Below are positions 1 to 64,000 of a stretch of DNA of 64,000 bases, in pieces (position 1 is the stretch's first letter; the number at the start of each line of letters is the position of its first letter). The notes beneath the pieces are model-generated. The model was not told the origin of the DNA. It searched no databases and saw only the letters and a program-made list of their open reading frames with translations. Source of the stretch: an uncultured Bacillota bacterium. Its GTDB lineage: Bacteria; Sysuimicrobiota; Sysuimicrobiia; Sysuimicrobiales; Segetimicrobiaceae. The stretch covers positions 416,001 to 480,000 of the forward strand of contig CAWDRG010000017.1 of NCBI GenBank assembly GCA_963804645.1, in the 5' to 3' direction. Made by a program: the position numbers and the translations under genes.

Positions 1-405
1 CACGACCGTGGCCAGTGCCCGCGGCCGCACGCTGTCGACCACGGCCTTGAGCGTGGTGCCCCAGGAGATGCCGACGCGCTCGCCGCCCTTGAACGCGCGG
101 TCGAGGTACTCGGCGGTGGCCTGCCCGAGCGCACGCCGCGTCACCGTCGGCGACTCGCTCCGCCCCGGAATCACGATCGCCTCGCGCAGGCCGAACCCTT
201 CTTCCAACTCATGCTCGAGCCGCTGATGCGTCCCTTCAGGCTGTGTCACTTCGATACGGACGATCCCGGTCGCGCGGGCGCGCGTGAGGAGCCGGGATAC
301 GGTCGGCCGCGACAGCCCGAGGCGCACCGCGATCTGCTGCTGCGTCAGGGTGCGAAGGTAGTACAAATCCGCGACTTTCGCCATCAGCACCCGATCGTCG
401 CTCAT
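1..405 (-). CDS. SorC/DeoR-family sugar-binding transcriptional regulator (3' part runs off the window)
   Basis: Not in the ORF track. Manual translation from ATG 405 gives MSDDRVLMAKVADLYYLRTLTQQQIAVRLGLSRPTVSRLLTRARATGIVRIEV...GISWGTT, the typical SorC-family HTH and SWG motif. ATGA overlap with the upstream gene's stop. Confidence 0.9.
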   Translation of the reverse strand, partial: MSDDRVLMAKVADLYYLRTLTQQQIAVRLGLSRPTVSRLLTRARATGIVRIEVTQPEGTHQRLEHELEEGFGLREAIVIPGRSESPTVTRRALGQATAEYLDRAFKGGERVGISWGTTLKAVVDSVRPRALATVV

Positions 406-1718
406 CGCGCCGCCCCCGCACTCGTGGTCAGCGTCCCCCGCTGGATGGCCGCATCCTGCTGACGCCGCAGATGCACGATCGTCAGTGATTGGTCGAGCCG
501 CACATCGTCGGCGGTCAGCGACGTCCCTCGGGGCACGTCGCGCTGGAGCCGTGCCCCCTGGATCACCCCGATCGGAAGGGCGCCCGACCGAGCCGTCCGA
601 TCGGCGGCGTCGATCGTCCCGTAGACCATGGACCCTCCGATACCGTCGATCACGTCGTCGACCCGCAGGTCACGCTTCGCCACCGCAATGCATTCCGCGA
701 CCGGCCCGGCCGACGCCTGCATCGTGGCTTCACCCGCCAGGACGGCCCGTGCCACCGACAGCGGCACCTCAAGGCTGGCAAGGTGATACGGCCGGACGAG
801 CAGATAATAGGGCCCGTCACCCATCTTCAGGTACGCCAAGTCGCGTCGGATCGGCGCGCTGGGCGACGTCACGACCAAAAAGACCCCCGGGGCGACATCA
901 CCGACCGCGTACTCGACGGCGCCGGCGCTGCTCAACACGCCTCCCGCGGAGACGGGAACGAAGACGCGCAGCAGATCGCCCAAGTCGGCGTGCGGGCCGT
1001 GCATCCCGGGGCAGTCCGGCCGGAGGCCCGTGGCATTCGCCAGCGCGGCCATTTCGACCATCGTCTTCGTCCCATCCACGAACGCGGTCAGCATCTTGGC
1101 GCTCATGCCGCGGGCGGCCGCTTCGCCGGCGACCGCGTCCGGGGTCGCCGTCCGATCGAGACGGTTGTTCTTGCCTTTGCCAGCGCACACCACCTCCAGG
1201 CCGATCGCGCGGGCAAATTCGACCATCTCGAATAGGACGACCGGCTCGTCCCCGGCGCCGACCGTGTACACGGAGCCACGGTCGCGCGCCATCCACCCGA
1301 GCAGCGGACCGACGGTGGCGTCGGCCTCGACAGTCATCGTCACGAACGGCACCGTCCGGCCGATCGCAAGCAGCGCGAGGCGGGCCGTGACGTCCGGAAT
1401 GCCCGTGGCGTCGACAACGACGTCGATCCCGGGCGCGCCGACGAGCCACTCCGCGTTGGAGGTCACCACGGTCCGGGCCTCGGCTAGGAGGCGATGGGCT
1501 TCCGCCTCGGAGGTCGCCGCGTCGCTCCGGACCTCCGCGCGGGCCGCGGCGGCTGCCGCCCGCTCCGCGACCACGTCACACACCGCGGCCAGACGGAACC
1601 CGGGGAGATGTGCCAATTGGTCGGCCAGCCCGCTGCCCATCTGGCCGGCGCCAATGACGGCGGCCTTGATCGGCCGCCCTTCCTGTTCTCGTTTCCTCAG
1701 CGCGCTTCGGATCGTCAT
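402..1718 (-). CDS. NAD(P)-dependent oxidoreductase, homoserine-dehydrogenase-like, with C-terminal SAF domain
   Basis: GAGQMG Rossmann motif, GDEP, FVDGTKTMVEM, RPYHL, C-terminal AKRDL..DGIGG SAF domain. Start trimmed to ATG 1718 (MTIRSAL). Confidence 0.85.
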   Translation of the reverse strand: MTIRSALRKREQEGRPIKAAVIGAGQMGSGLADQLAHLPGFRLAAVCDVVAERAAAAAARAEVRSDAATSEAEAHRLLAEARTVVTSNAEWLVGAPGIDVVVDATGIPDVTARLALLAIGRTVPFVTMTVEADATVGPLLGWMARDRGSVYTVGAGDEPVVLFEMVEFARAIGLEVVCAGKGKNNRLDRTATPDAVAGEAAARGMSAKMLTAFVDGTKTMVEMAALANATGLRPDCPGMHGPHADLGDLLRVFVPVSAGGVLSSAGAVEYAVGDVAPGVFLVVTSPSAPIRRDLAYLKMGDGPYYLLVRPYHLASLEVPLSVARAVLAGEATMQASAGPVAECIAVAKRDLRVDDVIDGIGGSMVYGTIDAADRTARSGALPIGVIQGARLQRDVPRGTSLTADDVRLDQSLTIVHLRRQQDAAIQRGTLTTSAGAAR

Positions 1719-1782
1719 GAACGTATGTTCAGCCAGGAAAGAATGTGCATCCGAACTTCGAGCACGAGACCGCAACTCCTCC
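1717..1782 (-). promoter_or_regulatory. SigH-like promoter followed by tandem operator-like repeats
   Basis: Minus strand GGAGGAGTT-N11-CTCGAAG (1782-1756), then TGCACATTCTTTCCT and TGAACATACGTTCAT (10/15 identical; the second is palindromic) abutting the ATG. Confidence 0.45.
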
Positions 1783-2251
1783 CATCCCGACCGCGCCCGA
1801 GATGGGGGCCCCCGCGTGGGACCCGCCCGGGCGCGTTCGACGGCTGCGGGCGGGGACGGAGGGCGAGCGGCGGTACGCTCGAGGATCGACGAGGTGCGCA
1901 TCGCGACGGTTCTGACGCGTGACGACGACCATCGCGACGTCCGCAGCCGACGCGGCGGCTCGGACCGGGCACGTGGCCAGTGCACCGGATCTCGCGCCCG
2001 GCCCCGCTCTACGGCGTAGCATTCGGCCGAAACTCGTGCGAGACAGGACCTCCGATCGAACGTCTCCAGCAGTAGAGGAAACAATGAGAAGGCGCGCCCC
2101 CTCGCCGCGCCGCCCCGTCCCCACGCGTGGACGGTGCGATTGCGCCCGTGGGCATGGCGCGGCGTCTCTGCGCAACCGGCGTCTCGACTGGCCGCCCGAC
2201 GGTGCCGCGATCGAGAGAACGGAGACGCTCGAAAGGAGTCCCGTCCGCGAG

Positions 2252-4069
2252 ATGCCTGCACGTCCGAATCGATGGGTCCGAATCGCCAGTGCCGCGACTG
2301 TGGCCGTGGTCGTCCTGATGGTCTGGCTGGCCGCCGGCAGCATCCGCCCAACGCCGGACACCGCGATCGCCTACAGCAGGTTCCTTGACCTGGTCCGCGC
2401 CGGCAAGATCGCGAGCGTTGTGCTGCAGGGCGACGTGGTCACGGGGCGGGTGGCGCACGGGGCCCCCTTCCACACCTATCTGCCGACCGGCGACACCTCC
2501 GCCCTCGCGATGCTCGAGGCGAAAGACGCCACGATCACCGTCGCCCCACCGGCCCGGCCGAGCGCGTTCGCGTGGCTGATGGCGCTGCTGGGGGTGTGTC
2601 TCTTGTTCGGCATGGCGTGGTGGACCGCGCACCAGCGGTCGACCGGCGGGCCGGAGATCCTGTCGTTCGGGAAGAGCCGCGCGCGGCGCCACACCGAGGC
2701 GGAGATGCGGGTCACGTTCGACGATGTCGCGGGCGTGGAAGAGGCGAAAGAGGAACTGGCGGAGATCGCTGAGTTCCTCCGAAGCCCGACGAAGTTTCAG
2801 GAATTGGGCGCCAAGATTCCACGGGGCATCCTGCTCGTCGGCCCCCCGGGCAGCGGGAAAACACTGCTCGCGAAGGCCATCGCTGGTGAGGCGAAGGCGC
2901 CGTTTCTCTCGATCTCGGGCAGCGAGTTTGTCGAGATGTTCGTCGGCGTCGGGGCGAGCCGCATCCGGCACCTCTTCGACCAGGCGAAAAAACTGTCGCC
3001 CTGCCTGGTGTTCATCGACGAAATCGATGCCGCCGGGCGCCGGCGGGGAGCGGGCCTGGGGGCTGGCCACGACGAGCGCGAGCAGACCCTCAACCAGCTG
3101 CTCGTCGAGATGGATGGGTTCGATCCGAACTCCGGGATCATCGTCATCGCCGCGACCAACCGGCCTGACATCTTGGATCCGGCGCTGCTCCGGCCGGGCC
3201 GGTTCGATCGCCGCATCGTGGTCGACCACCCGGACTCACGGGGCCGCCGGGCCATTCTGGACGTGCACGCGCGTGGGAAACCGATCGCCCTGGAAGTGAA
3301 TCTCGACCAGGTCGCGCAGCGCACGCCGGGATTCAGCGGCGCGGAACTGGCGAACACGGTCAACGAGGCGGCGCTGCTCGCGGTCCGCCGGGGCAAAAAC
3401 CGGATCAGCCGGGCAGAGTTCGACGAGGCGATCGAGCGGGTGATCGGCGGGCCCCAGCGGAAGAGCCGGATTTTGAGTCCCCACGAGCGCAGGCTGACGG
3501 CGTTCCACGAAGGCGGGCACGCGCTGCTCGCGAAGCTGCTGCCGGCGGCCAATCCGCCCTATCGCGTCACGATCGTGCCACGCGGGATGGCGCTCGGCGC
3601 CGTGATGCTGCTGCCGCAGGAGGAAAAGCAAACGCGCACGCGCGATGAGATCCTCTCGAATATCACGGCCATGCTGGGAGGACGCGTCGCGGAAGAAGTG
3701 ACATTCGGCGAGATCACCACGGGGGCAGCCAGCGATTTCCAGCAGGCGACCGACTTGGCGCGAAGGATGGTGACCGAGTTCGGGATGTCGGAACGCCTGG
3801 GTCCGCTCGCCCTCGGGACACGACAGGGCTCGGCGTTCTTGGGCCGCGCCTCCGGTGAGAGCCGGAACTACTCCGATGAGATCGCCTGCGAGATCGACCG
3901 GGAAGTCCGACGCATCATCGACGAGTGCTACCGTCGGGCCCGGCAGGTGCTGACCCAGCACCGCGCGGTGCTCGAGCGCATCGCCGCGGCACTCCTGGCC
4001 CGCGAATCGCTTGATGGCGAGGAATTGGACGACCTCGTGCGCGGTGTGTCGAACGCCGCGTCAGCGTGA
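2252..4069 (+). CDS. ftsH: ATP-dependent zinc metalloprotease FtsH
   Basis: Two TM segments, GPPGSGKT Walker A, FIDEID Walker [28 protein letters not shown] Zn motif. Start uncertain: ATG 2252 after GAAAGGAG, or in-frame ATG 2084 after GAGG. Confidence 0.93.
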
Positions 4070-4119
4070 CGCAACGAGGTCGGGCACCCGCAAGCTGCTT
4101 CGAAGCAGATTCCCGGGCG

Positions 4120-4542
4120 TCAGCTGACCGGTTCGAAGATCACGACGGGAATGCGCCGCTTGCCAGCCTTGACCTCGTATTCAGCGAACTGCGGCATGAC
4201 CTTCTTCTGGTTGTCCCAGATCGCCTCTCGCTCCGCGCCCGTCGCAGTCCTGGCCACTACCTGGAACGTGTCGCCGCCCACCTCGATGGTGGTGCGGGGA
4301 TTGGCCACCAAGTTCAGGTACCACGCGGGGTCCGTCGGCGCCCCCGCCTTGCTCGCAAAGACGGCCCACTTGCCGCCGACAGGTTGATACACGAGCGGAC
4401 TGACGCGCTCGGTCCCGCTCTTGCGGCCCCGATGGTGGACGAGCACCATCGGAGCCCCCTGGAACGGCCCCCCGACCTTACCGCCGTTGGCTCGAAACTC
4501 TTCGATGACCTTCCGGTTGAACTCGTCCCTGTCAGGTGGCAT
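4120..4542 (-). CDS. Deazaflavin (F420H2)-dependent nitroreductase family protein (Ddn/FDOR-A)
   Basis: FNRKVIEEFRANGGKVGG, GRKSG, ASKAGAPTDPAWYLNLVANP, RRIPV motifs; GAGGAGG RBS before ATG 4542. Confidence 0.92.
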   Translation of the reverse strand: MPPDRDEFNRKVIEEFRANGGKVGGPFQGAPMVLVHHRGRKSGTERVSPLVYQPVGGKWAVFASKAGAPTDPAWYLNLVANPRTTIEVGGDTFQVVARTATGAEREAIWDNQKKVMPQFAEYEVKAGKRRIPVVIFEPVS

Positions 4543-4676
4543 GCCGTCCCTCCTCTGAGACGCTCCGATGCGCTGTTGGGTCACATCGCCTGCGTCGGGC
4601 ACGGTGACGTCATACGGGCGGTCCGATCTCCGTCGTGTGGGCTCGGGTCGCCCGCCACGCACACACCCCACGAGTC

Positions 4677-4763
4677 TGGTGGGCGAGGTGGGATTTGAAC
4701 CCACACGGCCAGTCAGGCCAGCGAATTTTAAGTCCGCCTCGTCTGCCATTCCGACACTCGCCC
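4677..4763 (-). tRNA. tRNA-Leu(TAA)
   Basis: GGGCGAG..CTCGCCC acceptor stem, anticodon arm GCGGA-CT-TAA-AA-TTCGC, long variable arm, GGTTCAAATCC, encoded CCA. Confidence 0.96.
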
Positions 4764-4993
4764 GTCGATAACTTCGCGCCGCCGGTCGGGCTCCCTTCCG
4801 TCCCGCTCCCGGACGCGCGACGGGCTCGATGATACGGTGTGAGGTTGCACGCGGCCACCGGCCGGGTCACACGCGCGGTTCGGAAACCGTGCCGCCCGCC
4901 CCCGCCAGTCTCTCTTGAAACGATCTCAATGAGTGCCTGGGGTCACGCGACCACACGCGTCGCCACGAGCACTAGGGGGCAAGCAGAAGGAAG

Positions 4994-7951
4994 TCATGCG
5001 ACGTGGATGCGATTGCCGCCATTGCGCTTCACCGCGTACATCGCCTGGTCCGCCGCCTCAGCGAGCGCGCGTGCTGTGTGACCGTCCGCGGGCAGGCAGG
5101 CTAACCCGACGCTCACCGTGAGCTTGATCCCTTCCGGCACGGGGGTCTGCTCGACGTGGTGCCGGATGCGCTCGGCCACCGACGCGGCCATATCTTTTGC
5201 CAGACCCGGCAGCAAGAGCAAAAACTCGTCGCCCCCAACGCGCGAGGCAAGATCGGTCGTCCGACTATTCTGTCGCAGCGTATCCGCGACGGCTCGCAAG
5301 ATGATGTCTCCCTGCAGGTGGCCGAAACGATCGTTGATGTCTTTGAAGCCGTCGATCTCGACGACAATGAGCGACAATGGCGCACCGGCACGGCTGGTTG
5401 CGGCAACTTCACGCTCCAGCGCCTCCCACAAGGCCCGATGGTTCGCCAACCCAGTCAGGCCGTCTGTGTGCGCAAGCCTCGTCAAGTCTTCATCACGCTG
5501 CGCCCGAAGAATCGCGAGCGCTGCGAGCACCGCGAAGGCTTCAAGCACGTCGCGGATCTCCTTCGGGAACCCCCCCACGACTGGGCTCTCCACGTCCAGA
5601 ACGCCGATTACCATGTCGTCGACGATCAGCGGGTAGACGATCTTTGAGCGGGCTGCAGACGCGCCCACCACGTACAGTGGATCCACGGTAACGTCCGCCG
5701 CGTAATACGGGCGGCCGTGATCTGCAACCCAGCCGGCGATGCCCCGTGTGTCACCGTGCAACGACATGTTCTTGGTGAGCTCCGGGTCATACCCGTGCTG
5801 CGCCTGGAGGCGCAGTTCGCGCATCGGCTGGTCGACAAAAAAGATCGCACAGATCGGGTAGCCGAATACTTCGTGGATGAGGCTGAGGATTTCATCGAGG
5901 ACTGCCGGGAGATCAAGCGGCCGCAGGAGATGCCTGGCAACATCGGCCATCGCCGGCACGATTCGCGCAACGCGCCGAGCATTCGAGAGGGACCGTGTGA
6001 TCAGGGCAGCCGGCGCCTGGCGCCCGTCGTCCGAGGCGTCAGACGCCTGACGCGGCGCCGTGTCGGGGTTGACCACATGCTCTGCCACCATCTGACAAAA
6101 CGCCTCGACGACCGCGGGGTCGAATTGCGTCCCGGAGTGCTGGCGGATCTCGGTGATCGCCTCATCACTTGGACGCCCTTTGCGATAGGGCCGATCGTTC
6201 ACGATCGCGCCGAAAGAATCGGCCACCGTGAGAATACGGACCGCGAGCGGAATGTCCTCGCCCTCCAGGCCGTCAGGATACCCCGTCCCATCCCATCGCT
6301 CTTGGTGGTGACGAACGATCGTGGCCACGCGCTGCATGCCGTCCACAAAGAGCAGGATCTCCTCTCCGATCACGGGATGAGCCAGCATCACCGCCCACTC
6401 CTCGTCGGTGAGAGGCCCCTCCTTTCGGAGAATTTCATCCGGCACCGCGATCTTGCCAATGTCGTGCAGCAGAGCGGCCCAGCGGACGTCTCGCACCTCG
6501 TCGTCCCCGCACCCCATTCGCCGGGCCAGGGTTTCAACCCATCGCGCCAGTTCGTCGCTGTGCGACCCCGTATAGGAATCTCGGGCGTCAACCGTGCCCG
6601 CCAGCGCGAGGACAGTCTGGAAATACGCCTGTTGGAGTCCGTCGTACAGGCGGGCCCGGCGGATGGCGGTGCCCCCGATCTCCACGAGCGCCGTCAGGAA
6701 GTGCACATCGGCGTCGGTAAACGGCTGAACGCCAGCGACGCGCTTCCGTGCGAGGGCCAGCGTGCCGCTGATTTCCCGCTCGGATCGCACGGGCACGATG
6801 AGAATCGGCCCCAACTCGCGGAAGCGGGCGCCCTCCTGCCAAGTCCGCGGGGCGCCGGACGCGAGATCGGCGGCGACAAATGGTTGGTCGGTCTGGACCA
6901 CGGTTTCCGACAGGCTGCCAGCGACCGGGAACACCGATCCGGGTTCGCTCAGGAACCCAGAGGCATAGACACGCCGTAGGCTTCGCCGATCCTCGGTGAA
7001 CAACGCCAGCGTACCGTGCTCGGCGCCGAGCAGGTGCATCGCGTGGTCGACAAGGAGCCCATACATCTCCTCGACGCTGCGCGCTTCCCGGAGCTGCCGG
7101 CCCACGTGGTAGACGGCCTCCAGTTTCGCCGTCCGCGCCTGGAGTCCGGCTTCGGTGTCCTTGCGCTCCGTGATATCAATGATCGCTCCGTCAAGGTACT
7201 CGGCGTTGCCGTCGGCGTCGCGGACCAGGTGCGCGCTCGTCTGCACCCAGATCAGCGTCCCATCGTACCGGCGCAATTGGCACTCGAAGTCGGTGATCTT
7301 GCCTTCGGACACCAGCACCGCCATCCAGCGTACCCAAACGTCGGGGTCCGAGTAGAGCGCGGCGGCGTTGTGGGTGGTCAAGGTCTGCACGTCCGGGTAG
7401 TGCAGCAGGCGGAGCAAGGCGGGGTTGACCTCCAGGAACGCTCCGGTCGGCGTGGACCGATACAGGCCCACCGGCACGCCTTCGAACAAGCTCCGGTACC
7501 GCTGAGCCAGCCCGGCGCTCTCCTCCAGACGTTGGCGACGCGCAGCGTCCGACCGGTTCCGTTCTATGATCTCATGCGCGATCGTCGAGGCGCCTGTGAT
7601 GCGCCCCTCCGCGTCCCGGAGAGGCGAAAGGGTCAGAACGACCGTGATACGAGCCCCGTCCTTGCGAGCCTGTGTGGTCTCATACGGCTCGATCCGCTCC
7701 CCACGCGCAAGGCGTTCGAGACGGCCTCGGGGATCGTCGGGGCAATCGGGCGGCACGAGGATCGCGATCGATCGCCCGATCGCCTCTTCCGCGGAGTACC
7801 CGTAGATGCGCTCCGCCGCTGCGTTCCAGCTCAGGATGATCCCGTCGAGGGTGCTGCTGAAGATGGCACCGTCGGACGAGTCGACGATCGCGGCGAGGTG
7901 GCGGAGGTACTCCTCCCCACCCCAATGCGGATGGCTGTGCGTGGCTCTCAT
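4994..7951 (-). CDS. Multi-sensor c-di-GMP enzyme: PAS-PAS-GAF-HD-GYP-GAF-GGDEF
   Basis: PAS (WNAAAERIYGYS), LHDIGKI and HHQERWDGTGYP (HD-GYP), TDGLTGLANHR, RTTD I-site, RVGGDEF. Confidence 0.93.
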   Translation of the reverse strand: MRATHSHPHWGGEEYLRHLAAIVDSSDGAIFSSTLDGIILSWNAAAERIYGYSAEEAIGRSIAILVPPDCPDDPRGRLERLARGERIEPYETTQARKDGARITVVLTLSPLRDAEGRITGASTIAHEIIERNRSDAARRQRLEESAGLAQRYRSLFEGVPVGLYRSTPTGAFLEVNPALLRLLHYPDVQTLTTHNAAALYSDPDVWVRWMAVLVSEGKITDFECQLRRYDGTLIWVQTSAHLVRDADGNAEYLDGAIIDITERKDTEAGLQARTAKLEAVYHVGRQLREARSVEEMYGLLVDHAMHLLGAEHGTLALFTEDRRSLRRVYASGFLSEPGSVFPVAGSLSETVVQTDQPFVAADLASGAPRTWQEGARFRELGPILIVPVRSEREISGTLALARKRVAGVQPFTDADVHFLTALVEIGGTAIRRARLYDGLQQAYFQTVLALAGTVDARDSYTGSHSDELARWVETLARRMGCGDDEVRDVRWAALLHDIGKIAVPDEILRKEGPLTDEEWAVMLAHPVIGEEILLFVDGMQRVATIVRHHQERWDGTGYPDGLEGEDIPLAVRILTVADSFGAIVNDRPYRKGRPSDEAITEIRQHSGTQFDPAVVEAFCQMVAEHVVNPDTAPRQASDASDDGRQAPAALITRSLSNARRVARIVPAMADVARHLLRPLDLPAVLDEILSLIHEVFGYPICAIFFVDQPMRELRLQAQHGYDPELTKNMSLHGDTRGIAGWVADHGRPYYAADVTVDPLYVVGASAARSKIVYPLIVDDMVIGVLDVESPVVGGFPKEIRDVLEAFAVLAALAILRAQRDEDLTRLAHTDGLTGLANHRALWEALEREVAATSRAGAPLSLIVVEIDGFKDINDRFGHLQGDIILRAVADTLRQNSRTTDLASRVGGDEFLLLLPGLAKDMAASVAERIRHHVEQTPVPEGIKLTVSVGLACLPADGHTARALAEAADQAMYAVKRNGGNRIHVA

Positions 7952-8204
7952 CCTAGCTGTTGGATAGCCCTCTCAGCGGGACCGCAGCAACTCGCCGGTG
8001 GACCGGCCAGGAGTTGAGCGAACGTGGAGGTCACCCCGGCCGCAGACTTCGGCATAGTCCCATATAGGGATGCCCACTTCAAGCCCCGACCAGACGCGAT
8101 GGGCACCGCCGAGGGGATACGCAACTCGCCGCTTCGCCACACGCGTCGACCGCCGGCGGGATCCCGCGAGTTGATTTCGGGCCGTTGAGTGGCGTCGTGT
8201 TTCT

Positions 8205-8279
8205 TGGAGGCGACGGGCGGATTCGAACCGCCGAATGGGGGTTTTGCAGACCCCTGCCTTGCCACTTGGCTACGTCGCC
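8205..8279 (-). tRNA. tRNA-Cys(GCA)
   Basis: GGCGACG..CGTCGCC stem, GGGGT-CT-GCA-AA-ACCCC anticodon arm, GGTTCGAATCC, CCA end. Confidence 0.96.
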
Positions 8280-8295
8280 GCGCGCTGGTTGTCAT

Positions 8296-8372
8296 TGGAG
8301 CGGGAGATGGGATTCGAACCCACGACCTTCTCCTTGGCAAGGAGACGCTCTACCAGGCTGAGCTACTCCCGC
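8296..8372 (-). tRNA. tRNA-Gly(GCC)
   Basis: GCGGGAG..CTCCCGC stem, TCTCC-TT-GCC-AA-GGAGA anticodon arm, GGTTCGAATCC, CCA end. Confidence 0.96.
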
Positions 8373-8384
8373 GCTCCACGGGTC

Positions 8385-8393
8385 ATTATACCA
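8385..8393 (-). promoter_or_regulatory. Extended -10 promoter (TGgTATAAT) for tRNA-Gly/Cys
   Basis: Consensus TGnTATAAT 12 nt upstream of the tRNA-Gly 5' end in ~70% GC DNA. Confidence 0.75.
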
Positions 8394-8477
8394 GAGCCGG
8401 CCGGTTCCTGTGGTGGCTCCAGCCCCACCATGATAACAAAGACGCCTCCTCTGTCAACGCACCGCTGGCCGGGATGG

Positions 8478-9110
8478 CTAGGACGGGCGCAGCAGCGACA
8501 GAAACTCCGCCCGCGTGCTCGGATTCTCGCGGAACAATCCCCGGTTCGCCGACGTCACGACGCGGCTGCCCGGCTTCTTGATCCCCCGCACCGTCATGCA
8601 CGAATGGCTGGCGTCGATCACCACCGCCGCGCCTCTCGGCCGCAGCCCTTTCATCAACATGTCGGCGATGAGCGATGTGAGCCGCTCCTGCACTTGGGGC
8701 CGCCGCGCGAGCGTCTCCACGAGCCGCGCGATCTTGCTGATCCCCACGATCCGTCCGTTGGGGATGTAGCCCACGTGGGCCACGCCGACGAAGGGAAGCA
8801 GATGGTGCTCGCACATCGACGCGAACGGGATATCTTTGACGATGACCATCTCCTTGTGCCGTTCCGCATCGAAGCCCACGGTCAGGTACGGCATCGGATC
8901 CTGATGCACGCCCGCAAACAGCTCCGCGTACGCCTCGGCGATGCGGCGCGGCGTCTCGCGCAGTCCCTCGCGGGTCGGATCTTCACCGATGGCCTGCAGG
9001 ATCGTGACCACGGCGCTCTCGATCGCCGGCTTATCGACACCGCGCCACGCCTGCGCCCGCCGGATGTCTCGCCTTCCGCGACTGCCGCTCGCTCGCGCCA
9101 CCGCCCTCAC
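8478..9110 (-). CDS. folE: GTP cyclohydrolase I
   Basis: [47 protein letters not shown] overlap with the folP stop. Confidence 0.95.
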
Positions 9111-10228
9111 CCCCGCCGGCGTCCGCCGGCGCTGTCCGCGACGGCCCCCGGCCTCATGAGAATGTCGAGCATCTTGACCATCCGCGCCATGAACCGCACA
9201 TCGTGCGTGCGCACGAGGTGCGCGCCCTGCAGCACGCCGTAGGCGACCGCCGCCGCCGTGCCTTCCAGGAGCTCCTCAAATGGCAGCCCGAGCACGTCGC
9301 GAAGATAATTCTTGCGCGACGTGGCCAAATACAGCGGATACCCCAAGCTCCGAAACTCTCCGAACCGGCGCAGGACTTCCAGGTCATGGTCCGCGGTCTT
9401 GCCGAAGCTGAACCCCGGGTCGACCACGAGGCGGGACGCCGGCACGCCGGCGCTGCGCGCGGCGGCCGTGCGATCCTCGAGGAACGCGTAGACCTCGTCG
9501 ACGACGGACCGGTACGTCGGGTTGGGCTGGCGCACCTTCGGCCGGCCCTGGATGTGCATCACCACCAGTGCCGCGCCGGTGTCCGCGGCGATGTGCGCCA
9601 TGCGAAGATCGGCCAGCCCGCTGATGTCGTTGATCAGCACGGCACCCGCGTCGACCGCGCGCCGCGCGACGTCCGGCTTGTACGTGTCCACGGCGATCGG
9701 GACCGCGACCCGCCGCGCCAGCGCCTCGATCAGCGGCGCCACCCGCTCGGCTTCCTCCGCCGCGGTGAGCGGCGGTCCCGGCCGGGCACTCTCCCCACCG
9801 ACCTCGACCAGGTCGGCACCTTCCGCCACCATCTCGTCTGCGCGGGCCAGCGCGGCGTCCCGTTCGAAGTACCGGCCCCGGTCGTAGAATGAATCCGGGG
9901 TCGCGTTGAGCACGCCCACGATCAGCGGCCCGTGCGCCAGATCCAGCGGGCGGCCACAGGTCTCAAGCGTCCGCGGCGCCGTCCGGAACCTCGCCAGCGC
10001 CCTGGCGATCGGTCCTGACCCTGTTCCGGCGTCGGGATCGTCCTCAAGCGCCGTGAATCCCTCGAGCGGCCCAACGAGCAGCAGCGCGTCGGGATCCGCG
10101 CCCGGCTCAGTCCACAGCGACGCACGCCGTCCCGCCGCGACGAGCGACTCGGTCGCCCCCGCGCTCAGCCCGCTGACCCTGACCGCGTACACGCCGCCGT
10201 CGGCCGGCGGCGGCGGCCACGCGACCAC
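9107..10228 (-). CDS. folP: Dihydropteroate synthase with N-terminal extension
   Basis: [39 protein letters not shown]. The true start may be ATG 10280/10265, one base out of frame. Confidence 0.92.
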
Positions 10229-10451
10229 GCGTGCGTGCTGCTCTGGGGGCAGTCCCGTCGGTCATGGCATCCGGCTCCATGGTCGCTCCGCGGCACCGTC
10301 AACCGCCGCGTTCCCGCGTTCCATCTTAGCATCCAGCAACGCCCACACGCCGCCCGCCGGGAGCCCGCCGTCCCCGCGTCGAACCCGTCCAGCACGAGCC
10401 GGCACGCACACACGGCCGGCAGGATCCTGCGCGTCGGATCAAGGGGGACAC

Positions 10452-11300
10452 ATGATTCGCCTGGGCATGTCGATTCGCGGGGGCGACGGACGACACGACG
10501 AGCTGACATTCGCCCGGCGGGTGGGCTACGACGCCGTGGAGATCAGCATGGACGGCACCGGCATGATCTTCGGCGGCCAGCTGCATCCCGACATGCTGCG
10601 GGCCGCCCTGGCCGACTTCGGCCGCCACGAGTTCTGGTACTCGCTCCACAGCCCGAGCAGCCTGGACCTGCGGGACCGTGCGAACCGCGACGCCCAGCTC
10701 GCGGTGGCCCGCGCCACCCTGCGATTTGCGCGCGAGGTGGGTGCCCGGATTCTGGTCATCCATTTCGAGCAGCGCAGCCCATCCCCCGAGGACGAAAGCG
10801 CGTTTGTCGAGGCCATCTGGCGGCTGTCCGACGACGCCGGGAGCGTGCTGCTCGGCATCGAAAACATCGAGGTCGAGCGGATGGAGCCGGTGATCGAGTG
10901 CGTCCGGCGTGTCAACCGGCCGAACGTCGTGATGACCCTGGACATCGGCCACGCGTACCTCGCGGCCGCGCAGTTCGGCTTCGACTTCTTCGAGGCGATC
11001 GGCGCGGCGGTGCCGCTCGTCCGGCATGTCCACATGAACGACAACTTCGGGCGCTACGACCCGCTGCGCCTGGAGAACTTCACCCTCTATCGCACGCAGA
11101 CCCCGGCGGACACGTTTCCCCTCGGGAAAGGGGATCTGCACCTGCCGGTCGGATGGGGCGCGATCCCCTTGGAGCAGGTGTTCGCCATGCTGAAGGGATA
11201 TCAGGGCACGGTGATCCACGAGTACCGGTCGCACCTGTTTCTTCCCTACGCCGAGACGGCCCAGCAGGCGGCGCGTCGTCTCGTCCAACTCCTCGGCTAG
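10452..11300 (+). CDS. Sugar phosphate isomerase/epimerase (xylose-isomerase-like TIM barrel)
   Basis: IENIE, TLDIGH, HVHMNDN, DLHLP, IHEY metal-ligand pattern; AGGGGG RBS before ATG 10452. Confidence 0.8.
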   Translation: MIRLGMSIRGGDGRHDELTFARRVGYDAVEISMDGTGMIFGGQLHPDMLRAALADFGRHEFWYSLHSPSSLDLRDRANRDAQLAVARATLRFAREVGARILVIHFEQRSPSPEDESAFVEAIWRLSDDAGSVLLGIENIEVERMEPVIECVRRVNRPNVVMTLDIGHAYLAAAQFGFDFFEAIGAAVPLVRHVHMNDNFGRYDPLRLENFTLYRTQTPADTFPLGKGDLHLPVGWGAIPLEQVFAMLKGYQGTVIHEYRSHLFLPYAETAQQAARRLVQLLG

Positions 11301-11564
11301 AACGGCCTGCCGCCCGTTCCGGACCGCCCGCAGCCATCCGGCCGCGGCGGCGCCGGTTCCGGCTCGGAGCCCAGGGGGATGCGACCATACGTTTGTGATC
11401 CCACGGCGACGAAAGAGCGAAACTTTGGAGGCTCCCCAAGGGACCGCGCGAGATGCCTCGAATCACCCGTACGGCACCATAGGAGGGGGTTCGCGGTTGA
11501 ACACGAACGTTCCAGACGATCTGCCCGTGCGACACGATCCACGAGTGGACTCGGAGGTGCGTAT

Positions 11565-12713
11565 ATGATCATGAAACACGCCACGCGAGCACGCGCAGTC
11601 GCACTGATCGTGGGAATCGCGGTCCTCGCGTTCCTAGTGGGGGTCAATCCCGGCGGGGCCGGCGCGCAGGCACCCGTGACGCTGAACGTCTACATCAGCG
11701 GCGACACGAACATCTTCGATCTGTGGCAGAAGATGCTGCTGCCAGCATTTCAGAAGCGCTATCCGCAGTACAAAGCGAACATGGTGCCGCTACTGCACGG
11801 GGAAGGCTCGCAGGGCGTCTTCGATAAGATCCTGGCCGCGAAGCAGTCGGGGCGCCAGACCGACGTCGATCTGTGGGAGACGCAGCCGTCATTCGTCACG
11901 CAGGGAATTCCCGACGCCCTGTGGGTCAAGCTGGGGTCGAACCTGATCCCGAATCTGAGTCACGTCCTGCAGCAGAAGCTGGACGCCACGCAAAGCTACA
12001 GCATGCCCTACCGCGGATCGTCCGTCGTAGTCGCGTACAATTCGGCGTTCGTCAAGACCCCCCCGAAGACGTTCGACGACCTGGTCGCGTGGATCAAGGC
12101 GAACCCCGGCAAATTCACGTACTGTGACCCCAACACGGGCGGATCCGGCCAGGCGTTCATGGTGGCCGCCGTGTACAAGTACGCATCGGACGCGCAGTTC
12201 ATCGGGAGCTCCTACGACCCGAAAGCGGAGTCCTCTTGGGACGCCGCCTGGCAGCTGCTGAAGTCGCTCGAGCCCGCGATGTACAATGGCGGCGCCCATC
12301 CGAACGGTAATGTCGCGGTGCTGCAGCTGCTCGCCCAGCAGAACATCTACATCGCGCCCGTGTGGTCCGACATGGGCACCGACTATCTGAGCCGCGGCTT
12401 GCTGCCGAAGACCGTGAAGCTCGAGCAGCTCAGCCCGCCGCTGTTCGGCGGCGACTCCACGGTGACGGCCCCCGCCAGTTCGGCCCATCTCGAGGGGACC
12501 TTCCTGCTGCTGAACTGGCTGCTGACGCCTGACGCGCAGACGCTCGTGGTCAACGGCGTCTCCGGGTATCCGGGGGTCGATTGGCAGTACATGCCCGCGA
12601 GCGTCCGCTCGAAGTTCGCGGATGTCGCGAAGCCGTACGCGCCGCTCCCGAACTCGCAGTACTTCGCCGACATGCTGCGCTTGTGGCACGAGCGTGTCGC
12701 CGGGGGCGGCTAA
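11565..12713 (+). CDS. ABC transporter extracellular solute-binding protein (PotD/family 1-like)
   Basis: Signal peptide ending AGA-QA, PKTFDDL, YCDPNTGGSG, NWLLTPDAQ; GGAGG RBS. Confidence 0.85.
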   Translation: MIMKHATRARAVALIVGIAVLAFLVGVNPGGAGAQAPVTLNVYISGDTNIFDLWQKMLLPAFQKRYPQYKANMVPLLHGEGSQGVFDKILAAKQSGRQTDVDLWETQPSFVTQGIPDALWVKLGSNLIPNLSHVLQQKLDATQSYSMPYRGSSVVVAYNSAFVKTPPKTFDDLVAWIKANPGKFTYCDPNTGGSGQAFMVAAVYKYASDAQFIGSSYDPKAESSWDAAWQLLKSLEPAMYNGGAHPNGNVAVLQLLAQQNIYIAPVWSDMGTDYLSRGLLPKTVKLEQLSPPLFGGDSTVTAPASSAHLEGTFLLLNWLLTPDAQTLVVNGVSGYPGVDWQYMPASVRSKFADVAKPYAPLPNSQYFADMLRLWHERVAGGG

Positions 12714-12753
12714 TCGTCACTCGTTCGCAGTCTCCGCAGGGACGGTAGGCCGC

Positions 12754-13599
12754 GTGCGCGCGGGATGGAAGCAGGGAGCACTGGGGCTCGCCCTGGTGCT
12801 CCCTCCGCTTTGTGTGCTGCTGTTCTTGGTGGTGATCCCGGCGATCACGGCGGTCGTGACGACGCTCACCGCGCGCGCGGCGGGGACCAGCTTGCTCTCG
12901 AACTACGCCGAGGTGCTCGGCACCCGAGGGCTCCGGGCGGACATCACCTACACGGTCGTGGTCACGCTCGTGGCCGTCAGCGTGACGTTTCTGCTGAGCT
13001 ATCCGCTCGCCCTGTATCTCCGGTTCACGCGCAGCCGAGCCGTGGGATTTTTGGGCGTGCTGTTCATGGTGCCGCTGTTCGTTCCCGTGGTGATCACCTC
13101 GTATGCGATGATCAACTTTCTGGTAAGCCACGGCTTCGTCTCGACGATCCTGTACCGCCTCGGGATCCAGACGTTCCCCCGGCTGATGTACAACGCGACC
13201 GGCATCGTGCTGACCCAGGTCTGGGCGAGCATTCCGTTTGCGGTCCTCATCCTCGGCTCCGGGCTGCAGTCCATCGACGACGCCCTCATCGACAGCGCTC
13301 GGGACGTCGGCGCCGGCGCGCTGCGAACGTTCTTCGCGGTGATCCTGCCGCTCAACATGACGTCGACCATGATCACGCTGACCCTCCTCTTCATCGGCAT
13401 CTTCGGCTCTTTCACGATCCCCTTTCTCGTCGGCGGCAACGCGCCGCAGATGCTGGGGGTCACCATGACGGCCTACCTGACGCAGTATCTGCGCCGCACT
13501 GAGTCGGTCACGATGGCGGTGATCGCCTTTCTCATCGCCGCGATCGTCGGGGCGGTGTACATCGCGAGCGTCAGCCGCCGCGAGCGGGGCACCCGATGA
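12754..13599 (+). CDS. ABC transporter permease (PotB-like)
   Basis: Multiple TM helices, EAA-loop variant DSARDVGAG; start (GTG 12754) approximate. Confidence 0.85.
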   Translation: MRAGWKQGALGLALVLPPLCVLLFLVVIPAITAVVTTLTARAAGTSLLSNYAEVLGTRGLRADITYTVVVTLVAVSVTFLLSYPLALYLRFTRSRAVGFLGVLFMVPLFVPVVITSYAMINFLVSHGFVSTILYRLGIQTFPRLMYNATGIVLTQVWASIPFAVLILGSGLQSIDDALIDSARDVGAGALRTFFAVILPLNMTSTMITLTLLFIGIFGSFTIPFLVGGNAPQMLGVTMTAYLTQYLRRTESVTMAVIAFLIAAIVGAVYIASVSRRERGTR

Positions 13600-14423
13600 G
13601 CGGGTCCCAGTGGTTTCAGGCGGTCCGCGTGCTGAGAAAAACAATCGGGCTCGGCGCCCTCCTCGCGTTGGCGGCGTTCATCCTCGGCCCGCTGTTGAGC
13701 CTGCTGATGTGGGCGGTCGCCGGGACGTGGCTATTCCCCGCGCTGATCCCGGAGTTCTCGCTTAAGTGGTGGTTCTACGTCCTCGGGCAAGACGACGTCG
13801 TCAAGTCCATCCGCATGAGCGTCGAGAGCGCGCCCGTCGCGACGGCGCTGTCCGCGCTGATCTGCATTCCCGCCGCCTATGCGTTCGCGCGGCTCGAATT
13901 TCCGGGGCGGCGCGTGCTGCTGCTGTCGTTCCTGAGCGCCAACGCCTTCCCGAAGATCGGCCTGTACGTCAGCATCGCGACGCTGTTCTACCGGCTCAAC
14001 CTGATGGATACGTTCGCCGGGGTCGTCATGATCCAGCTGATCAACACGCTGCTGTTCATGATCTGGATCCCGACGGGGACGTTCCGCGGGATCAACCGGA
14101 ACCTCGAAGAGGCCGCCCGGGATGCCGGGGCGGGACCGCTCCGGACGTTCTTCCAGATTACGCTCCCGATCGCGCTGCCGGGTCTGATCGTCGCCGCGCT
14201 GTTCGCATTCATCGCCGCGTTCGACGAGGCGCAGGGGTCGCTGATCGTGGGCACGCCGAACCACATCACGATGCCGGTCCTGATGTACGGCCTCGTCCTG
14301 GGCTACCCCCAGCCGGTCGGGGCGGTGTTCTCGGTGCTGCTCGCCCTCCCCTCGCTCGTCCTGCTACTCTTGATGCAGCGGTACCTCCGGGCCGGCTATC
14401 TCGCGGCCGGATACAACCTCTAA
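13596..14423 (+). CDS. ABC transporter permease (PotC-like)
   Basis: LEEAARDAGAG EAA loop; ATGA overlap. Confidence 0.88.
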   Translation: MSGSQWFQAVRVLRKTIGLGALLALAAFILGPLLSLLMWAVAGTWLFPALIPEFSLKWWFYVLGQDDVVKSIRMSVESAPVATALSALICIPAAYAFARLEFPGRRVLLLSFLSANAFPKIGLYVSIATLFYRLNLMDTFAGVVMIQLINTLLFMIWIPTGTFRGINRNLEEAARDAGAGPLRTFFQITLPIALPGLIVAALFAFIAAFDEAQGSLIVGTPNHITMPVLMYGLVLGYPQPVGAVFSVLLALPSLVLLLLMQRYLRAGYLAAGYNL

Positions 14424-14438
14424 CCGCGGGGGGAGCCC

Positions 14439-15521
14439 ATGGCGCGCCTGTCGCTGGAACACCTGACGAAACGCTTCGGCACCCAGGCCGCCGTGCACGA
14501 CGTCACCCTCGAAGTCCAGGACGGGGAGCTGATGTGCCTGCTGGGCCCGTCGGGGTGCGGCAAGACCACGACGCTCCGGATGATCGGCGGGTTCGCGGCG
14601 CCGGATTCCGGGGACATCCAGATCGACGGCCGCAGCGTCGTCGATCTGCCGCCCGAGCGGCGTCCCACCGCGATGGTGTTCCAGCGCTACAACCTGTGGC
14701 CGCACATGACGGTGGAGCAGAACATCGCGTTCGGCCTCCGCATCCGCCGGCTGGAGCGCGCCGCGATCGCGCGCCAGGTCCAGGAGGCGCTGGCGCTCGT
14801 CGGCCTCCCCGGCAGTGGCCAGAAATACCCCCATCAACTGTCCGGCGGGGAACAGCAGCGCGTCGCGGTCGCCCGCGCCCTCGTCCTGGAACCGCAGATC
14901 CTCCTGCTCGACGAGCCGTTCAGCAATCTCGATGCGCGGCTGCGGGTGCGGATGCGCGAGGAGGTCAAGCAGCTGCAGCGCAAGGTCGGGATCACAACCG
15001 TGTTCGTCACGCACGACCAGGAAGAGGCGCTGACGATCGCGGACCGCATCGCGGTCATGCACGCGGGCGTGCTGCAGCAGGTGGACACGCCCTCCGCGCT
15101 GTACGAGTACCCGCGCACGCTGTTCGTGGCGGACTTCATCGGCACGATGAACCTGCTCCCGGCGACGGCGCAGGCCGGCGGCACGCTGGCCGCCGGTCCG
15201 TGGCGCCTCCCGATCGACGGGCGGGGCTGGCCGGACGGAACCCAGGCCACGGTCGCGGTGCGGCCGGAGGACCTCGCCGTCGACGCCGCCGGCGCGCCCA
15301 TGCAGATTCGGCGCGTGATCAACCTCGGGCACTACCTGCAGGTGCTGCTCGACTGTCCCGGCGTCGGCGAGCTGCGGATGTTCACGCCGAAGGACGCCGC
15401 GCTGACCGAGGGCGCGCCCGTGTCCGTGCGGCTCGTGCGCGCGCTCGCGTTCCGCGATTCGGAGATGATCGAGATCGGTGGACCGATGCGGCCGGCGGTC
15501 GCCGCACCCGACGCGCGGTGA
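14439..15521 (+). CDS. ABC transporter ATP-binding protein (PotA-like, TOBE domain)
   Basis: GPSGCGKT, LSGGEQQR, LLLDEP, VTHDQEEA. Confidence 0.93.
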   Translation: MARLSLEHLTKRFGTQAAVHDVTLEVQDGELMCLLGPSGCGKTTTLRMIGGFAAPDSGDIQIDGRSVVDLPPERRPTAMVFQRYNLWPHMTVEQNIAFGLRIRRLERAAIARQVQEALALVGLPGSGQKYPHQLSGGEQQRVAVARALVLEPQILLLDEPFSNLDARLRVRMREEVKQLQRKVGITTVFVTHDQEEALTIADRIAVMHAGVLQQVDTPSALYEYPRTLFVADFIGTMNLLPATAQAGGTLAAGPWRLPIDGRGWPDGTQATVAVRPEDLAVDAAGAPMQIRRVINLGHYLQVLLDCPGVGELRMFTPKDAALTEGAPVSVRLVRALAFRDSEMIEIGGPMRPAVAAPDAR

Positions 15522-15581
15522 CCGGCACACGACCTCCAGCGACTCCGCCCGCTCGCCCGTGAACACCCGCTTCGGCCGGCC

Positions 15582-16862
15582 GTGACGATCGACGTCGCGG
15601 CGCAGCATACATTTACCCTGGACGCCGACGGCGAAGCCTGGGCCGCGCCGACGCTCGCCGCGCCCGGGACATCGTGGGAGCGCGGGGCGGCGGCCGTCGT
15701 GATCCTCGAAGTCGACGGCCGGCGCCGGCAGGACCTGGTGGTCGCCGGCGGCGCCGAGCCGACCGAATACCTTCGGTCCCTCGGACGACTCACGCGGGGA
15801 CCGCACGTCCTGCGGCTCGAGGTCGACCGCCGCGCCGCGGTCCCGCCGACCGGCGGAGTGGAGCTCCTCGGCCTCCGCACCGGCGGAGTCGCCGACGAAG
15901 ACCCGTCCGCCCCGATCTGGGCGTCCACCCCAATCCTCTACTACCGACACGATGCCGGACTGCCCGACGGGGTCGTCACCGATACGCCGCTGCTCCTGTT
16001 CTACCGCGCGGTCGCGTCCCCGGCCGCGCCGGACTCCTCGCGCCCGGGCCTCGAGTATCACGTCGTCTTCTCGCACGAGGATGCCGGCACCGATCTGACC
16101 GGACTGCTGGCCAAGTGGGGCCACACGACGGACATCGAGTGGATCTACCGGGTGGAGTGGAACGACTCCGGCGGCATCGCACGTGAGGAGTATCAAGGCC
16201 GCGGCCACCGTACGCTCCCGTTCCGCGGAGCGCGTGCGTGGGGCGTGCATCCGGTGCTGCAGGTGACCGGCCGGCACGGCATGGTGACGGACCGCGTGGA
16301 TGGGACCCGGCGGGTCGCGCTCGCGCCCGCCCTTGCGCAGCCCGAGGACGAGCCGCGCGAAGGCGTGCTGCAGCGCTTTCCGTGGGTCTACCGGGTGAGC
16401 GCGCTCGAAGTCCTCCGCCAGGTGGCGTTGGAACAGACCCCCGACCCGTCGAGCCCCGCGCCGGCCGACCTCCGGGGATATCTGTTCCTCCACTGGAAGC
16501 GCCGCCCGGGGGCGTCGCAGCCGCTCGAAGCCGGCGTCCGGATCGGGGGGTGCTGGTACACATCCGCGTGGGGCCGCCCCGATCTCGCGTTCGGCGGGGC
16601 GGACGCCGAGAGCACCGCGGTCAAACTTCCCCCCGGCGCCGACGACGCGGCCATCGACGCCATCGCCGTGCGGGCCGTCTCGCCCGTCGCGGTCCCGATC
16701 GACGCCACCCTTGTGCGCGCGTTTCGGTTGGACGACCGCTACCTGCCGGGGAGCGCACTCGCCGCGCGCGGCGCGGTTCGGATCACCGAGCCCCACACGT
16801 GGGCCGTCGCCTGGGAACGGACCGGCGAGCCTCCCCAGCCCCGGCGCACGGACGCCGGCTGA
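15582..16862 (+). CDS. Hypothetical protein at the end of the ABC operon
   Basis: 426-aa ORF with genome-typical codon use and an enzyme-like core FSHEDAGT..KWGHTTDIEWIYRV. The real start may be GTG 15518 (GTGA overlap, one base out of frame). Confidence 0.7.
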   Translation: MTIDVAAQHTFTLDADGEAWAAPTLAAPGTSWERGAAAVVILEVDGRRRQDLVVAGGAEPTEYLRSLGRLTRGPHVLRLEVDRRAAVPPTGGVELLGLRTGGVADEDPSAPIWASTPILYYRHDAGLPDGVVTDTPLLLFYRAVASPAAPDSSRPGLEYHVVFSHEDAGTDLTGLLAKWGHTTDIEWIYRVEWNDSGGIAREEYQGRGHRTLPFRGARAWGVHPVLQVTGRHGMVTDRVDGTRRVALAPALAQPEDEPREGVLQRFPWVYRVSALEVLRQVALEQTPDPSSPAPADLRGYLFLHWKRRPGASQPLEAGVRIGGCWYTSAWGRPDLAFGGADAESTAVKLPPGADDAAIDAIAVRAVSPVAVPIDATLVRAFRLDDRYLPGSALAARGAVRITEPHTWAVAWERTGEPPQPRRTDAG

Positions 16863-16886
16863 CGGACGCCGGCCCGGGCACCCGCG

Positions 16887-17348
16887 TCACCCGCGCGGGC
16901 GCTGAACGATGCGCAGGCGCGACGGCGGGTACCCGTCGGGGTCCACCACCCGCACGAAGACGTCGGTCGTCCCCTCGCCCACGCATCGCCACCGCAGCGC
17001 CGCGACCGGGATCCCCACGGCCGGAGACGTCTGCGCGCCGGCAGCCTCCGCCCGGACGAGCGTCGCCTGAACGCGGCCGCTCGCGATCGTGACGTCGAGG
17101 GTCACCGTCGGGCCGCCGGCCGTCGGCGGCGCGAGCGCAATGCAGTAGAGCATGCGCGGATCAAACACAACCTCCACCGTACACCGCGCCGGCCCGTCGC
17201 GGAACGCCTCGCCGAGATACAGGCCGGTCTGAAACGTCGTGCCGATCGTGACGCCGCCCGGGTCGGCGAGCCAGGCTCCCGGCGCTGAGCGCGGCGGACT
17301 ACCGTCCGGCGCCACGGAGGCCGCGGCCCGCACGAGGCGCCGGCGCAC
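16887..17348 (-). CDS. Hypothetical (possibly exported) protein downstream of uvrC
   Basis: 153-aa ORF filling the gap. ATG 17379 would give a signal-like N-terminus but is one base out of frame. Confidence 0.5.
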   Translation of the reverse strand: MRRRLVRAAASVAPDGSPPRSAPGAWLADPGGVTIGTTFQTGLYLGEAFRDGPARCTVEVVFDPRMLYCIALAPPTAGGPTVTLDVTIASGRVQATLVRAEAAGAQTSPAVGIPVAALRWRCVGEGTTDVFVRVVDPDGYPPSRLRIVQRPRG

Positions 17349-17393
17349 CCGGGGCGATCAGACGGCACGCCGACCGCATGACGTCGTGCCCGA

Positions 17394-19325
17394 CTACGCC
17401 GGGTGCTCCGCGAGAAACGTGTGAATCCGCTCCGCCACCTTGCGTCCGATTCCCTCAACCGCCGCGATGTCGTCCACCGTCGCGGTCCGGACGTTGCGGA
17501 CCGAGCCGAACCGGCGGATCAGCGCCCGCTTCCGCCGCTCGCCGACGCCCGGAATCTCATCCAGCGCGGAAAACACGATCCGGCGCTGCCGCAGCATCTG
17601 GTGATACGCGTTGGCGAAGCGGTGCGCCTCGTCGCGCAGGCGCTGGAGCAGCTGCAGCGCCTGTGACTCGCGGGGCAGCGCGATGGGCTCGGAGAGATCG
17701 GGGACGTAGATCAGCTCCTGCTGCTTGGCCAGCGCGATCGAGGGAATCGCGTGGTTGTATTCAAACAAGACCTCCCGCGCCGCCCCGAGCTGCCCGCGGC
17801 CGCCGTCGAGGACGATGAGGTCGGGCAGGACCGCCCACTTCACGGGAATCGGTTCGTCGCGGTCGAGACGCTCCTGCTCCTGCCGCGCCTGGGCGAACCG
17901 GCGGCCGAGCACTTCGCGCATCATCGCGACGTCATCGGGTCCCTCCGCGTACTTCATCCGAAACCGGCGGTAGTCGCGCTTCTTCGGCCGGCCGCCCTCC
18001 GCCACGACGAGCGAGGCCACCGATTCGCCGCCCTGGAAATTGCTGATGTCGTAGCACTCGATGCGGACCGGCGGGGTCTCCAGGCCCAAGACGTGCGCCA
18101 GCTCACGCGCGCCCGGCCCGACTTCATCGCCCCGGCGGGCGCGCTCCTGTGACAGCTGCAGCGCCGCGTTCTCGCGGGCCATCTCGACGAGACGCACCCG
18201 CTCGCCGCGCTGCGGCTGGACGATCGCGACGCGGCCGCCCCGACGCTCCGCGAGCCACCGCTCGATCACTTCGCGGTCCGGGATCGGCTCCGGGACCAGG
18301 ATCTGCGGGGGCGGCGTCGACGACGCCTCGTAAAACTGCGTGAGAAACGCCGACAGCGTCTCGCCGGACGGCACGCCGCGCGTGCCCTTCAGCATCACGT
18401 GCTCCTGCCCGACGAGGCGCCCGGCCCGGACGAAAAAGATCTGGACGCACCCGTCGTCCCCCTCTTGGGCGAGCGCGACGATATCCCGATCCTCCTCGCC
18501 GGCGGAGACGATCCGCTGCTTCTCTCCGAGCGCCTCCAGGCCGCGCAGCTGGTCCCGCAGCTGGGCCGCGCGCTCGAAGTCGAGCGCCGCGGCGGCCGCC
18601 TCCATCTGGGTGCGCAGGTCGTCGAGCAGGCGGTCCTGCTTGCCCTCGAGGAACGCGCCCGCCTGCGCGACCTGCTCGGCGTACTGCTCGGGGGTCGCGC
18701 CCCACGCGACGCACGGGGCGCTGCATTGGCCGATGTAGTAGTCGAGACACGGCCGGGGCAGATTGTGCTCGATCTCCAGATTGCACGTCCGCAGCTTGAA
18801 CTGGCGCCGGATCAGCCGGATCGTCCGTCCCACGAGCTTCGGCTCGTGGTACGGGTACGGACCGAAGTACTTCGCGCCGTCTCGGGCGACCTTGCGGGTC
18901 ATGACGATCTTCGGGTAGGGCTCGTTCGTCAGCTTCAGATACGGGTAGGCCTTGTCGTCGGCCATCCGCACGTTGTACCACGGGCGGTGGCGCTTGATCA
19001 GCGTCGCCTCGAGGATCAGCGCCTCGACCTCGTTCGCGCAGACGACGGTCTCGAAGTCGCGGATCTTTGAGACCAGGTGAAGGATCCGCGGGTTGTCGGT
19101 GTGGCCCGGCTGAAAGTACTGCCGCACACGGCCCCGCAGCGACGTCGCTTTGCCGACGTAGATCACCCGGCCCGCGCCGTCGCGCATTAGATACACGCCG
19201 GGCTGATCGGGAAGCGCCGCGAGCTTCTCGTGCAGGCCGGCGACGCCGTCGGCGGCCGCGTCCAGCGGCATCGAACCCGGCGCGGCTTCATGCGCAGCTG
19301 CGGCCGCTGGATTGTGCTCGGTCAT
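17394..19325 (-). CDS. uvrC: Excinuclease ABC subunit C
   Basis: LPDQPGVYLM..YVGKA (GIY-YIG), IECYDISN, LDGGRGQ, LRDEAHRFA, HhH; start ATG 19325 or GTG 19328. Confidence 0.97.
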   Translation of the reverse strand: MTEHNPAAAAAHEAAPGSMPLDAAADGVAGLHEKLAALPDQPGVYLMRDGAGRVIYVGKATSLRGRVRQYFQPGHTDNPRILHLVSKIRDFETVVCANEVEALILEATLIKRHRPWYNVRMADDKAYPYLKLTNEPYPKIVMTRKVARDGAKYFGPYPYHEPKLVGRTIRLIRRQFKLRTCNLEIEHNLPRPCLDYYIGQCSAPCVAWGATPEQYAEQVAQAGAFLEGKQDRLLDDLRTQMEAAAAALDFERAAQLRDQLRGLEALGEKQRIVSAGEEDRDIVALAQEGDDGCVQIFFVRAGRLVGQEHVMLKGTRGVPSGETLSAFLTQFYEASSTPPPQILVPEPIPDREVIERWLAERRGGRVAIVQPQRGERVRLVEMARENAALQLSQERARRGDEVGPGARELAHVLGLETPPVRIECYDISNFQGGESVASLVVAEGGRPKKRDYRRFRMKYAEGPDDVAMMREVLGRRFAQARQEQERLDRDEPIPVKWAVLPDLIVLDGGRGQLGAAREVLFEYNHAIPSIALAKQQELIYVPDLSEPIALPRESQALQLLQRLRDEAHRFANAYHQMLRQRRIVFSALDEIPGVGERRKRALIRRFGSVRNVRTATVDDIAAVEGIGRKVAERIHTFLAEHPA

Positions 19326-19748
19326 CACCCGTTCATTATACTCGCGGAGCGCCGGACTCCCAAGCCCGCTCCCCGCCCTGTGCCGCACACGGGACTCCGC
19401 TTCACGCTGACGGTCAGGTTCGGCACAACCCGAGCACGCGTGACTTTCCGTCGTGATCGGATCGAGGACCCCGCCGCGCATCGAGTACGATGGCGCGCTG
19501 AACGTCGGCATGCACTCGTCACCATCGTCCGCCACGAACATCGCACGAGTCACGCGAGATCGGTAGATCGTCGGACACATCCGCCCGTGTCTTCCCCACG
19601 TACTCGGCCGTCGCCCCCCTGTGGTACTTTGCACAGTCTTCCACGCTGTGTCATGCTACGCTTTTTGTACGCGAGTTCGACACGCGTATGGCGAGGAAAC
19701 ACCGGACCCAGAGTTCGGCAAAATTCGAGACGAAAGGAGGACACACCA

Positions 19749-19898
19749 ATGTTGTGGACAGTCTGCGTGGTGCTGGTCGTATTATGGCTGCTCGGATTCA
19801 GCCTCCACGTCGGGGGCGGCCTGATTCACTTGCTGCTGCTCCTCGCGGTGGTCGTCCTGGTCTTCAACTTGTTGACCGGTGGCAGGGCGTTTGCGTAG
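19749..19898 (+). CDS. lmo0937-family small membrane protein (49 aa)
   Basis: MLWTVCVVLVVLWLLGFSLHVGGGLIHLLLLLAVVVLVFNLLTG; AAAGGAGG RBS. Confidence 0.88.
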   Translation: MLWTVCVVLVVLWLLGFSLHVGGGLIHLLLLLAVVVLVFNLLTGGRAFA

Positions 19899-19978
19899 AC
19901 CGCTCGATGAGGGGAACAACGTCGGTCGGATCAAGGATTAAGGTAGGCACTGGGTACCAACGAGAGGAGGTCGACGCG

Positions 19979-20197
19979 ATGAACAAAGATCAACTCGGCG
20001 GGAAGCAGCGGCAACTCCGCGGGGCCGTTAAGAAGCAGTGGGGAAAGCTCACGAACGATAAGCGGAATCAACGGGCGGGCAAGACGGACCAGGTAGTCGG
20101 CAAGATCCAGGAGCAGTACGGCGATCTGCGCGCGGGGGTCGCACGACGCCTGGACGCGGTCGACAAGACCGTGGCGTCAAAGAACCGCTCGCGGTAG
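19979..20197 (+). CDS. CsbD-family stress protein
   Basis: MNKDQLGGKQRQLRGAVKKQWGKLT..GKIQEQYG; GAGGAGG RBS. Confidence 0.88.
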   Translation: MNKDQLGGKQRQLRGAVKKQWGKLTNDKRNQRAGKTDQVVGKIQEQYGDLRAGVARRLDAVDKTVASKNRSR

Positions 20198-20201
20198 CGA
20201 C

Positions 20202-20457
20202 CGGAGGGTGCGCAGGCTGTTGTCCAGAACGTCGGCGCTTCGTTCGAGCGCAGCCGGAATCGCGCGGGTCCGGTCGCAGCCCGTGAGTGAGCAGGGGTGT
20301 AGACCGCCGGCGCGAACAGGTGGGCGGGCTTACCTCGAACAGGAGGCGTGCGCCGAATCGCACCCCGTCCCGGGGCGAAGACGGATCGGTACCCACCGAT
20401 CACCTGAGCATGCAGGTGTGCGGGTCACCGCGGCCGTCATGATCGTGCGCGTCTCCG
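20202..20457 (+). ncRNA. Candidate structured non-coding RNA (nested long hairpin, weakly 6S-like)
   Basis: Nested pairings: 20202-14/20446-57, 20266-75/20384-94, 20294-99/20361-66, 20308-13/20350-55. No credible CDS in the region. Confidence 0.2.
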
Positions 20458-20484
20458 CGGCCACCGTGCTGCGGCACCATCCGC

Positions 20485-20519
20485 GTGTACTTGTCCCCAT
20501 GCATGGGGTAACGTACACT
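20485..20519 (+). promoter_or_regulatory. Sigma70-type promoter with a palindromic operator in the spacer
   Basis: TTGTCC-N17-TACACT; perfect palindrome CCCCATGCATGGGG (20495-20508) flanked by GTGTAC/GTACAC. Confidence 0.55.
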
Positions 20520-20557
20520 GGAGTGGAGTCTCAGAACGACACCGGGCCGGAGTTGCG

Positions 20558-21304
20558 ATGTTGAAGAACCGTGTTGCCGTATGGGTGATCACCGCCGCGC
20601 TGTGCGTCGGGGCGCTCGGAGTCGCGCGGCCGTCCGCCGCCGCCCCGTCCGCGGGGGTCGATGCGCTCCAACCCGTGTTCAGCCGGTTGCTCGGCAACCC
20701 GCCGGTCGTCCGCGTCACCGCGGTGCCCGGTCCCCACGACGGAGCCTACAACCAGGTCGGCGTCTACGCCGAGCACGCGGCGATCCAGGGGCTGCGCATC
20801 GACCAACTCTGGTTCCGGCTCCTCGGCGTGACCCTGGATCCGTCCCAACTGCGCCGCGGCACGCTGCAAGTGGTCGCGGTGCAGACCAGCGCGATCTACG
20901 GCAAGGTGGCGCTCGAAAGCGTGCAGGATCTGCTCAATCATGAGAACACGGTGAAGGACGTCACGCTGACCGCGGACGGCGCCTCGACGATCGCCGCCGG
21001 CACGATCGTCTACAGCGGCCTTCCCACCCACGTGCGCATGCGGGGGACGTTCGAAGTGTCCGGGGTGCCGGAGATCTTCTTTCACCTCCAGGATCTGACC
21101 GTCGACGCCCTGCCCATGCCGGGCGCGGTGGCCGCGCAGGTCGAGCAGCAGATCAACCCCGTCGTGGACCTGCGCGGCTGGCCGGTGTCGTTCGCCATCC
21201 GGACGTTCCGCCAAACCGAGACCGGTTTCATCCTCAGCAGTCAGGCCGATGACACGCAACCGTGCGAGGCGTGCATCGGCGCGCCGGTGCAGCCGAAGCC
21301 GTAG
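20558..21304 (+). CDS. Exported protein, LmeA/DUF2993-like
   Basis: Signal peptide; beta-rich body with C-terminal INPVVDLRGWP, resembling DUF2993 proteins. Confidence 0.55.
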   Translation: MLKNRVAVWVITAALCVGALGVARPSAAAPSAGVDALQPVFSRLLGNPPVVRVTAVPGPHDGAYNQVGVYAEHAAIQGLRIDQLWFRLLGVTLDPSQLRRGTLQVVAVQTSAIYGKVALESVQDLLNHENTVKDVTLTADGASTIAAGTIVYSGLPTHVRMRGTFEVSGVPEIFFHLQDLTVDALPMPGAVAAQVEQQINPVVDLRGWPVSFAIRTFRQTETGFILSSQADDTQPCEACIGAPVQPKP

Positions 21305-21390
21305 GACGGTCGGGCCGACACGCGGCCCGGGGTCAACGACGCACCGGATGGTCGCTCCCGATCGATAGGACACCGCATACCCGCGCGGGC

Positions 21391-22275
21391 GTGCCGCGGG
21401 GGCCGGGACGCCCCGCGGCGGTCGCCCTGGCGGCGGGGTTTGCGGTCGTCGTCTGGGGCGCGTCGCCGATCGCGACCAAGATTGCCGTCACCCACCTCAA
21501 CCCCTTGATGGTGGCGATGCTCCGCACGCTTTGGGCGGCGGTGCTCCTCCTGCCGGTCGTCGGCGTGGGCCGGCTCCCGCGACCCCTCGGGACCGCCCGG
21601 TGGGCCCCGCTCGTCGTCTCGGGGCTCTGCGGATTCGTCGGGTTCCCGGTCCTGTTCACGTACGGGGTGCGGCTGACGACGGCCTCACACGCCGCCCTGA
21701 TCCTTGCGCTCGCCCCCGTCTCGACCGGCGTGATCGCCGCGGTCCTGGAGGGCCACCCGGTGTCGGCGCGGTGGGTCGCCGGCGCCGCGGTCGCCCTCGC
21801 CGGCGCGGTCGCGCTCGTCGTCTTTCGCCTGGGCCTTCGGGGGGCCCCCGAGTCGGTGGCGGGGGACGCGCTCGTGCTGTGCGGGCTCTTGTGCGGGACC
21901 GGCGGCTACGTCGTGGGAGCCCGGGCGGCCCGGGAGTACGGCTCGTGGGCGACCACGGTGTGGGGCATCGTCCTGTCGGGGGCCGCCGTCCTGCCGGCGT
22001 TCGCCGTCCTCGCCTCCCGGACGCCGTGGACGGCGGTCACGCCGGCCGAATGGATCTCCGTGGGCTATCTCGCCGTGATGGTCTCGATCGTGGGCTACGT
22101 CGCGTGGTACTGGGCGCTCGCGTCTGGCGGGATCGCGCGGATGGGGCTGGCGCAGTTCGCCCAGCCGATCGTCACCGTGGCGCTCGCGCTCGTGATGCTG
22201 CGCGAGGCGGTCACGCTCCCGCTGGTCGCCACCGGCGCATGCATCCTGGCCGGCATCTCCCTCGCGCGCCAGTGA
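21391..22275 (+). CDS. DMT/EamA-family transporter
   Basis: VVWGAS, ~10 TM helices in two repeats, AQPIVT..LREAVT; start approximate. Confidence 0.88.
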   Translation: MPRGPGRPAAVALAAGFAVVVWGASPIATKIAVTHLNPLMVAMLRTLWAAVLLLPVVGVGRLPRPLGTARWAPLVVSGLCGFVGFPVLFTYGVRLTTASHAALILALAPVSTGVIAAVLEGHPVSARWVAGAAVALAGAVALVVFRLGLRGAPESVAGDALVLCGLLCGTGGYVVGARAAREYGSWATTVWGIVLSGAAVLPAFAVLASRTPWTAVTPAEWISVGYLAVMVSIVGYVAWYWALASGGIARMGLAQFAQPIVTVALALVMLREAVTLPLVATGACILAGISLARQ

Positions 22276-22308
22276 TCGGGCGCCTCCGTCGGCGCGGCGG
22301 GGTCGGCG

Positions 22309-23322
22309 TTACGCCGGCCGTCTGGCGGTGAGGCGGCAGTTGGGCTGCTCCCGCACCTTCGGGTTGGCCAGATAGGTCGGCCATTCCCAACGCAGGAACT
22401 GGACCACCTGGCGGTTGACCTTCTCGCACAACTGCCCCAACGCCTCGACGGTGGTGGACGCGTAATGCGGCGTCAGCACGACGTTGTCCAGGCTGAACAA
22501 GGGGTTGTCCTTCGCCGGCGGCTCGGGGGTCTGCACATCGAGCCCCGCACCGCTGAGACGCCCCGACCGCAGCGCCGCGACGAGCGCCTGCTGATCCACC
22601 ACACCCCCGCGTGAGGTGTTGATCAGGATCGCGCCCGGCTTCATCCGGGCGAACGCCACCGCGCCGATCATCCCGCGGGTATCCTCGGTCAGCGGGGTGT
22701 GCAGCGAGACGATATCCGCCTGCGAGAGCAGTTCGTCGAGCCCGAGCTTTTCGACGCCCGCCTTCGCCATCTCCGGGGCGTCCACGTACGGGTCGGCCGC
22801 CACCACCCGCAGCCCAAACGGCAGCGCGCGCTCGGCGACCTTTCGGGCGATGTGGCCGAAGGCAACCAACCCGAGCGTCCGCCCGCGCAGCGAATGCATC
22901 GGCAGCATCGCGCCGGGGACCCAGCCCCCGCCCCGGACGTGCCGGTCGGCGAGGATCAGCTTGCGCGTCACGCCCAGGATCAGCGTCCACGTGGTGTCCG
23001 CGACCTCGTCGTAGCAGAAATCGGGCACGTGCGCGACGCACACGCCGTGCTTGGTCGCCGCGGGAAGATCCACCGTGTCGAGGCCGATCCCGGTGCGGAC
23101 GAGGCCGACGAGGCCGGTCGCACCCGCACAGAACGCGTCGGTGATCGGCGCGCCCCCGGCGACCATCGCGTGCGCGTCCCGGGCCGCTGCGATGCGCTCC
23201 GCCTCGGTCCGGCACGACACGTAGCGCAGGATCCCGCCCGCCGCCGTGATCGCCTGTGCGTCCAGCGGAAACCGCGGCCCCTTCTCTCCCTCGCTCCACA
23301 GCACGACCAATGGTGCGCTCAT
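22309..23322 (-). CDS. D-isomer-specific 2-hydroxyacid dehydrogenase (CtBP-like)
   Basis: GIGLDTVD, VAFGHIA, SLHTPL, INTSRGG, GLDV..EP, TPHYA. Confidence 0.92.
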   Translation of the reverse strand: MSAPLVVLWSEGEKGPRFPLDAQAITAAGGILRYVSCRTEAERIAAARDAHAMVAGGAPITDAFCAGATGLVGLVRTGIGLDTVDLPAATKHGVCVAHVPDFCYDEVADTTWTLILGVTRKLILADRHVRGGGWVPGAMLPMHSLRGRTLGLVAFGHIARKVAERALPFGLRVVAADPYVDAPEMAKAGVEKLGLDELLSQADIVSLHTPLTEDTRGMIGAVAFARMKPGAILINTSRGGVVDQQALVAALRSGRLSGAGLDVQTPEPPAKDNPLFSLDNVVLTPHYASTTVEALGQLCEKVNRQVVQFLRWEWPTYLANPKVREQPNCRLTARRPA

Positions 23323-23430
23323 CCCATCCTCCTTGATCCGGTGGCCCGCGCGGGCGTACGGTCCTTCCGCGGTATTCGGCGTCGTGACGGACGGATCATG
23401 CGGCGGGGTGTCCCGGACGCGGCGTGCGGC

Positions 23431-26392
23431 CTAGCGGCCGCGGCGGCGGCTCGCCGCGGGCACGCGGGAGCGGCCGGCGCGCACCGGCGCGCCGTTCCGC
23501 GAAGGCCGGGCCGCATCCGCGAGATGCGCCCACGACCGTCCGTCGGCGCGGGCCGGGACCTTCGGCCGCGCGGCCTGGAGGCGCAGCAGCTTCCGCAGAT
23601 ACTGGCCGGTGTACGACGCCGGGATGCGTGCGACCGTCTCCGGCGCCCCTTCGGCGACCACGTACCCGCCGAGATCTCCGCCCTCGGGCCCGAGGTCGAT
23701 GATCCAATCCGCGGTCTTGATCACGTCGAGGTTGTGCTCGATCACCAGCACCGTGTTGCCGGCATCGGCCAGACGATGGAGCACCTCGAGCAGCCGCTGC
23801 ACGTCCGCGAAGTGCAACCCCACCGTCGGTTCGTCGAGAATGTACACGGTCCGCCCGGTATCGCGGCGGCTCAGCTCGGTGCTGAGCTTCACCCGCTGCG
23901 CCTCGCCGCCCGACAGCGTCGTCGCCGACTGCCCGAGCGCGACGTAGCCCAGCCCGACGTCCGCGAGCGTCCGGAGCTTGCGCTTGATCCGCGGGATCGC
24001 GTCGAAAAACTGCACCGCCTGGTCGACGGTCATGTCCAGCACGTCGGCGATCGACTTCCCCTTGTACTTGACCTCCAGCGTCTCGCGGTTATAGCGCTTG
24101 CCCTTGCACACCTCGCATGGGACATACACGTCGGGGAGAAAATGCATCTCGATCCGGACGATGCCGTCTCCCTCGCACGCGTCGCACCGCCCGCCGCGGA
24201 CGTTGAACGAGAACCGCCCCTGCTTGAACCCGCGCGCGCGCGCATCCGGCGTCGCGGCGAACAGTTCGCGGATCAGATCGAACGTCTTCGTGTACGTCGC
24301 GGGATTGCTGCGCGGCGTCCGCCCGATCGGAGACTGGTCGATGTTGATGACCTTGTCGACCAGCCGCAGCCCGTCGATCCGCTCGTGCGCGCCGGGGTGC
24401 ATCCGCGCGCCGTGCAGATGATGGGACAGTGCGCGGTACAGAATGTCGTCGATCAACGTCGATTTCCCGGACCCCGACACGCCGGTGACACAGACGAACA
24501 TGCCGAGCGGGATCGAGACGTCGATCCCCTTCAGGTTGTGCTCACGGGCGCCGCGGATCACGATCGCGCCCCCGTTCCCGGCACGCCGGCGGGGCGGGAT
24601 CGGGATCGTCCGGACCCCGGACAGAAACTGTCCGGTCACGGACTCGGGCGTGCGGAGGATCTTCTCGAGCGGGCCGGACGCCACGACGTGCCCGCCGTGG
24701 GCGCCGGCGCCCGGGCCGATGTCGACGATCCAATCGGCCGCCCGGATCGTCTCCTCGTCGTGCTCGACCACGAGGATCGTGTTGCCGAGATCGCGCAGCC
24801 GCTCGAGCGTGTCGATCAGCCGCCGGTTGTCGCGCTGATGCAGCCCGACGCTCGGCTCATCCAGCACATACAGCACGCCCATCAGACCCGAGCCGATCTG
24901 GGTCGCCAGACGAATCCGCTGCGCCTCGCCGCCCGACAGCGTGTTCGCGGTGCGGTCCAGCGTCAGGTAGTCGAGCCCGACATCCACCAAGAACCGCAGG
25001 CGCGCGCTGATCTCCTTGAGGATCTGCTGCGCGATCAACTGCTCGCGCGCCGTAAGCGTCAGCGTCTCGAAAAACTGCAGCGCGCTCCGAACGGTCAGCG
25101 CGGACGTGTCGGCGATCGAGCGGCCGCCGATCGTGATCGCCAGCACCTCGCGCTTCAGCCTCGTGCCGCGGCAGTCCGGGCAGGGCGCGACGCTCATGTA
25201 CCGCTCGATCTCTTCCTTGAGAGACTCCGAGTCGGTCTCGCGGTACCGGCGCTCCAGCTGCGGGACGATCCCTTCGAACTCCGTCTCGTACTGGCGCAGG
25301 GTGCCCCACCGGTTGTGATACTTGATCCGCACCGCCTCGTCCGTCCCGTGCAGCAGCACCCGCACGAACTCGCGCGGCAGCTTCCGCACGGGCGTGTGCA
25401 TGTCGACGCCGAAATGGTCGGCGAGCGAGCGCAGGAGCTCCTGATAGTACTCGGCCGTTGAACTCGCCCACGGCAGCACCGCCCCGTCGAGCAGCGACAG
25501 CGACGGATCGAGGACGAGGGCGGGGTCGATCTCCTGCTTGTACCCGAGACCCGTACAGGTCGGGCACGCCCCGTACGGCGCGTTGAACGAGAACAGCCTG
25601 GGTTCGATCTCCGGCAGGCTGACGCCGTCGTCGGGACAGGCGAAGTTCCGGCTGAACGTGAACTCCTCGCCGTCGACCACTGAGATGCCGACGACGCCCT
25701 GCCCGAGCTTGAGCGCGGTCTCCACGGAGTCGTTCAGCCGGCTGCGGATGTCCGGGCGGACGATCAGCCGGTCGACGACCACCTCGATCGAATGCTTGCG
25801 GTTCTTGTCAAGCGGGATCTCCTCGCCGAGCTCGTACAGGTTGCCGTCCACGCGCACGCGGGCGAAGCCCTGGCGCCTCAGATCCTGGAACAGCTGGCGG
25901 TACTCCCCCTTGCGCCCGCGCACGATCGGCCCGAGGACGAGAATCCGCCGCCCCTCGGGCATCTCCAGGACGTGGTCCACGATCTGCTCGGGGGTCTGCC
26001 GGCTGATCGGCTTCCCGCACTTCGGACAGTGCGGCACGCCGACGCGCGCATACAAGAGACGCAGGTAGTCGTAGATCTCGGTCACGGTCCCCACGGTGGA
26101 CCGCGGATTCCGCGGAGCTCCCTTCTGGTCGATCGACACGGCCGGGCTCAGGCCGTCGATGTGATCGACGTCCGGCTTCTCCATCAACCCCAGAAACTGC
26201 CGGGCGTACGCCGACAGCGACTCCACGTACTTGCGCTGCCCTTCGGCGTAGATCGTGTCGAACGCGAGGGACGACTTCCCCGATCCCGAGATCCCCGTCA
26301 AGCACGACGAGGCGGTCTCGCGGCAGCTCGACATCGATGTTCTGGAGGTTGTGCTCGCGCGCGCCGCGCACGACGATCCGATCGAGCGGCAT
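23431..26392 (-). CDS. uvrA: Excinuclease ABC subunit A (one extra base at ~26300)
   Basis: N-terminus [26 protein letters not shown] is in one frame and [20 protein letters not shown] in another. Two ABC modules and Zn fingers. Length is 3n+1. Confidence 0.96.
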
Positions 26393-26414
26393 GGTGCTCC
26401 TCGAGAACTGAGCT

Positions 26415-26436
26415 ATGTTATCGAACGTGTGTTCGG
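26415..26436 (-). promoter_or_regulatory. LexA (Cheo-type) box abutting the uvrA -10
   Basis: CGAAC-GTGT-GTTCG at 26422-26435, next to the minus-strand -10 TAACAT (26420-26415) and a GGAG RBS. Confidence 0.8.
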
Positions 26437-26488
26437 TGATATGCGGGCATGCACCTTCTCACGTGGTAAACGCCCGGACGCGCCCTCG

Positions 26489-28660
26489 TTATTGCCGTGA
26501 TCCCTTCCCGACCCCGCCGGGACGCCGCCGGCCCCGGCCGCCGGAGGACGACGGCGACCCGCGACGGCCCCGCCGCGAGCCGGGCCGCGCGAAAAATGGC
26601 TCCCCGAGACCCTTGCGCAGCTCTTGCAGCTGGTCGCGCAGCGACGCCGCTTTCTCGAACTGCAACTCCGCGGCGGCCTTCTGCATCTCCCGTTCAAGCA
26701 CCTCGATCGTCCGCTCAAGCTCCCCGGGGCTCAACATCAGCAGGCGCGCGATGTCCCACGGCACCTGCTTGTGCTGTTCGGCGAGCCCGACCAGCTCCTT
26801 CGCGGTCAGCACGGCCCCGTCGCCGTCCTCCGCCGGGTACGGAGCGGGCTCCTCCGCAACTTCCAGCAGCTCGATCATGTCGCGGATCGGTTTCACGATT
26901 GTCGTCGGGGTGATCGCGTGCTCCTCGTTGTACTGGAGCTGAATCACCCGGCGCCGATTGGTCTCCGAGATCGCCTTCCGCATCGACTCGGTGACCTCGT
27001 CGGCGTAGAGGATCACGCGGCCGCCGACGTTGCGGGCCGCCCGCCCCATCGTCTGGATCAGGCTCGTCTCGGACCGCAGATATCCTTCCTTGTCGGCGTC
27101 GAGAATCGCCACGAGCGACACCTCGGGCAGATCCAACCCCTCGCGCAGCAGGTTGATCCCGACCAGGACGTCGTACGTGCCGAGCCGCAGGTCCTTGAGG
27201 ATCTGGATCCGCTGCAGCGTCTCGACCTCGGCGTGCAGGTAGTGCACCTTCATCCCGAGCTCCTGCAGATAGTCCGACAGATCCTCGGCCATGCGCTTCG
27301 TCAGCGTGGTCACGAGCGTCCGCTCGCCTTTCTCGACCTGCCCCTTGATCTCGGCGATCAGATCGTCGACCTGGCCCTTCGCGGGACGGACGTCGACCTG
27401 CGGATCCACCAGACCGGTCGGCCGCACGATCTGCTCCACGACCTGCGCGCTGACCGACATCTCGTACGGACCCGGCGTCGCCGAGATGAACAGCGCCTGC
27501 GGCACCATGCGGTCGAACTCCGCGAAGGTGAGCGGGCGGTTGTCGTACGCCGACGGCAGCCGGAACCCAAAGTCGACGAGGTTCTTCTTGCGGCCCCGGT
27601 CGCCTTCGACCATCCCGCGTACTTGGGGGAGCGTCACGTGCGACTCGTCGACCACCACGAGAAAGTCCTTGGGAAAGTAGTCGAGCAGACATCCCGGCCG
27701 CTCGCCGGGCGCGCGCCCCGAGAGCGGGCGCGAGTAGTTCTCGATCCCGGGGCAGTAGCCGACCTCGCGCAGCATCTCGAGATCGTACTTCGTGCGAAAC
27801 TCGAGACGCTGGGCCTCGAGGAGCTTGCCCTGATCCTGGAACCACTGCAGACGCTCCCGCAGCTCCGCCTCGATCCGGCCGAGCCCGTCGCCGAGCTTCG
27901 CGGCCGTCGTCACCCAGTGCTTCGCGGGCCAGATCGCCACGGCCGGCTTGTCCGCGAGGAGCTCCCCGGTCAGCGGATCGACCTCGTGGATCCGCTCGAT
28001 CTCGTCATCGAACAGCTCGACGCGGACCGCGCGGTCCTCGTAGGCGGGGAAGATCTCGATGACGTCGCCGCGCACGCGAAATCGGCCGCGCGCGAAGTCG
28101 ATGTCGTTGCGCTCGTACTGCACGTCCACCAACCGCCGCAAGATCTCATCGCGAGACTTCCGCTCGCCGGTCTTGAGAAACAGCATGACGTCCTGATAAT
28201 CTTCCGGCGAGCCCAATCCGTAGATACACGACACGGACGCCACGACGATCACGTCGCGCCGCTCCATCAACGCCTTCGTCGACGCGTGCCGCAAGCGGTC
28301 GATCTCGTCGTTGATCGACGCGTCCTTCGCGATGTACAGGTCGTTCTGGGGGACGTACGCCTCGGGCTGGTAGAAGTCGTAGTAGGACACGAAGTAGCGG
28401 ACCGCGTTGTCCGGGAAAAACTGCCGGAACTCCCCGTACAGCTGCGCCGCGAGCGTCTTGTTGTGGGCGAGGACGAGCGTCGGGCGCTGAATTTGCGCGA
28501 TGACCTCGGAAACGGTCCGCGTCTTCCCGCTGCCCGTCACGCCGAGCAGCGTCTGAAATCGGTCGCCCCGCCGCACGCCGTCGACCAGCTTGACGATCGC
28601 CTGCGGCTGGTCGCCTGCGGGGGCCTGTTCCGTGACTAGACGAAACTGCGCGTCACTCAT
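26489..28660 (-). CDS. uvrB: Excinuclease ABC subunit B
   Basis: [42 protein letters not shown]-terminal UVR motif. Confidence 0.98.
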
Positions 28661-28675
28661 CACACAATTATAGCA
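28661..28675 (-). promoter_or_regulatory. Extended -10 promoter giving a leaderless uvrB mRNA
   Basis: TGcTATAAT-tgtgtg-ATG; no SD sequence. Confidence 0.7.
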
Positions 28676-28833
28676 TGCACCTCAAAACCCCCACCACCGT
28701 TGCACATACGGCCTGCGGCACCCCGGCAGGGCGGAAATTCATCACCCGGTTACGCATCCTCCATCGCGGGTTCACAGCAGGCCCCTATCCTGGTCCCAGA
28801 CACACCGCCGGTCGCACCGGGGAGGTGAGTGAC

Positions 28834-29331
28834 ATGACAGCCCAGAGACACGCCATCCGCATCGGCGCCGCGGTCGCGCCGCTCGTCGCAGGGACCGCCG
28901 CGGGTGTCATCGCAGCCGCGGCCAACATCGCAGTGCAGCTCCTGCTGGGAGTCCGGGATCCGTCGATCCGGGACACCGCGTGGTCGGCGTTTGCCGCCGG
29001 CATCGCGGGCGGGCTCCTGTATCTGGGCCTCGCCCGCGTGGTGCGCACCCCGGGCCGGGCCCTGTGGGCGACGAGCCTCGCGATCGCGGCGCTCGACAGC
29101 CTGCTCGTGATCCTGCTGCCGCTGCCCGCGGGGCACGGGCCGCACCTCGCGATCCCCATCGATGGCCTCGTCGTCCCGATTCGGCAGATGGCGGCCCTGG
29201 TCGGCCTGGGGCACTTCGGCCCGCGCCACTACCCCGCCAGGCTGCTGCCGGCCGACACCGTCCTGCACTTCATCCCGGCCGTGGCCGTCGCCACGCTGGT
29301 GCCGTGGCTGGCCGGGCCGAAGCGATCCTGA
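28834..29331 (+). CDS. Hypothetical membrane protein (~4 TM)
   Basis: GGAGG RBS, hydrophobic helices, conserved-looking LHFIPA in the last helix. Confidence 0.7.
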   Translation: MTAQRHAIRIGAAVAPLVAGTAAGVIAAAANIAVQLLLGVRDPSIRDTAWSAFAAGIAGGLLYLGLARVVRTPGRALWATSLAIAALDSLLVILLPLPAGHGPHLAIPIDGLVVPIRQMAALVGLGHFGPRHYPARLLPADTVLHFIPAVAVATLVPWLAGPKRS

Positions 29332-29338
29332 CATCAGG

Positions 29339-29370
29339 CGCGGACCCGGCGGCGCGCCGCCGGGTCCGCG
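29339..29370. terminator. Perfect 32-bp palindrome between convergent genes (possible bidirectional terminator without U-tract)
   Basis: CGCGGACCCGGCGGCGCGCCGCCGGGTCCGCG is its own reverse complement. Confidence 0.5.
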
Positions 29371-29446
29371 GCGCCGGCGCGCGGTCGGCGCACGCACGGC
29401 CCTCGCGGCGCCGTCTCCGGTCAGGGATACATCGAACGCCCGGCGC

Positions 29447-30199
29447 CTATTTCAGCGTCGGGAACCCGAGCAGCACGATATCGGCCAGGACGCCCAGCAT
29501 CAGGCCGTAGTAGTACGCGAACACCCGGGACTCGCGCACGCTGGCGTAGCAGAACACGAGCCCCGAGAAGAGCGCGGACAGCACGACCTCGCTGACCGGC
29601 GCGCGTCCAGCCGCGCGCACGAGCTCCATCGCCCCGAATCCCAGCAGGATCGACGCGACGAACCCCCACCCCAGCACGCCGGGATCTCCCAACTGTGCCA
29701 CCCGATCGCCCTGGAACACATATAGGTACGTGACGGCGATCAACGGCAGCAGCACCGCGGCGGCGGTCCGGATGCCGGGATACACCCCGTCGCCGAACGC
29801 GGCGATGACGAAATACACGATCAATCCAAGGAGGAACAAGGGGGCGGCTGCGATCACCACGGGGTGCACCGCGCGGCGAAGAAGCCACTGTCCCCAATTG
29901 CTCGCCGTCGAGGGGTCCTCGCGCACCAGGGTCAGCGCCGTCTTTGCTCCGCCGAGGAGGAACCCGAGCGCGGCCGCGTACTCGGGCGAGCCGACCCACA
30001 TCTTCGCCTGTTCCGCGCTCGGAAACTCGAGAATCGAGACGCGCGTCGGAGCCCACGCGCCTTCGAGCGGCTCGGAGCGGCCGCCGCGGATCAGAGAGGC
30101 CCCACCGTAGCGGCGGGCCGTCGCGACCACCTCCGGCTCGTACTGCCGAACCTGCTCGGGATCCGTGACGTCAAGACCGGCCACGACATACGCGGTCAT
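29447..30199 (-). CDS. DUF1330-domain protein fused to a C-terminal membrane domain
   Basis: MTAYVVAGLDVTDPE..YGG..LEG..ILEFPSAEQAKMW..SPEY, then ~5 TM helices; ATGA overlap with coaE. Confidence 0.75.
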   Translation of the reverse strand: MTAYVVAGLDVTDPEQVRQYEPEVVATARRYGGASLIRGGRSEPLEGAWAPTRVSILEFPSAEQAKMWVGSPEYAAALGFLLGGAKTALTLVREDPSTASNWGQWLLRRAVHPVVIAAAPLFLLGLIVYFVIAAFGDGVYPGIRTAAAVLLPLIAVTYLYVFQGDRVAQLGDPGVLGWGFVASILLGFGAMELVRAAGRAPVSEVVLSALFSGLVFCYASVRESRVFAYYYGLMLGVLADIVLLGFPTLK

Positions 30200-30855
30200 C
30201 GCACTCCCCCCGTCCCCAAGCTGCCGCGCGGCTTCGCCCCGCGGTCCGCGTGCCACCGGCGCCACAGACGCTCGACCTGGGCGCGCGTGGCCTCCAGCGT
30301 GCCCCCGTTGTCGATCACCCAATCCGCGCGGGCGATCTTCTCCGCGAGCGGCACCTGCGCGTCGAGTCTGCGCCGGGCCTCCTCGGGCGACAGGCCGTCC
30401 CGCGCCGCCACCCGGCGGAGCCGCAGCGCGTCCGGCGCCGCCACCACCGCGATCCCGTCCAGGTCGAACTCCCGGCCGTCGGTGGTATCCAGCAGCAGCG
30501 GGACGTCGAACACGATCGCCTGAGTCTCGGGGCGCGCCGCGAGCCGCGCGGCCTCCTCCACCATGCGCCGCCGGATGTGTGGGTGCGTGAGACGGTTCAG
30601 CTGGGCGCGGGCGGCCGGATCCGCGAAGATGCGCGCGCCGAGCCGCGGACGATCGATCGTGCCGTCCGCCGCCACGATCTCCGGACCGAACTCGCGCACC
30701 ACGTCCGGGTACGCAGGGCCCCCGGGCGCGAGGACGTCGCGCGCGATGCGGTCGGCATCGACGACCGCGGCGCCGAGCTCGCGCAGCATGCCGGCCACCA
30801 GGCTCTTCCCGCTGGCCAGGCCGCCCGTGAGCCCGACCCGCATCGGCCGCGTCAC
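30196..30855 (-). CDS. coaE: Dephospho-CoA kinase
   Basis: VGLTGGLASGKS, DADRIA, LTHP, DVPLL, VIDN. Confidence 0.96.
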   Translation of the reverse strand: MTRPMRVGLTGGLASGKSLVAGMLRELGAAVVDADRIARDVLAPGGPAYPDVVREFGPEIVAADGTIDRPRLGARIFADPAARAQLNRLTHPHIRRRMVEEAARLAARPETQAIVFDVPLLLDTTDGREFDLDGIAVVAAPDALRLRRVAARDGLSPEEARRRLDAQVPLAEKIARADWVIDNGGTLEATRAQVERLWRRWHADRGAKPRGSLGTGGVR

Positions 30856-33488
30856 GGGATCTCCGCGAGATCCTGCCAGTTCGGTCCGGCGGCAAGGTTG
30901 ACGACGAGCGGAGCCGCCAATCGATAGGCCCCCTCCATGATTTCGCGCACGAGCGGCGCGGCGCGGGCGACGAGGTCGTTCGGCAGCTCGAACAGCAGCT
31001 CGTCGTGAATCTGTAGGATCATCTCCATGCCGGGCATCTCGGGCAGCAGCTCGCGATCGATCCGCAGCATCGCGAGCTTGATGATGTCCGCGGCGGTCCC
31101 CTGGATCGGCGCGTTGATCGCGATGCGTTCGGCGGCTTCTCGGATCACCCGGTTGCGGCTGAGAATATCCGGCAGATAGCGGCGCCGCCCGAGCAGCGTC
31201 GCCACGTACCCGTCCCGGCGGGCCCGCTCGACGACGGTCCGCATGTACTCCGCCACGCGTGGATACCGGGTGAAGTACGTGTCCATGAACCCCCGGGCTT
31301 CCTCCCGGCCGATCGAGAGCTGGACGGCGAGCCCGAAGTCGCTGATGCCGTAGGCAATGCCGTAGTTGAAGGCCTTCGCGCGCCGGCGCATCTCACCGGT
31401 CACGCCGTCCGCCGCGACGCCGAACACCTCGGCCGCCGTCACGGTGTGGATGTCCGCGCCCCGGCGAAACGCCTCCAGGAGGCCGGGGTCTTGGGTCACT
31501 TCCGCCAGCACCCGCAGTTCGATCTGCGAGTAGTCGCCGGACAGCAGCGCCGCGCCCGGGCGTCCGGCGACGATCGCGCGGCGAATCTTCTGCCCGACCT
31601 CGGTCCGGATCGGAATGTTTTGCAGATTGGGGTCGGTCGTGATCACGCGCCCGGTACTGGCCAGCGCCTGGTTGAACGTCGCATGCAGTCGCCCGCTCTC
31701 AGGGTCGACCATGCCCGGGAGCACGTCCACGTAGGTCCCGAGCAGCTTACTCAGCTCCCGGTGCTCGAGGATGCGCGCGACCACGGGGTGCTGCGGCGCC
31801 AGCTGCTCGAGCACCTCGGCATCCGTCGAGTAGCCGGTCTTCGTCTTCTTGAGCGGCGGCAGCTGCAGCTTCTCGAACAGCACGAATCCGAGTTGCTTCG
31901 GCGACCCGATATTGAACTCCGTGCCGGCCAATTCATAGATCTCGGCGGTCAGCGCCGCGAGGCGCGCCCGCAGCTCCGCGGACAGCGTGTGAAGGGCCGG
32001 CAGGTCCACCGCGACACCGACCCGCTCCATGCGGGCGAGCACGTCGGCGAGCGGCAGCTCGACGTCGCGGTACAGCCGCTCCACCTCCCGGGCGCGCAGC
32101 TGCTCCTCCATCACGTCCCGCAGCCGCACGATGAGATCGGCCTCCTCGGACGCCCGCTCCGCCCGCCCGGGGCCGAGCGCGAGCCGGTCCCCGGCCGCCG
32201 CTTCCGGCGGACGCCACCCAAGATACTCCCACGCCGCGCTTTCCAGCGTGTGGGTCCGCTTCCCCGGATCGATCAGGTAGGAGGCCAACGCGACGTCGAA
32301 CACGAACCCGCGCGGCCGGACGCCGGCCGCCTCCAGCCGATGCCGGTCCCGCTTGACGTCCTGGCTCAGCTTCGGCAGGTCCTCGCGCTCCAGCGCGGCG
32401 ACCAGCGCCGGGGGCAGCGGGCCGGCCCCCTCGAGGTACCCGGCCTCGCCCGCGCGCACGGCGAGCGCGATCCCAGCCAATCGAGCGGCGCGCGCGCGAT
32501 CGTCGTCCGCGACGGTCACGATTGCCAGCTGCGCCGCGTCCCGGAGAAACGGCGGCACGTCCTCGGCGGACAGCGTCCGGTAGTCACCGTGAATCTCCGC
32601 GCGGGGCGCCGCGACGCCCAGCCGCTCGATCAGCGATTTGAACTCGAGCCGGGTGAACAGCGCGCGCAGCCGCGCCGCATCGAGCGGGCGGCGCCGCAGC
32701 GCGTCCCACGAGACATCGAGCGGAACCTCCGTCTGAATCGTGGACAGGGCCTTGCTCTGGAGCACTTGATCGCGATGTTCCAGCAGGCGCTGGCGCAGGC
32801 GCGCGTCCCGCAGGCCCTCGAGCCCCTCCAGGACCTGCTCCGCGGTTGCCCCGTCGGCGAGCAGCCGCGCGGCGGTTTTGTCGCCCACGCCCGGGACCCC
32901 CGGAATGTTATCCGTGGCGTCTCCCTTGAGGCTCTTCAGATCCGGCACCTGGCGCGGCGTGACGCCGAGTTTCGCCCGCACGGCGTCCTCGTCGTACGCG
33001 ACCGTTTCGCTGATGCCGCGGCTGGTCACCATCACGCGCACGCGCGGGGAGACGAGCTGCAACGCGTCGAGGTCTCCCGTGACGATGACGACGTTGAGCC
33101 CGCGCGCTTCCGCGAGCCGGGCGAGCGTCCCGATGACGTCGTCGGCCTCGAAGCCCGCGACCTCGAAGATCGGGAGGTCGAACGCCTCCACGACCTCCTT
33201 CGCCAGCCCGATCTGCGGGCGCAGGTCGTCCGGCATCTTCGGCCGGGTCGCTTTGTACGCCGCGAACGCCTCATGGCGAAACGTCGGCCCGGGCTTGTCG
33301 AACGCCGCCGCCGCGTACTGGGGCGCCACGTCCTCCAAGACCTTCAGGAGCATCGTGGTAAAGCCATAGACGGCGTTGGTGGGCTGGCCGTCCTTGGTCG
33401 TAAAGTACGGCAGCGCGTAGAACGCGCGGTAGACGAGCCCGTTGGCGTCGAGCAGGAGCAGCGTTTCGGGGGTCGCGGTCTCCGCCAT
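30852..33488 (-). CDS. polA: DNA polymerase I
   Basis: 5'-3' exonuclease domain (YRAFYA, EADD, GDATDNIPGVPGVG), DYSQIELR, AKAFNYGIAYG, QIHDEL. Confidence 0.98.
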   Translation of the reverse strand: MAETATPETLLLLDANGLVYRAFYALPYFTTKDGQPTNAVYGFTTMLLKVLEDVAPQYAAAAFDKPGPTFRHEAFAAYKATRPKMPDDLRPQIGLAKEVVEAFDLPIFEVAGFEADDVIGTLARLAEARGLNVVIVTGDLDALQLVSPRVRVMVTSRGISETVAYDEDAVRAKLGVTPRQVPDLKSLKGDATDNIPGVPGVGDKTAARLLADGATAEQVLEGLEGLRDARLRQRLLEHRDQVLQSKALSTIQTEVPLDVSWDALRRRPLDAARLRALFTRLEFKSLIERLGVAAPRAEIHGDYRTLSAEDVPPFLRDAAQLAIVTVADDDRARAARLAGIALAVRAGEAGYLEGAGPLPPALVAALEREDLPKLSQDVKRDRHRLEAAGVRPRGFVFDVALASYLIDPGKRTHTLESAAWEYLGWRPPEAAAGDRLALGPGRAERASEEADLIVRLRDVMEEQLRAREVERLYRDVELPLADVLARMERVGVAVDLPALHTLSAELRARLAALTAEIYELAGTEFNIGSPKQLGFVLFEKLQLPPLKKTKTGYSTDAEVLEQLAPQHPVVARILEHRELSKLLGTYVDVLPGMVDPESGRLHATFNQALASTGRVITTDPNLQNIPIRTEVGQKIRRAIVAGRPGAALLSGDYSQIELRVLAEVTQDPGLLEAFRRGADIHTVTAAEVFGVAADGVTGEMRRRAKAFNYGIAYGISDFGLAVQLSIGREEARGFMDTYFTRYPRVAEYMRTVVERARRDGYVATLLGRRRYLPDILSRNRVIREAAERIAINAPIQGTAADIIKLAMLRIDRELLPEMPGMEMILQIHDELLFELPNDLVARAAPLVREIMEGAYRLAAPLVVNLAAGPNWQDLAEIP

Positions 33489-33542
33489 GCTGAACACCTT
33501 CCGCGCCCGGAGAGGCGTTCCTCCGGCGCGGGCGGCGCGCGC

Positions 33543-33571
33543 TTGAGCGCACCTGAGGAAGATGATACCAT
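33543..33571. promoter_or_regulatory. Overlapping divergent promoters for tRNA-Leu and polA
   Basis: Plus strand TTGAGC-N17-TACCAT (also TGnTACCAT); the same bases read TGgTATCAT on the minus strand. Confidence 0.55.
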
Positions 33572-33590
33572 TAGGGTCGCCAACGACCGC

Positions 33591-33677
33591 GCCGGAGTGT
33601 CGGAACTGGCAGACGATCGCGACTCAAAATCGCGTGGGCTCACGCCCGTGGGGGTTCGAGTCCCTCCTCCGGCACCA
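33591..33677 (+). tRNA. tRNA-Leu(CAA)
   Basis: GCCGGAG..CTCCGGC stem, CGCGA-CT-CAA-AA-TCGCG arm, variable arm, GGTTCGAGTCC, CCA. Confidence 0.96.
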
Positions 33678-33703
33678 GACACCCCGCCGGCGCGCCCCGG
33701 CGG

Positions 33704-34414
33704 TTAGATCGCGGGAGCGGGACGGATCCCGATCGGCCGGACGCGTGCGCGGGAGTGCTGCCGCTGCTCCGGCGCCTCGATAAACCCGCAAATCTCCTCG
33801 TAGATCTGCTGAATCGGACGTTCCGCGTTCGCTTGAAGCAGGCGGCGGTCCGCGCGGTAGTACTCGACCATGGGGCCCGTGAGCTCCCGGAACACGCCGA
33901 TGCGGTGGCGAATGGTGTCGGCATCGTCGTCTTTGCGCTGCGCCAGGGGCGCGCCGTCCACATCGCAGCGGCCGCCGGCGCGCGGGGGCTGGTACTCCAG
34001 GTGGTAGGTCATCCCGCATCGCGAGCAGACGCGGCGCCCGGCAAGCCGCGTCAGCAGGACGTCATCCCGGATCGTGAACAGCACCGCCGCGTCGAGGCGC
34101 CGGCCCGCGCTCGCGAGCGAGGCGTCCAGTACCCGTGCCTGCTCGAGCGTCCGGGGGTATCCGTCCAAGATAAATCCGTCGCCGCAGTCTGGCTCGGCCA
34201 GGCGCGCGCGAACGATCTCGTCGACCAGGGCGTCGGGCACGAGGTCGCCCCGGCGCATGTATTCGGACGCGCGCTCGCCGAGCCCGGTCGCGTCGCGGAC
34301 GGCCTCGCGGAGCATGTCGCCTGTACAGATGTGCGGCAACCCGTGTCGAGCATGAAACAGCCCGGCCTGCGTACCCTTCCCGGCTCCCGGCGGCCCCGCA
34401 AACACGAAGTTCAC
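33704..34414 (-). CDS. adk: Adenylate kinase (zinc-lid type)
   Basis: GPPGAGKGTQ, TGDMLR, FILDGYPR, CSRC..CDVD lid, QRKDD; GGAGG RBS before GTG 34414. Confidence 0.92.
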   Translation of the reverse strand: MNFVFAGPPGAGKGTQAGLFHARHGLPHICTGDMLREAVRDATGLGERASEYMRRGDLVPDALVDEIVRARLAEPDCGDGFILDGYPRTLEQARVLDASLASAGRRLDAAVLFTIRDDVLLTRLAGRRVCSRCGMTYHLEYQPPRAGGRCDVDGAPLAQRKDDDADTIRHRIGVFRELTGPMVEYYRADRRLLQANAERPIQQIYEEICGFIEAPEQRQHSRARVRPIGIRPAPAI

Positions 34415-34594
34415 GTCACGACCTCCCCGAACGTGGCGTTGCGCGTGCCTGCGATCGTGAAGGGAGCGAGGAGAGTGCGAATCCACGATCTTCACACCGC
34501 ATTAACGTATACCCAGTTGGGGGGCGTTTCGTAACGAATGTCACGCACGCGACCGCACGGCATCGGCGCCGCGTCCGACCGTCTCCCGGCCGTG

Positions 34595-35752
34595 CTACCT
34601 GACGAAAAGCTCTCGAGGAAATTCGGTCAGCGGCTCGCATCCCCCGGGGGTCACGAGGACGGTTTCGCTCACGCCGACGCAGCCGACCCCGTAGTCGCGG
34701 AGGGCGGGAGGCATGTGAAAGACCATGCCCGGCTCCAGGCTGGTCGCGTCCCCCTTCCGGAGGCTGATGATGTGCCCCTCGTTCCAACCGGGCGGAAAGG
34801 CAAATCCCGCGGAATAGCCAGTGCGCTTTCGGAACGACTCGTACACGCCCGCCTCGACCATCACGGTCTGACACGCGCGGTCGACATCTTCGGCGGCCGC
34901 CCCGGGCCGCATCGAGGCGATCGCACGTTCGAGTCCTTCTCGGCACAGGCCGAACATGCGGCGCGTGTCGGCAGTGGGCTCGCCCAGGCTGACCGCGCGC
35001 ATCAGCGGCGCGATGTACCGGCCGCAGCACGCCGTCATCTCGAGCAGCACGGTGTCGTGCGGCTCAAGACGCCGCCGCTCGAACGTGGTATGCGGAACGC
35101 CGGCGCGGTAGCCGGACGTCACGATCGGATCGATCGGAAAGTACTCGGATCCGGCCCGGACCATCGCCGCCATCGCCGCGGCCGCGACGTCGTTCTCGGT
35201 GGCGCCGACGGCGCAGGCGTCGATCGCCGCGCGCATGCCGAGGGCGGTCCACGCGGCCGCCTGCCGCATGCGCGCCACCTCGCGGTCGGATTTCACCCGG
35301 CGCAGCCGCTCGACCGCGCCCGAGCCATCCGCGAGGTCGAAGCCTGCGAGCAGCTGACCGAGGCGGCGGCGGTTCGCCGCGTGCATCGCGGGCGCCGTCT
35401 CCTCGAGGGCGACGCCGCGCCGGTTCGCCGCACGGCGCGTCACTTCGTCGGCCAGCCGCTCCAGGGGATCCTCGTGATCGTCGTAGGTGACCACTTCGGT
35501 CCCCGCGGCGTAGAGCGCGGCGAGGTACGACTCCAGATACCGGACGAACAAGGTGGGCGACCCGCGGCGCGGGACGAGCAGCACCTGGAACGTCCGGCCG
35601 GCATACGTCTGATACCCGGTCAGGTAGAACACGCTCTCTTGCGCGAAGGCGAGAAACAGGTCCACCCCTCGACGCTCCAGCTCGGCCTGCAGCCGAGCGA
35701 GGCGGCCGGCGAACTCCTCCGGCGGAAACACGGGCGTGTGTGGAATCTGCAT
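34595..35752 (-). CDS. M24-family hydrolase, ectoine hydrolase (DoeA/EutD)/creatinase-like
   Basis: YLTGY, KSDRE, VPH, LLEMTACCGRYIAPLMR, RTGYS, WNEG, MVFHMPP, SETV; lacks the D-D-H-E metal ligands of prolidases. Confidence 0.8.
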   Translation of the reverse strand: MQIPHTPVFPPEEFAGRLARLQAELERRGVDLFLAFAQESVFYLTGYQTYAGRTFQVLLVPRRGSPTLFVRYLESYLAALYAAGTEVVTYDDHEDPLERLADEVTRRAANRRGVALEETAPAMHAANRRRLGQLLAGFDLADGSGAVERLRRVKSDREVARMRQAAAWTALGMRAAIDACAVGATENDVAAAAMAAMVRAGSEYFPIDPIVTSGYRAGVPHTTFERRRLEPHDTVLLEMTACCGRYIAPLMRAVSLGEPTADTRRMFGLCREGLERAIASMRPGAAAEDVDRACQTVMVEAGVYESFRKRTGYSAGFAFPPGWNEGHIISLRKGDATSLEPGMVFHMPPALRDYGVGCVGVSETVLVTPGGCEPLTEFPRELFVR

Positions 35753-35795
35753 GCGTGCGTCGCTCCCTTCCGGCTCGCGGCCGATCTCGACCGCG

Positions 35796-36650
35796 CTACT
35801 CCCGGGCCCCGGCGAGCGCGCCGCGCGGCCGCCACCGGAGCAGCCGCCGCTCCACCACGCCGAGGACGATGTCCATGACGACCACGATCAGCAGGAGCGC
35901 CACGATCGCCGCCATCGTCACGCTCACGTTGAGTTCGTTGGCGGCCTCGTTCACGAGATATCCGAGCCCGAGGTTCGCGGCGATGAACTCCCCGGTCACG
36001 GCCCCGACGAGCGCCTCCGGCACGGCGATCCGGAGCCCGGTCATCAGGTACGGCACGGTGCTCGGCAGCGCGATCTTCCAGACCACATCCGCCCGGCGAG
36101 CGCCCATCACGCGGACCACGTGGACGAGCTGCGGGCTCACCTGGTACAGCCCCGCCGCCATGTTCATGAAGACCACAAAGAACACGAACAGCGCCGCGAG
36201 CACGACCTTCGGCGCCAGCCCCAGGCCGAACCACATCACGAACAGCGGCGCGAGCGCGATCTTTGGGACCGAGTAGACCGCGATCAGAAACGGCCTGAGG
36301 ACGCGCTGGAGGGTCTCTTCAAACGCGACGACGAGCGCCACCGCGACGCCGAACACCGCCCCGATCGCGTAGCCGCTCAGGACCTCCGTGACGGTCTGCA
36401 CGAGGTTCGGCCACAGGCGGCCGGACACCACGAGCCCCCAGAACGCGCGCGCCACGCCGCCCGGATCACCGACGTACTGCCGCTCGCCGAACCGCCCGGC
36501 AGCCACCGCCCACCCGCCGAGCGCGAGGACCAGCACGAGGGCCCGGCCCACCGCAACCGCGGCACCCCACGCCACCTCGTGCCGCCGCGCCCGGCGCCAC
36601 ACCTCAAGGTGCAGGCGCTGCTCGCGCGACACCGGCGCCGGCCCGCTCAC
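35796..36650 (-). CDS. ABC permease (SsuC/TauC type)
   Basis: SVPKIALAPL..WFG, MGA, LPS, GEF..NLGLG. Confidence 0.9.
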   Translation of the reverse strand: MSGPAPVSREQRLHLEVWRRARRHEVAWGAAVAVGRALVLVLALGGWAVAAGRFGERQYVGDPGGVARAFWGLVVSGRLWPNLVQTVTEVLSGYAIGAVFGVAVALVVAFEETLQRVLRPFLIAVYSVPKIALAPLFVMWFGLGLAPKVVLAALFVFFVVFMNMAAGLYQVSPQLVHVVRVMGARRADVVWKIALPSTVPYLMTGLRIAVPEALVGAVTGEFIAANLGLGYLVNEAANELNVSVTMAAIVALLLIVVVMDIVLGVVERRLLRWRPRGALAGARE

Positions 36651-36663
36651 GCGGCGGAGCCCG

Positions 36664-38382
36664 TCACTCGACGTGCTCCGCGGCGGACGCCGCCCGCACC
36701 GGCGGCGCGGAGAGCCGACGTTCCTCGTCGGGATCGCGCTCGATCGACCGCATCGAGACGCGGCCCCGCTCGTACAGCACCGTCCGGACCCACGCGGGAT
36801 CCTGCGCAGGGAAATCGTCCCGGTAGTGTGCCGCCCGGCTTTCGGTTCGCGCGAGCGCGCTCGCCGCGATGGCCGCGCCGACCTCGCACAGATCCGCGAG
36901 CTCGATCGCGGCGACCAGATCGCCGACCGTCTCCTGGGGCAGCGCGGCGGCCTCCGCCCGGATCTCGGCGAGGTCCCGCTGCGCGACGCGAAGGCCCTCG
37001 GCGGTCCGCACGATGCCGATGCCGAGCCACATGCGGTCCCGCAGGCGCGCCAGCAGGGCGTCCATCGCGGGCGACGCGTCGGTCGCCTCGCCGCGGACGG
37101 CCGCGATCCGGCGCGCCCACCGGTCGGCGGCGCGCTCGTCGATCCGCCCCGCGGGGCGCCCGCGCTCGCCGGCGGCCGCGATGCCGGCCCGATGCCCCAT
37201 CACCTGCGTCTCGGGCACCGCGTTGCTGTTGAGGCGGTTGCCGCCGTGGGTCCCGCCGGCGTTCTCGCCGGCCGCGTACAGGCCCGGCGTCGCGCTCAGG
37301 CCCGCATCGTCGGTGAGCACCCCGCCCATGAAAAAGTGCGCCTCCGGCGCAATCACGAGCGGGATTTCCCGGTAGTTGATGCCGCGCGGCTCGAGCCGTT
37401 CGATCACTTTCGTGTTCTCGAGGCGGAACTGCTCGTCGGAGACCTGGGAGACGTCGAGCAGCACCCCACCGTCCACGCTCAGGCCGGCGCGGATCTGGTC
37501 GAAGATGCCGCGCGCCGACACATCGCGGGTGGCGGTCTCTTTCTTGACCGGATCGTACGCCTCCATAAACCGCTCGCCGCGGCTGTTGTAGAGACGGGCG
37601 CCCGACACGAACGTCGACGGCTGGATCGGGACGCGGCTGTTCCGGAACGGCCGGATGAGGCGCCAGGGGTAGAACTGGATGAACTCCATGTCGCGCAGCG
37701 GCGCGCCGGCCCGGACGGCGAGCGCGTAGCCGCCGCCGGTCACGTCCACGGGGTTGCTCGTCACGCTGAACAAGCGGCCCGCGCCGCCCGCGGCGAGGAC
37801 GACGGCCCGCGCGCGGATCAGGCACCCCCCGATGCGGTCCCGCCGCACGCCGATCGCCCCAACCACGCGGCCGTCGTCGAGCAGCAGCTCGACGATCAGG
37901 GTGTTCTCGAGCGGGTGCACCCCGGAGGCGAGCGCGGCCTCGCGCAGCGGCAGGGTCATGTCGGTGCCGCGATAGTGAATCGGCGCGAGCACGCGCGGGT
38001 GCCGGTGATCCCCGCTCGGGGACAGATAGTACTGGCCGTCGCGCACCCGGAACTGGGCCCCGAGCGCCATCAACTCTTTGAGCCGCGCGGGCGCCTCGTC
38101 GGCGAGCGCCCGCACGAGCGGCCGCTCGTTCACCCACCCGCCGCCGGCGATGGTGTCGGCGTAGTGCTGCGCGGCATCGTCTTCGGGGTCGAACTCCGCG
38201 GACGCCGCCGCGTAGCCCCCGGTGGTGTTGGCGGACGAGCCGCTCTGGCCGAGCTTGCGCTTCACCGCGATAATCACGTCCGCGCCTGCCTGCCGCGCGC
38301 TGAGGGCGGCCCGGAGCGCGGCGAGCCCGCCGCCGACGATGAGGACGTCGGTCTCGAACGTCTCGAACGTCTCGAACGTCAC
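36664..38382 (-). CDS. FAD-dependent oxidoreductase, NadB/SdhA/FrdA flavoprotein family
   Basis: GGGLAA, AAGGAG, DMEFIQFYP, TRDV, AHFFMGG, YAAGE, HGGNRL, RTESRAAHYRDDFP. Confidence 0.88.
   Translation of the reverse strand: MTFETFETFETDVLIVGGGLAALRAALSARQAGADVIIAVKRKLGQSGSSANTTGGYAAASAEFDPEDDAAQHYADTIAGGGWVNERPLVRALADEAPARLKELMALGAQFRVRDGQYYLSPSGDHRHPRVLAPIHYRGTDMTLPLREAALASGVHPLENTLIVELLLDDGRVVGAIGVRRDRIGGCLIRARAVVLAAGGAGRLFSVTSNPVDVTGGGYALAVRAGAPLRDMEFIQFYPWRLIRPFRNSRVPIQPSTFVSGARLYNSRGERFMEAYDPVKKETATRDVSARGIFDQIRAGLSVDGGVLLDVSQVSDEQFRLENTKVIERLEPRGINYREIPLVIAPEAHFFMGGVLTDDAGLSATPGLYAAGENAGGTHGGNRLNSNAVPETQVMGHRAGIAAAGERGRPAGRIDERAADRWARRIAAVRGEATDASPAMDALLARLRDRMWLGIGIVRTAEGLRVAQRDLAEIRAEAAALPQETVGDLVAAIELADLCEVGAAIAASALARTESRAAHYRDDFPAQDPAWVRTVLYERGRVSMRSIERDPDEERRLSAPPVRAASAAEHVE
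38351..38380. repeat. 9-bp tandem repeat (GTCTCGAAC)x3.3 at the flavoprotein 5' end
   Basis: Encodes TFE-TFE-TFE-T. Confidence 0.85.
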
Positions 38383-38407
38383 GGGCGCGGCGCCCGCTCG
38401 ACCGGCG

Positions 38408-39568
38408 TCACGGACGCTCGCCCACCACGTGCAGCACCCGCGGGAACTGCGTCAGGACGTCGCATCCCCCCTCCGTCACGAGCACCGTCTCGCTCCAGCC
38501 CAATCCGTAGCGGCGCGGCACGCGCAGCGCGGGCGGCATGTGAAACACCATCCCGGGGACGAGCGGCGTCGGGTCGTCGCGCCGCAGGCTGACGATGTGC
38601 CCTTCCCCCCAGTCCGGCGCGTAGCCGACCCCCACCGAATACCCGGTGCGCTTCCGGAAGTACGGCTCGTAGCCCGCGTCCTCGAGGACCGTCCGGCACG
38701 CCGCGTCGACGTCTCCGCTCGTCGCTCCGGGCCGGATCGCCGCGATCGCCGCGTCGAGCGACGCGATGATCGTCGCGGCCATCGCGTGCACCTCGCCGCG
38801 GACGGGCGCGATCGCGGCGCTGCGCATCAGCGGGCCGAAGTAGCGGCGCAGGCAGCCGCCCAGCTCGACGAGCACCGTATCCCCTGCCTCGAGCCGTCGG
38901 TGTCCGAACGTCAAATGGGCGACACCGGAGCGCCACCCCGACGTGACGATCGGGTCGCCCGCGAAGAAGTCGGACCCGGCGCCCAGCATCGCGCCGTAGG
39001 CCGCCGCGGCGACATCGTCCTCGGTCACCCCGGCCCGAATCGCGCCGAGGGCCGCGGCCATGCCCGCCTCGGTGACGCGGCACGCGCGCCGGATCAGCGC
39101 CACCTCGGACGCCGACTTGATCCGCCGCCCCGCCTCGACCATGCCGGACGCGTCGACGACGGCGCCGAGCCCGGCCCGCAGCCGGTCGACCGCCCCCGCG
39201 GCGACGAACCCGCCTTCCAGCTCGATGCCGACCGGGGCCCCGAGCCACCCGCGCCGGCGGAGCAGGCCGGTGAGCCGCTCGCCGGGGTCCTCCGCGTCGC
39301 CGAACGTCTCGAACTGATCGATCCAGCACGTCGTCTCGGCGACCGTGCGCTCCATCTCCCGGATCAACAGGACGACGGCGTCGGGACGCACGACCAAGGT
39401 CTGGAAGCTGCTGAACCCGATCGTCTCGTACCCGGTCAGGTAGCAGACGTTCTCGGGCGCGAACACCAGCAGGGTCTCGATCGCGCGGCGCGCCATGCGC
39501 GAGCGCAGCGCGTCCAATCTGGTCTGGTACTCGCCGACCGTGAAGGCCGGCACCCACTCACTCGTCAT
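38408..39568 (-). CDS. Second M24-family DoeA/creatinase-like hydrolase
   Basis: YLTGY, KSASE, VAH, LVELGGCLRRYFGPLMR, RTGYS, WGEG, MVFHMPP. Confidence 0.8.
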   Translation of the reverse strand: MTSEWVPAFTVGEYQTRLDALRSRMARRAIETLLVFAPENVCYLTGYETIGFSSFQTLVVRPDAVVLLIREMERTVAETTCWIDQFETFGDAEDPGERLTGLLRRRGWLGAPVGIELEGGFVAAGAVDRLRAGLGAVVDASGMVEAGRRIKSASEVALIRRACRVTEAGMAAALGAIRAGVTEDDVAAAAYGAMLGAGSDFFAGDPIVTSGWRSGVAHLTFGHRRLEAGDTVLVELGGCLRRYFGPLMRSAAIAPVRGEVHAMAATIIASLDAAIAAIRPGATSGDVDAACRTVLEDAGYEPYFRKRTGYSVGVGYAPDWGEGHIVSLRRDDPTPLVPGMVFHMPPALRVPRRYGLGWSETVLVTEGGCDVLTQFPRVLHVVGERP

Positions 39569-39590
39569 CGACGCCTCCTGGCGGAACGGC

Positions 39591-40466
39591 TCACCCGAGC
39601 GGGCTGCGCTCGCGGGGCGTCCAGCGCACCCACGCCCGCTCGACCGCCGACACCCCCGCGTTCATCAGGGTCACCACGATCAGCAGCCCGAAGATCGCGG
39701 CGAACACGTCGGCCGTCCGGTAGCGCGAACTCGCCGCGCTGATGAGGTAGCCGACACCGCGGTTGCTGCTGATGAACTCGCCGACGACGGCGCCGATCAG
39801 CGCGGCCGGCACGGTGATCCGGAGCGCGACGACGATGAACGGCGTCGCGCTCGGCAGCACGACCTTCCGAAAGACCGCGACCGGGCCGGCGCCCATCACC
39901 CGCACGACCTGGACCAGCCCGGGCGGCGCGGTCGCGAGGCCCGCGAGCGTGTTGAAGAACACGATGAAAAACACGAACACCGCGGCGAGCAGGATCTTCG
40001 GCAGGAGGCCGATGCCGAACCACAGGATCATGAGCGGCGCGAGCGCGATCTTGGGCGTCGCGTACGCGAGCAGGAGCAGCGGGCGCAGGACCGGCTCGCC
40101 ACCCGGGATCAGCCACGTGACGACCGCGGCCAGCAGGCCCGTGGACGCGCCCAGCGCGTATCCCGCCAGGGTCTCGGTGAGCGTGTACCGCAGATTGAAC
40201 CACAGGGTGCCGTCCCGGGCGATGCGGCCAAACGCCGAGGCGACGCTGACGGGATCGCTCAAAAACAGGTGGTCGACGAGCCGCCCCGAGGCGCCCCACC
40301 ACGCGGCGAGCAGCGCCGCGAGCAGCAGCACCTGCCAGGTCGCGACCGCGGCCGTCAGCCTCCGGTCCCGCCGGACGGCGTCGGCCGCCTCGCGCGCGAG
40401 AATCGCCTGTTCGCGCGGGTCGGCGCGGTCCGGGGCCGCGGGGCCCAGCGCCCGGCCGTTACTCAC
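39591..40466 (-). CDS. ABC permease (SsuC/TauC type)
   Basis: ATPKIALAPL..WFG, MGA, GEFISSNRGVG; GGAGG RBS before GTG 40466. Confidence 0.9.
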   Translation of the reverse strand: MSNGRALGPAAPDRADPREQAILAREAADAVRRDRRLTAAVATWQVLLLAALLAAWWGASGRLVDHLFLSDPVSVASAFGRIARDGTLWFNLRYTLTETLAGYALGASTGLLAAVVTWLIPGGEPVLRPLLLLAYATPKIALAPLMILWFGIGLLPKILLAAVFVFFIVFFNTLAGLATAPPGLVQVVRVMGAGPVAVFRKVVLPSATPFIVVALRITVPAALIGAVVGEFISSNRGVGYLISAASSRYRTADVFAAIFGLLIVVTLMNAGVSAVERAWVRWTPRERSPLG

Positions 40467-41337
40467 CGTCCGCCTCCCGCCCGCTGGCGATCTCGGCGCG
40501 CAGATCCGCCCAGATGGCGTCGTAGACCGGGGCAAACCCCGGGGCTTCGTGGATGTGAAAGACGTCCCGCGGCCGGGGAATCGCGACCTCGCGGACCTCC
40601 TTGATCGTCCCCGGGGCGCGCGTGAAGATGCCGATGCGGTCCGACAGCGCGATCGCCTCGACCAGATCGTGCGTCACGAAGACGACTGTGCGCCCGCTGC
40701 CCTGCCACAACCGCAGCAGCTCGTCCTGCAGCACGAGGCGCGTCTGTGCATCGAGCGGCCCGAACGGCTCGTCCATCAGGATCACGTTGACGCTGTCGTC
40801 GACGAGCGTGCGGACGATCGACACCCGCTTGCGCATGCCCCCGGACAGCTCGTGGGGATAGTGGTGTTCGAAGCCCCGCAGGCCGACCCGGTCGAGATAG
40901 GCGAGCGCCCGCGCCGTCCGCTCGGCGCGCCCGACGCCCTTGAGCTCGAGCGCGATCTCGACGTTCCCGAGCGTCGTGCGCCACGGCAGCAGGTTGTCGT
41001 CCTGCGTGATGTACCCGCCGCGGGTGTTGACGCCGCGAATCGGCTGCCCGTCCTGCAGCACCGCCCCGTCCGTCGGCGCCGTCAGGCCCGCGAACATGTT
41101 CAGCACGGTCGACTTGCCGCACCCCGACGGCCCGATCAGCGTCAGGAACTCGCCCCGCCGCACGGTCAGGTTCACGGCGCGCACCGCCGTCATCGCCCGG
41201 CGGCTGCGTCGGGTGCGCGAGACGAACACCTTGTAGACGTCGCGGGCCTCCAGGGCGACCGGCCCATCCGCCGACACCGCGCGCGCCTGTGGTCCTACCG
41301 TCGCCGCCGAAGGCTCCTCAGCGGCGCGGAGCCCCAT
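40459..41337 (-). CDS. ABC ATP-binding protein (SsuB/TauB type)
   Basis: GPSGCGKST, LLPWRT, LSGGMRKR, MDEPFG, VTHD. Confidence 0.93.
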   Translation of the reverse strand: MGLRAAEEPSAATVGPQARAVSADGPVALEARDVYKVFVSRTRRSRRAMTAVRAVNLTVRRGEFLTLIGPSGCGKSTVLNMFAGLTAPTDGAVLQDGQPIRGVNTRGGYITQDDNLLPWRTTLGNVEIALELKGVGRAERTARALAYLDRVGLRGFEHHYPHELSGGMRKRVSIVRTLVDDSVNVILMDEPFGPLDAQTRLVLQDELLRLWQGSGRTVVFVTHDLVEAIALSDRIGIFTRAPGTIKEVREVAIPRPRDVFHIHEAPGFAPVYDAIWADLRAEIASGREADGE

Positions 41338-42220
41338 CGAGCCGCTCGCGCAGAAGACGCATGATGACCTGCCACTCGTTGTACCCGGTCCGGCGCGGCG
41401 CGGTGGCGGCCTGCCCGCGGGCCCAGATGACCTTCCGGCCGAGCTGCTCCGCCGCGGCGAAGTCGACGCTGCCCGGAGGCGAGCACAGGTCGATGATCAC
41501 GACGTCGTCGGCCGTGCGGGCGAGCAGTTCGCGCGTCAGCACCAACCCGGATGAGGAGCTGACGATCAGCGGAAACCGGTCGATCGTCCCGGGAAGCTCC
41601 GACAGCGGGAGCGCGGTCATCCCCATCGCCCACGCGCGCGCGAGCTGGGAGGGATTGCGGGCCGCGAGCGTCACCCGGGCCTGCAGCCCGAGAAACGCCT
41701 GGGCGACGCTGAGACCGACGCGGCCGAGCCCGAGACAGAGCATCGGCAGGCCGAGGATCGTCTCCTCGGTGTTCTCGATCGCCACCTTCACCGCGCCCTC
41801 GGCGGTCGGCACGGCGTGCAGAATCGCGAGCGGATCGTCGTCCCCGTATCCGACCGGAGTCACCGGGGTGCCCTTCGCCCACGCTTCGATCTGCGGGTTC
41901 GCCCGCCCCATGAACATCAAGGCGCCCGGGGCGGCGCCGCGCAGCACTTCGGTCGTGGTAAACAGTTTCTCCTTTGCGAACGGGGCATACAGGCTGTGGT
42001 CCGTGCCGAGTCCGGGGATCGGGGCCGAGATCAACCTGGCGCCCGCGACGGCCTGCGCCAGCGAGGGCGACGCGGGCGCACCCGCCGCCTGGTCGGCCCC
42101 GGGCGCGGTCCCGTAGTGCTGCACCGACGCGCCCGACGCGCGCGCCTGGCGCATGTGCTCGAGCGCCCGCCGGTCGCCCCCGACGACCGCGACCGTCCAC
42201 CCCGACAGATCCACCGCCAT
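41318..42220 (-). CDS. Dipicolinate synthase subunit A (DpaA/SpoVFA)-like NAD-binding protein
   Basis: AVVGGDRR, PTAEG, TEETILG, LGLGRVG, AARN..LAR, IDLCSPPGSVDF, APRRTG; colinear with DpaA over the full length. Confidence 0.82.
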   Translation of the reverse strand: MAVDLSGWTVAVVGGDRRALEHMRQARASGASVQHYGTAPGADQAAGAPASPSLAQAVAGARLISAPIPGLGTDHSLYAPFAKEKLFTTTEVLRGAAPGALMFMGRANPQIEAWAKGTPVTPVGYGDDDPLAILHAVPTAEGAVKVAIENTEETILGLPMLCLGLGRVGLSVAQAFLGLQARVTLAARNPSQLARAWAMGMTALPLSELPGTIDRFPLIVSSSSGLVLTRELLARTADDVVIIDLCSPPGSVDFAAAEQLGRKVIWARGQAATAPRRTGYNEWQVIMRLLRERLDGAPRR

Positions 42221-42292
42221 CCTGTCCCTCCCTCTGACGCGGCGGCAGCGGGATCCCGGAGGCTGCCGGCCGCCCCGCGGGCTAGGCGCCCG

Positions 42293-43321
42293 CTACTTGA
42301 CGAAGCTGTTGGTCCACAGGACGCCCTCGGCGGTCGACGCCGCGACGGGCTGCCCGATCGTCTTGAAGATGTCGAGGTACCGCTGGACGCCCGCCTGCGA
42401 GAATCTCCCGTCGGGACTGATCGCCGGGAGGGTTGCGTCGAGTCCGACCGCGAGGCTGGCGGCCGGGGTATCGGGGAAGTACTTCTGTCCGAGAATCTGC
42501 AGCGCCTCGGTTTTGTTCGCGCGAATCCACGCCGTGGCCGCGGTCACCGAACGGGCGAACGCGGTCAGCGCCGGCCCGTTCTGCCGCGCGTACGCGGCCG
42601 AGGTGAAGAACCCGTCGTAGGTCGTGTTCGTGAATTCCGGCACGTCCCCCGCCGTGTCGCGGATGATGATCTGGCCCACGCCCTCCTGCTCCAGCGTCTG
42701 CGGGAGCGGCGGCGAGAGCAGGAACGCGTCGATCCGGCCGGCCCGCAGCGCGGCCGCCAGCCCGGCGACCCCGCCGACCTGCACCAGATTCGCGTCACGA
42801 TCGGGGTTGAGACCCGCTTTGATCAGGAAGTACCGCGCAAACACGTCCGTCGGCGCGCCGGGTGCCGTGATTCCGATGTTCAAGCCCTTGAGCGCCGCGT
42901 ACCGCCTCGGCAGCGACGAGAAGCGGCTGACGCCGGTCTTCTGGATGACGCTGTTTCGAACGATGAGGTCGAGCGTCACGCGCGTGACCAGGTTGTAGAA
43001 CAAGATCAGCTGCTTCCCCTGTGCCTGCACGTTGGCGATGCCCAGCGGGTCGAGATCGGACAGCTGGGCGTCGCCCGACAGCACCGTCGCCGGCCCGAGC
43101 GCTCCGCTGTTGATCTCCTGGAAGCTAAAATCGACCCCGTTTTGGGCGAAGAAGCCCTTCTCCTGCGCGATGAAAATCGGCGCGATGTACAGGACCCGAA
43201 ACCCCGTCTGCTTGATCTTGAATCGGGGCGCCTGCGCCAGACCGGTCGCGGGCGCGAAGGCCACCGACAGCAGCACCAGCAGCGCGAGTACCGTCCGGAT
43301 CGTTCGGCTCGAGGCTCGCAT
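42293..43321 (-). CDS. ABC substrate-binding protein (SsuA/NMT1 type)
   Basis: Signal peptide, YIAPIFIAQEKGFF, LKGLNIGIT, AALRAGRIDA; GAGGAGG RBS. Confidence 0.9.
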   Translation of the reverse strand: MRASSRTIRTVLALLVLLSVAFAPATGLAQAPRFKIKQTGFRVLYIAPIFIAQEKGFFAQNGVDFSFQEINSGALGPATVLSGDAQLSDLDPLGIANVQAQGKQLILFYNLVTRVTLDLIVRNSVIQKTGVSRFSSLPRRYAALKGLNIGITAPGAPTDVFARYFLIKAGLNPDRDANLVQVGGVAGLAAALRAGRIDAFLLSPPLPQTLEQEGVGQIIIRDTAGDVPEFTNTTYDGFFTSAAYARQNGPALTAFARSVTAATAWIRANKTEALQILGQKYFPDTPAASLAVGLDATLPAISPDGRFSQAGVQRYLDIFKTIGQPVAASTAEGVLWTNSFVK

Positions 43322-43451
43322 CGTCCCTCCTCGTGATTCCGCGCGCGCGAAACCGCGCGCGCCGTGCGGGATGTGGGAGGATCAGTACGCCGCCCGCGCA
43401 GCGCATTCCTTCACGGCGCGGCCGCACGGTCGCGATCCGGTGCGCTCGTGC

Positions 43452-44276
43452 CTACTCGGGAAGGTCCTCGGTCGGAGTCGAGATTGCCCGGTACGCATCG
43501 GGGCGCCGGTCTCGAAACAGCGGGAATCGCTGGCGGGCTCGGATCACGTCCTGCCGGTCGATCACCGCGGTGATGATCTGCTCTTCGGTGCCGCTCGCCT
43601 GCACCAGGATCTTCCCGTCCGGGCCGATCACCATGCTCTTGCCGGACATCCGCCACCCGCCCTCCTGGCCGACGTGGTTGCACGCGGCCAGAAACACGCC
43701 GTTCTCCAATGCCCGGGTCGTGAGAAAGTTCTCCCACGGATCGCCGATCGGCGTCGCGTACGGGGCGAGAATGAGCTCCGCCCCATTCAGCGCGAGGCAC
43801 CGGCACGATTCGGGGAAGAGATTGTCGTAGCACGTCGACACGCCGGCCCGCCACTCGCCGATGCGGAACGTCGGGAACGACGACCCGCCCCGGAAGTAGA
43901 TCTTCTCGAGGCTGAGCAGCGCCGCCGGATGTACCTTGCGGTACTTGCCCGCCACCGCGCCCTCCGGGTCAATCAACATCGCGGTGTCGTAGTAGAGACC
44001 CGGCGCGGCCATCTCGAAGATGGTCGACAGGATCCACAGGCGGTGGCGGCGCGCCAGCGCCTTGATGCGCGTTTGCGTGACGCCGTCGTCGGGCTCCGCG
44101 TAGTCCATGTACTTCGCGTCCCGGTATTGCGGGAAGTACTCGTGGTTGAAAAACTCCGGCAGCACGATGAGCTCCGCCCCGTCGGCGGCGGCGTGATCGA
44201 CGAACGCGGCGGCACGCTCGACGTTCGCGTCCCGGGCGGCCCTCTGGCTGGTCATCTGCACGAGCGCGATCCGCAT
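43452..44276 (-). CDS. Carbon-nitrogen hydrolase (nitrilase superfamily)
   Basis: E-K-C triad: VLPEFF, YRKVH, TCYD..FPE. Confidence 0.92.
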   Translation of the reverse strand: MRIALVQMTSQRAARDANVERAAAFVDHAAADGAELIVLPEFFNHEYFPQYRDAKYMDYAEPDDGVTQTRIKALARRHRLWILSTIFEMAAPGLYYDTAMLIDPEGAVAGKYRKVHPAALLSLEKIYFRGGSSFPTFRIGEWRAGVSTCYDNLFPESCRCLALNGAELILAPYATPIGDPWENFLTTRALENGVFLAACNHVGQEGGWRMSGKSMVIGPDGKILVQASGTEEQIITAVIDRQDVIRARQRFPLFRDRRPDAYRAISTPTEDLPE

Positions 44277-44312
44277 GAACGCCGTCCGATCTCCGACGGT
44301 CCGCTCGGCCGG

Positions 44313-44555
44313 TCAGCCGTGGGCCGCGGCGAGCGCCGCCCGCACGCCCGAGATCGTCACGTGCGACCGGACGAGTTCGACCCCGTCCAGCGTGAGCACC
44401 GGAATCACCGTCCCGTAGCGCGCGACCAGCTCGGGGTCGCGGGTGATATCGATGTGCTCGATTTCGTAGCCGAACTCGGGCTGCAGGTGGTCGGCGACCC
44501 GCTGCGCTTTCTCACATAAACAGCAGTCGGGTTTCCCGTAGATCCGCAGCGTCAC
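44313..44555 (-). CDS. Glutaredoxin-like protein (DUF836)
   Basis: IYGKPDCCLC, IDI..DPEL..RYG..IPV; GTGA overlap. Confidence 0.85.
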   Translation of the reverse strand: MTLRIYGKPDCCLCEKAQRVADHLQPEFGYEIEHIDITRDPELVARYGTVIPVLTLDGVELVRSHVTISGVRAALAAAHG

Positions 44556-45277
44556 GGCGCCACCGCGCGCGCGAAGTGCATCGCCGGCAGCTCGCGCGCC
44601 GCCGGCACGGTCACGCTCGGGCGCGACGTCACCGTGATCCGCAGCCCGAGGCCGCGGAGTCCATCCACGACGCCGCCGCGGATGCTCATGGCCCCGGTCA
44701 GGGCCTCGGGGTCGCCGATCGCCACGATGTCGTACGGGGCCGCCAGCCGCTGCCCCCCCGCGATGATCGTGCCCCCGACCTGGCTCAGGCCGGTGGTCGC
44801 GACGACGCGGTACCCGCTCACCGCGATCGCCTCGGCGCCGGCCGCCCACAGCTCGTTGGCAATGCTGGCCACGTCGACGTACTGGACGACCGCGGGTGCC
44901 GCGCCCCCGGCCGGCGTCGACCCGTCGTCGACGGTGACGCGCACGCCGGGCCCGGTAAGGGCGACCGCCCCAGCCGCGATCCGGAGCCGCTCCAGCTCCT
45001 CCGCGAGCGCGCGATCCGAACTGCGCCGCTGCGTCGCCGCGGTCTCGAACGCGGTCAGCCGCGTGGTCAGCGACGCGACCTGCGCTTCAAGGCCCCGCCG
45101 CGCCTCGCGCTCCTGCCCGAGCATCGTGGCGAGCGCGTACACGTTGCGCGTGGGGACGCCTTCCTGGCCCGACAGCGCCCGTCCCGCCCGCAGCTGCACG
45201 ACGACGAGAAACCCAAGCGCCATCAAGACCACGGCGAAGAGCACCTGCCGCCAGGCCGTGCTACTCCTCCCAGACAT
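44552..45277 (-). CDS. DUF881-family protein
   Basis: N-terminal TM and coiled coil, AG..ALTGPGV.VTVDD, ANELWAAGAEAIAV, PYDIVAIGDP. Confidence 0.88.
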   Translation of the reverse strand: MSGRSSTAWRQVLFAVVLMALGFLVVVQLRAGRALSGQEGVPTRNVYALATMLGQEREARRGLEAQVASLTTRLTAFETAATQRRSSDRALAEELERLRIAAGAVALTGPGVRVTVDDGSTPAGGAAPAVVQYVDVASIANELWAAGAEAIAVSGYRVVATTGLSQVGGTIIAGGQRLAAPYDIVAIGDPEALTGAMSIRGGVVDGLRGLGLRITVTSRPSVTVPAARELPAMHFARAVAP

Positions 45278-48200
45278 TCCCCTCGCCGAAGAGCTGCTCG
45301 AGCTCCTGTTGCAGATCCTCGTCGTCGCGCAACCGGGACTGCACCGGGATGACGTGCTCGCCGTCGTCCGTGACGACGTGCGCGCAGACCTGCCGTTCGC
45401 CCGGGTGCGCCGCGAGGTACTCGCAGAGCTGCTCGATCTCCTCCCGCGTGGTCACGCGCACCCGCAGCACGCGCCGCCCGGCATGGGCCGCCTCGGCGGG
45501 TTCAGGCGGTGCGGGCCGCACCGCCGTCGCGGTCGCCGCCGTGCGCGCGGCGCCGCCTCCGTTGCCGTTGGACGCGCCGGCGCGCCCGGGCCCCCGGGCG
45601 GCGCGGGGCGCCCGCGGGGGCACCTCGAGATGCGCCGCCTCCTCCGGTGTCGCCGGGAGCGGGATCACCTCGTCGCAGAGCAGCTTCACGCCCTGCTCCT
45701 CGATGTCGAGCCTGCCCCGCAGCAGTACCACGGTGTCCCGCTTGAGCGCCAACCCATGCTGCTCGTACGCCCGGGGAAACACCAGGACCTCCACGCTGCC
45801 CGTGAGATCTTCCAGCGTCAGGAACGCCATCGCCGAGCCGGCCCGCGTGATGCTGCGCTTCACCGAGCCGACCAGCCCGCCGACGAGGACGTCCTGGCGA
45901 TCTCGGAGCTCCGCGAGCTGTCCGATCGTGGCGGTGACCTTCGCGTCGAGCACCGGCTGCCACCGGCGAAGCGGGTGGTCGGAGATGTAGAGGCCCAGCA
46001 TCTCCCGCTCCATCGTGAGGCGCTCCTCGGAGCTGAACTCCTGTGCCGTCGCATCGGGGCCGGCCGCGAGCGGCACCGCGCTCCCGAGGTCGAACAGACC
46101 GGTCTGCCCCTGCGACCGCGCGCGCTGGCTCCGCTGGGCCTGCTCGACGGTCTCGTCGAGCGTCTGCAGCATCTGCGCGCGCGTCGTCCCGAGCGAATCG
46201 CAGGCCCCCGCCTTCACCAGGCTGGCGAGCACCCGCTGGTTGACCTGGCGGGTGTCCACCCGGGCGCACAGGTCCGCGAGGCTCGAGAACGGCCCGCCCG
46301 ACTCCCGTGCCGCGATGATCACCTCCACCGCGCCCACCCCGACGTTCCGGATCGCGGCGAGCCCGAACCGAATCGCCCCGCCGACCACGGTGAACGATGC
46401 GTGGCTCTCATTCACGTCGGGGGGCAGGATCTCGAGCCCCATCCGCTGGCACTCGGCGACGGCCTGCGCGATCCGCTCCATGTCGCCGGCGGTACTGCTC
46501 AGGACCGCGGTCATGTACTCGGCCGAGTAATGCGCCTTGAGGTAGGCGGTGTAGTAGGCGATCAGCCCGTAGCAGGCGGCGTGCGCGCGGTTGAAGCCGT
46601 ACCGTGCGAACGGCTCGAACTGTTCGAAGATCTGGTCGACGATCTTGGCCGGCACGCGGTTCTTGCGCGCGCCCTCGACGAACTTCTCGCGCTGCGCGAG
46701 CAGGCGGTCCTTGATCTTCTTGCGGATCGCGTAGCACAGGACGTCGGCCTCGGCCATCGTGTAGCCCGCGACCGCCTGCGCGACCGTCATGATGTCTTCC
46801 TGGTACACCATCACCCCGTAGGTCTCTTTGAGCACCGGCTCGAGCAGGGGGTGGAGATACGTCACCGGCTCCTGGCCGTGCTTGCGCCGGATGTACGCGG
46901 GAATGTTCGCCATCGGTCCCGGCCGGAAGAGCGCCACCATGGCCATCACGTCTTCGATCCGGTCGGGCTTGAGCTCCCGCAGCCAGCGCGTCATCCCCCG
47001 GCCCTCCAGCTGGAAGATGCCGGTGGTGTCGCCGGACCCCAGAAGCGCATAGGTCGGCTGATCGTCGAGCGGCAGGCGCTGGAGGTCAATCTCCGCTCCC
47101 CGCGTCTCGCGGATCATCTTGATCGCCTGGTCGAGGATGGTCAAGTTCGTGAGGCCGAGAAAGTCCATCTTCAAGAGGCCGAGGCGGGCTACGCTGTTCA
47201 TGTCGTACTGCGTCATCAACAGATCGCCCTTGGTGGCCCGCTGCAGCGGCACCTGGTCGGTCAGGGGGTCGCGCGAGATGATCACGCCCGCGGCGTGGGT
47301 GCTGGCGTGCCGGGCCACGCCCTCGAGCTTCTGCGCCATGTCGAGGAGCTGGCGGATCTGCGGGCTGGCCTCGGCGGCCCCCCGGAGCTCGGGCTCGGCG
47401 GCGAGCGCGTCCTTCAGCGTCACGTTCGCGCCGGGCACGAGTTTCGCGATGCGGTCGACGTCGCCGTACGGCAGGCTCATCACCCGCCCGACATCGCGGA
47501 TCGCCGCACGCGCCCCCATCGTCCCGAACGTGATGATCTGCGCCACCCGGTCCGCGCCGTACTTGTCGACCACGTACTTGATGACCTCGTCGCGCCGGCT
47601 GTCCATGAAGTCCACGTCGATATCCGGCATCGTGTACCGCTCGAGGTTCAGGAACCGGTCGAACGGGAGACGATACGCGATCGGATCGACATCGGTCACC
47701 CCGCACGAGTACAACACAAGGCTGCCGGCCGCCGACCCGCGGACCGTGGTCAGGATGCCGCTGCGCCGCGCGAAGTTGACGAAGTCCTGCACGATCAGAA
47801 AGTAGGCCGCGTAGCCCGTCTTCGTGATCACGCCGAGCTCGTACTCGAGCCGCTCGCGGCGCGCCGGCGTCATCTCCCCGTAGATCCGGACGATTCCCCG
47901 TTCGCAGAGCCCTCGAAGATAGGAATCCGGCGTCTCCCCCTTGGGGACGTCGACGTGCGGCAACTTGATCGTATCGGTGTCGAGCGTGACGGTGCACCGC
48001 TCGGCGATCACCAGCGTGTTGCGGAGCGCCTCGGGCAGATCGGGGAAGCGTGCCGCCATCTCTTCGGGGCTCTTCAGGTAGAAATCCGGCGTGTCGTTCA
48101 TCCGGGGCTTATCGTGCTGGTCGAGGGTCATCCCCATCTGGATGCACATCAGGGCGTCCTGCGCGTCGGCCTCGTCCCGGGTCACGTAGTGGACGTCGTT

Positions 48201-48815
48201 CGTTGCCACCAGCGGCAGCCCGAGCTCCTTCGCCAGCCGCACGACCCCCGCGGCTACGGTGCGCTGGTCGGGGAGCCCGTGATTCTGGACCTCGAGGTAG
48301 AAGTTCTCGGGGCCGAGGATGTCGCGGTAGGCGACGGCGAGCTCGCGGGCCGCCTTCCAATCGTCCCGGAGAATGGCCCGTGGGATCTCGCCCTGCAGGC
48401 ACCCCGACAAGCCGATCAGCCCCTTCGCGTGCCGGCTGAGGAGCTCCCGGTCGATCCGCGGCTTGTAGTAAAAGCCGTCCAGATGCGCGGCGGTCGTCAG
48501 CTTGAGCAGGTTGCGGTAGCCGTCGTCGCTGGCGGCCAAGAGCACGAGGTGAAACGACGACGCGTCGAGCTTCGGGTCGCGATCGGTCATGCGCCGGGCC
48601 GCGACGTAGGCCTCCATGCCGATGATCGGGCGGATGCCGTGCGCCTTTGCGCTCTCGTAGAACTCCACGGCGCCGTACATCACGCCGTGGTCGGTGATCG
48701 CGAGCGCCGGAATCCCGAGCGCGGCGGCTCGCTGCATCAGGGGGTCGATTCGACTCTCGCCGTCGAGGAGCGAATACTCAGTGTGCAGGTGGCAGTGTGC
48801 GAACTCAGCGGGCAT
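45261..48815 (-). CDS. dnaE: DNA polymerase III alpha subunit
   Basis: HCHLHTEYSLLDG PHP domain, RGSAAGS, MPDIDVDF, KMDFLG, OB fold; AGGAG RBS, TGgTACAAT at 48856-48848. Confidence 0.97.
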   Translation of the reverse strand: MPAEFAHCHLHTEYSLLDGESRIDPLMQRAAALGIPALAITDHGVMYGAVEFYESAKAHGIRPIIGMEAYVAARRMTDRDPKLDASSFHLVLLAASDDGYRNLLKLTTAAHLDGFYYKPRIDRELLSRHAKGLIGLSGCLQGEIPRAILRDDWKAARELAVAYRDILGPENFYLEVQNHGLPDQRTVAAGVVRLAKELGLPLVATNDVHYVTRDEADAQDALMCIQMGMTLDQHDKPRMNDTPDFYLKSPEEMAARFPDLPEALRNTLVIAERCTVTLDTDTIKLPHVDVPKGETPDSYLRGLCERGIVRIYGEMTPARRERLEYELGVITKTGYAAYFLIVQDFVNFARRSGILTTVRGSAAGSLVLYSCGVTDVDPIAYRLPFDRFLNLERYTMPDIDVDFMDSRRDEVIKYVVDKYGADRVAQIITFGTMGARAAIRDVGRVMSLPYGDVDRIAKLVPGANVTLKDALAAEPELRGAAEASPQIRQLLDMAQKLEGVARHASTHAAGVIISRDPLTDQVPLQRATKGDLLMTQYDMNSVARLGLLKMDFLGLTNLTILDQAIKMIRETRGAEIDLQRLPLDDQPTYALLGSGDTTGIFQLEGRGMTRWLRELKPDRIEDVMAMVALFRPGPMANIPAYIRRKHGQEPVTYLHPLLEPVLKETYGVMVYQEDIMTVAQAVAGYTMAEADVLCYAIRKKIKDRLLAQREKFVEGARKNRVPAKIVDQIFEQFEPFARYGFNRAHAACYGLIAYYTAYLKAHYSAEYMTAVLSSTAGDMERIAQAVAECQRMGLEILPPDVNESHASFTVVGGAIRFGLAAIRNVGVGAVEVIIAARESGGPFSSLADLCARVDTRQVNQRVLASLVKAGACDSLGTTRAQMLQTLDETVEQAQRSQRARSQGQTGLFDLGSAVPLAAGPDATAQEFSSEERLTMEREMLGLYISDHPLRRWQPVLDAKVTATIGQLAELRDRQDVLVGGLVGSVKRSITRAGSAMAFLTLEDLTGSVEVLVFPRAYEQHGLALKRDTVVLLRGRLDIEEQGVKLLCDEVIPLPATPEEAAHLEVPPRAPRAARGPGRAGASNGNGGGAARTAATATAVRPAPPEPAEAAHAGRRVLRVRVTTREEIEQLCEYLAAHPGERQVCAHVVTDDGEHVIPVQSRLRDDEDLQQELEQLFGEGNVWEE

Positions 48816-48904
48816 CCAGCGTCTCCTGGCAGTGGACAACTGCTCTCATTGTACCAGAACTGGTGTACGGTTTCCTGCTCGGGGCGCTCGGCTCGACCGG
48901 CAAC

Positions 48905-49195
48905 TCACCGATCGTGGTGGCGCTCCTCGATCAGCACCGTTAGCGCGCGGCCGCGCCGGTCCTTGGGACGTGGACGGTCCCAAAACTCCCGGGACAGGGC
49001 GCGCTCGGCTGGCCGTGCCAATCCCGCCCGACATAGGAACGCCACGCGGGCTTCGTGCCGGGCTGGCACGCCGACGGGGCAGAGACGGGCCACCGGCACG
49101 TTGCGGTCTGTCACGATCGTCTCCTCGCCCGCCTTGGCCGCGTCCACGTACTCGCTCAAACGGGCCTTCCGCGCGGCGATCGATGCGCGCCTCAC
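48905..49195 (-). CDS. Phd/YefM-family antitoxin, orphan and possibly degenerate
   Basis: SI...KARLSEYV..AKAGEETIVTDRNVPVARL N-terminal domain, C-terminal LIEER; no toxin gene downstream. Confidence 0.7.
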   Translation of the reverse strand: MRRASIAARKARLSEYVDAAKAGEETIVTDRNVPVARLCPVGVPARHEARVAFLCRAGLARPAERALSREFWDRPRPKDRRGRALTVLIEERHHDR

Positions 49196-49283
49196 CGGAT
49201 CACCCCCGGGGGAAACTCGAGACCACTATAGTCGCACCGCATGCCTTCGGCAAGCGGTGCTGACGACTCTCAGCCGCCGAGGT

Positions 49284-50744
49284 TCACCCGCCGCCTGCGC
49301 CGATGCGTTCCCGGAGCAGCCGATTGACGACCGCCGGGTTCGCCCGTCCGCGCGTCTGCTTCATCACTTGCCCGACGAGGAACTGCACCGCCCGGTCCTT
49401 GCCGGCACGCAGGTCCCCGACGGGTCCCGGGTGGTCCGCGATCACCTGGTCCACCAGCCGCAGGAGCTCCGCCTCGTCGCTGATCTGCACGAGCCCGCGC
49501 GCCTGCACGATCTCTTCGGCGCTCTTCCCGCTCTTGAGCATTTCCTCCAGCACTTCCTTGGCCGACGGCCCGTTCAGCGTCCCCCGTTCGAGCAGGGCCA
49601 GGAGCCCGGCCAGGGCGGTCGGTGTCAGCGCCACCCCGTCGATCTCGACGCCCTGGGCGTTGAGATAGGCGGCGAGGTCGCCCACGATCCAGTTCGCGGC
49701 GATCTTGGGGTGCGGAAACCGCCGCACGGTCTCCTCAAAAAACTCGGCCATCGGGCGAGTCTCCACCAAGAGACCCGCGTCGTGCTCCGGGAGGCCGTAC
49801 GCCTCGACGTACCGGCGGCGGCGGGCATCCGGCATCTCCGGCAGGTCCGTGCGCACGCGAGCGATCCAGGAGTCGTCGACCTGCACCGGCAGGAGGTCGG
49901 GCTCGGGGAAATAGCGGTAGTCGTGCGCCTCCTCTTTCTCCCGGGACGCGAACGTGATCCCGCGGTCCTCGTCCCAGTGCCGCGTCTGCTGCACCACCGC
50001 CTCCCCGCGCGCCAGCAGGTCCCGCTGGCGCGCCTCTTCCGTGCGCAGCGCCCGCTCGACCGCGCGCAGCGAGTTCATGTTCTTGATCTCCGTGCGCGTC
50101 CCGTACGGCTCGCCGGGTCGGCGGAGCGACAGGTTGGCGTCGCAGCGGAGCGTCCCTTCCTCCATCCGCCCCGTCGTCACGCCGGCGTACTGTAAGATGG
50201 TGCGCAGGCGCGTCAGGAAGTCCCTCGCCTCTTCGGGCGAGCGCAGATCGGGATCGGTCACGACCTCCATCAGCGGGGTGCCGCTGCGGTTGTAGTCCAC
50301 GAGGCTGTGCCCCACGGCGTGCACGAGCTTGCCGGTATCCTCCTCGAGGTGCACGCGGCGGATGCCGACCCGGCGTGGTCTGCCGCCGAGCGCGAGTTCG
50401 AGCGCACCGTGGGTCGCGAGCGGCGGGTGCCCCGCGTACTCGTACTGCGAAATCTGGTAGTTCTTCGGGATGTCGGGATAGTAGTAGTTCTTGCGGTGGA
50501 ACTGGCTCTCGGGATGCACCCGGCAGCCGAGGACGACCGCCGTCCGGAGTCCGAGGTCGACGGCACGCCGGTTCAGGACCGGCAGCGACCCGGGCAGCCC
50601 GAGGCACACCGGGCACGTCAGCGTGTTCGGCGGCGCGCCGAACGCGACGGCGCAGCCGCAGAACATCTTGCTCGCGGTGCTCAGTTGGACGTGCACTTCG
50701 AGCCCGATCACCGTTTCGTACACGGCGACGCCGGAGGGGCTCAT
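49284..50744 (-). CDS. gatB: Asp/Glu-tRNA amidotransferase subunit B
   Basis: [42 protein letters not shown]. Confidence 0.97.
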
Positions 50745-52236
50745 GCGGGGAGACTCCCGCCGGCCGTCGAGGCCAGCGGCGGCCGGCGCGCGTGGAACTC
50801 GGTCGCCTGCTCGAGCGCGTACGCGACGTCGAGCACCGTGGCCTCGTCGAACGCGCGGCCCGCGATCTGCAGGCCGACCGGGAGCCCGCCCGCGAATCCG
50901 CAGGGCACCGACACCCCGGGCAGGCCCGCGAGGTTTAGGGGGACCGTGAACACATCGGCCAGGTACATCTGCAGGGGGTCCTCGACGCGCTCGCCGAGGC
51001 GAAACGCCGGCGTCGGAGCCACCGGCCCTACGAGCACGTCCGCGGTCCCGAGCGCGGCCTCAAACTCGCGCCGGACGAGCGCGCGCACCCGCTGCGCCCG
51101 GACGTAGAACGCGTCGTAGTAGCCGGCGGAGAGCGCGTAGGTGCCGAGCATGATGCGCCGCTTGACCTCCGCGCCGAACCCCTCGCGGCGGGTCCGCGCG
51201 TACAGGGTCATCAGGTCGTCCGCGTGCGCGGTGCGGTGCCCGTACAGCACCCCGGCGTACCGGGCGAGGTTGCTGCTCGCCTCCGCGGGCGCGACGATGT
51301 AGTACGCTGGGAGCGCGTAGGACGCGTGCGGCAGCGAGACCTCGACGCGCGTGGCGCCCAGGCGCTCGAGCGTCCGGATCGCCTCCCGCACCGCGCTCGC
51401 CACCTCCGGATCGACGCCGTCCTCCAAGAACTCCCGGACCACCCCGAGGCGCAGCCCCCGGACGCGTCCCGCGAGCCGGTCCACGTAGGGCGGCACGTCC
51501 ATCTCCGCGGACGTAGAGTCGAGGGGATCCCGGCCGGCGACGACCTGCAGCAGCAGCGCGGCGTCGCGCACAGTCCGCGCAAACGGGCCGATCTGGTCGA
51601 GCGACGACGCGAACGCGATCAAGCCGTACCGGGAGACGCGCCCGTACGTCGGCTTGAGGCCGACCACTCCGCAGAAGGACGCGGGTTCGCGGATGCTCCC
51701 GCCGGTATCGCTGCCGAGCGCGAGCGTCGCCTCTCCCGCCGCCACCGCCGCCGCGGACCCGCCGCTGCTCCCCCCGGCACCCGGTCGAGGTCCCACGGAT
51801 TGCGGGTCGGGCCGAACGCGGAGTTCTCGGTGCTGCTGCCCATCGCGAACTCGTCGCAGTTGGTCTTGCCGAGCACGATGGCGCCCGCCTCGCGCAGCAG
51901 CCGCACGACCGTCGCGTCGTAGGGCGGGCGGAAGCCGTCGAGCATACGCGAGCCCGCGGTCGTCGGGATCCCGCGCGTGCACAGGTTGTCCTTGAGCGCC
52001 ACGGGGATGCCGGCGAGCACCGGCGCGCCGTCGCGCCCGGCGATCGGGTCCCAGCGCGCGGCCTCGCGGAGCGCGGCCTCGGCATCCAGGTGCAGGTAGG
52101 CGTGCACCCGGGGCTCCACGGCCGCGATCCGGTCGAGCACGGCGCGGACGGCATCCGTGGGCCGGGCCTCGCCGCGGCGGTAGCGGGCGCGGAGGTCCGA
52201 GGCGGACAGGTCGGCGAGCGAGGCCTCCGGCGCCAT
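50741..52236 (-). CDS. gatA: Asp/Glu-tRNA amidotransferase subunit A (one base missing in the G run at 51770-51775)
   Basis: [24 protein letters not shown] in one frame; [16 protein letters not shown] in another. Length is 3n+2. Confidence 0.95.
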
Positions 52237-52240
52237 GCGG

Positions 52241-52558
52241 CTACTCCGTCTCGATCACGGGCGGGACCACGAAATACCCGTCCTCGACCGCGGGCGCGTT
52301 CGCGAGCACATCCTCGCGCGCGAGCGACGGCACGACCTCGTCGTCGCGCAGGACGCCGGCCGCCGGGCCCGCGTGCGCGGCATCCGGCTCGGCGGACAGA
52401 TCCAGCGCGGCGACTCGCTGAAACGACTCGAGGATGCCGCCGAGCTGCACCCGGAACAGCGCGCGCTCGTCGTCGGTCAGCTCCAAGCGGCTGAGGCGCG
52501 CCACGCGTGCCACGGTCGCGTCATCGATCCCGGCTACGGGCGGCCGCTCGTCGGACAC
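52241..52558 (-). CDS. gatC: Asp/Glu-tRNA amidotransferase subunit C
   Basis: [23 protein letters not shown]. Confidence 0.94.
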
Positions 52559-52709
52559 GCCAGTCCCTCCCGAAGTGATGATCCCTGGCCCGGCGACCGG
52601 TCACCCGGCCGTCTCCCCCAGGAGAACCCGTGGCCGGGGCCGCCCGGTGTCCGGACGGCCCCACGCCACGACGTCCGTGCGCCGCTCACGCCCGCGCCGG
52701 GCGCCCGGC

Positions 52710-54486
52710 CTACTGCTTGTAAATCGTGTAGTAGTACTGCCCCGGGAAGATCGGATTGTAGTACCATCCGTGCACCCACGACCGCATCGCGACGAACGTC
52801 GTGGGCTGCACCAGGAACAGGTACGGCAGATCGTTGTACGCGATCATCGAGATCTGCTTGTACAGCACCTTCCGCTTCGCGGGATCCGCGGTCCCGACCG
52901 CCTGCGCGATCAGCGCGTCGGCCTGGGGATTGCGGTAGCCGCCGCGCGCGGGGAAGTACCCGTCCGAGGCCAGGAACGGCTGTGCGAAGTCGTGCGGGTC
53001 CGGGTAGTCGGCGAACCACCCGAGAAACACCATCGGCACCTGGTGGGCGAACGTGATCTGGTTCAGCGCGGCCGACGGCAGCGGCCGGAAGCTGACCTGG
53101 AACTTGGGGTTGAGTGCCGCGAGGGTGTCACGCACGATCTCCACGCCGACCTGGCGTGCTGCGTTGCCGGCCGTGTACGGAATCGTGAACTTAAACCCGG
53201 TGTCCCAGAGCTTCCCGCCGAGCGCTTCCTTGAACTCCGCGGCCGCCTTCTCGGGATCATGGCTGTACGTCGGGACCGTCGGATCGTAGCCCAGCAGGCC
53301 CTGCACGATCGGCCCGTGTGCGAGGATCCCGTGGCCGGAATACGCGGAGCTCAGGTTCTGGCCGTAGTCGAACGCGTACGCGAACCCGCGCCGCACGTGG
53401 ATGTCGGCGAAGAAATCGGTGGGGATCCCCTGCCCGTCGAGCTTGCCGCTGCCGACGTCCGGGTTGCCGTTCGTGTTGATCTGATAGTTGAACACCACGA
53501 CCTGCACGGCGATCTGCGGCAGGCCGTCTTGGATCACGACGCCGGGCAGGCTCTTGAGCTGGGACTCCTGGTTCGGCGATGGCGAGGACCAGGTCGGCGT
53601 CCCCCTGCTGCAGCTGCAGGCTCCGGGTCGTAAACTCGGGGACCGACCGGTCGATGACGCGCTGAAGCGCGGCCGGCTTCCGCCAGTAGTGATCGTTCCG
53701 GACGAGGACCACTTGATTGTTCTGCTGGTCCCACTGATCCAGCATGAACGGTCCGGTGCCGTCCATGTGGGTCGTCTGGTAGCGGTCCCCGGTCTTCGGG
53801 TTGTTGTACTGCTGCCAGGTCCCGGCACCGCCGTCCCAGTCCCCGTGTGAGGCGGCCCACTTCCGCGGCATTACCACGCCCCACTGCGCGACGATCGACA
53901 GAAACGGCGCGAACGGCTGCTTGAGGCGGAAGACGACCGAGTCCCCGTCCGCGGACACCGCGCGGGCGACCTGGTCGAACGTCACCTGGATCTTCCCCTG
54001 GCTGTCCCGGGTGCTCCCGACGCCGAGCAGCGGGCTGAGCAGCAGCCACGCGGGGCCGCCGGACTGGTCCTGCAGCAGGAATCGCCGGAGCGAGTAGACG
54101 ACATCGTCGACCGTCATCACCGACCCGTCGTGGAACCGCACGCCCGTGCGGATCGGGAACCGGTAGGTGAGCCCGTCCTTGCTGATGAGGCCGTTTTGGA
54201 CCGTCGGCACCTGGGTGGCGAGCATCGGCGAGAACTGATCGATCGAGGAGCCGCTGTAGATGATCAGCGACTCGTACACGTTCGGCCAGATCACCTCGGC
54301 CGAGTAGATGTCATACCCGAGCGCGGGGTCGAGCGTCACCACGTTCCCGAACTGCAGCTCGACGAGCGTACCGGGGTTCTTGACGGGCTCGCCGGCGCCC
54401 CGGCCGGGGAGCGCGGCGAGCATCGCGACCAGCACCGCGGCGGTGACCGCCGCCGCGCCACGAACGGCCCACGAGGCGCTACGCAT
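52710..54486 (-). CDS. Peptide ABC substrate-binding protein (family 5), frameshift at ~53580
   Basis: TLDPA, GTGPF in one frame; VRRGFAYAFD, WFADYPDP in the next. Close paralog of 56586-58370. Confidence 0.88.
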
Positions 54487-54562
54487 CGTCTCCTCCTGTG
54501 CTGCGGGATTCGACTCGCCTCGAAGCTTCGGCCCGCGACGCCCGGAGCCCTGCGCACGGCCC

Positions 54563-55514
54563 TCAGCGGCTCGCCCTGCTGGTGCGGGTCGAAGATGTCG
54601 CGGAACGCGTCGCCGAGCAGGTTCCAGCCCAGGACGAACAGGAAGATCGCCGCCCCGGGCACGACGAGCGAGTACCAGAACTTGAAGGGGTCGCCGGCGG
54701 TGCCCAGGATCCAGTTGCGGGACAGACTGACGAGCTGGCCCCAGTCCGCGTATCCCGGGGGCGCCCCGAGCCCGAGAAACGACAGCGCCGCGAAGGTGAT
54801 CACCACCCCGCCCATGTCGAGGGAGGCGAGGATCAAAATCGGGTAGATCGTGTTCGGGATGACGTGGCGGCCGATGATCCGGAGGTCCCGGTCGCCGAGC
54901 GCCTGCGCCGCCTGCACGAATTCCATGTCCCGCACGCGCAGGAACTCCGCCCGCAGGAGGCGCGTGTACGTCGGCCACTGCACCGCGGCGATCGCGATCA
55001 CGGCGTTGCGCACGCTCTGGCCGAGCACCGCCACGATCACGACCGCGAGGATCAGGCCGGGGAACGCGAGGAAGATGTCGGTCACCCGCATCACCGCTTC
55101 GTCGAGCCATCCCCCGTAGTAGCCGCTCACGCTGCCGAGCACGAGCGCGATGCCCACGCCGATCGCACCCACCGTGAGCGCCACCAGAAACGCGGTGCGC
55201 GCGCCCCAGATCACCCCGTAGAACAAGTCGAACTGCCCCTCCGTCGTGCCGAACGGGTGGCCGGGCCCCGGGGGGCGCGGGTCGCTCGCGTAGCCGTCGT
55301 GGGGAATCATGTACGCGTCGCGCTCGGTGGGGTGGGCGAGGTACGGGGCCGCGAGCGCAATCAGCACGAAGAACGCGACGATCGCGAGGCCGAGCACCGA
55401 CAGCGGGCTGCGGCGAAAGCGCCGCAGGGTCCGGTGCCACCCCGACTCGGCGGGCTTGGCCGGCACCGTGGCGGGCGCGCCGAGCGCCTGCGGCCGGGCG
55501 CGGACGGCGGTCAT
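54563..55514 (-). CDS. Peptide ABC permease (OppC/DppC); stop shifted by one extra base
   Basis: HPFGT, AQALG, HVIPN, LSFLGLG, GDAFRDIFDP; the likely stop TGA 54565-54563 is out of frame by one. Confidence 0.88.
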
Positions 55515-56536
55515 TTGAGCCGGATCCTCGGGTCGACGATGGCGTACAGCACGTCGGCGCACAGGTTCGCGAGCACGAGCATCGCAGCGAAGACGAGCGC
55601 GAACCCGGTGACGGCCGGGATATCGAGCTGCTGGCTTGCCGCCGCGCCCCAGCGGCCGATGCCCGGCCAGTTGAACACGGTCTCGGTGATGACGACCCCG
55701 GAGAGCAGCCCGACGAACAACAGGCTCGCGAGCGTGATCACCGGGATCAGCGCGTTCCGGCGCGCGTGCTTATCCACGACGACCGTGTTTGACAGGCCTT
55801 TTGCATGCGCCGTCCGCACATAGTCGGTCCCCAGCGTCTCCAGCATCGACGACCGCGTGATCCGGACGAGCACCGCGGTCAAGAAGTACGTCAGCGTCGC
55901 GACCGGCAGCACGAGGTGGCGCAGCGCGTCCCAAAAAATCCACCACCGGCCGTTCAGCAGGCTGTCGACGGTCATGAGGCCGGTGTACGCGTGAAACCCC
56001 GGGCCCCGCACGTACAGATCCGCGTCGAGGCCGAGGCGCCCGGGCGGAAACCACCCGAAATGGCCGTAGAAAATCATCAGCAGCAGGAGGCCGCCCACGA
56101 ACGTCGGCATCGACGCGCCGCCGATTGCGGCGAGGCGGCTGACATGGTCAACCACCTGGTCCTTCCGGACCGCGGAGAGCGTGCCGAGCCAGATCCCGAG
56201 CACGAGAATGCACGCGAACGCGTACAGCGCGAGTTCGAGCGTCGCCGGGAAGAAGCCGCGGATCGCGTCGACGACGGGCTCGCGGGCGGTCTGCGACCAG
56301 CCGAGGTCGCCGTGCGAGACCTGCTTCACCCACTCCCAGTACTGCACGTAGACGGGCTGGTCGAGATGGTACTTCCGGATGATGTCCGGGAGGGCGTCGA
56401 GCTGCTTCGGGTCCGTGATGTAGAGGCTGGCGCGCATCGTCGGCGTCAGCAGCTGGATGAGCGCAAAGATCAGCAGCGTCACCCCGATCGCCACGAACGG
56501 GAGCAGCGCCAGCCGTCGGACGATGAACGTGCTCAT
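55511..56536 (-). CDS. Peptide ABC permease (OppB/DppB)
   Basis: FIVRRL, GDLG, YVRTAHAKGL, HARRNA, ETVF, DPRIR. Confidence 0.93.
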   Translation of the reverse strand: MSTFIVRRLALLPFVAIGVTLLIFALIQLLTPTMRASLYITDPKQLDALPDIIRKYHLDQPVYVQYWEWVKQVSHGDLGWSQTAREPVVDAIRGFFPATLELALYAFACILVLGIWLGTLSAVRKDQVVDHVSRLAAIGGASMPTFVGGLLLLMIFYGHFGWFPPGRLGLDADLYVRGPGFHAYTGLMTVDSLLNGRWWIFWDALRHLVLPVATLTYFLTAVLVRITRSSMLETLGTDYVRTAHAKGLSNTVVVDKHARRNALIPVITLASLLFVGLLSGVVITETVFNWPGIGRWGAAASQQLDIPAVTGFALVFAAMLVLANLCADVLYAIVDPRIRLK

Positions 56537-56585
56537 GGGAGCCGGTGGCCGGACCGCCCCGAGGCGGCCCGGCCGGACGTCCTCC

Positions 56586-58370
56586 CTACTGCTTCGACAT
56601 GGTGTAGAAGTCGAACCCGACGTTCGCCAACGACGGCAGGATCGCGTTGTAGTACCAGCCGCGCACCCAGGTGCGCATCACGACGAACTGCGTCGCCTGC
56701 GCGGCGTAGATGCCCGGCACGTCGTCGTAGACCAGCTTCGTCAACTGGCGGTAGATCGCCGCCCGCTTCGCGGGGTCCTGGGTCACGGCCCCCTGCTGCA
56801 CCAGCTGGTCCGCCTGCGGATCGGAGAACCCGTTCCGCTTCGGATAGTTCCCGTTGGACGCCATGAACGGCTGCGCGAAGTCGTCGGGGTCCGGATAGTC
56901 GGCCGCCCACCCGAGCGCGTACAGCGTCCCTTTGTGCTGGTTGGTCAGCTCGAGAAACGTCGACCACTGCAGGTTCCGGATGTCGATCCGAAACTTCGGG
57001 TTGAGCGACTCGACGACGTCCTTGACGATCTCCGCGCCGATCTGCCGTGCCGCGTTGCCGGTGTTGAAGGTTTCGGTGAAGTGGAACCCGGCGTCCCACA
57101 GCTTCCCGCCCCACGCCTCCTTGAACTCCGCGGCGGCCTTCTGCCGGTCGAACGTGTACTTCGGCGCCGCGGCGTCGTAGCCGAGCAGCCCCTGAATGAT
57201 CGGCCCACTCGGCTGGATCGCCTTGCCGTGGTAGGCGTCCTGGATGAACGTGTTGTAGTCGAACGCGTACGCGAACGCCCGCCGGACGTGCACGTCCGAG
57301 AAGAAGTCCGGCGGGATCCCGTTGCCGTCGAGCTTGCCGCTGCCGACGTCCGGATTCGCCGCGGCGTCGATCTTCTGGTTGAAGTGCAGGACCTGGACGA
57401 CGAGCGATGGGAACCCGTCCTGTACCGAGACCCCGTCCATGCCGGTGATCTGGCTCTGGTCGGGCCGGTCGACCGCGATGATGTCCGCGTCGCCGCGCTG
57501 GAGCTCCAGCTTCCGCGCCGCGAACTCCGACACGGTGCGGATGACGACGCGGTTGAGGCGCGCCGGGGCGCGCCAGTACCGGTCGTTGCGCGTCAGGATG
57601 ACCTCCTTACCCTGCCGGTCCCACTGGGTCAGCTGAAACGGCCCGGTGCCGTCCGTGTGGTCGAACTCATACCGGTCCTGGAGCTTGGGGTTGTTGTACC
57701 GCGCCCAGCTCGCCGCGGTCCCGTCCCAGTCGCCGTGCGCGGCGGCCCAGTGCTGGGGCAGGACGAACGACCACGCGGCGAGGATGCTGAGAAACGCGGC
57801 GTAGGGATGCTTGAGGTGGAACACGACGTTCTGACCCTGCACCGTCACCGCCCGGGCCGCGTCGGCGTAGGTCACGGCCAGGGTGCCCCGCTCCCTCGTG
57901 CTGTCGACCCCGAGCAGGGGGGTCAGCAGGAGCCAGGCCGGACCGCCGTCGGGGTCCTGCAGCATGAACCGCAGCATCGAGTAGCGGACGTCGGCGGGGG
58001 TCATCATCGAGCCGTCGTGAAAGCGCACGCCCTGGCGGATCGGGAACGTATAGGTCAGTCCGTCCTTGCTGATCAGGCCGTTGGAGGCACTCGGGACCGT
58101 GGTGGCCAGCCGCGGCACGTACCGGGACAGCACACTGCCGTCGTAGGTGATCAGCGTCTCGTAGATCCCTGGCCACAAGATGCCGTCGCTGGTCGTATCG
58201 TACGCGTAGGCGGGGTCGAGCGTCTGCGGGTCGCCGTACGTGAGGAGCACCATCGTATCGGGGTTGCTGACCGGTACCGCGGCTCCCCGGGCGCCGGATC
58301 CGAGCGTCACCACCGACAACACGACCACCATCGCGACAGCACACGCGCGCAGCATCACAACCGTCACCAC
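56586..58370 (-). CDS. Peptide ABC substrate-binding protein (family 5)
   Basis: Signal peptide, TLDPA, FHDG, GTGPF, VRRAFAYAFD, WAADYPDP. Confidence 0.92.
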   Translation of the reverse strand: MVTVVMLRACAVAMVVVLSVVTLGSGARGAAVPVSNPDTMVLLTYGDPQTLDPAYAYDTTSDGILWPGIYETLITYDGSVLSRYVPRLATTVPSASNGLISKDGLTYTFPIRQGVRFHDGSMMTPADVRYSMLRFMLQDPDGGPAWLLLTPLLGVDSTRERGTLAVTYADAARAVTVQGQNVVFHLKHPYAAFLSILAAWSFVLPQHWAAAHGDWDGTAASWARYNNPKLQDRYEFDHTDGTGPFQLTQWDRQGKEVILTRNDRYWRAPARLNRVVIRTVSEFAARKLELQRGDADIIAVDRPDQSQITGMDGVSVQDGFPSLVVQVLHFNQKIDAAANPDVGSGKLDGNGIPPDFFSDVHVRRAFAYAFDYNTFIQDAYHGKAIQPSGPIIQGLLGYDAAAPKYTFDRQKAAAEFKEAWGGKLWDAGFHFTETFNTGNAARQIGAEIVKDVVESLNPKFRIDIRNLQWSTFLELTNQHKGTLYALGWAADYPDPDDFAQPFMASNGNYPKRNGFSDPQADQLVQQGAVTQDPAKRAAIYRQLTKLVYDDVPGIYAAQATQFVVMRTWVRGWYYNAILPSLANVGFDFYTMSKQ

Positions 58371-58522
58371 CCCTCACTCGATACGGGCGGCCGGACGTGC
58401 CGTCAAAAACAGCGGGCGCCGCCATCGGCGGTCGCCCAAACGCCCCCCACCCTAGGTTCGATGTCTAGTACGTCGATCTGGTGCGGTCGGTTCCCCAACC
58501 CGGCTGCAGAGGCGCGCGATCG

Positions 58523-59569
58523 CTACGAGGTCGCCGGGGCGCTCGCCGGCTCGCGGTACACGGCGGCCCGGCTGCGCTGCGTCTTGAACGGCCGCACGGG
58601 GCACGCGACCCAGTGGCCGTTGCCGATATCGACAAACTCCGGCTCGTCGATCCGGCAGCTCGGCTGCGCGTACAGGCACCGGGTGTGGAACCGGCACCCC
58701 GACGGCGGGTTCACCGGGCTGGGGACGTCGCCCGGGAGAATGATGCGTTCGCGCCGCATCTCCGGGTTCGGGATCGGCACGGCCGACAGCAGCGCCTCCG
58801 TGTACGGATGCTGGGGGTTCGCGAACAGCTCGTCGGCGTCCGCGAGCTCGACGATCTTGCCGAGGTACATGACGGCGATGCGGTCGCTGATGTGCTTCAC
58901 GACCGACAGATCGTGCGCGATGAACAGGTACGTGAGCCCGAACTCCTTCTGCAGCTCCTGCAGCAGGTTCAGCACCTGCGCCTGGATGCTGACGTCGAGC
59001 GCCGAGACGGGCTCGTCCGCAATGATCAGCTTGGGGTTCACCGCAAGCGCGCGAGCGATGCCGATGCGCTGGCGCTGCCCGCCGCTGAACTCGTGAGGAT
59101 AGCGGTTCGCGTGATACGGTGAGAGGCCGACAACCTCGAGCAGCTCCTGCACGCGCCGCACCTTCTCCTTGCCCCGCGCCAGGTTGTGGATCTCGAGCGG
59201 CTCCCCGATGATGTCGCCGACGGTCATCCGGGGGTTCAGCGACGAATACGGGTCCTGGAAGATGATCTGCATGTCGCGGCGAAGCCGCCGCAACTCTTCC
59301 TTCCCGAGCTTGAAGATATCGCGGCCTTCGAACAGCGCCTCACCGCCGGTCGCCTCCTGGAGCCGGAGGATCACCCGGCCGGTCGTCGTCTTGCCGCATC
59401 CGGACTCGCCCACGAGGCCGAGGGTCTCGCCCCTCCGGATATGGAAGGTGAGCCCGTCCACCGCGTGGACCGCGCCGACCTGCTTTTGGAAGATGAACCC
59501 CTTGGTCACCGGGTAGAGTTTCTGGAGATTCCGCACGTCCAGGAGTATCTCGCCGTTGGTAGTTCCCAT
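58523..59569 (-). CDS. Oligopeptide ABC ATPase (OppF)
   Basis: [33 protein letters not shown]. Confidence 0.94.
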
Positions 59570-59599
59570 GTCCCCTCCCAGATGCTCAGCCTGTCGGAC

Positions 59600-60643
59600 C
59601 TACATGCCTTTGGTGCGGGCAACCGCCGCCAACCCGGCCGTTGCCGCCGCCTGCTTTTCTTTTTCCGTCGCCTTATCGGTGTAAAGGTAGCACCGGGCCG
59701 AGTGCCCGGGCTCGACCTCCACAATCGGCGGGTCGGCCTGCGCGCAGACCTCCATCGCGAACGGACAACGCGGCGTGAACGCGCACCCGGGCGGGAGATC
59801 GACCAGGCTGGGCGGCTGCCCCTCGATCGGGATCAGGCGCTCGCTGCGCTCGTACATCTTCGGCACCGAGTGCAGGAGGCCCCACGTATAGGGGTGCCTC
59901 GGGTCGGCGAACGTGCGTTTGATGTCGGTCTCTTCAATCGGCCGGCCGGCGTACATGACAACGACGTTGTCGCACAGCTCCGCGACGACGCCGAGGTTGT
60001 GCGTGATCATGACGATCGCGGTCCCGAACTCCCGCTGCAACTCGCGCATCAGTTCGAGGATCTGCGCCTGGATCGTCACGTCGAGCGCGGTCGTGGGCTC
60101 GTCCGCGAGCAGTACCGACGGGTTGCAGCTGAGGGCCATCGCGATCATCACGCGCTGCCTCATGCCGCCCGAGAACTGGTGGGGATAGTCCTTGACGCGC
60201 TGCCGGGCGGCCGGCATCTTGACGCGCTCGAGCATCTCGATCGCGCGCTCCCACGCCGCCTTCTTATCCAGCCGCTGGTGGAGAATGACCGCCTCGGCGA
60301 TCTGCTCGCCGATCGTCAGCACGGGATTGAGGGAGGTCATGGGTTCCTGGAAGATCATCGCGATGCGGTTGCCACGGATTTTCCGCATCTCCTCGTCCGA
60401 GAGCTTCAAGAGGTCGCGGCCCTCGAACATGATCTGCCCGTCCACGATCTTCCCGGGAGGCGTCGCAATCAGCCGCATGACCGACAGCGCATGCACGCTC
60501 TTGCCGCTGCCGGACTCGCCGACGATCCCGAGCGTCTCGCCCTTGTTGAGCTCATAGGTCATCCCGTCAACGGCCTTGACGACGCCCTCGTCGGTGTAGA
60601 AGTACGTCTTCAGGTTCCGGACGGACAGCAACGGCTCGGCCAC
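59600..60643 (-). CDS. Oligopeptide ABC ATPase (OppD)
   Basis: [41 protein letters not shown]. Confidence 0.94.
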
Positions 60644-60710
60644 GCGGACCCTCCTCCCGTGACGAGCGGCCTCCGGGTTCCTCCGGTGGTCCGCCGTTCA
60701 CTCCCCTCGC

Positions 60711-60737
60711 ATTCCACAGGGTGTTCGCAAATCCTTT
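60711..60737 (-). promoter_or_regulatory. SigH(Spo0H)-type promoter upstream of oppD
   Basis: AAAGGATTT-N11-GTGGAAT matches the RNAGGAWWW-N11/12-RNNGAAT consensus. Confidence 0.6.
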
Positions 60738-60867
60738 CCGTGGTGCGTCCACGCCGGTGCGCGATCCCTCGAACATTCGGTGGCCGCCCGTCGATTCCCG
60801 CCGCGCGGGCCCAATTTCTTGCCGGGGAGGAGCCCGGGGCGGCCGCCATCCCCCGGCCGCCCCCGGG

Positions 60868-61423
60868 CTAGGGCAGGCCCTTGGCGTACTGCACCGCGTA
60901 GTCGTTGTAGGCCTGGCTCGGGCCGCCGCTCACGGTCGCCAGCTCCTGGCGGCCGTGATAAAGCACCGCGACCACCTCCGAGGCCTCCGGACTGTTGTGG
61001 AGGGCCAGTTGGACGATCAGCCGGCCCTCCGTGGCGAGGTACTGCCGGTTGTACGCGGCGCTGTGTTTCGGGTCGTAGTACTTTGACTGGAACCGCGCCG
61101 TGATGGTCCCCGACGCGGGGTCGTAGCGGACATCAGGCCGGCTGTCGTCTCCGGAGATGGTCAGCACCGCCCCCCGGGCCCGCAGCGCGGGGCTCAGCTG
61201 GGCGCCCTCCGGGACGTTCGGCGTGACGACCCCCTGCTTGCACGCCGTTGATCTGTCGAAACAGCAGCACCGCACCGGCCGCCACCACCACGGCCACCAC
61301 GGCGGCCACGATCCAGCGGGTGCGTGCGCGCTTTGACCGCGCCGCGGCGGCGGCGAGCCCCGCCCGCGACCGGCGGCCGCCGGGGCTCGAACTGTCGTTC
61401 CGTGCCGTCCGGTTCTTGGCCAT
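60868..61423 (-). CDS. Hypothetical single-pass membrane protein (frameshift at ~61242)
   Basis: ATG 61423 gives a basic N-terminus plus TM helix; continues in the other frame as KQGVVTPNVPEGAQL..YAKGLP. Length is 3n+1. Confidence 0.6.
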
Positions 61424-61425
61424 GG

Positions 61426-62557
61426 CTACGTTGACCTCTGGCGGGGGTCCAGTGCGTCTCGGACCCCGTCGCCCAGGAAGATTGAAGGCCAGCACTGCGA
61501 GTACGATCATCCCCCCCGGTATCAGCAGCCACGGAAACTGTGTCAGCGCCTCGATGCTCTGCGCCTGCGCGAGCAGCAGTCCCCAACTGGTGCTGGGTTC
61601 CTGCACGCCGAGCCCGAGGAACGACAGGCCGCTCTCTCCCAGAATCACCCCGGGAATCGTCAGCGAGGCGGCTACGATCACATACGACATGGTAGTGGGC
61701 AACACATGCCGCACGATCACACTGAGGTCTCTGGCCCCGACGGCCCTGGCGGCGAGCACGAACTCCACCTCCCTGACCCCGAGCACGATCCCCCGGATGA
61801 CCCTCGCCAGCCCGCCCCACCCGATCAGGCTGAACACCGCCGAAATCATGAACAGCCTTGCCCCGCTTGACAGCGTGGGCGGCAGCACCGAGGCGAGCGT
61901 GAGGAGCAGGTAGAACGACGGAAATGCGGCGAGTACCTCGACGCTCCGCATGATGACATTGTCGGTCCACCCGCCGTAGTACCCGGCGACCCCCCCGAGC
62001 AGCATGCCGATCGGGATGGTGATCACCACCACGATCACCCCGATCAGCAGTGAGATCACGCTGCCGTACAGCGTGCGGGACAGCAGGTCGCGCCCGAATT
62101 GGTCGGTCCCGAGCAGAAACAAGCGCGCGGGCGAATCCACCCCGAGGAGATGTACGTCGCTCGGGATCAACCAGAGCAGCCGGTACGGAGCACCCCGCAC
62201 GAAGAAGCGGATGTCGTACGTCCGGCTCGTGTCCATGGCGTACTGCGGGACGGACAGGTCAACGACCTTGTAGGCGTAGACGAACGGCCGCAGATGGAAG
62301 CGGCCGTGAGCGTCGAAGAAGTGCACCCCAACCGGCTGCGCGTAGAACAGCGTGCGGTCGGAGTAGTCGAGCGCGTACGGCGCCAGGAACGGTGCGAGCA
62401 GCATCGCCGCGTAGAGACACACGAGCACGACGCCGCCCGCGACCGCGAGCCGGTAGCGCAGCAGCTGACGCCAGGCCAGCTGCAACGGGGTCCGCGCCGG
62501 GAGCGCCTCGCGGTCCCGCGCCGCCGCGCGCTGCGGGACCGCCGCGTCGTGGCTCAC
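61426..62557 (-). CDS. Peptide ABC permease (OppC/AppC), frameshift at ~61481
   Basis: LLGTDQFGRD, ARAVGA, LSFLGLG; removing one base restores AFNFLGDGVRDALDPRQRST*. Confidence 0.88.
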
Positions 62558-62578
62558 CGTCCCACCGCGCCCGCGCCG

Positions 62579-63553
62579 TTAGTCATAGCGGATCCTCGGA
62601 TCAACCGCGGCCAACATGATGTCGGCGGCCAGGTTGCCCAAGACCAACAGCACGCTGCCCATGAGCAGGCTCCCCATCACGAGAAACACGTCTTTCTGCA
62701 GCACCGCCTGGAGGACGAGACGCCCGAGGCCGGGATACCCGAGGACGTTCTCCACGAGCGCCGCGCCGGAGAGCAGCCCGCCGAGCTCGAATCCGAACAG
62801 CGTCACGAGCGGGTTGATCGCGTTCCGGAAGGCGTGCCGGAGGATCACCCGGCGCTCCGAGAGCCCTTTGGCGCGCGCCGTCCGCATGTAGTCGCTGCGC
62901 AGCACGTCGAGCATGTTCGTGCGCATGTACCGCATCAGCCCGCCGACTGAGAACACGCCGAGCGCGATCGTCGGCAGCACCAGGTGCTGCGCCTCGTCGA
63001 GGATCTTGCCCCACCACGGAAGTGAGTCGAAGTTCGCGCTCTGGAGGCCCTGGAGCGGCAGCGCGTGCGTCCAGAACGCGGCGTAGAGGAGCAGCAGCGC
63101 GCTGAAAAAGCTCGGGACCGAGATTGCCACGAACGCAGATATGTTGAGCGCCCCGTCGGTCACCGAGTACTGATGCACGGCCGAGTACATGCCGACCGGG
63201 ATCGCGATCCCCCACGCGGCCACAAGGGACGTCACTGAGAGCAGGAGCGTGTTGAGCGCCCGGCTGCCGATCAGGTACGTGACCGGCACATTGTACGCGA
63301 AGGAGTAGCCGAAGTTGAGGTGCAAAATGCTCCAGAGCCAGTGCAGGTACTGCACGAGCGGCGGCTTATCCATCCCGAATTCGGCGCGCAGCGCCGCGAT
63401 GCGCGCCGGGGTAATCTGCGGGTACTGCAGCACGAGCGACTGGAAGTAGTCGCTCGTGCCGGGCACGAGCTGGATCACCGCCCAGCTCACGAACGTGATG
63501 CCCAGCAGCAGCGGCCCCAACAGGAGCAGCCGGCGGACGATGTACCGGATCAT
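62579..63553 (-). CDS. Peptide ABC permease (OppB/AppB)
   Basis: YIVRRL, DYMRTARAKGL, HAFRNA, DPRIR. Confidence 0.93.
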   Translation of the reverse strand: MIRYIVRRLLLLGPLLLGITFVSWAVIQLVPGTSDYFQSLVLQYPQITPARIAALRAEFGMDKPPLVQYLHWLWSILHLNFGYSFAYNVPVTYLIGSRALNTLLLSVTSLVAAWGIAIPVGMYSAVHQYSVTDGALNISAFVAISVPSFFSALLLLYAAFWTHALPLQGLQSANFDSLPWWGKILDEAQHLVLPTIALGVFSVGGLMRYMRTNMLDVLRSDYMRTARAKGLSERRVILRHAFRNAINPLVTLFGFELGGLLSGAALVENVLGYPGLGRLVLQAVLQKDVFLVMGSLLMGSVLLVLGNLAADIMLAAVDPRIRYD

Positions 63554-63578
63554 CGGGTGAACGCGGTGCGGCGCACCG

Positions 63579-64000
63579 CTAGTGCTTGATGTAGATGGCC
63601 GGGAAGTTCCAGAACGCGCCGCCGAACGCCGTGAACTCGATGTTGCCGAACTGATTGCGGACCGCCACGTAGGCGTACGGGACCGCCGTGTAGATCAACG
63701 GCACCTGCTCCGCGGCGATCTCCTGCCACTGGTTGTAATAGTCGCGGCGCCGGTTCTGGTCGACGGTCGTCGCGGCCAGGTTGTAGTAGCGGTCGATCTG
63801 AGCCTCCCAGTCGGTCGCAGGCTTGGGCTCCTGCGGGTACCACATGTGCAGGTTCCCCGTGGAGAGCCAGACGTTCTGCCCGTCCGCCGGCTCGATCCCG
63901 CCGGTCAGCCCGAGGACGACCGCGTCCCACTTAAAGGAGCTCTCCAGCTTGGCCACCAGCGTGTTGAACGCCTCCGGGGCAAACGTCACCTGCATCCCGA
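63579..64000 (-). CDS. Peptide ABC substrate-binding protein, C-terminal part (5' end outside the window)
   Basis: LGLTGGIEP, HMWYP, WEAQID, WQEIAAEQVPLIY family 5 C-terminus. Confidence 0.85.
   Translation of the reverse strand, partial: GMQVTFAPEAFNTLVAKLESSFKWDAVVLGLTGGIEPADGQNVWLSTGNLHMWYPQEPKPATDWEAQIDRYYNLAATTVDQNRRRDYYNQWQEIAAEQVPLIYTAVPYAYVAVRNQFGNIEFTAFGGAFWNFPAIYIKH

Follow-up and report, generated by a model that had tools for sequence, protein, structure and literature searches.

The window, the whole 64,000-nucleotide stretch analysed here, carries a gene cassette whose products most likely take up a small nitrogen-rich ring or amidine acid and degrade it along a route that corresponds to no described pathway. 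The cassette is real and common to soil and peat bacteria of several phyla. Its conserved part comprises eight genes, coding for a substrate-binding protein, a DpaA-like oxidoreductase, an ATPase, two permeases, two M24 hydrolases and a flavoprotein, and the arrangement is far beyond chance because this core is syntenic in dozens of loci of other lineages. The first-pass annotation had stated that no pathway with this combination was known, and our search of the literature likewise yielded no description of it.

Architecture and spread of the cassette

The nine co-oriented, tightly packed genes originally proposed as one cluster were all recovered from the open reading frames of the window, in the proposed order (Table 1), and their Pfam and NCBIfam profile matches bear out the families assigned to them. 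The intergenic gaps within the eight-gene core are -20, -8, 22, 25, 13, 43 and 72 nt. The start of the ATPase overlaps the stop of the DpaA-like gene by 20 nt, and permease 1, for which GTG 40466 is likely to be the real start rather than 40535, would from there overlap the ATPase stop by 8 nt. The C-N hydrolase is separated from the binding protein by 130 nt and from an upstream glutaredoxin-like gene by 36 nt.

Table 1. Genes of the cluster in transcription order, with positions in the window
Gene product	Positions	Strand	Profile match
C-N hydrolase (nitrilase superfamily)	43452-44276	-	PF00795, 196 bits
Substrate-binding protein, NMT1_2 family, of NitT/TauT-type ABC importer	42293-43321	-	NMT1_2, 89.6 bits
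DpaA-like NAD(P)-binding oxidoreductase	41318-42220	-	DpaA_N, 66 bits
ABC transporter ATPase	40459-41337	-	ABC_tran, 102 bits
ABC permease 1 (ORF as listed)	39591-40535	-	BPD_transp_1, 83.6 bits
M24a (M24 no. 1), DoeA/creatinase-type 'pita-bread' hydrolase	38408-39568	-	Creatinase_N + Peptidase_M24
Soluble FAD flavoprotein, NadB/SdhA/FrdA/TfrA superfamily	36664-38382	-	FAD_binding_2, 228 bits; Succ_DH_flav_C
ABC permease 2	35796-36650	-	BPD_transp_1, 114 bits
M24b (M24 no. 2), DoeA-type hydrolase	34595-35752	-	Creatinase_N + Peptidase_M24

Failure of the genes to co-occur elsewhere had been named beforehand as grounds for refutation, and the proposal survived because they do co-occur across genomes: the cassette recurs among 51 non-redundant related loci, from which the following synteny counts are drawn, with the evaluable loci for each gene as the denominator. 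The binding protein, which is the first gene of the core, immediately precedes the DpaA-like gene in 28/31 loci, the ATPase lies downstream of that gene in 34/35, and a permease follows the ATPase in all 26. The flavoprotein is present in 12/14 loci (none was seen in L002 and L042) and an M24 in seven of the eight that are fully evaluable, L004 being the one in which none was seen. Permease 2 is also syntenic in related loci, either after or before the flavoprotein. Loci with this core order bear the labels Sysuimicrobiota, Alphaproteobacteria/Hyphomicrobiales, Armatimonadota and Vicinamibacteria, and the order also turns up in soil and peat metagenome contigs.

The proposed cluster thus stood as to its eight-gene core and fell as to the ninth gene: the C-N hydrolase is seen with the cassette in contigs of the window's own population (L039, L041) alone and is absent from all 24 other loci whose sequence extends 2.3 kb or more upstream of the DpaA-like gene. 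It is a lineage-specific neighbour outside the conserved cassette, and its membership of the operon is doubtful. Its best NCBIfam match is N-carbamoylputrescine amidase (166 against a cut-off of 410), and among solved structures it is closest to PH0642, a nitrilase/beta-ureidopropionase entry, and to Nit2. In a genome of the same genus (G006) an 83 % orthologue adjoins a Creatininase-family gene without the cassette.

There is, however, an amidohydrolase slot whose occupant varies in family from locus to locus. An M20 enzyme, M20-A, adjoins the M24 of a third clade, M24c, in 12 loci and passes both TIGR01879, the hydantoinase/carbamoylase family amidase profile (256-273 against 204), and NF009527; an isochorismatase with RutB and BiuH as best matches lies inside the operon in 5 loci; and L001 has an AtzE-like amidase. 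The best matches of these accessory hydrolases are mostly under the curated cut-offs, and their families include non-carbamoyl amidases too. The A1 architecture, to which the window belongs, has no conserved amidohydrolase and no DHDPS-like, Ldh_2 or M20 genes. The type-B loci carry these last three as extra genes, the M20 being of the ArgE/DapE type: the DHDPS-like gene accompanies the cassette in 12/13 type-B loci that show the upstream region (L003 is the exception) and also stands beside it in L005, L042 and L043, and Ldh_2 genes occur in 10 loci. The main scheme proposed below has no need of these type-B genes, whose families we take to be more suggestive of chemistry on cyclic imines or N-acyl amino acids. 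An aspartate-aminotransferase-like gene occupies the flavoprotein position in L002 and L042, and L052 has an additional one (553 against a cut-off of 617). GntR/FCD regulators, which are typical of carboxylate sensing, are present in L002 and L005; a riboswitch was looked for and none found.

Divergence from the named families

The binding protein, whose N-terminus is hydrophobic and reads like a signal peptide, scores 42 against SsuA_fam (cut-off 163.5) and has the uncharacterised exported protein 3qsl as its best solved relative. Taurine and nitrate ABC ATPases are the best NCBIfam matches of the ATPase, and permease 1 is SsuC/TauC-like, all below cut-off.

The DpaA-like protein, encoded by a single-copy gene, is a paralogue of dipicolinate synthase subunit A and can be aligned from end to end with the DpaA structures 3d4o and 2rir, sharing the motifs GGDxR, PTAEG, GLGRVG and PG..DF. 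It falls below the cut-offs of PRK08306 (211.5 against 261) and TIGR02853 (183.9 against 319.65). No DpaB partner lies near it; the two DpaB-type (PF02441) genes of the genome are elsewhere.

Both M24 copies lack the peptidase metal site, as does ectoine hydrolase: the metal-ligand positions D, D, H, E, E of the prolidase 1pv9 are E, P, Y, P, E in M24a and M24b, and the M24 clades a, b and c have E, P/A, Y, P/x, E there. M24b is 46 % identical to M24a and belongs to a separate clade, with orthologues at 65-73 % identity in L001, L008 and L059. Against ectoine_DoeA_2 (cut-off 575) M24a scores 272.8 and M24b 253.2, and M24a scores 189.2 against TIGR02993 (cut-off 613). The best solved relative of M24a is DoeA (6twk, 153 bits), with creatinase (1chm) at 60 bits.

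The flavoprotein had been called NadB-like, a label that holds for the superfamily and fails in the substrate pocket. Its sequence identity is 32 % with E. coli NadB and 29.5 % with FrdA, and all scores are below cut-off (TfrA, 409 against 718; NadB, 312 against 452.75). Q242, R290, H351, R386 and S389 of NadB are retained, whereas the pocket shows E121 to S, H244 to Y, T259 to Q, E260 to P and R263 to F. These changes are found in 15/15 sequences (the window and 14 orthologues), one orthologue having S at E260. The protein has no covalent-FAD His.

A candidate route and the alternatives

We give about an even chance to a route of uptake, ring opening or de-amidination, and removal of an N-carbamoyl or N-acyl group, with two redox steps, acting on a carboxylated cyclic amidine or ureide. 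The eight-gene core would then be a horizontally mobile operon for taking up and catabolising a small nitrogen-rich mono-carboxylate, most likely a hydropyrimidine- or hydantoin-carboxylate, such as an ectoine-like or (dihydro)orotate-like compound or 5-carboxymethylhydantoin. Import of this presumed ligand would fall to the NMT1-type binding protein and the NitT/TauT-type ABC system, both recognised by family. One or two of the M24s, with the metal-free active site observed here, may then act at the carbon of the amidine or ureide, so that the ring opens to yield an N-carbamoyl or N-acyl amino acid. From this a replaceable amidohydrolase would strip the N-carbamoyl or N-acyl group, as the gene-for-gene replacement among loci suggests: perhaps the neighbouring C-N hydrolase in this genome, and elsewhere a carbamoylase-family M20, a RutB-like isochorismatase, an amidase or an Amidohydro_1 enzyme. 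The FAD enzyme and the DpaA-like NAD(P) enzyme would carry out two redox steps at the carbon beside the remaining carboxylate, either on the ring before opening, in a scheme resembling reductive pyrimidine degradation, or afterwards on the amino acid or cyclic imine that is set free. The pathway would probably end in an aspartate-like amino or oxo acid. In favour of this scheme are the synteny of the core, the DoeA-like site of the M24s, the constancy of the flavoprotein pocket, the varied occupants of the amidohydrolase slot, the aminotransferase-like genes and the GntR/FCD regulators. Against it count the failure to find a riboswitch, the mostly sub-threshold matches of the accessory hydrolases, the want of a conserved amidohydrolase in the A1 architecture, the extra type-B genes, the loci without an M24 (L004) or a flavoprotein (L002, L042), and M24 scores far short of both DoeA equivalog cut-offs. 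The earlier outline (import, redox at the ring or a C-N bond, ring opening, de-amidation) is in line with the interchangeable amidohydrolases of the related loci, and its candidate list of ectoine-, pipecolate-, pyridine- and pyrimidine-carboxylate-like compounds is only weakly narrowed by this analysis.

An unlikely alternative is the utilisation of linear guanidino or amidino acids (creatine-, guanidinoacetate- or N-amidino-imino-acid-like), in which creatinase-like M24s would split urea from an N-amidino amino acid and the released amino acid would be oxidised. The Creatinase_N and M24 domains of both hydrolases and their metal-free site, as in creatinase, are in keeping with this, as are the association of NitT/TauT-type transporters with guanidine uptake and the Creatininase-family gene in G006. 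However, the similarity to creatinase is much weaker than that to DoeA, urease or urea carboxylase genes were seen in none of the loci scanned, and a release of urea would leave the recurrent carbamoylase-type hydrolases without a role.

Catabolism of an N-substituted cyclic imino acid (proline-, hydroxyproline-, pipecolate- or diaminopimelate-like), or of a D-amino-acid- or peptide-derived compound, is likewise improbable. Here the M24 and M20 enzymes would strip N-substituents, the flavoprotein would produce a cyclic imine or 2-oxo acid, and the DpaA-like, Ldh_2 and DHDPS-like enzymes would process the product. The recurrence of DHDPS-like and Ldh_2 genes beside the cassette favours it, since both families, like DpaA, have members that act on delta-1-imine-2-carboxylates, and so does the replacement of the flavoprotein by an aminotransferase in two loci. 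The nearest cultured relatives of M24c (53-54 % identity) come from plasmids of Agrobacterium and Pantoea. Their gene clusters also encode amino-acid-type ABC transporters, an MR/MLE enzyme, an M20, a DHDPS-family protein, GhrA and a D-amino-acid transaminase, which suggests N-substituted amino acids rather than heterocycles as substrates and counts against our main reading. On the other hand, the M24s lack the metal site on which the prolidase mechanism of peptide or N-acyl hydrolysis depends, the binding protein is of the NMT1 type rather than an amino-acid or peptide type, and the window-type architecture is missing the DHDPS-like, Ldh_2 and M20 genes.

An alternative ectoine/5-hydroxyectoine degradation, with M24a and M24b as ectoine and hydroxyectoine hydrolases, appears slightly less probable again. 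It would need an unrelated amidohydrolase in place of DoeB/EutE, the flavoprotein or an aminotransferase for DoeD and the DpaA-like enzyme for DoeC/EutC. Both M24s have DoeA as their nearest relative among solved and named proteins and share its non-metal site, and the type-B loci offer an ArgE/DapE-type deacylase. The step logic of the cassette also maps one-to-one onto the Doe pathway as outlined in PMC8739950 (hydrolase, deacylase, amine removal, dehydrogenase). Yet both M24s score less than half of the DoeA equivalog cut-offs, and the juxtaposed eutD-eutE that the same paper uses as the operational definition of ectoine clusters (PMC8739950) contrasts with a window and a 96.8 %-complete genome in which no eutE/doeB-type gene (PF04952) was found. 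Together with the finding that no DoeA attained the equivalog threshold, this bears out the reported absence of canonical ectoine genes. Moreover, enuR, ehu, ueh and tea genes are absent among the window genes scanned, and the recurring carbamoylase-family and RutB/BiuH-like hydrolases fit an N-carbamoyl better than an N-acetyl intermediate. We know of no ectoine binder of the NMT1 type, which also speaks against this reading.

A biosynthetic or salvage cassette of dipicolinate/diaminopimelate chemistry, for instance for spore dipicolinate reduction and salvage by DpaA-like, DapA-like, DapE-like and NadB-like enzymes, is very unlikely. The full-length resemblance to authentic DpaA, motifs included, and the co-occurrence of DapA-like and ArgE/DapE-type genes in type-B loci speak for it, but there is no adjacent DpaB, every score is under its equivalog cut-off, such chemistry has no use for an importer, for two or more amidine-type hydrolases or for carbamoylases, and reduction of an aromatic pyridine by NAD(P)H/FAD is energetically unfavourable. 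Finally, that the enzymes form no functional unit and are mere neighbours of an ABC transporter, a view already disfavoured, is hardly credible: a complex of the flavoprotein with the DpaA-like protein could not be called, but the enzyme genes are interleaved with the transporter genes at overlaps or gaps of at most 72 nt, and this order is kept across phyla.

Relation to known systems

Several canonical systems were considered and rejected: that of ectoine (M24s below the DoeA equivalog cut-offs, no PF04952 in the genome), DpaAB (DpaA-like protein below cut-offs, no adjacent DpaB) and NadB or Sdh/Frd (scores below cut-offs, distal pocket residues of NadB replaced). At the level of single enzymes, the cassette M24s share the non-metal-site pattern of the ectoine hydrolase DoeA (6twk), and the flavoprotein has retained from NadB/Frd both the catalytic Arg and the carboxylate clamp of His and Arg, whereas its distal pocket is remodelled and aromatic. 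At the level of the pathway, the succession of dehydrogenase, cyclic amidohydrolase and carbamoyl hydrolase is presented in PMC4016543 as a 'reaction module' of purine and pyrimidine pathways, a pattern that matches the scheme proposed here for the cassette.

Organization and conservation of the cassette

On the minus strand of the window, which has ~70 % G+C, the Pfam and NCBIfam assignments agree with the nine ORFs that the first-pass annotation had read between 34595 and 44276, in their order as in their families. Eight of these form a compact core, in which neighboring genes overlap by up to 20 nt or are separated by no more than 72 nt. The C-N hydrolase gene is separated from the binding-protein gene by 130 nt and from the glutaredoxin-like gene upstream of it by only 36 nt. 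The surroundings are of a housekeeping nature, with polA, a tRNA gene and an adenylate kinase gene at one end and the glutaredoxin-like, DUF881 and dnaE genes at the other. Folding of the 130-nt spacer that precedes the binding-protein gene is no stronger than that of shuffled sequences (z = -0.19), and thus nothing points to a terminator or attenuator that would separate the core from the C-N hydrolase gene. An Rfam scan of 33500-45500 (E up to 1) recovered no riboswitch, the tRNA being its sole match; a sigma-70 promoter scan returned 0 sites, and the terminator-like matches of the scan fall within genes. The genome has three PF00406 matches, the adenylate kinase gene of the window among them, with the canonical copy apparently at C17:370699-371253, beside a methionine-aminopeptidase-like M24 match.

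Features of the cassette and its immediate surroundings in the window
Feature	Coordinates	Strand	Assignment or remark
C-N hydrolase	43452-44276	-	Pfam + NCBIfam
Binding protein	42293-43321	-	NMT1_2
DpaA-like protein	41318-42220	-	Pfam + NCBIfam
ABC ATPase	40459-41337	-	ABC_tran
Permease 1	39591-40535	-	BPD_transp_1; probable GTG start 40466
M24a	38408-39568	-	Creatinase_N+M24
Flavoprotein	36664-38382	-	FAD_binding_2+Succ_DH_flav_C
Permease 2	35796-36650	-	BPD_transp_1
M24b	34595-35752	-	Creatinase_N+M24
tRNA gene	33591-33674	+	47.7 bits; between polA and the adenylate kinase gene
Adenylate kinase gene	33704-34495	-	abuts the cassette

Species-representative genomes scanned with the DpaA-like protein yielded 14 loci and metagenomes scanned with an alignment of its orthologues yielded 46 further ones, on all of which the nine window proteins were placed by tblastn. 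With L039, L041 and L075 set aside as belonging to the window's own population (99-100 % identical) and L072 as a duplicate record of L009, there remained 51 loci whose DpaA-like orthologue is at least 55 % identical; for each gene, only those with enough flanking DNA were counted. The binding protein lies directly 5' of the DpaA-like gene in 28 of the 31 evaluable loci and the ATPase directly 3' of it in 34 of 35, with a permease next after the ATPase in all 26. The flavoprotein is found within 8 kb in 12 of 14 loci, being absent from L002 and L042, and at least one DoeA-type M24 gene is present in seven of the eight that could be fully evaluated (L004 is the exception). Going by record titles and source names, the carriers include Candidatus Sysuimicrobiota (Geohabitans), Alphaproteobacteria/Hyphomicrobiales, 'Armatimonadota/Armatimonadetes' and Vicinamibacteria; the same genes thus recur in the same order in unrelated lineages, which is the co-occurrence in other genomes that the first-pass annotation had named as its check.

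The C-N hydrolase, in contrast, is not part of this conserved unit. Of the loci from outside the window's own population, 24 extend 2.3 kb or more beyond the DpaA-like gene on its upstream side, and none of these has a homologue; hydrolase and cassette occur together only in L039 and L041, both from that population. Moreover, an 83 % identical orthologue is encoded in a same-genus genome that lacks the cassette (G006). Hence, the nine-gene unit originally proposed, a candidate undescribed cluster for the uptake and catabolism of an N-heterocycle or amidine, contracts to eight co-occurring genes with a local neighbor that may have been recruited in this lineage. In G006 the orthologue is divergent from an adjoining Creatininase-family (PF02633) gene (L038, G006:C190, 8499-10539), and a Dpp-type ABC system split by an IS110-family transposase lies nearby.

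The cassette is an accessory, laterally mobile unit in a variable region adjoining a tRNA gene, since the DpaA-like gene is rare among the 40 relatives searched (two orthologues of 61-62 % and two paralogues of 40-42 % identity) and the polA-to-glutaredoxin interval of another same-genus genome (G002) contains unrelated genes, namely a Dpp-type ABC system, an S15 peptidase and GGDEF and HD-GYP-like proteins. The DpaA-like gene is present in none of the six same-genus genomes. The interval itself, differing as it does in G002, looks variable and island-like. A plasmid search with the DpaA-like protein returned only paralogues of 28-34 % identity, and no cultured carrier of an orthologous cassette was found. 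The sequencing runs matching half or more of the query words are all peat metagenome DNA, with no RNA runs among them. That the cassette recurs across several phyla and among metagenome contigs from soil and peat suggests that it may represent a real route of organic-nitrogen turnover in these environments.

The gene order of the related loci falls into several architectures, with differing accessory hydrolases. The isochorismatase of the A2 type has RutB and BiuH as its best matches. In the B type, M20-A, which adjoins the gene for a third M24 clade (M24c) in 12 loci, exceeds the curated cut-off of the 'hydantoinase/carbamoylase family amidase' model TIGR01879 as well as that of NF009527, while the second M20 enzyme, M20-B, passes the ArgE/DapE deacylase model. 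Further, L001 has an AtzE/GatA-like amidase upstream, and L007 and L008 an Amidohydro_1 enzyme. Thus, this amidohydrolase 'slot' is filled by at least five unrelated families. The best matches of four of these are ureido- or N-carbamoyl-hydrolyzing enzymes, with M20-A of the type-B relatives alone exceeding a curated threshold for a carbamoylase family. In the window the sole carbamoylase candidate is the non-conserved C-N hydrolase (AguB score 166 against a cut-off of 410).

Gene architectures of the related loci
Architecture	Gene order or content	Loci
A1	binding protein, DpaA-like, ATPase, permease, M24a, flavoprotein, permease, M24b	window, L001
A1 variant	second permease ahead of the flavoprotein	L008, L059
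A2	isochorismatase-family gene between permease 1 and M24a; second binding protein at the end	L044, L068, L005
C	as A2; aspartate-aminotransferase-like gene and GntR regulator in the flavoprotein position	L002, L042
B, divergent operon	DHDPS-like, M24c, M20-A, Ldh_2	12 loci, L003 to L076
B, facing operon	binding protein, DpaA-like, ATPase, permease, flavoprotein, permease, M20-B; sometimes aspartate aminotransferase	

Active sites of the cassette proteins

The two M24 proteins of the window are 46 % identical and belong to separate clades, with M24c constituting the third in loci of the alphaproteobacterial type. The best named and structurally solved relative of M24a and M24b is the ectoine hydrolase DoeA (6twk; 153 and 141 bits, respectively), after which come prolidases and creatinase, the latter at 60 bits. 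Both score at less than half of the two DoeA/EutD equivalog cut-offs (TIGR02993: 189.2 and 166.0 bits against 613; NF038259: 272.8 and 253.2 bits against 575), and no protein in the whole genome scores above a DoeA cut-off. At the five metal-ligand positions, which are D, D, H, E, E in the Pyrococcus prolidase 1pv9, M24a and M24b have the same E, P, Y, P, E as DoeA. Across the three clades the pattern is E, P/A, Y, P/x, E in all 24 aligned sequences, with the last Glu alone being retained from the metallopeptidase set. This replacement of the metal ligands, in the same manner as in DoeA, marks all three clades as metal-free hydrolases of the DoeA/creatinase type. The known members of this type cleave amidine or guanidine C-N bonds. 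An obligate heterodimer of M24a and M24b was considered and set aside, the A2, B and C architectures having a single M24.

The genome encodes an unusually large expansion of the M24 family, with 23 matches to M24a and 27 to the DoeA model, most of them Creatinase_N+M24 paralogues of 25-34 % identity scattered over many contigs; only the two of the window occur in the DpaA/flavoprotein cassette. Plasmids of Agrobacterium fabrum (L106, pAt1D132a) and Pantoea vagans (L108) encode M24 proteins 53-54 % identical to the type-B M24c, which are annotated as 'Xaa-Pro peptidase family protein', yet lack the peptidase metal ligands and have the site of clade c. Their operon comprises genes for a GntR regulator, an amino-acid ABC system, M20, MR/MLE, M24, (DHDPS-family), PuuD-like, VOC and GhrA proteins and a D-amino-acid transaminase. 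These cultured carriers offer a tractable handle on the M24 enzyme family.

The flavoprotein shares 32 % identity with E. coli NadB and 29.5 % with FrdA, and falls below every curated cut-off (TfrA: 409 against 718; NadB TIGR00551: 312.1 against 452.75; TIGR01812: 321.8 against 567.3). We take the key residues of NadB to be E121, H244, T259, E260, R263, R290, H351 and R386 (E. coli numbering), of which the flavoprotein retains R290, H351 and R386 alone, along with the NadB positions Q242 and S389. The remainder are replaced (E121 to S, H244 to Y, T259 to Q, E260 to P and R263 to F), with the substitutions falling in the motifs 'QFYPWR' and 'PIQPSTF'; the replaced pocket residues are identical in the window protein and 14 orthologues (15/15), one orthologue having S at the E260 position. 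The His that binds FAD covalently in FrdA is a Ser, the dicarboxylate His and Thr are likewise replaced, and no gene for an Fe-S subunit (SdhB/FrdB/TfrB) is found among the neighbors of the flavoprotein in the window. Therefore, the 'NadB/SdhA-like' label originally given to it holds for the family and the Arg/His/Arg triad and fails at the equivalog cut-offs and the distal pocket. The carboxylate clamp and the catalytic base thus appear to be kept, whereas the site in which NadB receives a free amino group and the second carboxylate has probably turned into an aromatic pocket, which would suit a mono-carboxylate whose distal group is planar or cationic.

A search against 1.84 billion cluster representatives placed this pocket in a wider context. 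Among the best 150 representatives, 26 have the Y, Q, P and F of the window protein and seven the canonical H, T, E and R. Most of these nearest soluble NadB/Sdh-like 'FAD-binding proteins' keep the triad, and dozens of residue combinations occur at the four distal-pocket positions. Such variation around a preserved triad suggests that these flavoenzymes belong to a large radiation of unexplored function. In the ESM Atlas the flavoprotein reaches only generic 'FAD-binding / L-aspartate oxidase / TfrA / MJ0033' clusters. An obligate two-component enzyme of the flavoprotein and the DpaA-like protein is weakened as a proposal by L002 and L042, which keep the DpaA-like gene without the flavoprotein; a prediction of such a complex from protein alignments scored 0.00, which is no call either way. 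At the start of the flavoprotein ORF (~38350-38382, minus strand) a threefold direct repeat of nine bases encodes TFE-TFE-TFE ahead of the FAD-binding GGG motif; accordingly, the true start may lie a few codons downstream of the annotated one, and the repeat could differ between strains.

The DpaA-like protein can be aligned end to end (residues 5-292) with the DpaA structures 3d4o and 2rir, with the GGDxR, PTAEG, GLGRVG and PG..DF blocks in common. Its equivalog scores are below the cut-offs (211.5 against 261 and 183.9 against 319.65). The gene is single-copy in the genome and has no DpaB-type (PF02441) neighbor, the two PF02441 genes of the genome being on contig C15 and ~270 kb away on C17. 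The lineages that carry the cassette are not known to form spores. The importer is of the NitT/TauT type and is encoded within one operon by genes for an NMT1_2 binding protein, an ABC_tran ATPase and a pair of BPD_transp_1 permeases; as the substrate-specific equivalogs SsuA, TauB and SsuC are all below cut-off, no substrate class can be assigned to it.

A candidate pathway and a competing reading

The cassette is best described as a putative catabolic operon of the binding-protein-dependent kind, assembled from unusual enzyme subfamilies and directed at a small nitrogenous molecule, which bears out the interpretation of the first-pass annotation in part. Its protein families, active-site types and synteny are observed, as is the exchange of one amidohydrolase for another; the substrate class, the step order and the direction in which the redox enzymes work are inferred, the most economical scheme being as follows. 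The compound would first be imported, whereupon one or both M24 enzymes would act on the carbon of an amidine or ureide. This would leave an N-carbamoyl or N-acyl group, to be removed by the amidohydrolase, the component that is interchangeable between loci. Two redox steps, one FAD-dependent and the other NAD(P)-dependent, would take place at the carbon adjacent to the carboxylate that remains, and an aspartate-like amino acid would be passed on to transamination. As substrates we would prefer, first, hydropyrimidine-4-carboxylates, either ectoine-like or dihydroorotate and orotate; second, hydantoin carboxylates; and third, N-amidino or N-carbamoyl imino acids.

Other features of the related loci keep alive a different reading, namely that cyclic-imine or N-acyl amino-acid chemistry is central to the cassette. 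The ring-opening scheme leaves the DHDPS-like, Ldh_2 and ArgE-type genes of the type-B loci unexplained. Likewise, the Agrobacterium and Pantoea plasmid M24s with the clade-c site keep the company of an amino-acid-type ABC system and of M20, MR/MLE, DHDPS-family, GhrA and D-amino-acid transaminase genes. In its most novel form, which is less likely than not, the ring-opening scheme would make the cassette an undescribed and environmentally widespread pathway for a common nitrogen-rich heterocycle of the orotate/dihydroorotate, hydantoin-carboxylate or ectoine type. Here, the metal-free M24 would act as the ring-opening 'cyclic amidohydrolase', the re-pocketed flavoprotein would be a new dehydrogenase of heterocycles or N-substituted amino acids, and the DpaA paralogue would have its first role outside spore dipicolinate synthesis.

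Comparison with known systems and significance

The first-pass annotation knew of no described pathway with this combination of genes, and our search agrees with it, having found no published description in the full-text literature, a corpus with most subscription journals outside its scope. Identification of the substrate would give a function to three large families that are currently misnamed. The DpaA-like genes are annotated as 'dipicolinate synthase subunit A' in non-sporulating bacteria, the M24 genes as 'Xaa-Pro peptidase family protein' in spite of lacking the metal site, and the flavoproteins as 'L-aspartate oxidase' or 'FAD-binding protein'. As only seven of the best 150 flavoprotein representatives keep the canonical residues, a single solved case would open up many others.

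Several known systems resemble individual components. First, the DpaA/DpaB pair of endospore formers shares full-length similarity and motifs with the DpaA-like protein (3d4o, 2rir), but the latter scores below the cut-offs, has no DpaB beside it and is embedded among the transporter genes of a catabolic-type operon. Second, NadB, Sdh, Frd and the archaeal TfrA share with the flavoprotein the two-domain architecture, ~30 % identity and the catalytic Arg with the His/Arg carboxylate clamp; however, it lacks E121, the H244/T259/E260/R263 set, the covalent-FAD His and the Fe-S/TfrB partner. Third, creatinase (creatine amidinohydrolase) has the same Creatinase_N plus M24 fold and a metal-free site, but the similarity is far weaker than to DoeA and the cassette has no sarcosine-oxidizing genes.

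A more distant counterpart is seen in the paralogous DpsA clusters of Aminobacter, Phyllobacterium and Shinella plasmids and of Fervidifonticultor/Geohabitans MAGs (L012-L014; L015, Aminobacter sp. MSH1 pAM01 140540-165400; L016, a Phyllobacterium plasmid), for which no published description was found either. In these, a DpaA-like gene (34-45 % identical) lies beside M24, amidohydrolase, isochorismatase, GntR and NMT1-type ABC genes, as well as genes for an amidase, a 4-OT-like tautomerase and RidA; the Aminobacter plasmid cluster additionally encodes malate synthase G and a D-amino-acid dehydrogenase. Unlike the cassette, they lack the Sdh/NadB-like flavoprotein and carry enolase-superfamily, cytosine-deaminase-like and octopine/nopaline-dehydrogenase-family genes, the last overlapping DpsA. 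Further, the MAG M24 copies (L012-L014) keep the D, D, H, E, E site, and the one plasmid copy aligned (Aminobacter) departs from it at three of the five positions.

At the level of the whole pathway, the 'reaction modules' of purine and pyrimidine catabolism (PMC4016543) combine a dehydrogenase, a cyclic amidohydrolase and a carbamoyl hydrolase. The hydantoinase-carbamoylase and PydABC-type modules resemble the proposed scheme in pairing a ring dehydrogenase or reductase with a cyclic C-N hydrolase and an N-carbamoyl amidohydrolase, the last represented by M20-A in type B. They differ in that ring opening in the cassette would fall to a metal-free M24 in place of an Amidohydro_1 cyclic amidohydrolase, that Sdh/NadB-like and DpaA-like redox enzymes stand where the modules have DHODH/DPD-like ones, and that a carbamoylase is not conserved in the architecture of the window.

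Ectoine and hydroxyectoine catabolism (DoeA/EutD, DoeB/EutE, DoeC and DoeD) is likewise close. As described in PMC8739950, it follows a logic of hydrolase, deacetylase, transaminase and dehydrogenase, which the proposed scheme mirrors, and its clusters are defined by juxtaposed eutD and eutE. The M24s of the cassette have DoeA as their nearest relative, with the same E, P, Y, P, E site, and the succession of importer, ring hydrolase, deacylase, amine removal and dehydrogenase would be shared. However, a deacetylase of the EutE/DoeB type (AstE_AspA, PF04952) is found neither in the scanned window genes nor anywhere in the 96.8 %-complete genome, so that the eutD-eutE adjacency is missing and the absence of a canonical doeB, previously noted for the window, extends to the genome. 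The M24s are also below the DoeA cut-offs, and there is neither EnuR nor an ectoine-type transporter in the cassette, which instead has an NMT1-type binding protein, the NadB/Sdh-like flavoprotein, the DpaA-like enzyme and accessory hydrolases of the carbamoylase type. In its working, the cassette is most like ectoine, hydantoin or reductive-pyrimidine catabolism, yet its genes do not qualify it for the canonical ectoine, NadB, Sdh/Frd or DpaA/DpaB systems.

Follow-up and report, generated by a model that had tools for sequence, protein, structure and literature searches.

A DpaA-like protein set apart by sequence from dipicolinate synthase subunit A and encoded in a conserved transporter and hydrolase operon

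What is a homologue of DpaA (SpoVFA), the A subunit of the dipicolinate synthase of endospore-forming Bacillota, doing inside an operon for the import of small molecules? The question is raised by an open reading frame at positions 41318..42220 on the minus strand of the window (the whole 64-kb stretch of DNA that was analysed), which starts with ATG and encodes a DpaA-like protein of 300 residues, referred to here as P0001. A sequence-only reading of this DNA had proposed that the protein belongs to a branch of NAD(P)-dependent oxidoreductases that is separate from sporulation and possibly active in catabolism, perhaps even in the scavenging of dipicolinate (DPA) released from spores. As discussed below, the separate branch, the oxidoreductase assignment, and the catabolic setting are supported by the analysis, whereas the scavenging of dipicolinate has not.

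Family placement of the DpaA-like protein

P0001 has a DpaA-type fold over its full length, consisting of a DpaA_N domain and a Rossmann domain, as seen by Pfam, PDB sequence search, and Foldseek. The DpaA_N domain covers residues 9-121 (E 4e-18; 66.1 bits against a cut-off of 29.2), the best PDB sequence match is DpaA of B. halodurans (3d4o, E 1.3e-32, with query residues 5-292 aligned to chain residues 3-291), the second is DpaA of B. subtilis (2rir, E 3e-29), and the AlphaFold model of the protein (pLDDT 84) has 3d4o as its closest structural match (Foldseek E 8e-23, TM 0.78/0.81), all of which bears out the full-length colinearity with DpaA that had been read from the letters. The DpaA motifs GGDxR, PTxEG, LGLGR (GxGRxG), and DLxSxPG that had been pointed out are likewise all present, as GGDRR (14-18), PTAEG (138-142), LGLGRVG (163-169), and DLCSPPG (244-250), and so are two local changes, which the alignments to Bacillus DpaA structures display as YNSIPT to LHAVPT ('AIYNSIPTAEG/VEG' becoming 'AILHAVPTAEG') and APGLPG to ARGQA ('PGLPGIVAPK' becoming 'ARGQ-AATAPR'). 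The residues common to P0001 and true DpsA comprise G14, G15, D16, R18, E141, G164, G166, R188, D244, P249, G250, and D253; because they have been kept, it is likely that P0001 carries out the same kind of chemistry as DpsA and possesses a dinucleotide site. Since the Rossmann GxGxxG and the DpaA-type motifs are retained, an NAD(P)-dependent oxidoreductase, as had been suggested, can fairly be inferred, and a possible preference for NADP(H) is suggested only by Arg188, the residue that closes the second Rossmann strand.

In other respects P0001 departs from DpaA, to which it is 28-30% identical. The family as a whole counts 1745 representatives at E 1e-10 or lower. In the HMM search, one of the checks that the sequence-only reading had proposed, DpaA_N is matched and both DpsA equivalog cut-offs are missed, with 211.5 bits against 261 for NCBIfam NF006162 (DpsA) and 183.9 bits against 319.65 for TIGR02853. 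When the 92 of 133 family representatives that pass NF006162 are taken as the equivalog-level DpsA set, an Asn and an Ala, each invariant in 92/92, are found to be replaced in P0001 by Ser221 and Cys246, and Asp128, Pro69, and Pro248 are specific to the clade of P0001. In the phylogeny, another check proposed, P0001 falls in an unrooted tree within a clade of 43 rows (SH-aLRT 99) that contains none of the 92 equivalog-level DpsA rows; this clade is placed among DpsA lineages, and some DPA-related chemistry may therefore have been retained in it. Judged by its sequence, P0001 is a true relative of DpaA without being subunit A of dipicolinate synthase, and it is part of a distinct, widespread, and uncharacterised DpaA-like clade. 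At least 120 clusters at the 90% identity level share at least 59% identity with P0001, and the public PGAP-style name of its close relatives is 'dipicolinate synthase subunit DpsA', a label that is probably wrong for the members of this clade. A protein atlas search returned generic DpaA-family clusters only, a plasmid search with P0001 returned distant paralogues (at most 34%) and true Bacillota dpaA and nothing else, and a literature search found nothing on this clade, on DpaA homologues beyond spore formers, or on the gene combination described below.

The genetic surroundings differ as well. In the control locus from B. velezensis (L028) the genes are arranged in the order dpaA-dpaB-asd-dapG, and in a further control (L022) dpaB adjoins dpaA, whereas the P0001 gene has no such neighbours and lies inside an operon for an ABC importer and hydrolases. 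Pfam analysis of 52 window ORFs (a crude, GC3-based selection of frames of at least 80 aa) detected no Flavoprotein/DpaB, DHDPS, Semialdehyde_dh, or AA_kinase family, and tblastn of the 64-kb window with DpaB and Asd of B. velezensis and with one DHDPS-family protein gave no match, in line with the earlier statement that dpaB, asd, dapG, and dapA are missing nearby. The same holds for dpaB in the related loci, where tblastn detected it in 0/21, which, together with the missed cut-offs and the separate clade, upholds the view of a branch apart from sporulation. It is consequently very improbable that P0001 is a genuine, divergent A subunit whose dpaB lies elsewhere in the genome: the public name of its relatives and the full-length DpaA fold would fit such a protein, but the low equivalog scores, the separate clade, the replacement of the invariant Asn and Ala, the lack of dpaB in all 21 related loci, and a transporter operon context that extends over at least five phyla, mostly of bacteria that do not form endospores, all speak against it.

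The operon and its conservation

The operon of the window is encoded on the minus strand throughout. As had been noted, the P0001 gene sits between those of a binding protein and an ATPase: upstream of it, 42293..43321 encodes an NMT1/SsuA-type periplasmic binding protein of a NitT/TauT-family ABC importer (Pfam NMT1_2 3.8e-25), the best PDB match of which is 3qsl, a 'putative exported protein' (E 1e-22), with weak similarity to the pyrimidine-binding protein ThiY (3ix1, E 7e-4), and downstream of it, with an overlap of 20 nt, 40459..41337 encodes a taurine/nitrate/SaoA-like ABC ATPase (ABC_tran 5.4e-29), every best NCBIfam match of which is under its cut-off. These are followed by a first ABC permease (39591..40535; BPD_transp_1 1.8e-23), an M24 hydrolase resembling DoeA (ectoine hydrolase) and creatinase (M24a, 38408..39568; Peptidase_M24 and Creatinase_N), a stand-alone FAD flavoprotein of the SdhA/FrdA/NadB/TfrA family with an altered active site (36664..38382; FAD_binding_2 2.4e-67 and Succ_DH_flav_C), a second ABC permease (35796..36650; BPD_transp_1 6.5e-33), and a second DoeA/creatinase-like paralogue (M24b, 34595..35752; Peptidase_M24 2e-40 and Creatinase_N). 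A carbon-nitrogen hydrolase gene (43452..44276; CN_hydrolase 8e-58), separated by 130 nt from the binding-protein gene downstream of it, is possibly the first gene of the operon; tblastn with this hydrolase found no copy in any related locus, so that its position is what suggests membership, and it may be unrelated to the operon. A scan of the operon for promoters and terminators yielded no promoter-like sites, and its terminator-like matches were weak and intragenic only. Elsewhere in the window, the frame of gatA is open over 50741..52240, with an ATG.

Comparison with 21 related loci reveals a recurrent set made up of the binding protein, the DpaA-like protein, the ATPase, the permease, one or more DoeA-like M24 hydrolases, and the NadB/FrdA-like flavoprotein. 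The exact order of binding protein, DpaA-like protein, and ATPase is found in the window and in 10 of the 21 loci. Besides the window, 14 loci carry the flavoprotein and 16 an M24 hydrolase, the loci without a flavoprotein or M24 hydrolase being mostly contigs cut short. The carriers are soil bacteria, most of which do not form endospores; they span no fewer than five phyla and include Alphaproteobacteria, Armatimonadota, Actinomycetota, Bacillota, Ca. Sysuimicrobiota, and unclassified MAGs. Among the cultured ones are Robertmurraya sp. 2P01SA, Paenibacillus sp. S150, and Roseomonas sp. AR75. Loci L023-L026, being partial matches (33-42% over ~120-180 residues, with only a 121-aa ORF at the match site in L025), were left out as DpaA examples. 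Other recurrent neighbours are Ldh_2, ornithine cyclodeaminase/mu-crystallin, and DHDPS-family proteins, which act on cyclic imino acid substrates in known pathways, and the accessory genes vary between lineages, so different members of the clade may handle different compounds. The position of the P0001 gene within a conserved transporter-plus-hydrolase operon argues for a role in catabolism, the setting that had been surmised from the window.

Partner enzymes and candidate reactions

The flavoprotein shares with NadB, FrdA, and TfrA its FAD, capping, and C-terminal domains, and its R286, H349, and R383 align to Arg287, His355, and Arg390 of FrdA. It differs from them in that the covalent-FAD histidine is missing, the position of FrdA His232 is occupied by Tyr238 within a FYPWR motif that is invariant in 10/10 orthologues, and the conserved T-E-G-x-R stretch of the capping domain is lacking in the alignment to FrdA; the active-site His and cap Thr-Glu...Arg that mark fumarate reductases and L-aspartate oxidases are thereby absent, and all NCBIfam equivalog models score under cut-off. 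Pfam and NCBIfam detected no iron-sulfur or NAD-binding partner for it in the operon, and a plasmid search with the flavoprotein gave no match at E 1e-60. It is possible, albeit unlikely, that P0001 is itself such a partner, having no substrate of its own and binding NAD(P)H for the flavoprotein in a two-component reductase or dehydrogenase of a heterocycle, much as DpaA is paired with DpaB. True DpaA works with a flavoprotein subunit, an arrangement reflected in the dpaA-dpaB adjacency of the control, and the Foldseek neighbours of P0001 after DpaA include domain I of transhydrogenase, which passes hydride across a protein interface; the co-occurrence of the two genes and the position of the flavoprotein gene directly after the DpaA-like gene in L016 and L019 point the same way. 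Two loci (L002 and L015) nevertheless carry no NadB/FrdA-like flavoprotein in the 10 kb on either side of the DpaA-like gene, and in the latter, from Roseomonas, its place is taken by an Old-Yellow-Enzyme ene-reductase, a type of enzyme that uses NAD(P)H directly; moreover, GGDxR and PTAEG are invariant, which would be unexpected for a mere electron donor. The ene-reductase at the place of the flavoprotein fits a step of C=C reduction.

The same Foldseek neighbours include L-alanine dehydrogenases, which invites a somewhat less probable alternative, namely that P0001 is an amino-acid or opine-type dehydrogenase whose substrate is the acyclic compound left after ring opening; it might, for instance, oxidatively deaminate an amino acid of the diamino or dicarboxylic kind. 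The operon of the window contains no aminotransferase, unlike L002, L005, L006, L020, and L021, and another enzyme must therefore remove the amino group; in Aminobacter plasmids, a more distant DpaA-like gene overlaps a gene of the octopine/nopaline dehydrogenase family and lies near a D-amino-acid dehydrogenase gene. The likeness to alanine dehydrogenase is, however, remote (~15% identity, E ~1e-11, against E 8e-23 for DpaA), and the NadB-like flavoprotein could carry out a deamination itself.

As regards the hydrolases, M24a is closest to the ectoine hydrolase DoeA (PDB 6twk, E 1.3e-43), and 4/5 of its prolidase metal-ligand positions are replaced as in DoeA, for which reason a function of the M24 proteins as Xaa-Pro peptidases was rejected. 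Neither protein reaches the DoeA/EutD equivalog level, M24a and M24b scoring 272.8 and 253.2 bits against a cut-off of 575 for NF038259 (Ectoine_DoeA_2), and the two proteins 189.2 and 166 bits against 613 for TIGR02993; because these scores are far under the cut-offs, ring opening by the M24 proteins is suggested by analogy with DoeA. Three unrelated types of ureido/carbamoyl amidohydrolase alternate in the cluster: the CN-hydrolase of the window, with N-carbamoylputrescine amidase as its best NCBIfam match (166 bits against a cut-off of 410), and, in related loci, an M20 protein, which with 273 exceeds the cut-off of 204 for the hydantoinase/carbamoylase family, and an isochorismatase most similar to RutB/BiuH.

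Two known kinds of pathway resemble this assembly. The clusters for ectoine and hydroxyectoine contain the DoeA/EutD hydrolase, the DoeB/EutE deacetylase, an aminotransferase, and EutC of the ornithine cyclodeaminase family, according to the available part of PMC13188858, in which the word 'dipicolinate' has 0 occurrences. They share with our loci the logic of a dedicated importer, a metal-free M24 ring-opening hydrolase, and a deacylase, joined in some loci by an aminotransferase and an ornithine cyclodeaminase-family enzyme. They differ in that the M24 proteins of the window score far under the DoeA cut-offs, its transporter is of the NitT/TauT type and not Ehu or TRAP, its Pfam matches include neither the EutE-type deacetylase family (Pfam AstE_AspA) nor a MocR-type regulator, and its cluster adds the DpaA-like enzyme and the NadB/FrdA-like flavoprotein. 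In the hydantoinase/dihydropyrimidinase-carbamoylase routes, ring hydrolysis gives an N-carbamoyl amino acid, which is then decarbamoylated; here the alternating carbamoylase-type enzymes of three unrelated folds correspond, and a reductive C=C step would be plausible through the flavoprotein or the Old-Yellow-Enzyme, whereas the candidate for ring opening is an M24 protein and not a hydantoinase of the amidohydrolase superfamily, extra amidohydrolases occur in L012 only, and dihydropyrimidine dehydrogenase is missing.

These hydrolases also bear on the scavenging of spore dipicolinate, in which P0001 and the flavoprotein would reverse the DPA synthase reaction and the resulting compound would be cleaved by an enzyme of the DHDPS family, a course of events that we regard as quite unlikely. 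P0001 is homologous to DpaA, the carriers are soil bacteria, and genes of the DHDPS family occur immediately upstream of the DpaA-like gene in L020 and L021 and beside the operon in L004, L005, L006, L008, and L010. Such a gene is missing from the window, however, the reduction of an aromatic pyridine by NAD(P)H is energetically unfavourable, and the proposal finds no support in the conserved partners of P0001, since DoeA-like ring-opening M24 hydrolases and carbamoylase-type amidohydrolases serve no purpose on a pyridine ring with a single nitrogen. The published pathway is, besides, oxygenolytic: in the dip cluster of Alcaligenes faecalis JQ135, which includes the GntR/FadR regulator DipR, DPA is converted to 3-hydroxy-DPA by the monooxygenase DipD (PMC11472048, as available in part), and no published DPA catabolic route was found besides this one. 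There is no monooxygenase family among the Pfam matches of the window operon.

The reading that we tentatively prefer, at a little under even chances, is that P0001 serves as an oxidoreductase, dependent on NAD(P)(H), in a pathway that breaks down an N-heterocyclic carboxylate after its import. We infer here which cofactor is used, which bond is attacked, how the steps follow one another, and to which class the substrate belongs, the likeliest class being that of cyclic amidines, guanidines, or ureides akin to ectoine, dihydropyrimidines, or hydantoins. In Bacillota, the DHDPS-family genes immediately beside the DpaA-like gene would also be compatible with a substrate resembling dihydrodipicolinate, which speaks against this reading. 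The compound would be imported by the NitT/TauT-type ABC system, whereupon the DpaA-like enzyme and the NadB/FrdA-like flavoprotein would oxidise or reduce the ring, one of them acting on the C=N or C-N bond beside the carboxylate and the other on C=C or C-C. The metal-free DoeA/creatinase-like M24 hydrolases would then act by ring opening or by cleavage of the amidino carbon, a carbamoylase-type amidohydrolase (here the CN-hydrolase) would take off the carbamoyl or acyl group, and an amino acid would be freed into central metabolism.

Significance for the family

For annotation, the label DpsA can mislead readers into assuming sporulation or DPA synthesis for MAGs of Proteobacteria, Armatimonadota, Acidobacteriota, and Actinomycetota. 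For the biology of the carriers, the conserved operon represents an uncharacterised pathway of uptake and degradation, and one that soil metagenomes commonly contain. We further entertain, as a rather unlikely speculation, that the DpaA-like protein and the altered flavoprotein form an undescribed two-component NAD(P)H-dependent reductase, which would saturate an imported N-heterocycle (e.g., a pyrimidine-carboxylate or a cyclic guanidine carboxylate) for the DoeA-like hydrolases and the carbamoylase; if true, this would be a new reductive route of N-heterocycle catabolism, spread by gene transfer among soil bacteria of at least five phyla and perhaps recruited from the sporulation enzyme. The identity of the substrate would give a function to four uncharacterised subfamilies together, namely those of the DpaA-like enzyme, the altered NadB/FrdA-like flavoprotein, the DoeA-like M24 hydrolases, and the NMT1-type binding protein, and could also illuminate the poorly understood chemistry of DpaA.

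Family placement of the DpaA-like gene

The open reading frame at 41318-42220 on the minus strand begins with ATG and encodes 300 amino acids, and its G+C content by codon position (0.72, 0.54, and 0.91, in a window of ~70% G+C) follows the pattern of a real gene. The product matches the Pfam domain DpaA_N (E 4e-18), and the two solved DpaA structures each match it along its whole length: 3d4o (residues 5-292 with 3-291, E 1.3e-32) and 2rir (E 3e-29). An AlphaFold model (20 homologues in the input, pLDDT 84) superposes best on 3d4o (E 8e-23, TM 0.78/0.81), the next nearest folds being S-adenosylhomocysteine hydrolases, alanine dehydrogenases, and transhydrogenase domain I at ~1e-11. All the DpaA motifs named in the sequence-only reading are visible in the alignment to these structures, as are both substitutions that it recorded, YNSIPT to LHAVPT and PGLPG to ARGQ-A.

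That reading had proposed a non-sporulation homologue of DpaA, with an HMM search and a phylogeny among its checks, and both place the protein outside dipicolinate synthase subunit A (DpsA). It falls below the two NCBIfam equivalog cut-offs for that subunit (NF006162, 211.5 bits vs 261; TIGR02853, 183.9 bits vs 319.65) and, as judged from sequence, is not its orthologue. The family numbers 1745 representatives at E <= 1e-10 in an exhaustive search; among the 133 full-length representatives from the best 150 of these, 92 passed NF006162 (DpsA-level) and 41 failed. A maximum-likelihood tree was built from 146 rows, leaving out P0128 and P0164 as partial-length matches. It groups the window protein with nine close homologues, five proteins taken from the fetched loci, and 28 of the sub-cut-off representatives in a single clade (SH-aLRT 99). 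All 92 DpsA-level rows fall outside this clade, with the other 11 sub-cut-off rows dispersed among them. Rooted at the midpoint only, the tree places this clade among DpsA lineages, so that descent from a sporulation DpaA is possible. Column statistics show GGDxR, P67, AEG, T154, GxG, R188, D244, PG, and D253 to be common to the clade and the DpsA rows, with Asp128 (100%), Pro69, and Pro248 specific to the clade; Asn221 and Ala246, invariant in 92/92 DpsA rows, are Ser and Cys in the window protein.

The operon and its conservation

The gene lies in a minus-strand block that runs from a CN-hydrolase (43452-44276) through a binding protein, the DpaA-like protein, an ATPase, a permease, the hydrolase M24a, an FAD flavoprotein, and a second permease to the hydrolase M24b (34595-35752), neighbors overlapping or standing 13 to 130 nt apart. 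Its noted position, flanked by an NMT1-type binding protein and an ABC ATPase, is borne out, and so is the absence of dpaB, asd, and dapA nearby: of 52 window ORFs, Pfam assigned none to a DpaB-type flavoprotein, DHDPS, Asd, or aspartate kinase family, and Bacillus DpaB and Asd had no tblastn match in the window.

Housekeeping genes flank the block: DUF881 and dnaE at one end, and adk, polA, and coaE at the opposite end. An adenylate kinase gene usually adjoins ribosomal-protein genes and secY; this one (33704-34495, minus; NF001380 255.2 bits vs a cut-off of 251, the kinase match beginning at ~residue 29) is located between the catabolic operon and polA/coaE. A Phd/YefM-type antitoxin-like ORF (48905-49195, minus) lies between dnaE and gatB, with no toxin gene beside it among the called ORFs. 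Elsewhere, a family-5 solute-binding protein ORF (52710-53870, minus) matches only Pfam positions 174-365 of 368, the frame upstream of it (53534-54310, minus) has no Pfam match, and an intact Opp/Dpp binding protein stands beside it at 56586-58370; the ORF may be an Opp/Dpp binding protein that is truncated or has degenerated. The window also contains uvrC, uvrA, and uvrB within ~11 kb (17394-28663, together with a D-2-hydroxyacid dehydrogenase and an EamA transporter), a 985-aa signaling protein with PAS, GAF, HD (HD_5), GAF, and GGDEF domains (4994-7951, minus), and an F420H2-dependent quinone reductase-family gene (4120-4749).

Scanning one genome per species yielded 26 loci, 21 of them (L001-L021) with clade members, whose neighbors were counted by tblastn with the window proteins and Pfam on the remaining ORFs. 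The exact order of binding protein, DpaA-like gene, and ATPase recurs in 10/21 (L001, L003-L008, L010-L012), and four short contigs display one side of it. An M24 hydrolase is present in 16/21 and the FAD flavoprotein in 14/21; five of the seven loci without the flavoprotein are contigs ending within ~3 kb, and in L002 and L015 it is truly absent within 10 kb. By tblastn, dpaB occurs in 0/21 clade loci, and it adjoins dpaA in the two controls, L022 and Bacillus velezensis L028 (dpaA-dpaB-asd-dapG). Hosts, by record name, include the alphaproteobacterial Pseudolabrys, Xanthobacteraceae, Hyphomicrobiales, and Roseomonas, as well as Armatimonadetes, Solirubrobacterales, Ca. Geohabitans (Ca. Sysuimicrobiota), Robertmurraya, and Paenibacillus; some homologues of the window protein carry a Vicinamibacteria label. 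GntR or LysR regulators recur near the gene, as do aspartate-aminotransferase-like, small FAA-hydrolase-family, DHDPS-family, Ldh_2, and ornithine-cyclodeaminase-family enzymes.

Partner enzymes and a proposed pathway

M24a is closest to the ectoine hydrolase DoeA (PDB 6twk, E 1.3e-43). Of the residues at the positions aligned to the prolidase metal ligands, only the last Glu is conserved, the others being Glu, Pro, Tyr, and Pro, the same replacement pattern as in DoeA; M24a is therefore predicted to be a DoeA/creatinase-type hydrolase of amidine-like carbons and not an Xaa-Pro peptidase. The flavoprotein (36664-38382, minus), of the SdhA/FrdA/NadB/TfrA family, scores below the cut-off of every NCBIfam equivalog model and lacks both the covalent-FAD His and the capping-domain T-E-G-x-R. 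Its Tyr238 occupies the FrdA His232 position within FYPWR, invariant in 10/10 orthologues, and the Arg, His, and Arg of the FrdA-type carboxylate site, residues that hold and protonate a carboxylate substrate, are retained; the flavoprotein looks like an uncharacterized subfamily of its own with an unusual active site. In L015 (Roseomonas sp. AR75, 7709-10888), the DpaA-like gene has as neighbors, in place of the flavoprotein, an Old-Yellow-Enzyme-family FMN oxidoreductase (an ene-reductase) and an NMT1 binding protein, with a pair of AcrB-type efflux pump genes downstream. Carbamoylase-type amidohydrolases of three unrelated types alternate across the clusters: the window CN-hydrolase, whose best NCBIfam match is N-carbamoylputrescine amidase; an M20 protein in L004, which passes the hydantoinase/carbamoylase family cut-off (273 vs 204) and has tblastn matches of 67-72% identity in L003, L005, L006, L008, and L010; and an isochorismatase in L016, closest to RutB and biuret amidohydrolase, with matches of 28-72% identity in L002, L007, and L019.

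From the observed family placement and operon conservation of the DpaA-like gene, we infer a substrate, cofactor, and order of steps as follows. An imported N-heterocyclic carboxylate would have its oxidation state adjusted by two enzymes, the flavoprotein or its Old-Yellow-Enzyme replacement acting on a C=C or C-C bond and the DpaA-like NAD(P)(H) enzyme, by analogy with the cyclic imine substrate of DpaA, on a C=N or C-N bond adjoining the carboxylate; the M24 hydrolases would then open the ring, the carbamoylase-type enzyme would remove a carbamoyl or acyl group, and an amino acid would be released. In two possible variants, the DpaA-like protein would only donate hydride to the flavoprotein, or would deaminate the ring-opened product.

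The sequence-only reading had also suggested scavenging of spore-derived dipicolinate, an idea that fits the DHDPS-family genes adjoining the DpaA-like gene in Bacillota and Alphaproteobacteria; we nevertheless regard it as very improbable, since a DHDPS-family gene is missing from the window, a pyridine ring gives the conserved hydrolases nothing to act on, and the one published dipicolinate pathway that we found starts with the monooxygenase DipD, which yields 3-hydroxydipicolinate (PMC11472048).

Wider occurrence of the DpaA fold

We found no paper on the DpaA-like clade, nor does the word "dipicolinate" occur in the main text of a survey of ectoine catabolism clusters from 2026 (PMC13188858). 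We conclude that the window gene is real, that homology has probably given it the wrong label, and that it represents a new functional variant of the DpaA family within a conserved, uncharacterized operon. Distant DpaA-like genes (33-34% identity to the window protein) are carried by Aminobacter plasmids, and others by Shinella and Phyllobacterium plasmids. On pAM01 of Aminobacter sp. MSH1 (8919-14105; 33%), the gene overlaps an octopine/nopaline-dehydrogenase-family gene, followed by an amidohydrolase, a 4-oxalocrotonate-tautomerase-like gene, and an isochorismatase, with an M24-family (Xaa-Pro peptidase) protein, a D-amino-acid dehydrogenase, and malate synthase G upstream; the Aminobacter plasmid neighborhood also includes an amidase and more than one amidohydrolase. 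This is a second, different catabolic setting of the fold, and given these plasmid genes, the DpaA fold may have been recruited into nitrogen-compound catabolism more widely than in this one clade.
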